Shown piece after piece: positions 1 through 49,259 of a DNA stretch of 49,259 bases. The position numbers and the translations under genes were made by a program. The stretch spans positions 1 to 49,259 of the forward strand of contig JABANN010000232.1 in assembly GCA_013115125.1 (NCBI GenBank), written 5' to 3'. How positions within the stretch are numbered: the stretch's first letter is position 1; every line of letters begins with the position of its first letter. The notes beneath the pieces are model-generated. The model searched no databases and was not told the DNA's origin. It saw nothing but the letters and a program-made list of their open reading frames with translations. Origin of the DNA: Perkinsus olseni. Taxonomy: Eukaryota.

Positions 1-9202: not shown

Positions 9203-12200
9203 ATGTTCTGTCATGCATCGCTCATGCTCAACGGCTCTGAGGGGAGCTCCTATGTCGCATTGAAGGCCGGAGGCTCTCCGGCGGAGGAACCCGAGCTCTT
9301 GTCTGATGTTGAGAATCTGGATACATTCCACTGTGAAATTGAACCTGCTCGCAGTCGGCATGGGAAGCAAAGCGGGCGTCTCAGCTTCTTCCTATGCAAC
9401 CTCTCGGCCGCCGGTGAAGCTTTAATATTGCCCCGTACCCTCTCTTCAACTCACTGCATATCCCTCACTCGCTGCGGACGCTCTCGACCCGACCCGACCC
9501 GCCCCTGCGCGACGGAACGCCATCTCTAACACCTTTGGTATCGTTGCCTTTCCTTGTCCAATTTCTTCGCTGCATTGGAAAGCCACCGTCAATAACCCCC
9601 GGGAGATGTGCCCGCAGGATTCTCGTTCGACTGCCACATGCCAGCCGCCGCCGAAATTCAGTCGGACGATGCTTTGAGTGATCATCATCAACCGGCCCTG
9701 AGCCTGTCAGCTTCCGTGGTATGACGCTCCATTTTCCCGCTTGCTCCTTCGTGGTATTGCCTCTGAAAGACACCAGCGTCAAGCTATCTATTCTGTTATG
9801 GGCACCGTCGACCAGCTCCTGGGCTCTCCCCATGCCCGGCGGAATTTTCTATCCCCGAAGTTCGCGAGCAGCCTGTGTTTGCACTCAGGAGTACATCGAA
9901 GGGTTGACGGCGCCGTACAATACCTCTCTAGAGCTGGACCTCACCTCTATCTCGCAGGAGCCCCTCACAGCCCGTTCTAAGGCGTCAGGAGACCCACCGA
10001 ATGAAGGAAGTCCATTGAGTCTGGTATGGTCCACGTATGGTCAGCCTTGCCCTAGCGCCATTGACTCTCACTCGAGAGAGACCTTCGGTTATCTCAGTCT
10101 GGATGGACCTTTGAGAGACCGGATAGTGGTGATGACGACGAGCCGAGTACGACATGGGTTGTTGGCATCAGGAGAGACGCCAACTTCCAGACTAAGGTGG
10201 TTTATCAGAGTTCGCTCGAAGATGCTATCGCAGTCGTTGATCTCAGATCTGTCTAGGCTCACAGGAGCTTCGGCTCTTAGACGAGGACCGACAGGGGGCT
10301 GTCATAGCAAGCGGGCGCGTCTCTTTACGCAGCCTCCTACATCAAACTACAACCATTGAGGGCATCTACCCGTAGTCTGCATCGCGTACTGGTCTGTGTA
10401 ATTTCCCCAGTCCCTCAGACTCACCCTCGCTGCTGAATACGCCGCAGTCACAGAAGGCTCTGGGGAGCCCCAGGAAGAGGGAACAGATCAGGGTAGGTGT
10501 AGCGAGTGGTAGAGGTATGTGGGTCCCGAAGGGTTAGTGGGGCGTCTAGTCTCTGCACTGCAGAGTCTGCAGTACCGGAAATGTATCAACCTCGCGGATG
10601 TGTCGCGTGGCCCGAGTGGCCGTGAGGAGGAGTGTCCGATCTCCCCACCATGTATCTTCATCTCACCAGGTTCACCGAGTGGTCCAAAAGAGCTGGGAGC
10701 CGAACAAGCTCCGACTCTGGACGCTCTCGTGAAGATATCCTCAGACACCCTGATCGGTGAGAAAGGTCTACTCTTTGCACTCGTCTGCCCGCCAAGGGCA
10801 TATCAGATGCTAACTTCATGCCTGTCCTCGTCAGGCAATGTTGAGGACTTTCCGAGTGACTGGCGCGTCCTCACCCTCCAAGTTCACGGCATGTCGGTAT
10901 CCTTTTCGCTCAGACGTCCCCTCGCACTCTCGATGAATCCTTGCCCCTCCCGACAGTTCAAGCTGCTGCTCAGGTACAGCCTACCACAGCCTCTCATCGA
11001 CGCTGCTGACCGTAATAATGATCAAGTCGTTGGTGAGGAGGTGGCGGCCTGCTTCCAGGATGACTCTCACCCCCTACAATACACTGTACGAGGCTGTTGC
11101 CTACCGAGTGCCCGAATGCTCTACTGGGCAGATCGCTCTCGGCGATGTTCAGCTGAGTGGAGGAAGGCTCCATAGGTGGTCTGTTCCTCCAGTAGTGGTC
11201 ACCGCTGCCGACGATGACCATGAGGAGGTCGAAAGTGGTAAAGGTGATGGCAGCGACAACGTAAGCTCGCGTTGGTAGCTCTCGGCAGTCCCCGTTATCG
11301 GCAGTGCTAGGATACACCACCGGACATTCGTGTGGAGGCCGAGGAGTTCCGGAGGAAGATTGAGTAAGTTGTTGCAGCTGGGGAGGTAGCATGAAACTAT
11401 CACCGCGCCTTCGCGGTCACAGTAGGTCGGCCCTTCGATTACTCCTGCCTGTCATCTCAAGTGCTCTCCTTCGATCGATTTGCCTCTCTCTCAGAGCTCT
11501 CGGTTACCCTGTTAGCCCGAGTGCAGTGAGAGCACTGTACGAAGCTCTCGCTGACGGACGCCAGGGCTGCATCACCAAGGCCAGCGTGAGCATCACAATA
11601 CGCCCGCTCTAGGTATTTGTCACCATTTTTTTCTTCAAGTTTGGCGAGGGGCTCTCGGTAGAGGACCGTGCAGAGGACGTCAAGGAGGCAGCTAGAGTGG
11701 CTGGGCTGCTTCACGGGGTCCGTCACTCCGTCGATGCTGTGAATAAATCGTCTGCTTCTAGGCATTTGGAGGTCCTGAGGAGACATTGATCGGGGTGACA
11801 GGCAGGCCTGTGACAGAAGCACCCAACATGATCACGCAGAAAGAGGTCGGTAGGACACTTCTCAAGGCCAGGAGAGGCTATCCCCTCAGCTCGCGAAGTG
11901 GCTTCAACAAGTGTCTGAGGGAGCAGGAGAGGAACAGGCTCCGCAGCCAGTGGAGGGATCGGGTTAATTACGTAGAGGGCCGGTTGATTCACGTAGGCCT
12001 CCTGAGCAGATGCTGTCGATGAAGAGAAGGGTCATGCCACAGCCAAGGTTATCTTCGGCCTCCTGGGCGTATCCGAGGGAGGGTTGCAAGCACAGCACCT
12101 CACAGCCCTCTATCTCTACAGGTGCAACCAATGCGCGAATCATCTTCTAGTGGAGCCACTCGTTACCTGTTTACTGAGTTCTAAGCTCGCTTTTTACTGA

Positions 12201-15200
12201 GGAAATTTCAGGCGTGTCGAGATGATGAAGAATCTCGGGATGCTGCGCAAGGTCTGCATTGCTGCTAGCGGCAGCATCGCTGATGCTTACGAGGCCATGG
12301 GCTCTGAGAAGGGCGTCGACGTACACGGGTAGGTGTGAGTTACCGGGAAACCGTCTGAGTTCACTTGTTCCTCCTCATGCTAGTTTCGCTGACTACATGA
12401 AAACTTCTCTCTCGGAGGAGGCCGGTCTCAGCGGGGAGGATATAGACCTGATCTTCCATTGGCTCGATTCTGACGGTGATGGCTATGTGTCAGCAGCTGA
12501 TATCATGGTGCTGGAAAACTCAGAGGTAGGCGGCCTGTTTGAGACTACTGGACGCCGCTCGCCGGGTGATTTTTCTCATCACGACTCTGCGCCCTGCTGT
12601 AGGTGTTCGAGACCTTACTTCAACTCAAGACTGCTGCTGAGATACTGAGTGGCTCCAATAGGGCGGATGGAGGTAGGCTGCAGTACATGGATGATTCGAA
12701 GTCCGCTTTTGAGGAGCAATGACCCGTGGAGAGGTTGAGAGGCTACTGATGGCTGAGGACACCTTCAACTGCCTCAACAGCGGCATCACCACGGGGTACC
12801 CTCGGCCCTTCTTTCCAGCTACTGCAGCGCAGCTCTCTGTAGGCATGTCTTCAACTTCCTGGCCCTCAATCGTTCGGGTACTGTGGATGATGAGACTGTC
12901 CGATTCATGGCGCAGCTACACATCGCTGGAGTCTGCGGTCTTGTCAAGCATTTCCGAACATGGGCTCTCAAGAGGTATCTAATGTCGATGCATGCAGTTT
13001 GGGGAAGGCTTGCCCTAGGTTCGGTACAGTGGATAATATTCTATCATACCTCGGGAAGGAAGTTGGCATGGAGGACTCCGAGACCCCGCAACTCGGCCCT
13101 CTCATCAAGTGGGGGCCTCATACCGTAGAGGCCTACAAAGTAAGTAGGAGGGCGCCTCTTCTGTCAACTCCGTTGTTCGTCGTAGAAGTGAGAAGTGTTT
13201 CTGACCCCGATCTTATCATCTCAGGGTCGACGCTTCCTCCGAACCGTTCGCGCGCTGCACTGCGGCTCCTCCTCACATGAGTTGGAAGACCAGTGGCTGT
13301 ACATAGACATCAGCGTGCCGGAGGCTACACCGGAAAGCACAAATAAGAAAGGCGGCAAGGTCGGTTGGGTTCGGCTATGAGTTGTGGAGAAGTCGACTTT
13401 CAGAAGGATGGAGGGGCTGGCGGTGACAGTGATGACTTGAAGAACCTGGCGAAGCGGTACCGCGGCAAGGCTCGTGTACCTCTCGGGAAGTTAGCGTCGA
13501 CTAGGTCAATCGAGTGAGATGCTACAGTGAAAGAAGCCGCCTTGTGAAGCAGTACGGGCTGCTCTCAGGGGCGTGGCTGCTGTCGTAACGGCCGAGCCGG
13601 GAGAAGTAGACGACGGCAACGACGAAGTCTGTGGCGCGGTGATGAGGCTCGAAGTTATTGCTCCGTTCAGGAAGGGGAAGGCCTGGCAACGTACGAGAGC
13701 TCGAGGACGTACGTTCGCTACAGTCTGGCTGTTGACCGCCCCGTGACGGCCTTGGATACGACGGTGAGTCAGAATGTCGGGGGATGCCGCAATACGGGCT
13801 GCCCAGATACTCCAATCGGCCGTGCCGAGTGAGGGCCCGTTGGTAAGTAGTACGCCTTCAGTCGTGGTTACTGGTCGTCACTGCCGCAACCTTTCAGGAG
13901 GATATCATACCGGAGATTGTTGAGGAGCATCGAGAAGCAAGCTTGGAGGAGCGATGCATAGAGAAGGTCCGAACTCTCCTTTGCAGCTCGGTGACGGTCA
14001 CCTCAGATCGTCCGGTCCATTGCGGTTCATGTGTTACCAGCGCTGACCAAGAGGTGCTCAATGAGGACCGAGAGCCTACAGGATGCCCTGAACTGTCAAG
14101 GTATCTTCTGGGTGGAGAAAATGATCCCCCATAGCTCGCTCAGAGCCCGAAGGCAATGGCGTGGTTGAAGCGCTCGTCGATGATGTCCGCTCTGTTGTCT
14201 CGGACGTTGCACGCGCCCGCCGAAGGAACAGAGTCGACGAGGTAATGAGATAAAGTGGACTCAGCGAAGGCCTTCGGGGAGGGTGTTCAGACTCGGATGG
14301 CCGGCAGATGGGCCGGCTACCGAAGCTACAGCGACTTGTTTGCTGAGACCATGGAATTGGTCGACAGGGCTATCGAAGCCGCTGTGGCCGGGCGGTCGCT
14401 CAGCCGCGATGAGAAACACTGGCGAGGAGAGTGAGAAGGGGAAGGAGTGGTACCCAGGGTAAAGAATCCCCATTTAGGAAAGCTCAGGGTGGCGCAGGAC
14501 AAGAGGAGTCCGAGAAAGTAACAGTCATGCGCGTGTTCTTCCCTAGCGTTCAATTGTTCGTTCAAGAGGGACTGTTCTGGCAGGCCTTAGCAGCACGCTA
14601 CACTCGACTGTCCTTCGAGGCTGAGGCCAGCGGCTGGCCTGATAGGGCGATACTGTTTTTCGAGAAGAGGCTGGCTGCTGTTGAGGCAGACTCTCCACAG
14701 CTTTGGTTCGAGTGAGCATGTTCTGCCAAGTCCTGAGTGGTAGTAACAACCCCATCACTGCGAGGTATGCTCGATTGATGTGTCGGGTGTCGTCGGTCTA
14801 CGGAGGCCCCGAGAATGACCGGACTGTAACCAAGATAAAATCCATCGCAGCTCTGCAGCGCTGTCTGGCTCTGTGTGGCATCGCCGGCACTCTGACGGAT
14901 GCACCGACCGATCCAACTCAGCGTCGTCAGGTAGGATCGTTGGTTGTTCATAGTCCGGGCTGATCGCACGGCAGGTACCGACGGCTGCCTTGAAGGTTCT
15001 GGCGATTCTATTGGCAGAGCAAGGGGAGATTGAGGCGGCACTGCGAGTCTTCTCGTGGGTCCCCGCTCCGTCAGAGCTCCGTCGCATCGCTCGATCGGAA
15101 GGTACATACTGAGGCTTGATGAGCTGCGCGGATGCGAAGACACGTATCTTCTTCTAGCATCAGTTTTACACGAGATAAAGGAGACTCGCCTGAGGGACAA

Positions 15201-16833
15201 GTGAGCCACGGCTTGGGAGATCGGCACGATCCCCTCCTCCTCAGGTACATCAAGTTGGCGATGGGGAGCAAACGGGACGCTTCGAGCAGCGCAGGACCTG
15301 GAAGGGGCTTTATTGAAGGTAGAAGCGACCGATAGAGCAGCTCTTTGTCGATAATGTCCCTGCAGGAGAACCAGCTGACGAGAGTGATGATGCCGAGCAG
15401 GGGAATGGCGAGCCTCGCTGTGAGCTGCCCTTAGTCTGCGTGCATTCTATCAAGAGACTCAGGTGACGCCGACGGTATGCCAATCGAGGAGAAGCTGCCA
15501 GCAGTCCCCATTGGAGATCTCCCCGTACTCGATCTCCTCGAGGACCTCATCGCCCTAGGCCTCGGGGATACTGCCCAGTCCATCTTGGATCTCATAGATG
15601 GAGGTCGGTATAACCATCATAGCGCAGAGGCAGTAGGTTTTCAGGTCTGCTCGGCGTGGCGGCCGCGACAGGAGGGAGCAATCGCTTCAATATTCTGAGG
15701 GTGCAAATGGCAATGCTCACAGGTTTGCCTTGAGGGGGCACTCCTCAGCCCATCTCGATCTCGTCACGTAGGCAACTACCAGCTGGCTGCTGATACCATA
15801 AAACAGCGGATTCTCGGAGACGGTCAGCCGGGCGTGGTAAGTGGTGTGAGGTGAGGAACGCTGCGCGGCTCCGTCACGAGGTAGGGGCACGACAGGAATC
15901 AGACGGCATGGCTCTACCTTGGGGAGTGCTGCTTCAAACTATCGAAGAAAGAGGAGGCTCTGTCTGCCTTCGAGACAGCTGCCAAAACTTTCACAACTCC
16001 TCCGAAGGACCCAATTGTGTACCTCAGGATGGGTGGGGTCGTCTTGTTGTTGTCTTTGTGTTCCTCATCGCTTCGCTCAAGGTACCCTATACAGCGAGAT
16101 GGGCGATCTCACAAAGGCCTCGGAAGCGTTCAAGAGGAGCCTCCGGCTGCAGCAAAGTTCCCTCGCGTGGGTTGGCCTAGCCCTGGTGGAGCGGAAGCGT
16201 AAGGCGAAATCCAGGCGCCGCGCTATAATGTGGGCTCAGGATGCAATCCGTCACTGAAGCTACTCACCGCCGCCAACTCCCTCGATCCGTACCGAGCAGC
16301 CATATGGGCTGATCTATGCGCTGAATCGCTGAGGGGGGACGCTACCGGGGCAGCTAAGGTGAAACAAGACGCCATTCGCTGTATAGTTGGCTGGCCCTCA
16401 GGCGATGCGAGCATTCATGAGGACCTCGGGTATGGGAGGAGACTTGCAGGACCGAGCGTCTGCGATAGAGTTCCTCTCCAAGGAGGTTTGAGCTGCAATT
16501 GGCCGCGCAGATGGTCAGCGGCCGCTGCAGGTGCAGTGTTTGGACACTCTTATTGATCTCGCCGAAGCCCTATTAGTTCACGGCGAATTCGCAAAGCAGG
16601 TGAATGCAAGCCGACGGCTTGACGAGTCGCGTTTTATCTCGGTTCCTCAGGCCGAGACGCTCATCCGACGATATCAACGCTGCGGTGTTAAGGGTGTCGC
16701 GGAATCGGCTAGAGTGGCTGAGCTGCTCGCCAGGAGCCTCGCTCAACAGGGGAGGTGGGAGGAAGCTTGCACGGTGTTGGAAGGAGCTGCTGGAAGAACT
16801 GGAGTGAGCAGGGGTGTGAGAGATTACGTGTGA
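9203..16833 (+). CDS. CFAP70: CFAP70/TTC18-like axonemal TPR protein with an N-terminal extension containing EF-hand-like loops; many exons; start uncertain and could be two genes
   Basis: C-terminal exons give EAEASGWPDRAILFFEKRL..LWFE, VYLRMG/TLYSEMGDLTKASEAFKRSLRLQQSSLAWVGLALV and LTAANSLDPYRAAIWADL, which resemble the CFAP70 TPR region as I recall it. EF-hand loop DSDGDGYVSAAD at 12466-12501. Confidence 0.6.
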
Positions 16834-17240
16834 ACTGCCAATGTGTCATTTAGGGAAAAAGGGAGAATCTCCTGGATAAGAAGTGTTTGGGGTGGTATGG
16901 ACATCGTGTTGCAGGATAAATACCATGACCTCTTGATGTTGTGATTAGACAGTACCGCTAGAGAGGGCTTGTGTTGTTCCAAAGTTGAGCGAACCGAAGC
17001 ACGAGCACGAAACAATCACGCGGAAGTAATGAGGAAGACATAGCTGTGGTCCATACCTATGCAGAGACTCTGCCAGAAACGAATGGGTTGTATCCGTTAA
17101 GCAAGGAAGGATGGGGGTGGTCGTCTCAAAGGCATAAGCTCCCCGGGGGCGCCGTGTGTGTGTGAGTTTAAAGTCCAACGCCGACAGTACGGCTTAGACT
17201 AGCACCGACGTACATTTCTGAGGGGTACTAGTTCAGCCTT

Positions 17241-20200
17241 TTAAAAGGCTCTGTTCAGGCCGTGATGTTTTAACTTGAGCGGGTCGAAAGCCTTCGCTTT
17301 TGAACTCGAGGCAGAAACCATACGCGAAATGCGAGGTGAGAATTGTCGCATGCGGACACTGCGGTACATGACATGTGAAGGGCGGATGAGGTCATATAGC
17401 CCCTCGCTGCCCTGGCGGCTGCTCTGGCGAGTTGGACGGCCGACCCTTTCGGACTGAAGCTTGAGCTAGCTCCCTTATCTGGGAGGGTTACTGAGGATGT
17501 CAAGCGCTCAGATGGCAGGAGGTCTCACCTTCGATAGAGGGTTAGACGAGGAGTGCCTGATTGGTGAAGGGAGAGCCTTGTATTTTCCTCCGTACACCAC
17601 CGGGGAGCCTCTTGCAGAGCCAACAGCTGCTGTGGGTGAACCTGCGACCATCGATCTGGTAGAAAGACATTATCGTAGCACCCCACCCCGGACGGGCCTC
17701 TTGCGCCAATGAGCGTGTGCTGTGGAGGGTAATCCGGTATTTCGGTTTATGACCTGACAGGGAGTCATGATAGCGCGGGCAACAAGAACAGGCCTCACGG
17801 AGCTCCTGTAGCGGTAGACGCCCGCTTTGTTCTTGCCAAAGCGATTGTGCCCTTTTTGTGGTTCATCCTTGGAGACGCTCGCGTTGCCTTGGTAGTCTAG
17901 GCCGCGAGGCCCTGCTGATGGACCGAAGATTCCAAATGAGCATCAGTTGAGCACGCTACTTCTAGTGTGCTCAAGAGAAGATCTGCTGCTCCTCCGTTGG
18001 CTTGCCAGAGGGGCTTTTCTGTGCTGGCGTGAGAGAAGTTTATAGCGACTAGGAGGATGGTCTATGTGCGGCAGCTTCACAGTCGTTGGGGTGGGGGTCT
18101 TGGCTCTACTAGGCGGCTTGTACTGGGGCGATTGAGGCTCCGCCTGCTGGCGGGACGTTATCGGGCCCTTGGTAATCTCGTCGACGAGGTCCTTCATTCC
18201 TTTGATTTTGCTCGCTCGTGGTATCCCGAGTTCACGAGCTTGCTCCGCCGCGCTAGAGTCAGATGCTGCTAAGTTTCCCACATGGGGCAAGTCCGAGTCT
18301 CTCGTGGCACTGGTGAAGTCGCCTGTGCGCAGAGGTATATACCTAGCTCACCAGCTGCTAGTCCATGGCATTAGACTCAGTTGCCGCCCTACGAAGCATG
18401 GCTGTTCACTCCATCAACTTGATCGCGTTGCTCGTCGGTCAGGACCAAGCGGTGCTCTTCTAACATCTGGTCGCGCAGTTTGATTTGATACTGAAAAGAA
18501 GGTCACGATAGGTAGTCCATGATGAAGAACACGGAGGGAAGAGCTCGGGGACTTCAACATAAGAAGACTGCAGCAGCTGGCATCCGGAAGAGTTTTGGAG
18601 ACGACTTCTGTTTATTATGGCGTGACACCCGCCTCCTTTGTGTTAAGAGACGTGGCAAATGTACAGCACGATGTATAGGGGAAGCGTCAATCGATAAAGA
18701 GCACAGGATAGGGAAGCTGCTGCCGGCTTCATCAATCGGATGCTCAACTTAAGCTTTTGTATTTCCAAGTTTTTCTGGTGGACTATCATCTCATGTGCCT
18801 TCAGCATCTGCTGGGCTTGCTCGTAGGACTCCATTGCTTCCACTTCCAGCACCTACAGCGGAAAGCCACGGCCTCCCCCATCAGCCTCGTTGCTCTACTT
18901 GATTTCGGAACATGAGCTCTAGAAATGCACGGACGTCATCGTTGTGAACCTGGACCAACTGCAGTGCCCCATGAGGTGCTTCAAGTATCGGTTGTTACGG
19001 TATTAGGGAGTTTCGCTTGGAGTGCGTGTAGCACCTCCTCGTTGTCTCTCAGCCGCTCAGCTAGCATATGCCGATTCCTGAGATTAGAGCCTTCACGCTG
19101 GTCAGAACGGTATCTTGTCACTTCTCGCTCGAGGAAATAGATTCCTCGATCAGGCTCAGGTCTTGTTGCAGTTCCCCAATAGATTTCGGAGCTTCATCGG
19201 TGCCCGTTGGAGCAGCTCCACTTGCGGCCTGTTCTTCCCATCGGCTTATCGACAGCATCACGCCGGCCTTAGCAGTCTGCTGTGTTTGTGCTTCGATCTC
19301 AGTGTCGATGAGGCTGCGCTTCAGCTGAACTCGCTCCTCCACATTGTTGACCAACTCCTGCCGCCACCTGCTAAGCAGGCATCCTATTAGCAGCGAACTA
19401 CCGCTGAGGAGTTCCAATAAGCGTACCTCTCAGAGGCTTCACGCTCGGGATCGTTTGTTGGGGACATCTGACAGACCCGGCTCAGCGAGATCCTCCGCAG
19501 TCGAGAGGCTCACCAGCTCCTGCGGCGTGAAGGTTTGCGACTTTGTCGCTAGTTTCTGCCTCAGGTCCGTCACCTGCCAAAATCCACCTCTCCCCAAATG
19601 CCGAAGCAACACTCTCCCACCACTGCTCTCAGTTCGTTGATAATTTGTGTGTACTTGGATATATGAAAGCTAACATTAAGGACGTTCCTCGTTACCTGAG
19701 GCCATGACGCCTTCTACTGCATAACCAGCTAGTATCCTCACCTTAGTTTTGATTTTCTTCGCTCTGTTAGCATACTTGAGCGTATTGTGAGTATCCTCAT
19801 AGTTGAGGTGGCATGGTGATATGTTAGCTATCATAACAGTACGACAGTTGCCTCCAAGAGAGTCCTTCAGTAACCTTGTAAGCTTGGAGTCTCTATAAGG
19901 CACGAAACTGCTCTGCTTCCCCCCTGCTTGATCGGCCAGTGCAGTGATGCAGTTCCCCAGAGCCAGCAGAGAGCGATTGATGTTGGCACCTTCGATCATC
20001 CTCAGCCCCTTGTTGTTCGTCTGACTGGCGCGTTCACTCCCAGCCAAGTCTATCATCGACAGTTTCCCAACCAAAACCTCGGCGACGAGCCCACTGCCCT
20101 TCTCTCGCTGTTCTACCACCACTTGGAGTACAGCATGTGAACGGGAAGAAGTCTCATTGGCCGAAGTGGGCTCGGTTGTCCGATTCCGATTGCCACGTTG

Positions 20201-21674
20201 TAGCAAGTCCATGATCTCCTGCGCGGACTCGAGCCCGCCCACTTCACTGATACCGGCAACGCTCATGCCTTTAACTGGGTCCTCTCGCAGATCGAGGTAG
20301 TCAGAGCTAGAGGAGGCCAGTAAGTCTCTAATGTTCTCGTTGTAGACCTATGCAGCACGACGAAGCGCTCTGGCAGGTTGATAGATCTCGCACGCGGCAC
20401 ATGGTTGATGCAATGCCAGAATGGAGCGATGAATTTTCAGGTCCTCACCTCCAGAAAGCTACACTTGATTTGGATGTGCTTTTCGTTGCGACGCTTCAAG
20501 GCTTTCACGTGCTCAAACAGGTCCCTGTATGTCACTGAAATGCGAATCGTTCCTTAATGTTGACCACCCACCTCAGAGTGAGGGTCATGGTCCCAGGCTG
20601 GGTGTAGCTGCCCAGCATCGTATATGTCTTCCCTGAGGAGAAAAGGACAATTCTTACAGAGGCATGGGGGACCCTTCCCCAGCACCTGCGCCTGTAGCCC
20701 CGTATGCGAAGACCGTCGCGTTGAAGCCATGGAGTACACCGGGTATGAGGAATTGGGCAGTGTTCTCATAAACATGGCTCTGGGAACAGTTGGCCTCAAA
20801 AACATGGTCGAAGGCGTATCTATGTACGGGCCGTTCCTTTTCTATCAACTCGGGACCTATCTGGCCTCACCGCCGCTCCTTCGACTTATTCAAGCGAAGA
20901 TAGTCATCGCTGGCCGTCGTTCCAGGATCCATCAACACCACCACCTTATTCTCCAATACCTACTTCACGGTCCTGCTGACTCGCACCCCACCAGATCACA
21001 AGTCCACCTACCCTGAGGACCTCCCTTCCACCCTGGGCCCGCTCGAACGGTAGAAGGCTTCTCGTTCTGACAGCCACCATGATGTTACCTGAGGACCGCT
21101 CGCCCTATCGATAAGCACTGTAGTCCGGTGCTAGCTCACTCGATCCGCTCCCCATTCGCTTCATATGGTCCTCGGTGGAGCTGTCCCTCCCCATCGGGTG
21201 TCCACTGATACACCCATCAACCTCCCCGTCCCGGCGTTCCAGCAAGGGTGACAAGTCTCGATCACCGTGCAGGGTACTGGCCACGTGCCGACTTACCGAG
21301 GCCGGTGACGTCGATTCACTGACGTTGGCTTGCACCATCCCCCGTCCTGCAGAAGGTATGCTCTTCGCCGCCTTCGGCTCAGTCACTGACGACACTAGTC
21401 CACCGTTGCTCCGTTGCGGAGAGGTTGGGACAACCATCCATCGAAAAGCTTCTGAAAACCTCACGAGAACTCGCGGCCAGACGAAGTACTGCTTGCACGA
21501 AGTTGCACGGTTTAGCGCTCCAATGTCCATATCACCTAACTCGATGCTCCGTAATCTTTGAGACGTTTGGATCGGTTTGCCATATTCATCTGCGTCGTCC
21601 GATCGTGTCTCGTAAGGCCGAATCATTCTCCTTGTCTGTATGAGTGCTTCATTGGGGCAGCTTCTCGTAAGCAT
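17241..21674 (-). CDS. Kinesin-8 family motor (KIF18/KIF19-like), multi-exon; start and 3' exons approximate
   Basis: [34 protein letters not shown] (P-loop), [77 protein letters not shown], followed by coiled-coil and low-complexity tail exons. Confidence 0.92.
21397..21545. repeat. 149-bp direct repeat, copy A (in the kinesin 5' region)
   Basis: Aligns without gaps to 24291-24439; about 22 mismatches counted by eye (~85% identity). Confidence 0.9.
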
Positions 21675-24290
21675 CACTGCGCTTCAATCTCTAACTCGGC
21701 TCCGCCTGTCACTGTCAAGCTCTCACGCAGGCCGAAAGGCGGTGCTCCCACCCCTAGAAGGCCTCTGATGATGCTGGGTATGGGTTCGCGTTTTTGCTCC
21801 GTCTATCAGTTTAAAAGCTGCCTTCCCCTGCATAGAAAAATCCTTCTCTCCGGGAGAGTGGGAAGAGGCAGATGGTTTGGTCAGCAGATCCGCTGCAACA
21901 ACATAGTCTGCTGGCAGCACCATCGCGGGCCAGATTGACGCTAGCCGTGACGAACAGCCTATTCGCTATCTACCAGTAAATGTATATATAGATAAACCCT
22001 GGCACCAACCTGCAGCATCGCACACGAGAGATATCTAGACTCTCCCTACGATTCGCTTATTTACTCTACACACAACGAGTTGTGCTCCGCACTCTTTTGT
22101 CACCTTCCCTGATTAGCCATTACGACTGCGGTTCCTTACGTACGGTCACCCATGCATTGCTCGAGTGGGGCTACCCAAACTGACCAGCTATCTAGTCGAC
22201 TGTCGTAACTGGCATGAACGGAAGCAACCCATCTCCACGGTAGGCCAGTAGCATAACCTCAGACTCTCCCCATTTGCATGATGTATGTACCGGAACCACA
22301 CGTCCGCGTCGCAACTCGCGCAGTTTACTGGTTATGGCAATTCATTTACCGCTTGATTTGAACACAAGGTTAGAAAGGTCGATGAAAGCCTGGTGTCGTA
22401 AGTAAACCCCTTCCATAGGTACAGGGCTCCAAGTTGAAATAGAATATTGCGTTTTTTTGGAATTTCTCTTCCAGTTTGACGTGTTTCGGGCTGAGACTTG
22501 GTAAGGTATGCTAATACATCCCCCTATAGATACTCTATGAGTTTCAGCTACCATCTCGCGGTGGTAGACGAGAACTGGGAAATTTGCTCGAAAAAGTTGC
22601 CAAATAGAAATAGAATATACACTGTAAATTTTACCCTGAAATCCACGTTTTTGCTAGAGAATCACGAGAAATAATGCGAATTTGATAATAAGCTGTACAC
22701 CAATCGAAAAGCCGCGTATTCAATACCTATACCTAGATGCTTCATGCAGAGAGTTGGAGAGAGATATAGAGAGATATAGATGCAGAGAGATAACGTGCGT
22801 AGCAGGTTGTGGCAGGAGGATCTGCCCGCTCCTGTTGGCCAGTGTTCTAGCTGCGAGATATCGATTGTTCGCTATATGTAAATCGACTCCGTTCGGCCTT
22901 ACTTGCTGCTTTAACTTTTTGACTGTGCGGCCCGTGCGTGCAAGCTAGACAGATAGACAGTATTCGGCGGGCGCGAGAGTGTTAAGCGCAGCTTGTATGT
23001 GTATGCGTCAAAGGATCGATTGCATTTAGAGTCTTTCGTGGATTCTTTTGTGGATTACAGTTGGCCCGTCTGCCAACTCGTCAGCAGCAGCTCAAGTATT
23101 ATCTGATATCTGTATTGCCTTTGGGATTGTGTTACCAGAGTCACTGGCATCGACTACCTATAGTATCAATCGACGACTCGATCACGACGTTGAAGATATC
23201 CGCCCACAAGGTATATGCACTATAGTGACAACTACCTTCATCGCTGCTACGTGCCCACCTTGCTCTATGTGCGTCTTCGCTCGTTACACGTACGTTCGTC
23301 AGAGCAAACACGTGCGTTCCTCGTCATGCTACGGATTATACGTTCACCCTTAATCCACAACTAGATCAGTTTTTCTGAACTCCTCTCGAGTCCGGTTTCG
23401 CCTTTCTCAGAACTTCGACCCAAATAGCCACACTGTACTGAGTTATAGTGCATATACTCGTACACGCAAGTACAAAGCACATTGATGGTCATCTGAGAAT
23501 AATGATACGAAGTAGCGTCCACTATAGGCGTCATATAGTATTACTATGAGGCTATGTACCGCTTTGGAGGGAGCGAAGCGAGCGGAGCATATACTACAAC
23601 AACAGGCATTCGCACGTTGTGCGTGCGCGCAGATAGTTTCTCGATAACTACCGAGTTCAACGGATAAGTTGAATTACCACACTTTGATGCATGAGCTTGA
23701 AGGGTACGACTCGAGGGGTCTATTCCAAGGGGTCGACGGTCATCGAAAGGGTGTCGTACCGCTATTGTATTTCTGTGCACCCAAAAACGCGGTGTGGGGG
23801 GATGGGCTAAATTGAGGCAGTGCACTTGTCGCGACTCAATCAACAACCTTGGCTTGTCGAATTTGGCAGCGACCGTTTCGTGTAGAACATACACTACACA
23901 ACGTTCCACACGCATGAATGCACGCACGCTGTATAACGCGGCTGCCGTTTAGATATTCGAGTCTAACAAGTCATCCTCGGCTATACACCGTTCGAAAGGG
24001 CACATTCTAAAACGTCTGTAAAAAGGAGAAAAACCTCAGGACCGAACTTCCAAGTTCAGAAGCAAATAACCAGAATTTTTGAATTCACGATGGCAGAAAA
24101 TTGGGGTTTATTATCATTCATTATTGCGGAATTATTTAGCAATATCAGACGTCTCTACGGCTTCATGAGCGCGACAGATCGAAAGTCCAGCGAGCACTCT
24201 TTCTCTAGAGAATATGACAATGCTGCCGAATGTGCCCATTGACGAATTAATTAGCCCAAAAATTCGTCATATTTCGGCGGTTCAGCTCCA

Positions 24291-24439
24291 AGTCCACCGT
24301 TGTTTCGTTGCGGAGAGGTTGGGACAACCATCCATCAGAATGGATCTGAGAAGCTCACGGGAACTTGCAGCCAGACGAAGAGCTGCTTGCATGAAGCTGC
24401 ACGGTTCAACGTTCCAACGTCCATATTAACTAACTCGAT
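24291..24439. repeat. 149-bp direct repeat, copy B (downstream of the sirtuin stop)
   Basis: Shares CGTTGCGGAGAGGTTGGGACAACCATCCATC and flanks with 21397-21545; both translate on the minus strand to IEL..MD.G.LNRA.SCKQ.FVW. Confidence 0.9.
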
Positions 24440-24591
24440 AATCAGTAAATGATGAGGTGTTGATGATGGAGTGGTACTACGAGCAGTGTAGTTGAGTAGA
24501 CACGTCCACTGTGTCGTTACGTTATTGTGCAGATGCCGTGAGCATCTAATAGACACAACTGAATCTTATCCTGTGGCCCCAGCCATCGCTA

Positions 24592-25665
24592 TCACAGCCT
24601 GGATGGCGTTAACCCACCCGACTCCTCGAGCATCTTTCTCAGCTCATCACTAGCAGAGTCAGTGTCCCTCTCGATGAAAATGTCCCGGTAGTTGTCTGCC
24701 CGACCAAACCGAAACATACCGTGAGGTGGTGCTGTCAGGTTGACCAACAGACGAGGAGTGGTCCTCGGCAGCAGGATAGGTATCTGGTTGCACGGTCCAA
24801 CCTGCAGGCTGGTCCCCATGACCACAAGTAGCGTCGCTTGGGACAGGTCCTCCTGGACGCAATCGAAAAATCGCTCCGGTAGGTTCTCGCCGAAGAAAAC
24901 AACATCGGGCTTCACCAGACCGTAGCAGGCAGCGCAGTGGACCGGCTTCTCAGAGCTCAGTAAGTCGTTCATCTCGCCACCGTACGGGCATCCACAATCA
25001 ATACACCGGGCCGAGCGCAGATGGCCGTGGGCCTGAACAGAGGCGCGTGAAATCATCTCACCAAGCCGTAGTCTTACCTGTACAACAAGCTCCTCGGGTA
25101 CGCCTGCATCGATCTCCAGACTGTCGATGTTCTGAGTGTAACACCGTAGCAAGGCGCCCTTCTCGGCCAGCCAAGCAATGAACCTGTGGGCTGCAGTTGG
25201 CTCGTGAGCCCCCCTACCAAGTTTGGCCTCATGACACAGCCTGTAGAAGGGATACGGGTCATGTCTGAAGTAGTGGATCGAGAAGAGGTCTTCAGGGGCT
25301 CGAAGGCTATTCGTGTACTGCTTGACGTTGGCGTAAATTCCCGTATTGGGAGAGCGGAAGTCGGGGATCCCGGCGCTCACCGAGATGCCAGCCCCGACCA
25401 GGACCACCACCCGTTTCCAATACCTGCTGGGGTCCGAGCAGAGTGTCTCTAGGCTAACACCATTATCTGAAGACAAGGGCAAGATGCAGCAGGAGGAACC
25501 GGGATGGATGGCGGTAAGTTTACCTCCGAAGACGTCCTTGAACCGTTGTGGCAGATTGGTCGGGCTGGATTCTGAAGCGGTGCTGAACACAATCGACTCG
25601 GACTCAGCATCAGAGTCAGTATCACTGAGGGAGGCGCTGCGTTGGGACAAAGGGGAGGAAGACAT
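24592..25665 (-). CDS. SIR2: NAD-dependent deacetylase, class I sirtuin (SIRT2/Hst2-like)
   Basis: GAGISVSAGIPDFRS, YTQNIDSLE, QAHGH, CIDC...CAAC zinc ribbon, KPDVVFFGE, GTSLQV. One in-frame 45-nt intron at 25033-25077. ATG at 25665. Confidence 0.95.
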   Translation of the reverse strand: MSSSPLSQRSASLSDTDSDAESESIVFSTASESSPTNLPQRFKDVFGGKLTAIHPGSSCCILPLSSDNGVSLETLCSDPSRYWKRVVVLVGAGISVSAGIPDFRSPNTGIYANVKQYTNSLRAPEDLFSIHYFRHDPYPFYRLCHEAKLGRGAHEPTAAHRFIAWLAEKGALLRCYTQNIDSLEIDAGVPEELVVQVRLRLGEMISRASVQAHGHLRSARCIDCGCPYGGEMNDLLSSEKPVHCAACYGLVKPDVVFFGENLPERFFDCVQEDLSQATLLVVMGTSLQVGPCNQIPILLPRTTPRLLVNLTAPPHGMFRFGRADNYRDIFIERDTDSASDELRKMLEESGGLTPSRL

Positions 25666-25809
25666 TAAAGAGAGGAAATGGGGTATGTTAAACTCAGAAG
25701 ACAAGTCCTCCCGACATCGGTTGGGGTGAACGCAGTATGTGCAACCATGCCATATAAGCATACTTGTTGCTCATAAACGGTTGATTTACGGGCGGTGAAA
25801 AAACTCTCT

Positions 25810-26812
25810 TCAGTCGCCGGGAGGAGACGTGCACATCCTTCTCTTAGAATTGCGGTGAACGTCCGACTGCTCAGCTGCATGCGATGAGGGTCTGGAGGAG
25901 TCCATGGGCTCGAAGGGGGTCGCCTTGCCCACAAGGTTACGGGCTGCAAGAACAAGACGAGGTCGCACTATGAATGATACCGAAGGTATGGTATGAGACC
26001 TTCCCCTCTCACCAGCACGGGAGCTGTACGCGTATTTATCGCTGAGCACTTGGCCGTCCTCGAGTATTCTAACTTCTACACGACCATCCTCCGTACATCG
26101 CACATCATGGACACGCTGGACGCACCTCGGGCCGCTCTGGAAAGGAAACCATGATCTTGTCAGCGAAGGCGGACAGCACTGACCTCCCACTTCCCGGGAA
26201 TAGGGCGTCGGGTCTTCGGATCGAAGGTGACGGGCCGAGACAGTCGTGTACCATCTCGTAGATCGATCTTATACTTATGCCAAGGGCAGCTGAGGCACGG
26301 GATCCCGTCAATCTGAAAAGGGCGGCATGAAGCGGTGGCGAGGGCTGAGCGGAGCCTTGCAAGGCACCGGACGACCGACATACGATAATACGCACCTCCT
26401 CGATATCTCCGCTGGTCAGTGGCCCACCCATGTGGTAGCATATAGAATCTAGACAGTAGATGGATGGTGACTCGGATGAAGAGGCCTGTGGCCGAGAGTC
26501 GAAGAACAGTGATATGTAACGACCATCAATCTGAAACCGGTAGGGGAACTCAGCGCCAGGTGTTGCCGCTGCCATCCACAGCTGGGTTCAGCATCAATGG
26601 CTGTGGAGTAGCCTGAGCATTCAAGCAATCCTCCTTGAGCTCACCTGGGTATGAAGCCGCCGCTGCCTCTTCAGCTTTGCAAGAGTGCATACCGTATGCC
26701 ATCGAGATTCCTCTGTCCTAGGCCGGCCTCCCCCGCCAGCGGTGATCTCACCCGAGCTCTGAACCTCTGGATCCAAGCTGTCCGTAATTTTAGAGGAAGA
26801 GGAACCACTCAT
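25810..26812 (-). CDS. Soluble Rieske [2Fe-2S] domain protein (RFESD-like), multi-exon
   Basis: CYHMGGPL and CPWH ligand motifs on adjacent exons, plus the downstream QRVHDV motif. First intron 26531-26644. Confidence 0.85.
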
Positions 26813-26982
26813 AGAAAGTGAGAGAAACTACGCACGACACGGTGAAGCAAGGACTGATTTTACCGCGGAATCACATCCAGAAGCGCCAACCATCGGACGA
26901 TCAGGACGGCGGCCTGCGAATCTCCAATATTGGACAAGTCCCAACACCAAGGCGTGTCACAAGAATGAGCAGAAACGGTAAT

Positions 26983-27908
26983 TTAGTTCACAAGGGGTTG
27001 ATCAGAACGCCTTCCTGTTGGTCGAGTAGCGGACCCCAGCTGCCCTCTGCTGCGCCCTGTACGCCTCCAATCGAGCCTTCTGCGCGGCATCTTCCTGTGC
27101 CTTGATCTGCTTCTGCTTCTCACGCTTCCCTGAGACACTCCATCCAACCCATCCACTCTCGAGCCATCCAACTCACGTTTATTCTTGGCCGCTTTCCGCT
27201 CATCAGCCACGGTCTGGGCATCTTTGGCCCGCTGATGTCGCCGGGCAGCTACCGTGTAGAAGGCGGCATCCTCGGCCCCAGCGGCAGCAACAGGAGAGTC
27301 AGGATACATTTCAGGTTCGGCAACCTAAGCGAGCACCCTCTGTAGAGAATTGTCAACAGAAATTGCTCGCAACGACCGCCCTCTCTGCGAGTCTAGAATC
27401 CTTCGCCTGTGGAGAGAACGCTCACCTTCCGTTCCCGCTGTTTCTTCTCAACAGCCGCCCACTCCTCATCGTCTTCAGAGTCCGAGAGTTCCTGCGTCGG
27501 TGGGGCCACATCCACTCGCTCAGGCAGAGGCTCTTCCTCCTTAGGCGGCAAGGGGGCGTTGGGGTCTTCTTCTGGATTGATGTGCTTCACGGCCTTCGCC
27601 CTGAGGAGACCAGCGTGCGAACGTTTCAAACTCCCAACGCAGTCCACTTCGGTTTTTTCTGCGGCTGTTTGTCTGCGTGTGGCGGTTTGGCCCGTGCGTC
27701 CTGTGCAGGGGCTTCCTCATGCTTGCCCTTCTTAGCCTTGGCTTTCTTCGACCGCGTCCGGTGGCTACCCTTATCCGAGGGGGCGTCCGCTTCCGTGCTA
27801 GGCTCTGAGGTCAGACTGTTGCCGCGATGCAATGATCGGAAGGAACGGTACGGCCGCGATCAGCAAGCAGGATCAAATGGTATCAGAGCAACTTACTCTC
27901 TCCACCAT
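26983..27908 (-). CDS. Hypothetical Lys/Arg- and acid-rich low-complexity protein, about 4 exons
   Basis: ORF pieces KKAKAKKGKH, ELSDSEDDEEW and RSRSRSRHRK can be joined through GT-AG introns. No domain recognised. Confidence 0.55.
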
Positions 27909-28185
27909 TGACATAGACCAGGTAGGCTACATACCCTGCACCCGCTGCTAGGGCCCATGATAGTGCTGATGAGATAAACCAATGCATCGTAGGTCGAGAT
28001 GGAGTAGATACTGATGGAAAAACCAACAAAACAACGCTGAAGCAGGGCAGCGAATGGGAGCATCAGCACCGCATGTGTGAGATGGGTCCTTCAACGAGAC
28101 AATTCCTCGAGCGGAGGCGAAGGAATGAAACACATCGAGGCAAATGGCAGTGTGCATGGTAAAGCATGGCGGTGTCTTGGGAACA

Positions 28186-31100
28186 TCAGCGATACTCGGC
28201 AACACAGCTGCTGGTAGGCCCATCACAGCGCTGGCCGTAAGGGCAGTCGTCATCGACCTTACAACAGCCACCATTCTCAGAGCAATGAATAGAGCAGCTC
28301 GGACCTGAGGGAGCAAAGATCTACCGATGTTCTACCTAGCGGGCCTACTACCACTATAACCCGGTATACAGGTACAACTGCCCGTCTGTGTTAGGCCGTC
28401 CACGCTGATATTGCGAACACAGACGCCTTGGCCGGAGCATGGAACCTAGACCGGCAGGTCGGTGAGAGAGCCGAGAGGAAACACCGCTACGAGACCGTAG
28501 ATGGAGGTGGAAGGGCGGTAAGGCAAGCAGCCTTAAAGATGTATACAGGGTACATGATCGAAATACAGATGGAATGGAGTATGAACAAGGAACTAGTGCT
28601 AGATCTTATGATAGGTTGATGGTATATATCATTAGATTTAACGACGCTAGAGCGCACCGAGCAACCTGAACTCACCTGAACTGAAGGTAAGAATCGTGAT
28701 GGGCCGCTAGGGCAGACTCTGTGACCACAATGACACGCTCTCTCTGGCTTCCCAAAATGGCTCTCGTAAAGCCCCAGGACCTCTTCGGCTAACAGGGCTC
28801 CTCTGATCAGAGTCACTGAGTGAATGGCCCCCGAGAAGAAGTTGTTATGGGAGTCATCATGAAGGCCAGCAATGCCTTCCAGTAGCGTACCAGTGAAGTT
28901 GGATGCCGTTGACAGGTTAACGTACCTGAGACCTGACCGAAACAGGCACGAAAGGTAAGGCGACCATACGCAGTCGAGCGGACTCCCATGACAAGTCGGG
29001 AATTATTGTTCCATGCTGATGAGCTGATCGCAGAGCCGTTATAGGAGCTGCCGTATTGCTGGCCATTACGATAGAGGGTTATAGTGTTACCACCGAATAC
29101 CGCAACTACGTGAACCTAAACAAGCGATCGGCAGCCCGTGACCTCAATGCCTAGCTACAAGCTGTGTGGTGTTCTCCGGCTTCCCCACGACATCACGGCT
29201 CCTGATGTCCCCTTCGGATGTTATGGACCAACCTCTCGGCTGCAGTAGACCGTAGGTGATTGTGTCGTACCTGTTATGTGCTTTCCTCTACCAGGTAGAG
29301 GTCATAGGGAAGGGAGGGGTGAGGGGCCTCACCGTAGACCACAGGCCGAGCCGTAGCAGTCTTCAATCCCAAAGACACCGCCGCCACCAGCATGCTCGAG
29401 CAAGGTGAATTCCTTGATGGCGATGACCTCCAACCGAGAGGTGGGGTCCTCGTACCGATCCGGGTGCCACATACGGTCACGAGCCCCGGAAAGCTCCATC
29501 CGAATGCAACGGGCTTGGAAGTGGACTGTCGTTGGCACGAAAAAGACGTAACTGACACATTCTCATCAGTGGCGACCTTCCGCAGTTCAGGCAGCCGCCC
29601 GACGTCATCTGAGTATCGTATGTCCCAGCAGGACACGACTGGCCCATTGACGTGGAGAAGGACCTCCAGGGCCCATCCAGTAGCAACAGGCAGCACTCAC
29701 TCTCCATTATCCCTGATGGACTCGACCAACGTATATGAGACACAGTCCACGCTCTGATATAGTTGGATACTCATAGCACGGTATAGGAACTCTACGTAGA
29801 CCCCAGCTAGGTTAAAGAGCTCAGAGAAGGTCACCTGAGAAGCCACCTAGATGACACGGAGTTACCAACAGCGCGGTAGACATTCTACAAGGACCGTGTG
29901 AAGACTTCACAAATGCTAAGCAGACGATACTGGCGAGTACCGTGAAGGTGGCCGTGTCTACGCCTTGTCGCGTGCTCCAGTATGTCTCTCGACTACCATC
30001 TAATGCAGCAGTGGATGGGAAGGACCAAACCCCTGTCGGAGCCGCACTGTAATGCCGCCGCGCAAGATTCTGAATAGGACAGTCTTCACAGACACTAGCG
30101 TGCTGTGCTGTGGCACCGTTCCACCTGATCCAGTCGGACGAGAAGGTTCCTGATTGACATGCCTATCTTATTGGGCTCATTGGCCGTGTCATCAAAGGCC
30201 CGGACGAAGGAGATTCGGAGATACCGCATGTTGACAAAGCCGGTAAATTGCTCGAGCTTCTCATCGAAGTTCACTGGACCGATCAAGGGGATATCTGAGG
30301 CCGCCAGATCGTACCACATCATTCCCATCTCGCAGCGCCCGACCTACCCGACCACGTGACTGAGTCCTCTGAAATCTCGAATCGCCTATCGCCAAGGGAT
30401 GAAGGTTGCATACCCCACAGACATTGAACCATATCCACAGGATACACAGCCTGCAGGTCCAGAGTTATTGTGCCTGGGTCCTGTGGCGGGCCAGGGGCCG
30501 CCATCCACATCGTAAGGTTGTTGGTAGATATCGCATTGGCAGCATCTAGCATGTAATGACAGGCTCTGCTCGAAGTGGCAGAAAGGGACTGCTAGACGGA
30601 CGGAGGTGACTAACCTCAGACACTTCCGCCAAGGCCCAGTCAAGCGGGGAACACAGGCCAGCACGCTAGTAGCGCGACGCTACCCGTAGTGAATAGATCG
30701 GCGGCTTCGGCAGACGTCCCGAGGGGCTGCTGGGTGTCCTCAGCCCTCCACACCTCGATCTCTGCTATACGGAACTGTGTCACCACAGGATCCACATTCT
30801 CGTACATCCACACTCGGATACGCCTGGCTGGACGCAAGAGCAGTACCTTCAGGAGCCATCGCCGCCGAAGCCATGGCTTTTGCTTCTCACTTCATTGATG
30901 GCTTCTGTGTTATCAGCGTAAGCCATCACCTGCGTGTATACGCCGCTACGGTCCTCTAGCTCAACCATGAACCGCTTGCATATGTTCACCGAGTTCCAAC
31001 TGAAAGCAAGCTCATACATGGCGAGCCCGCGAGAGGCAATGCTCGCTGATTTCCCTCGCTTGATCGTGCAGCGCGTCGGCATCACATTATGCGTATCTTT

Positions 31101-34100
31101 CCGACTAATGTCTCGGTTGAGGTCGAGCTAGATACTTGAGCCTGGATCCACGTCTCCGATGATCCAGTGTTGACCGAAAACTTCCTGGAAGGGGATGGAG
31201 AGAGTGCCTCAACAAGCTGTCAAGCGACCCCTACGATGTGCTGAGGCCGTCGAAGGCATACTGGGGGTGTTCCGTGTAGTCGGAGGCTTCAAAGCCGCCG
31301 AAGCAACAGCCACTCCAACACGTGTTGGAAGTGCACTTAGTAACGGGCGTGTAGACTGTGAGTCTACGAAGCGCTGACACGGAGCACGCCTAATGCGGTC
31401 GGCGGGGTTGTCGGAAGCCTACCAGTTAGGGGGACGGATTGATAGTTGTTAGGAGCATCGATGGCCACACGGAATTTATCGCTGATGAACCCTTTCCGTA
31501 GGTAGATGCTCTGCTGGGTGCTGCTGATGGTGATAGCAGAGAAGAATTCCTGGCAGTGCGGGTGTAAAATGAGAAGCATGGAACGCTTCGCTCCGCTCGT
31601 GACCACCAAGTGACGGTAAACTCACTGTCCAGTTCCAACGAGCCTGTGATAGATCCCAATGGGAGACGGAGAAGTCACGTGGTGCAGCCAGCCACAAGAA
31701 GTGTATCCCGGAAACTTCAACAGACGACCCCGACGCGGCCATCTCGAAGGTGGCAGATGGCGAGGCTTCCGCTCCAGGGTTTGGTATCCAGAAGGTCTAA
31801 GGAGGCCCGTGCATGCTAAGAGGCTTTGGGAAGCCTTCTCTGGCACAGTGGGCAACCGGAGAGACTCAGATTCGGCGATCGAGTACCAAACAGCACAGCA
31901 TGCGAGTAGAAGCTCACAGAATCCAGGTCATCCAGAGCCTTGTCAGGGGCAAAGTCCGTGGCAGCAGCCTGAGTTTCGGACGAGATGCTCTTTCCCAACT
32001 GCAGCTGTGTATCAAAAGTAACGTCCACGCTATAGAGGCTATACAGCTTAGGCTGCCAGTGGCCGTCAGCCTAACAAGACGGAGAGCTCTCTGCGAGCGA
32101 CGCCTACGGGACGGCGCTACCGCTGAGAGATCGTAGGCTCTCCGGGTCATCGAAATCTTCAGGTAGTTGGCATTGAAGTACTCGCTGACGGAAACGGTCT
32201 TAGCGGTGTTGTCCCGGTATTGGGTCAACAGAGCCCAAGCGGTGCTGTCCAGAGAGCGGTAGATGTCGAAGTCCAGTGGCTCGTCACGGAACTGAGTAAG
32301 GAAAATGACCGGCCAGTGTATGGTTGGAGGTAACCCCCTCGTCGACAGGCTGGAATCGATAGAAACATAAGTTACCACTGCTATCATTCATTCTATAGGG
32401 CTGGTCAAGTGGCAGGCAATATAGCAGTAATGCTCGCAGTGAACGGTACGCAGTCTGCGTAACGCAGATACGGTATCGCGTCCGTAGCTAGGCACTAGCC
32501 CTATCCGAGCTTACCTTAAGAATGACCTGCGATACAAAGTAGGGATGGAGGACCTTCGCTGTGGCTATGTCCCTCAGAGTGATAATGAGCTCCACTTCAT
32601 TAGCGTCCACCTCGCTAGCCCAGAAGGTAGATTCGACCCTAGGTGGAAGGACTCGATCCGCAGACTCCTAGCACCGGCCGCCCACCCGTCAACGGCCTTC
32701 GAAGCCGAGTGGTCCCAGTAGGTGTTGGCGCTAGCTGTTGCTCCGAGACTTGTCAGAGCTAGATTGCTAGATTGATAGACCTCAAAGGACTCGAGCCTAT
32801 ATTCCGTTGAGAACGTGTCTGAAATAACAGCGACCACTGATCCAACAGTGAGCTTCAGCGAAAGTCGAGGATAGCCGCGAGGGCATAGAAGGACAGTCTC
32901 CCCCTTACCCTCAGCTAGCTCGGCTGGGAGCCTCAGAGTGAACATGAGGTGTAAGGCCGGGCGCACGGCGAACTTCGCGACCAGGGTGCTATCCCGATTG
33001 ACGTCTGTCGTGTAGGCGGTAAGGGAGCTCCAATCACAGCCGGTCACATTAGCTTCGGTACACACTCCTACAGTGTACCCCCTGGGGAAGGAGGAAGGCT
33101 CGAAGACAGCTCTGATGCCCCAGACGCTCTGGACACTGGCCAGAGTGACTTGTAAATAATGGACTCCATCGGCATTCACTGTGCTCGCGGCTGTGGCAGC
33201 AACGCCGTCAAGAGCGTATTGAGCTCCAATAAGGGAGCTATCGTAGGTCGCTAGGAAGGCAGCATCAGCCCGCTTCACTTCAAGCTCTGCGATCCTGACC
33301 AAACCGTCGGGCGGCCCAGCTTGAAAGGTAACCCTGATGCACCGCAAACAACCGAGAGATATAGATAGATACACACCCTCGGCTGACGGGAACGTTGGTG
33401 CCTGCATGTGACCGTCAGATCGATCCAGATACGCGAAGCTCCGAGCAGCGAACCGCGGCCACTGACCATCAGCATCGTCAGTCCTACCTGGTTAGTGTTG
33501 CCAGGTCCGTACCTCTCCCCAGGATCGGAGTAGTCTGCGCAGTCTGGGCTACCCTGTATAGTAAGCTCCGTGGCTGTGTAGGCCGGTGCCCCGAACCATA
33601 GGGTGACCTTAGATATGTCCACGCAGGAGCCGAGGTCCAGAGTATAAGTAGGGTTGGAGGATGCTGGCGTAACCGTGTACCAGTACCTAAACTTCAGTGC
33701 AAGAGGCTCCGCTGAAAGCGAGTTATAGCGAGGATACGACCGATCTGCGCCAGCCTCGCCCGAGATACTCACGTATCAAAGTCGCCATCGACCGCAAGAG
33801 CTGGGTCCGCAGAGGGTGAAGTTATCTGGGACGTCAAGGGAGTGCTCCTCATCGCTATATTGTCGAACGCCGAATACGCTTCCACTGCAGCGAGGCCCAT
33901 GATCTGAGGATGCAGGCACTTCAATCGCCTCAGGCTCCGTTCCTCACACGATTAACGTAAATTATGGTATTGCGTTTCTCGAATTAATAACCCCGCTGAC
34001 GAGCGCGAAGTGATATAGCTGCTCTACCCAGTCATCCCCCGCTCGATCCATCATGCTGTCCCTCATCAACGTTACTCTCAGTAAACGACGATAGTACGTG

Positions 34101-37100
34101 CCGAAGGTGGTGATCGGCATCGCGAAGTAGTAGTTGAAGCCATCGACCTTCACTATACGACTCGACGAGCACGCGAACTCGGGGATATCTTCAGTGCTGG
34201 CAGCTCCCAGGTCGCCCAGAGCCGAAGCCCACAGGCAGCTCTCCGTCCACGTGCCAGTCACCGACTCTCTCAACTGTATTCGGAATGAAGCAGACCGGTA
34301 TGTGAACCTCAAGTGCACGATATCCACCGCGAGGGTAGCGCCTAGGTCGATGTCTAGGTGGAAGTCAGCGATGTCCGAGACGGCACCAGTAGCGGAAACA
34401 CCAGTAGCAGCGAGGTAAGATGGCTGCCTTGCACCGTACGGTACTCGAAAGTCTGTATCATCATCACCGTCTATTGCATGCTTCGGCTCGCCCCGAGCCA
34501 CTGAGGCACCGCTAACGGTCTCCGACGTCGACCACGTGCCATTGGCGACGTAGTTGTAGGTGGGGTCCAGGCCCAGGACGAGGTTCGTCGTTAGACTATA
34601 GACTCTGATCTCCAGTACACCGGCGTTGGATACGTCCGCGTGTGGCTCGTACAGCAGGAACTTCACTTGATCGATCGGAGCGTCCGACTTGTATGTGAAA
34701 GCGTCGGGATGGCTGGCCAGGTTCTGAGTCTTGGAGTAAATCTCTCTAAAGGAAAGACCGCTATCGGTCGAGACGAGCCAGCTGAACGCTCGAGCCGGAT
34801 AAGTCGCGTCAAGAATAACTTCAAAACGGCCAAGGGAAACTCCTCCTGCTGTGAAGGCTGCCAGGTCCATCACAATTGCATCCGAGAAGCCCATGTCGAA
34901 GGTGGCATTCGTCCGGTTGTCGACAGCTACAGAGGGGTCACCGCATGATGAGAGTGTACGCTCGTTGGTACAGGTGAGATTGAAGGGATACACCAGGTGG
35001 CTGAGGACGTTGGTCGGTGTCCAGCCATAGACCTCAATTTCGGCGACTTGTAGTACGGACGAGGAATAATAAGGCGCGCCTTGTGACAGGAACAACTGAA
35101 GGTACTGCAAGGCCAGGCCGCCGGAGACATGGTCGAAGGGCAAGTCCATGCTCTGGAGAGTTGATGCTGAAAAAAAGGGTATCGCGAAGGGTAGCAGCAG
35201 CGACAACCCACCTGTATCACAAGTGCTCGTCGAGCAGTTCAATGAAGACCAACTCACACCATCGTCGCTATGAGAGAGGGTGATTACGCCGGGGACATAG
35301 CCTTCCCTGAATCTCACTCGAACCAAGGTCACCGGATTGTGTACTTGGCCGAGATTCACTCGCACCCACGCCGACTCCTGGCCAGGCTTGGCGCTCCACC
35401 AGGTCCGGTGGTCGCCGTCGAAGGCGTAGACAGCAGGATAGTTCCATCGGTTTACCGAAGTCACAGGCTTCAGTCTAGCGATGTTAGTGTCGAGTTTGAC
35501 GTCAACTTCCCTTATGCTATAGACGAAAAGATTGGCGCTCGGCCCAGGCCCCCGGACCGTAGCTGCCTGGTGCATCCTGATCCGAAGCCTATCTGCAGTG
35601 AAGAACACCGTACTGGTCGTGGTGTTGAGGTTATTATCCTCGTACGCTTCTATCAACGACCAGGTAGAGCCGCCATCTGCGGTAACCTCAATGTCGAAAT
35701 CGAGGGCTCGATGGAACCAATGTATGACCGTCGCCTCGGCATAGATAGTGCCGTTGAAATGGACCTCCCACTCGGCCTCGAACACCCGAGCATCGCTGAC
35801 CTGGCTGGACCAGTAAGTACTCATGTCGCCGTCAACAGCCATCTCCGACGTGTACGCTTCGCTCCACTCCGACGTCACAATCGAGGTAGTAGAATTCTTC
35901 ACGCCCAGATTGGTGACCTTCTCGCTGCCGTTCACCGTGACCCAAACCTCGAGGGTCTTGTCCTGCAACTGACCCCAGTCGGGCGGCAACGGGTCAGTGT
36001 ACGCCCACTGTTTCTGTGTCTTGTCCAGTATCATCGCACCATCTACCACAGGGGCGCCGTTCTGAATATGGCAGCCTACCCCGGAACCCAGGGAGTCGTG
36101 GCAGCCGGTCGTGTCGTTGAAGACAAACCTCGCCAGTTTCGTGTAGCACTTGTCTCTACTAGTGAGCTCACAGATGGCGTTGATGCACTCTAGTTCGTCA
36201 TACCACACGCTGTTGTTGATCGCCGAGAATCGCGACAGCACTTGTGAAGGCATACTGTCCATCGCCAGCAGATTGGGGGCGCATACCGCACCAACCTCAG
36301 TGAAGTCTCGGCCAGGGCATTCGGTCAAAAAATGCGTCGCGACACCATTGAAGAGTTCAGTGGCATTCTCGAACAGCGGGGGAAGAGTGACGGCCAAGTC
36401 TTGGCATGTTGTCCATGGATCCCTGCCAGCGTTGATGGCGGAGTAGGCGCACTCCTTCAGCTGATTCCTGTAGAAGTAGTTCAGCTCGAGCCTGAACAAT
36501 TCAGAGGGAGATCAGGTGGACAAGCCAGACTAGACCGATAACTACATTTTGGGCCCGGCGAACATGCAAGTTCCGCAGCTCTGGCCAGCGGGCCAATGTA
36601 GGAAGGCCGCTCGAGTCGGCGGACCGCACTGGTACTTGCAGAACTCCGCGTCGTAGAGGGCAAGACACTCGAAACATTCCTGACATACCAGGGCTGCCTG
36701 AGGGTATGCTTCAACCTTGTTGCTGCCATTACCATTCTACACATGGGTAAACGCTGGTATAATGAGTTGGGCATTTCGGCGAGCAGATGCTATCGTGTAT
36801 ATACTATAGCAGACAACCTGGATCACGAGAGCGGCAAAATCCCACCTCCCTCGTTCTCTGCAGCGTCCTCAACAAGAAGACATCATGCGACTGTATTTGG
36901 CCTCGAATGTTCAGGTAGCTGTTGGCATTATCTCCCATGTCGTGGCAGTCACACGTGTCGCCCTTGATCTCTCCATCGCTCACCTCGCCCCCATCACGGG
37001 TCCAGCTCAGAAACCTCGGCTCGGGACTGATCTGGACCATGCGCATTGAGCTGAGAAGCAACGAGCACAACCTCACCTGCGGCTTGGTCGGGTTGCCAAT

Positions 37101-40009
37101 CCGGTACACCTGATAGGCCGTACTGCATATCCCCGCCTTGTAGATGAAGCCACAATGGCTGTCGAATTTACACCCTGAAGGCTTAGGGCTTGCCCACAAT
37201 CCCTCCACCATCAAAGCTCACCCCTGCAAACCGAATGCCGCTGATACTGCATCAATGGTCGCCCCTCACTGAGGCTTCCGACCCGCGGCATGACCCTCCA
37301 CGGATCCGCCGTGGCCGAGAAGGACGAATCGAGGGCATCCCAAGTCATCTGCGAGGCCTCCAGGCACGTACAGGTAAAGCCATACCTGGCCCCGCACCGC
37401 TCCTGGTGGAATACCGAGTACATGTCCTGTATGGCGAAGACCCGAGTACAGTAGTCGCAGTCACACTGGGCGAAGTAGAGACGGTAAGGGTTGTAGCGAT
37501 GCTCCATCACACAATAGCGGAAGAGCGAGCGCTGCTTGAAAGACACCTGAAGAGAAACATGAAGAAGCGCTCTTTTCTCGGACAGGAATCGGCGCCGGGT
37601 TGGAGCAGCGCCCGCCGACTTGGAAGTACATATCCCCAGGCTAGGGACCCCAGCTATTTATTCAGCGACACTTTAATGATCTGAGAGAGCTCACCAACTA
37701 TCTCAAAGTTCCTATTGAAGATCCACCGCGCACTCGTCGTATACGGTAACGAAAGTCTTCCGCGGCGAGAAGACCTCAATTCGCAATAAACGTCGAAGTT
37801 CCCCTAGGCAACTAGGAGGCTACGGAAAGGCTTACCGTTCCAACGCCCTGGGCTATATTCAGCAGATGCTCATCCTCAATCTTAACACTCCTCGTGCCAT
37901 CCTGACTCGTGATGACCAGAGCCGCCAGGGTGTTAGTGTAGCGGAACTCCTTTTGGCAGCCCAGAAAATAGGGATGGATATGGTCCCACTCCAGGAGACC
38001 ATTCCGGCACGGCCGACTTCGGAAGGACTTCGTGATCACGGTCTCGTCGTTGGCGGCGTCCGCAGCAACGGGTGCAACACCAGTAGTATTCAAGAGCAGC
38101 GCATCAGAGTACATGGCAGAGACCTCCACCGCTGTCCGACCAATGTTCTGGATAATGAGCGAACAGTGCCTGCAAAGGGGCATTCAATAGCGCGCCATTT
38201 GACAACATCCATTTGTGGCATCAACAGAAAAAGTTCACTATATACAACACTTACCCACACCCTAATGCGCATAGTAGCTAAAGTCCACAGCCACTACCCG
38301 CAGGCTGGCACAAAGACGATACCGACGGGAAAGGGACATTCAGCATAGCTTACGTGTTCCCAATGGAGCCAGTGCACGTCTGGCGGGTCTCCAGTGGGCG
38401 GTGCTCGTTATCACACACCGCTATTCCCTTTGATACCACACCTTTCCGTCCCTCCCCGCTCACAGCACCAACCACCTCAGCATAGTCCCCGCCCGGGCAC
38501 CTGTCGTGTGTCTTCAACTTCCAACTCAATATCGTTGGAGCCGCGAACTGCTCAAAGCCCGTGGCCGCTACGAAGCCGACCCATGCATGACCAGGCCTGG
38601 GCTCGTCGTCCCCTTTAGTGAAATTTGGATGCTCGTAGGTCGATACACCGTCCACTCGGACGACCTTAGCCAGGTCAACCAGTGTGTTGACGACTACTTG
38701 GCCGTTGATCTCGACACTGAGTGCCCCGAGGCGGCCGTTGACCCAGTTCTCCAGAGTATGGAGCGGCTGACTCCCACCAATGAAATCGCTAGACCAGGCA
38801 GTGAAGGACCTGTCCCACCTCGGTTCACCATCTTGAACATCGTAGCGTATCTTAACTTGATGCGTGCCATTGTTGAGTCGCGGGAGGCGGTCCCCAGTAG
38901 CCTCGGCCAGCATGTTGACGACGTGGTCAGCCGAGTTGGCCGTCTCGCCCTCATTGGGTTGCTTAGCCCAGGGTACCATCACCGCCACATGATTCCAGTT
39001 GGGGTCGTTAGAGGTGGCATCAAAGTAGAAGTCAAACTCAACAGCAAGATTCCGGGCGAAGCTGTAGCCGAGCTGACTGGCATCCGAACCGGATATCTTC
39101 GCTTCTAGTGACTGTGGGTTACCCTCGTTCTGGATCACAAAGGCGAAGCCTCGGCCGCCCTGGGGCATGCACCAGCGGCGGCCCTCGCTGGTCGGGGCTG
39201 ATATTGGACAGTACTGCGAAGCGTGGAGTACTGTAAAATAGAAGGTGGTCTCGAAGCCGTAGGCAACGGCCTGCTTCTGTCTGAAGAATATTCCTCCATA
39301 TCTGTCTGGCTTGGGGGGCACTAGCCTCGCACCATAGACGCATATCTGGGAAGGCAACCACACATCAGGACGAGCAGGGCAGATTTGCCTGGTGGGAAGA
39401 CGGTCTGATCTGTTCCCACCTGGCGCCTAGAATGAGGCAGAGGTTCCATCCCTGCATCTGGCACCCAGTCCGTCGTACGGCATACGTAGGTATAGGATTT
39501 ATTCACGACTCTCCCCGCTTGGGAGCTATCCAAGTAGGCGAAGGCATTTGGGTGGGTCGGTGGACACGGGCCTTGGTAGATGTTGATCTGCCGGGGGGCC
39601 TGTGTCCGGTCCGTCCTGAGGGTGAGCCATGGACACACTTTAGAAAAGGAGATCTCCAATGCGGCGACAGTAAGACAAGGAGCAGCATGAAAACCACGGC
39701 CTCACAGCCCTACCGCAGCTGACGGTAACGAAAGTAGTCCGGAGACCTTGGTTCAGTCTGGGAGTTGTCCAATAGATTGGACGACGCCACGCTGCTGCAG
39801 ACCTCCTCTGGGAACTCCATCGAGTAGAAGCCAATCTGATACGACAGTTCGTAAAGGCACAGTGGAAGCACAGCAAGGAGCACCTCCGCATCTAACAGGA
39901 TGTGCATGCTAGTGATAGCTCCAGTAGGGTCGGTGACAAATCGGTCAATGTCAATATCGCCACGAATACCCAGAAGGGCCGTCAGCGTGGAAGACAACCG
40001 TAGAATCAT
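28186..40009 (-). CDS. Giant secreted multi-lectin protein: legume-type lectin, expansin-like segment, Cys-rich region, LamG-like domain, about 12 F5/8 type C (discoidin) repeats, C-terminal EGF-like domain
   Basis: N-terminal MILRLSSTLTALLGI. L-lectin motifs GFETTFYF, GFAFVIQN, LAVEFD, NHVAV, AWVGFVAATG (38500-39300). Repeated A(V/I/F/L)DG..T.W and I.E.EV discoidin motifs (29400-35930). LamG motifs DKTLEVWV and VHVVAVF..TITLYRNG. C-terminal CSGQGVC...CTCIPGYSG, stop TGA 28186-28188. Confidence 0.8.
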
Positions 40010-40075
40010 GAGGGAGGGAGCGAAACTGCGGTCCTCGAGCTAGGATCAAAGCAGCTCACTCTGGCCATGCGAAGT

Positions 40076-41421
40076 CTACCCACCACCCAGACGTATGCCA
40101 TCCAGCTGAATTTCGAAGCACAACCGACGCAGTGAGTATGAGAAACATCGTACTACCCCACACGAACATCGTAGCTGGCCACAGAGGTACCTATACAAGG
40201 ACCCTGTGCTTACCAGCCAAGGGTGCCGCGCCTTATCACCTAGAAGGGCGTGGCCGCTCCGGTTGGCCCAGTCAATCTGACTCTCCCGTTCGACAAAGCC
40301 GCTGACCTCCAGCCGCTTCACAAGTCTCCCCAGCACACCGCTGGACAGGTCCCCGATGATCTTGCCCAGCCCTTCGCCGACATACCATCCCCTGCCCGCA
40401 ACGCATAGGTTGGGCAGGGTGGCAACCCGCAGACGGTTGAATTCGAGGAGGCCCTGGCTGTAGCCCAGAGGGAACGACGGCCATGCGTTGTGGCTCATCT
40501 CGCTATACTCAGGTTGTTGAGATATACCCAGTATCTGAGAGAGAAAGCCTTCACGAGCACCTCAGCGCCAGAATTCAACTAAAGTGGGCCCCGAACGTTC
40601 GAGGACGGGGTAGATCCTTTGAGGGATCGAGGAGTAAGCGGAGAGTTTTTTCCGCAGTGGAAGGACAGCTGAGTGGACCGAGCTGCTTGGCTGGTTGGGC
40701 GATGTGCTGTTGGCCGTGACACCAACAAGAGCAGGAGAAGGGTTGCACAGGTTATGGCAGTAGTACCTTGAGAGCATGGCCCTGCAGCTCTTCCCTCGCG
40801 CACCCCTTTCTGGCATACGCAGTGACCTTCGTACCGTAGTCAGGATGATGCACTCGGGAGAATATCTCCGAGGCAAAAGAAAACCCGAAAATCCTGAGAA
40901 CACCACCGTGGCCTTCCCTCTCATCGACAGCGATAGTAATCCCTAGCAGACGGCCACAGTTTGTGGAGGCCTACCCGCACTCATCCCCGTTGTTGACTCC
41001 AGTCCAGACCCCCGCATTCCCCTTAAACGGCTTCCGCAGGACGTCCTCTTCACGCCAGTAGAGGTCCAATACGTCCACCTCGTTCTCCGCACTGAGCGCC
41101 TCAACTGCAGCTTTGGTCAGCCCCGGTAAGCTGGGTCCGACCAAGGGCAGCACCTCCTTGGGCGACATGACCGCGACTACTGCCTGCGACTCCGGCCCAC
41201 AGAGAGTAGCAAAATCAGAGGGACTCAGGGGCTGCTGGCCTCCCTGCCTCGAGATGCTTGGATTCCCCTCTATGAACCTAAACTCTATCGATGCATTCGA
41301 CCCTGGCTCGCTCGACTCTGCACATCAGACATTCATACGGTAACTCACACTCGACAGAGCACCTCACGAACCCCGCGAGGGAGCCATCGCTCGTTGTACG
41401 CGTTAAGAGATTGGTGTACAT
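40076..41421 (-). CDS. Hypothetical multi-exon protein; boundaries uncertain
   Basis: Consecutive minus-strand ORF pieces (FRFIEGNP..., VLDLYWREEDVLRKPF, YYCHNLCNP, GLLEFNRLRV) separated by short GT-AG intron-like gaps. No domain recognised. Confidence 0.45.
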
Positions 41422-41599
41422 TACACGCGCTATATGAGAGTTCTTCCAACCGGCAACCCATGAGTCGCAACGAGAGGCTGTTGTCTACCGCTTCAAGTCC
41501 TCCTCCAGTCTGCTGTTGCCTCCAGCTACAGTCCAGACTCGGCCCCCTGTAGCAATAGATCTTTGCAGGAACTCTCCGACGTCAACCGGCAGGTCGAGT

Positions 41600-42502
41600 T
41601 TACGATCCCCACTGGGCGCTGCGGTACTCGGCCGCAACGTGTCGAGGAATGGTCCCTAGAATGGCCAGATGTCCTCCGATATCGAGAGGCCTCAACTCAC
41701 CCAAAGGACAGACCTCCGCCAGCACTCGGTCGTGTGGGCATGAGGGACGCAACTCCGTAGACTGACTTCCTCTGCTGGGGCCCCGCATTGTGACGCCGCG
41801 AAGACATCAGCGAACCTCCGCGATGCCGATCTCGAGAACCGGCGACTGATCTACAGCGAGAAGATCGGAAACACCTAGTCAAAAGTGGGGAGCGGAGCCT
41901 CGGTGAGGGCTACACGATGAGAAGTGAGAGATCGCCGAGCCAGGAGAAGGGACCGGATCCCCGCTTACGAAGGCCTGTATCGACTCGTCCCGGCCCAGGG
42001 GTCCCTTCCGCCAGAGGGGCTCCAGGACGCACTCGGGCGCATAACGTATGGAGTCGACGAACTTCGGTATTTGGGTGAGGGAGTTGAGGGTCTTGCCGAT
42101 CAGCCAGCGGCTGGAGTTCTCTATATGACCGGGTATGATATCAGAGTCCGGTACCTACAGGGTCGGCAGTGAAGCATACCACTCCTTCCCCGCAAATACC
42201 AACTATGGCAGCAGCCAACGCGTTCTCACGTCCAGCAGTTTGAGTAGTTGCAAGCACTCATTCCGACCATGCAGCTTGCTGGAACGGAACTCGCAGCCGT
42301 GGCCGACCGGTCCGCTCTCACTCGGCACTTCGAACATTTCTACCCGACCTCTCGGCAAAGCCTCGGCCAACAAGGCTGCGGCTGCCATGCCCGGCAGCCG
42401 ATGGGAGGCAGAGGCCACTACCCTCACTAAAGGATATGGTGCCATGCGAAGTGCAAAAACTGAGAGGAGGCCTAGACCCCCCGACGACCCCCACCCCTCC
42501 AT
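41600..42502 (-). CDS. Hypothetical multi-exon protein; boundaries uncertain
   Basis: MEGWGSSGG...LLKLLD exon spliced to VPDSDIIPGHIENSSRWLIGK...IQAF and further exons ending AQWGS-stop. Confidence 0.45.
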
Positions 42503-42567
42503 CAGACTGAACACAAGGCTGATGATACAGTGATGAAAACACCGAGGCGTGTGCAGGCATGGAAGGG

Positions 42568-45500
42568 TTATTCAGAGCTACTCACAGATCGCTTCCGATA
42601 AGACCGCTGCGAATCGGTCGGAGCCCGGCGGTCCAGTAGAACCAGATTCATCTCCTTCAGAGAGAGCTCCTTCGTTACGACCTCCCCCTCGGACCCGTGG
42701 ACAGTCACGAGTACCTCACAGGAGGGAAGTCCTCTTCCCGTCAACTTCCACTCGGCCCCTACGGTCCACCGAGGAGGCCCCTCGGCTGTACTAATTGGGC
42801 CGCTGTGGACCACGCCATCGAGTCCATTGTATCTAAGACCCGTAACCCAACATTCCCCCATGGACATATCGGCGTCTCGCGACCTACTCGAGCCGTCTCA
42901 GTCCCATCAGCCTGACCCTCGCACCCACGTACAGCGGCACCTCAGTCGACGAGGGCTGCACTACCGGAGCCACCTCATTGTACCGGGAATATATACCTGC
43001 TCCGAGGACGATGGCCCAGGCCACGTGACAGGTAGCCCGACCCCTGGGTAACCATCGACGGATGACCTCCATCCACCCGCCCGAAGACTGGCCCTTCTCA
43101 CCATTCTCGTACCTGCCATGACGAGAGTGGCAATCCCACTCGGCAGGAGCCTCAACCTCCTCGACAGACGCCTCCGTCTTTTGATGATGTACCCGCCTCC
43201 GCCGGCCAGCAAGAGAACTCCTACCACTGCGACTACCACTGCCACCACCTGAGCAGCTTACATCTACTCCAGCAGTACCAGACACGGCCCTACAGCCCCA
43301 CTGCCACCGCCGTCATCGTCCTCTCTCGAGCCTGGGTCAACATTTCCGTCAAGAGCAGCTGCTGTTGGGCCCCGCGTGACGTTCACCCAGAGCGTATCGG
43401 GAACATCGACCCCATGCACTGCGACCTACCCTCAACACACCATCCCTTCCATCGCTGCTCCTCTGCCGAAAACCTCACCAGCGTCCTTCTGAAGTCCGTG
43501 AGGAACTGCCTTGCCACAGCCGTATCAATCCTGATCGCCGAGAGCCACCTTGTAGCCGCGAGTCTTCGACTTTGATAGAACGTATCGATGGCTACCACCG
43601 CCAAGAAGGCTCCAGCTGGCAGCTAAAGACAGAACAGCCACGTCGGGTGCATCCGGTCGGGCAGCCTCCCGGCGCTACTGTCCCTTCCAAGCCAGCATCA
43701 GGTGGCCTTGTCGTCCCGACTACTGGTGCTCGACTGCCTCCCTCACACGAGTCACAAGTAACCCTGCATGCTCTCTGCATCAGTTCCCCCATGAGAGGGT
43801 CATCACAGGCGGCCGGTACTCCTATCAACTGGACTGTAGCTACGCAGGTATCCAGCAGAGCCCCTCCGAGCGTCAACTCCGACTCCTGCACTAGGTACGC
43901 ATCCTGGTCTTCGCACAGGCCAGAGTCGAACAGCAAGGGACGAGCAGTGGATACGGAGGTGGTCTGATGAGATGAAGGGCCCCTTCAGAGAAGCGTAATC
44001 GACGGACGCCCCTCACCGTAGCCACGGTCTGGCTACTCGATGACGTTGTAGTGGTAGTAGCAACTGGACTGAGCAGTGTAATAGAGCTCGACTCAGTCGA
44101 ACTTCTCATTGCTGTTGTTCTCGTTGTTGCCATCGCTGTTGTTCTCGTTGTGATGGCCATACTCGCCGGAGTACTCGTCATAGCAGTAGGTGAAGGCGTA
44201 GAAGTAGCCATCACCATCGCTGTTGAAGGGGAGCTCGAGGTGGACGGTGCAGACGTAGCTGATGACGTAGTCCGCGCTGTACTACCAGTGGTAGCGGCAG
44301 TCGTGGCCGAGGTAGCACTAGGCGCAGGCCCGGCAGTGGTAGTAGTAAGGCCCTGCAGCTGCCGGGCCTGCCTTTCCTCTACACTCACCTGTACCAACAA
44401 AACTTTTCTGTATACGAGTACCATGTACCACCGTCCCGACTTACCGTAGCTGGATCTGAGATCTCGAGCCCTTCCACCACCACATCTTTGACGGCCGCAA
44501 GTATATTCTGGGGACCCACGGCCTCTAGGCGACCGTAGATGGTCAACTCCGCTGTGACTCGGGCCCGCTCGGGAGTGTCAGGCCTGGCCGTAGTGGTGAG
44601 GATGGCCCACATGTCGAACGGTGTTGCCGTCGTCGTTGGGCCGGCCGGAAAGCAGCTCTCGGCGACTAACGCGTTGGAGGAGAGGGCCACCGCTGAGGCC
44701 CCCTCTGGCAGCCGAACGGTCACCAGCCCAACTTCTCGCCATACTGCTGCCTAGAGGAAGCCACTCGACTCACCACATCCCGACAACTATCACCTCTTCC
44801 TCATCGCAATCGATATTGCAATGACACAGCTTGAACTCGCCACACTGGGACACCGACACGCCGTCCCAACGATGCCAGAACTCGGCCTGTGCGGCTGGCG
44901 GTGTATCCCCGAGAGGGTAGAAGGAATCATGGTCTTCGTCCTGAAAAGCGACGACACCCTCTACTTGTAATCTACCTGGCCGTACAGAGAGTCCCTGCAG
45001 CCCGTCCACTACCATTTGCTCCCAGTGCAAGCCCGCAACGCCCCGTATCTGTTGCCCTTTACAGTCCCCTGTGCGTTCTACTAGCTTCAACCTAGATCCT
45101 CCTCCCCCAGCCAGTCCCACTCCAGTGAGCTCAACATCAAAGACCTCCGATAACTGGCACGACCCATACACAGCTACTAAATGCGAAGACACTCACCTCC
45201 ACTGTGAGGTTCCGATAGAGGCCAGCGTCCCTGCCCAGCTCGAAGGGCCCACCGCTGAACTTCCTGAAGTACTCCTCATAGCAAGTACAGTGGCAGTCAT
45301 GGCCGCTGGCCACCGCCTGTTGGCAGGACAGCTGAGCAGCACCGTGTACTCGATCCCAGCAGCCCAGACCGTCCTTCCCGGCCGCCTCCTCTCGACGGCA
45401 TCGCGAGCTGCATTCCCCAAAAGTGTCACCACACGTCTCAGGACAGAACTCCGCCACAGGAACGGACAGCTCTCCCTCTTGAGGCCGCGTGCATCCATAC

Positions 45501-46125
45501 CAACTTTTCGCCGAATCGCAGCTCCCAGTACCCTCGAAATTAACGTATACAATAGACAGCAGCCCCGAATGGTCCGGACATCCTCTCAGACACGCCGACA
45601 TACTCAGGCTCATCTGATCAGGCGGCGTGCACCCTGGCACCCAATTACACGGGTAATCTTCATTAAGGCAGTTGCTAGCAGTAGCACAGGCGTATGGTGG
45701 GAGCTGGTCCTCACAGCCCATCAGGCAATGAGCAGCATCATCACCCGGGCACCGCTGGGTGTGACTAAGCACGCATTTCTTCGATACATGGGAGCACACT
45801 AGCGGGATGGTATGGGTGGCGTTGGTGAAGACAGAACACTGGTCATCAGACAGGCATCTAAAATCGTACGAGATCTCGAGAGGAGACGAGCCCCAGTCCG
45901 GGCCCGGAACCCTCCTACTACCGCTCACATTCCTTCAGAGACTGCATCGCTACATTCGCGCAGGTGCTGCTGTTCTGTCCGGCTGCAAAAGGCAAGGATA
46001 ATACCACGAGGGCAGCAGGGGGCGGCCGCATCACCACAGCAGAGCTGACGTTGATCCCGGACCATTATCGCAGTACTCAGAGCAACACAAAAACCCCAAG
46101 GGACGCCAAGATTCTGACAATACAT
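42568..46125 (-). CDS. Type-I membrane surface protein: Cys-rich/ShKT-like domains, Thr/Ser mucin stalk, one TM helix, small beta-barrel-like cytoplasmic domain
   Basis: CPD...FCPETCG and CEDQD...ACRVTCDSC ShKT-like spacings. Thr/Ser-rich run at about 44030-44350. TM VAVVVAVVGVLLLAGGGGYII followed by KRRRR at about 43170-43250. Tail VGARVRLMGL...YNGLDGVV...LSLKEMNL. Confidence 0.7.
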
Positions 46126-46131
46126 GGACAA

Positions 46132-48433
46132 TCATGCTTTACGAGAGGCCGAAGCTCCAGCCCCAGCAGCGACTGCTGCTGCCTTTTTCCTTTCCTTCTT
46201 CAGTTGCTTCTCGATTATCTGCTGACTATTGTACCTAGCACAGAGCGAGAGATACCATCTCGTCCCCTTATCCTGATCACCCTTACTTCACGTGCTTCCT
46301 ATTCCACACATCTTCATCAACACCACCCGTCGGCTGGCCACTCGCCCTCTTCTCATCGAAGCTTCCATCATCTTCATCCTATCATCAACGACATCCCCTG
46401 CCGTCACCGGACCCGCCTACTACTACCTCTCCGTCATCATTGGCCATATCATCCTGCTCCTGCTGCTGCAGTTGGCCCTCCGTCGCCCGCACCCGAACCA
46501 AGCCCGACTGCATGTCCGCTATCTTATCGAGTAGTCGATCCTCGAAAGACGCCGCCTCAGATGCCGGCACAACCCTCTTATTGGCTCCTGTATCCCAGCC
46601 CGTTGAGGATATCAATTTGGACAGCTTGAGCTCCACTTGAGAAAGGACCTCCTCGATAGGAGCATCCACTGCGTCCAGCTGTGGCTCGCCGTCAAGATCG
46701 ACGGACTCCAGCTTCCCAGCAAGATGAAAAACACCTGGCAAACACCACCAGTATGTCTCCCTATAAAGTACTGCTTCCCCCACCTGCATTAACATCCACT
46801 ACCATCTTCGCCAAACGCTCATATTTCGCCTTGTTGCGCTCCGCTTTGTCCGCTGCCTCAGTAAGGCGGGCCTCCAAGTCATCTGCAACCTGACGGAGCG
46901 GAGGTTGCGTAAGCAGACGTCACCATCGAGCCCCACCTGCCTCCGACCCGCTCCACCCGACGCCGAGAACTTCAACTCGTCCACACGCCCCTTCAGCGTA
47001 CTGTAGTCATGAATCAGAGAATTGATTCTCTCCTGGTAATCATTCGTTAGATTGAGCAAATTGGTGAGCGTGTCCTCCTGGTTGAGGAACTTCTGTATAA
47101 CCTCGTTGACGTCGCTAACACCGGTAGCCTCTTTAATCCTTCTGAACGCGTCTTCATAATCATTCATCCTTTGCCGCTCTTCCTCAGCCTTCCCGTGTGT
47201 AATACCAGCAGCCACATGAGCCATCGCTCCTGTAGTCCTCAGCGCCATCTCGCCGGACTTGTCCAAGTCCTGCTGCTGCCTCAGCATGCGTTCTCGTTGC
47301 TCCAGCCTATGGTTCATCTCAACACGTTGCTGCACCAACGCCTTCTTTTCATGGACTTCCTAAGCCAGCGTTCTCCAGAGGCTGCGCCACCGACCTGGCA
47401 GCCTACTTTATCTCGCTGATTTCTCTCTTCCATAACCCCTTGCTCGAACCTGTGCAGCTCAGCCTGAGCCATCTCCTTCGCATGATAGGCATCATGCGAC
47501 AACAGCAAGAGTTCCTCATAATCATGCTCCTTCGACTTCAGGGTACCTACATCACCACAGGCATCAACAAACATCAAAACAATCACAGCCAGTGAGAGCA
47601 GACGGCAGCTGAGACGAACCGGAAAGACCACGATCCCCTCCCCAGTGCTACGTTCAACTGCTTGCAACTGATTGTCGAAGTTCATTCTCTCTTCCTCAAG
47701 TCTCTTCAGGATCTGCTCATATGTTCTTTTAATAGACTGCGCTTCATTGAACCTGCAGCAACTCCTACCACTCCTTCCCGTCATCCCCAGGGCCCTCTCA
47801 CTTCACGAGGGTTTTATCTAATCGATTCTCCAAGACCCTCACTTGCCGCATCTGTGGCGAATTATCAGACGTTGGCTTCACCGCATCAGCGCTCATCTCG
47901 CGAACCTAATATCAATCCTCACGACTTCCCTCCTACGTGACAGACCCAACACCTTGTCTGCCAGTTCCGCTACGAGCTTCTCCTTTTTACTGTTGGCATC
48001 CAAGAAGGCATCCAGCTTGTTCTTGGCTACATTCAACTCGGACATCTTGCCCTCTAGCTGTTTCTCAACGCTCTTCGGCACTTCTGTCCTCAGCTGGGCT
48101 ATTTGAGTCCTGAGGCTACGATTCTCTTCTTTCATCTGCTTTATGATCTCCTTGTTCTGCTTGATATTAAGCTGGGCCGTCTCATAGGTAGCTTTGCGTT
48201 CTCCCTCTACAAACAATAAACACACTCAAGGGCCTTCCCATAGCAGCCACCAACCCCTCATGCACGTGAAGATAACCCGCACACTGAACGGCATTAGCAC
48301 ATCTCCACCGAAACTATTCAACTTTCCTTACGAGTAATTGCATTGCCCTCTACCGCCCTCTATTACCAAGCAGCTGGAATCGTCGCTGTAAGTCCTCCAG
48401 CTGCTCTTCAGGAGTCATTGTCGTCTTAGACAT
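46132..48433 (-). CDS. Outer dynein arm docking complex coiled-coil subunit (DC1/ODA3, CCDC151/ODAD3-like)
   Basis: LEDLQRRFQLL/EGERKATYE, FNEAQSIKRTYEQILKRLEEERMNFDNQL, LKSKEHDYEELLLLSHDA, YEDAFRRIKEATGVSDVNEVIQKF. ATG 48433, stop 46132-46134. Confidence 0.8.
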
Positions 48434-48720
48434 AGTGAGCACGAAGACACTCGAGGAAATCTACAAAACCATCACGACCCACGAAAGCACAGCATTAACA
48501 ACAAGACCAACCGAGATGAAGAAGCTGTACATTCCCACCATCGGCCAGTAGGAGAGCATCAATTATGAGCCTCCGCAGGGTATAATCCGCTACCACCATG
48601 CTTACACATGTGGTGGCAAGCGTAAATTAATCTTCATCCAGTATCATAGAGTACAGTGCGGTGACGGACAAATGGTACGATGAAAATCGGGGAAAACGGC
48701 CCCGATAAGAGAGCAGCGCT

Positions 48721-48972
48721 TTACATCTTCTCGAAAATGTCCTTGACATCAGCCCAGACATCATCAACCGAGCGATCGGCGTTCACCTATGCCATGGTTT
48801 TAATGACTCGGAAAAGTCTACCCTCCTCTATTACCCTTCTCTCCTTTCCCTTAGCGGCGAACCTCTGGATGATGGGCCTGGTCTCGGCCTCGTAGGTGCG
48901 GAAGCGCTTCCGGATGGATTCCAAGTTGTCATCAGAACGGCCACTTGTCTTGCCACGAGATAGGAGACGCTT
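48721..48972 (-). CDS. UMP-CMP kinase / adenylate kinase family, last two exons (5' part beyond the window)
   Basis: KRLLSRGKTSGRSDDNLESIRKRFRTY (LID region) and VNADRSVDDVWADVKDIF, stop TAA 48721-48723. Confidence 0.88.
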
Positions 48973-49259
48973 CTGGAAAAAACTCGACCATACCGACTGC
49001 TGACCGACGGACTGGCTTGTCCGGAAGGTGGGAATGCGAGGACCTTCGAAGTTGTTCAGCAGACTAACTCTGAGGCTCCGAAATAATGATGACTCAAAAT
49101 GCGCAGAAATCGATCAACAAAAAACTACCGAGCCGCCCTATTATCATATGGATTCATCTAAACTCCGAGAACTTATCGGGTCTGTCTGCTGACGCCACGG
49201 CTAAGCGTTAGGTCCCAGGCTAGAGTTCAACAGCAACAACAAGCCCCGACATCTACCTC

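What the first reader, a model, noticed from the sequence alone, without database searches (positions are those of the whole stretch)
28770..36140. LamG domain split by a nested array of about 12 discoidin domains
Seen: the first strands of a LamG/concanavalin-like domain (ARFVFND...GAPVVDGAMILD...AYTDPLP...DKTLEVWV, ending at 35939) are followed directly by ~6.5 kb of F5/8 type C repeats. The rest then resumes at ~29390: GGGGVFGIE...YDTITYG..PRGW...VHVVAVF..TITLYRNGQQYG...FSGAIHSVTLIRGALLAEEV. From recall, in bacterial (e.g. planctomycete-type) LamG domains KTLE.WV and GGGV are only a few residues apart. Inference: a very long carbohydrate-binding array is inserted in one loop, so the folded LamG would close the array into a large loop. 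This is an unusual adhesin architecture, possibly with bacterial-derived modules.
Basis: partly seen in the sequence, partly recalled or inferred. Interest (0 to 1): 0.8.

Follow-up and report, generated by a model that had tools for sequence, protein, structure and literature searches.

The report
Split LamG domain around sugar-binding array
A giant, probably secreted protein of a single-celled eukaryote has one protein domain cut in two by eleven sugar-binding-type modules inserted in one of its loops, a layout shared with dinoflagellates and a related alga that may close the modules into a ring or link molecules into chains.

Summary
The motifs lie in one minus-strand gene (40009 to 28186; model of 33 exons, 2,936 aa): legume-lectin domain, Cys-rich region, LamG first third, 11 discoidin/CBM32-like repeats (not 12), LamG remainder, EGF/Cys tail. 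A profile of 21 intact bacterial-type LamG domains matches the protein at exactly two places, profile 5-69 and 70-175, 1,643 aa apart; in intact domains the two motifs are 7-11 residues apart. Joined in silico the halves score 94.8 bits against 63.2 for the C-part alone; 0 of 200 controls reach that. The same split occurs in all 18 long orthologues examined (dinoflagellates, Amoebophrya, Vitrella), with 9-12 repeats, some from whole transcripts. Vitrella has a 13th repeat nested in a second loop of the same LamG. Best reading: the halves refold in cis and clasp the array into a compact ring, making a multivalent glycan-binding protein. Not shown: a fold of the two halves together (tool unavailable), one transcript at this locus, any ligand. 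No membrane anchor was seen, so 'adhesin' is unproven. Domain insertion is known (PLC-gamma split PH), but this insert is over ten times the median size.

The parts
28186..40009 (-). Whole coding region, model of 33 exons / 32 GT-AG introns, 2,936 aa
   Evidence: one open frame; 13 introns match RNA-contig joints; collinear with P0002
38502..39958 (-). N-terminal legume-type (L) lectin domain, aa about 18-430, after a short putative signal peptide
   Evidence: Pfam Lectin_legB E 5.6e-09 in ORF 38353-39426; same family in 9 of 10 orthologues scanned; signal peptide inferred, not tested
36142..38501 (-). Cys-rich region of no known family, aa about 430-970; its last 120 aa are among the best conserved parts (47% mean identity)
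   Evidence: low-confidence model; no named atlas match at 0.9 or more
35929..36139 (-). LamG N-part, aa 971-1041, ending just after KTLEVWV
   Evidence: profile positions 5-69; HH-align 98.5%; best six-frame hit in the window of an N-part-only profile, 22.8 bits against -4.6 for the next
35489..35917 (-). Discoidin/CBM32-like repeat 1
   Evidence: Pfam F5_F8_type_C; model matches CBM32 4zxe at Z 17.9, rmsd 2.0 over 128 residues
35006..35488 (-). Repeat 2
   Evidence: Pfam F5_F8_type_C; 102 bits with the family's own repeat profile
30125..35005 (-). Repeats 3-10 (starts at about 35005, 34564, 33864, 33269, 32765, 32007, 31344, 30744)
   Evidence: 15-102 bits with the family's own repeat profile, shuffled insert at most 2.1 bits; weak Pfam hits in three exons
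29392..30069 (-). Repeat 11; its last strand runs straight into the GGGG of the LamG C-part
   Evidence: 107 bits; junction alignment
28754..29391 (-). LamG C-part, aa 2678-2840, four exons
   Evidence: profile positions 70-175; HH-align 99.9%, columns 74-212; Pfam Laminin_G_3 26.2 bits, under the cut-off, at 28957-29115
28846..28970 (-). Extended loop of about 25-30 aa inside the LamG C-part, at the place where the Vitrella orthologue holds a whole extra discoidin repeat
   Evidence: P0072 aa 2711-2877
28186..28753 (-). EGF-like and Cys-rich C-terminal tail, ending without a membrane anchor
   Evidence: EGF-family Pfam hits (mostly under cut-off) in 9 of 10 orthologues; no 19-residue window above 1.9 hydropathy in the window's model

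Best explanation
The gene encodes a soluble, probably secreted multi-lectin conserved across myzozoans. An ancestral LamG domain took up one discoidin/CBM32 module in the hairpin loop between its KTLExWV strand and its GGGV strand; such a module fits a loop because its two ends lie side by side. The module then multiplied in tandem inside the loop to 9-12 copies. In the folded protein the two LamG parts come together within one chain and act as a clasp that ties repeat 1 to repeat 11, turning an open string into a closed, compact ring or rosette that presents many glycan-binding faces, with the L-lectin as a further binding head. Likely role: high-avidity binding or cross-linking of surface or wall glycans. 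Shown: gene structure, split, repeat number, conservation, CBM32 fold of repeat 1. Inferred: refolding of the halves, that it is in cis, ring shape, secretion, glycan binding.
For: Complementary profile matches and no third LamG piece. Join 94.8 bits against 23.9 (N) and 63.2 (C); reversed order 62.0; 0 of 200 controls reach it; 16 of 19 proteins beat all their controls. Both junctions have fixed length in 19 of 19 aligned proteins, with no linker between the last repeat and GGGG, and repeats 1, 7 and 11 are better conserved (28-33%) than the others (13-23%). Both parts are retained across dinoflagellates, Amoebophrya and Vitrella, which argues against dead remnants. Vitrella P0072 has a single repeat in a second loop of the same LamG, the proposed starting state. 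Folded without the C-part, the KTLEVWV strand is not formed and confidence drops to 51-60. Precedent: PLC-gamma split PH domain (PMC2573054, passages).
Against: No model or structure of the two halves together. 3 of 19 joins did not beat all controls (P0056 200 of 200, P0064 5 of 200, P0063 1 of 200) and the N-part was not detected in 4 of 20 full-length scans. No RNA contig spans both halves here, and one contig runs unspliced through three modelled introns (33286-35166), a form that would stop at 33962. Sequence cannot tell cis from trans. No ligand data; none of the 11 repeats has His right after the DGDxxTxW motif, a residue I recall from galactose-binding CBM32s. The signal peptide in the window's model is weak.
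Confidence: 0.62

Rival explanations
1. The halves form a LamG in trans: the N-part of one molecule completes the C-part of the next, so the protein polymerises head to tail into a filament or mesh studded with binding modules (wall, cyst coat, mucilage or extrusome material).
For: The parts are 1,372-1,673 aa apart, which weakens the advantage of same-chain pairing; soluble, Cys-rich, single-copy and conserved. All sequence tests fit this as well as the cis reading.
Against: Fixed short junctions and the single nested repeat of Vitrella point to descent from an ordinary in-chain insertion; a free N-part is unlikely to stay folded until it meets a partner (inference); no evidence of oligomers.
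Confidence: 0.15
2. The LamG no longer refolds: the C-part stands alone or is completed by neighbouring strands, and the N-part is a remnant packed on the Cys-rich region or on repeat 1. The protein is then an ordinary beads-on-a-string lectin.
For: In the model without the C-part, residues 121-170 of the fragment already reach pLDDT 76-85. The N-part is diverged in P0002, P0045, P0063 and P0064. The C-part alone is recognised as LamG at 0.96.
Against: The N-part keeps core LamG positions (35% profile identity) over the whole myzozoan range and is 30% conserved, as much as the best repeats; no other part of the protein resembles the missing strands.
Confidence: 0.13
3. The architecture is structural rather than glycan-binding: the repeats are discoidin-fold protein-binding or spacer modules (like IFT25 or APC10/DOC domains) and the ring is a scaffold inside the secretory system.
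For: IFT25 and DOC domains rank among the fold matches of repeat 1 (Z 16.3 and 12.4); canonical binding residues were not identified.
Against: The best fold and sequence matches are carbohydrate-binding CBM32s, and the protein also has an L-lectin domain.
Confidence: 0.08
4. Artefact: two neighbouring genes or a wrong exon model put the halves in one protein.
For: 16 of 32 introns are neither shown nor contradicted by the RNA joints listed, three are retained in one contig, one (30678-30592) has a weak donor chosen for frame.
Against: Orthologues carry both halves in single ORFs from transcript assemblies (P0008; P0142-P0144 on 8.4-kb contigs) and on long contigs.
Confidence: 0.02

Closest known systems
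Intact bacterial-type LamG domains (Pfam PF13385 Laminin_G_3) of Verrucomicrobiota proteins and PSCyt/PSD1 (planctomycete-type) proteins, e.g. MCW5556457, MEE2947916
   Same: Same motifs in the same order along the whole 210-position profile.
   Different: They are continuous (7-11 residues between the two motifs) and none of those fetched carries a discoidin repeat; here 1,643 aa intervene.
CBM32 / F5/8 type C (discoidin) modules, nearest solved: Paenibacillus chitosan-binding modules 4zxe, 4zz5
   Same: Fold of repeat 1 (Z 17.9, rmsd 2.0, 128 aligned); AxDGDxxTxW-type motif, complete or degenerate, in the repeats.
   Different: 11 copies in tandem, nested in another domain; only about 20% identity; ligand residues not established.
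Phospholipase C-gamma split PH domain
   Same: One domain cut in two by a tandem array (SH2-SH2-SH3); the halves fold as one when the insert is removed (PMC2573054, passages).
   Different: Insert about 335 aa and three domains, intracellular, unrelated families; here 1,370-1,670 aa and 9-12 domains, probably extracellular.
Apicomplexan/chromerid LCCL lectin adhesive-like proteins (LAP/CCp)
   Same: Secreted modular alveolate proteins that combine F5/8C and LamG domains (PMC11285972, first of four parts read).
   Different: No LCCL, ricin, SRCR or COLFI domain found here; LAP domains are described in series, and the abstract reports LAPs absent from dinoflagellates and perkinsids.

Membership tests
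LamG / Laminin_G_3 (PF13385), bacterial subtype | Sequence match along the whole domain | tested here: met
   In two pieces: profile 5-69 and 70-175; HH-align columns 7-69 and 74-212; join 94.8 bits. The profile's members were found with a C-part query, so only the N-part match is independent.
LamG / Laminin_G_3 (PF13385), bacterial subtype | Reaches Pfam's curated cut-off (27.6 bits) | tested here: inconclusive
   One exon gives 26.2 bits; orthologue P0002 27.0; the joined form could not be given to Pfam.
LamG / Laminin_G_3 (PF13385), bacterial subtype | Folds as one concanavalin-like beta-sandwich | not testable with these tools
F5/8 type C / CBM32 (PF00754) | Profile match above cut-off | tested here: met
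   Repeats 1 and 2: 34.2 and 33.8 bits, cut-off 28.2. The other nine rest on the family's own repeat profile and weak Pfam hits.
F5/8 type C / CBM32 (PF00754) | Discoidin beta-sandwich fold | tested here: met
   Repeat 1 only: Z 17.9 to 4zxe, rmsd 2.0, 128 aligned; Foldseek E 8e-10.
F5/8 type C / CBM32 (PF00754) | Carbohydrate binding / conserved ligand residues | tested here: inconclusive
   Alignments to solved CBM32s cover only the motif region; no His follows the motif in 11 of 11 repeats; the role of that His is recalled.
Legume (L-type) lectin domain (PF00139) | Profile match above cut-off | tested here: met
   36.3 bits, cut-off 26.3.
LAP/CCp family | LCCL domain, or the domain order of a LAP type | tested here: not met
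   No LCCL hit in 24 window ORFs, 10 orthologues or P0072 and P0056.
Membrane-anchored adhesin | Transmembrane helix or GPI tail | tested here: not met
   No hydrophobic 19-residue window above 1.9 in the window's model; C-terminus ends in a Cys-rich domain. Crude test; no dedicated predictor was run.

The most novel reading that the evidence does not exclude
The split LamG is a built-in coupling: its two parts complete each other between molecules, so this conserved single-copy protein self-assembles into chains or nets carrying 10-12 binding modules per unit, an unrecognised extracellular polymer of dinoflagellates, perkinsids and chromerids, or switches between closed ring and open chain.
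Probability: 0.15. Interest if true: 0.88.

Novelty: new variant of a known kind. Interest (0 to 1): 0.62.

Why it matters
Natural insert domains have a median length of about 120 aa (PMC12328240, passages; that survey left out proteins of 2,048 aa or more, so it could not hold this family). A 160-200-aa sandwich that still assembles around 1,400-1,700 aa and 9-12 domains would be an extreme case for folding and a natural way to cyclise a binding array for avidity. It also defines an old, conserved, uncharacterised secreted protein of dinoflagellates (coral symbionts included), Amoebophrya, Vitrella and this organism, whose own surface lectins are little known; automatic annotation misses the split because neither part passes the Pfam cut-off.

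Tried and rejected
Single-sequence fold of the C-terminal fragment P0033 failed (mean pLDDT 29.9) and was not used. One search took the wrong N-motif for the window and P0002; its join values for these two are void and replaced. A search for shorter relatives with an unsplit or less expanded domain gave 4 hits among 616 candidates, all fragments that end before the C-part; the search with the first exon among 593-2,000-aa proteins gave 2: weak evidence that no short form exists. The atlas gave only unnamed clusters for the Cys-rich/N-part piece. A second copy in the own genome was not found (lower bounds). The N-part got no LamG row among the 50 fold matches, which repeat 1 filled: uninformative. 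The tree has no outgroup and cannot give a donor. Rfam: 0 matches in the window. Only one sequencing run holds the stretch, not on record as RNA; its depths were not used. A split of the N-terminal lectin by a Cys-bounded insert was seen by eye, but the PDB alignments did not reach the first strands.
Full report
1. The gene. The window is a whole 49-kb contig of a 39.9-Mb eukaryotic assembly. Orthologue-guided exon mapping, splice-site reading and joints in contigs of the one sequencing run that holds the stretch give a model from ATG 40009 to stop 28186: 33 exons, 32 GT-AG introns, one open frame of 2,936 aa. One search listed 15 of 22 joints; 13 lie in this gene and agree with the model (12 of them were entered from those joints), 2 belong to the upstream gene. 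Against the model: one contig runs without gaps from 33286 to 35166, so it retains three modelled introns, the first of which holds a stop at 33962; the exons on either side match orthologues when spliced, so this may be unspliced RNA, DNA, or a real short isoform. No contig spans both LamG parts. One intron (30678-30592) has a weak donor and was chosen for frame. The run is only guessed to be RNA, is one study, and may be the source sample. That the organism is a perkinsid is my inference (short introns, gene density, myzozoan relatives); no call named it.

2. Domain order. L-type lectin (Pfam 36.3 bits), a Cys-rich region of no known family, LamG N-part (aa 971-1041), 11 repeats, LamG C-part (aa 2678-2840), EGF-like/Cys tail. 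No membrane segment was seen. Searches of the own genome with two proteins and the two Pfam families found only this locus (lower bounds).

3. The split. A search with a C-terminal orthologue fragment gave 99 hits, among them continuous LamG domains whose match starts at GGGG. I took 21 of them with a long upstream part; two clusters are named Verrucomicrobiota, others carry planctomycete-type PSCyt/PSD1 domains, the rest I call bacterial by inference. In the 16 of 21 where both motifs were found they are 7-11 residues apart. The profile built from them hits the window's protein at aa 971-1042 (positions 5-69) and 2676-2784 (70-175). The C-part was found in 20 of 20 long proteins, the N-part in 16 of 20. 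The C-part match is partly by construction; the N-part match is independent. Joined in a script, the window's parts score 94.8 bits (N 23.9, C 63.2, reversed 62.0, best of 200 random-piece controls 70.0); 16 of 19 proteins beat all controls, P0056, P0063 and P0064 did not. HH-align puts the aligned N-parts on template columns 7-69 (98.5%) and the C-parts on 74-212 (99.9%); no other region exceeds 1%.

4. The array. A profile built iteratively from the family's own repeats finds 11 abutting repeats in the window (15-107 bits; 50 shuffles at most 2.1). Of 18 orthologues, 13 have 10, three have 9 detected, one has 11 and Vitrella has 12 inside the loop. Pfam confirms repeats 1-2 over its cut-off. 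An AlphaFold2 model of the first long exon (21 sequences, mean pLDDT 67) shows repeat 1 as a CBM32 fold (Z 17.9 to a chitosan-binding module); the KTLEVWV strand is not formed there, though the 50 residues before it are modelled with fair confidence. Both junctions keep a fixed length in 19 of 19 proteins and repeats 1, 7 and 11 are the best conserved.

5. Range. Named relatives: Cladocopium, Durusdinium, Breviolum, Amoebophrya, Vitrella CEM39928, Polykrikos, Yihiella, Gymnodinium. Only 30 proteins were looked up for names, so absence from apicomplexans or ciliates is not shown. Both parts lie in single ORFs of transcript assemblies (P0008, P0142-P0144). The span between the motifs is 1,372-1,673 aa. 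In Vitrella a 13th repeat (aa 2711-2877) sits in a second loop of the same LamG, where the other 18 proteins have an extended loop: nesting happened at two sites, and the single-copy case shows how the array could start. The 19 eukaryotic domains form one side of a well-supported branch against the 21 continuous ones: one origin of the split is not ruled out; direction of any transfer is untested.

6. Mechanism. Most likely (0.62) the parts refold within one chain and clasp the array into a ring or rosette that binds glycans with high avidity; rivals are pairing between chains (0.15), a remnant N-part (0.13), a non-lectin scaffold (0.08), a gene-model artefact (0.02). That discoidin termini lie side by side is recalled knowledge.

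7. Literature. Searches found no description of this protein or its nesting in the held library, which lacks most subscription papers. Seen: PMC4501334 (passages, Appendix 5, supplement search: discoidin and Laminin G3 are listed as chromerid extracellular domains with separate example genes; I could not map CEM39928 to those gene ids, and its figures are not held); PMC11285972 (first of four parts); PMC12328240 (passages); PMC2573054 (passages). A review by Templeton and Pain on chromerid extracellular proteins is recalled only, was not seen, and might list the Vitrella gene.

8. Verdict. A real and conserved architecture, a far larger case of a known principle (array inserted in a split domain). 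Interest 0.62; new variant of a known kind.

Noticed in passing
P0072 (Vitrella CEM39928) aa 2711-2877; window about 28846-28970 (-): A whole extra discoidin repeat is nested in a second loop of the same LamG in Vitrella; the other orthologues have only an extended loop there.
   Followed up: yes
window 33286-35166 (-): The only contig covering much of this part retains three modelled introns; translated, it would end at 33962 and give a protein with the LamG N-part and four repeats only.
   Followed up: partly
window about 39420-39835 (-), aa about 43-150: The N-terminal lectin domain also seems interrupted after its first strands by a Cys-bounded insert of about 100 aa, conserved in orthologues; seen by eye, not confirmed.
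   Followed up: partly
window about 36845-36950 (-), aa about 775-810: Dinoflagellate orthologues have an extra Cys-rich block of 70-100 aa here that the window's protein, P0002 and Vitrella lack; Vitrella has a PAN domain in a longer C-terminal extension.
   Followed up: no
window about 40027 (-): By my count from the joints, the RNA contig holding the first exons starts about 18 bases before the ATG, near an AG; possibly a trans-splice acceptor.
   Followed up: no
P0149 (Logan, 9 members): A close relative of the window's long exon 35212-36490 from another genome, ending at the same intron position.
   Followed up: no
P0002, P0063, P0064/P0140: Orthologues of 2,830-2,880 aa called as single ORFs on contigs of 20-180 kb, i.e. 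apparently intron-free versions, against 32 introns here.
   Followed up: no
window 113-2272 (+), 19679-20347 (-), 24595-25770 (-), 26108-26587 (-), 46802-47359 (-), 48790-49113 (-), 12229-12645 (+): Ordinary neighbours by Pfam: GNAT plus tRNA-binding domains (NAT10-like, name recalled), kinesin motor, Sir2, Rieske domain, ODAD1 coiled coil, weak adenylate kinase and EF-hand hits.
   Followed up: no
window about 40080-46000 (-): A spliced, transcribed gene directly upstream (joints 40534-40767 and 40892-40974) with no Pfam family at E 0.001 in the ORFs scanned.
   Followed up: no
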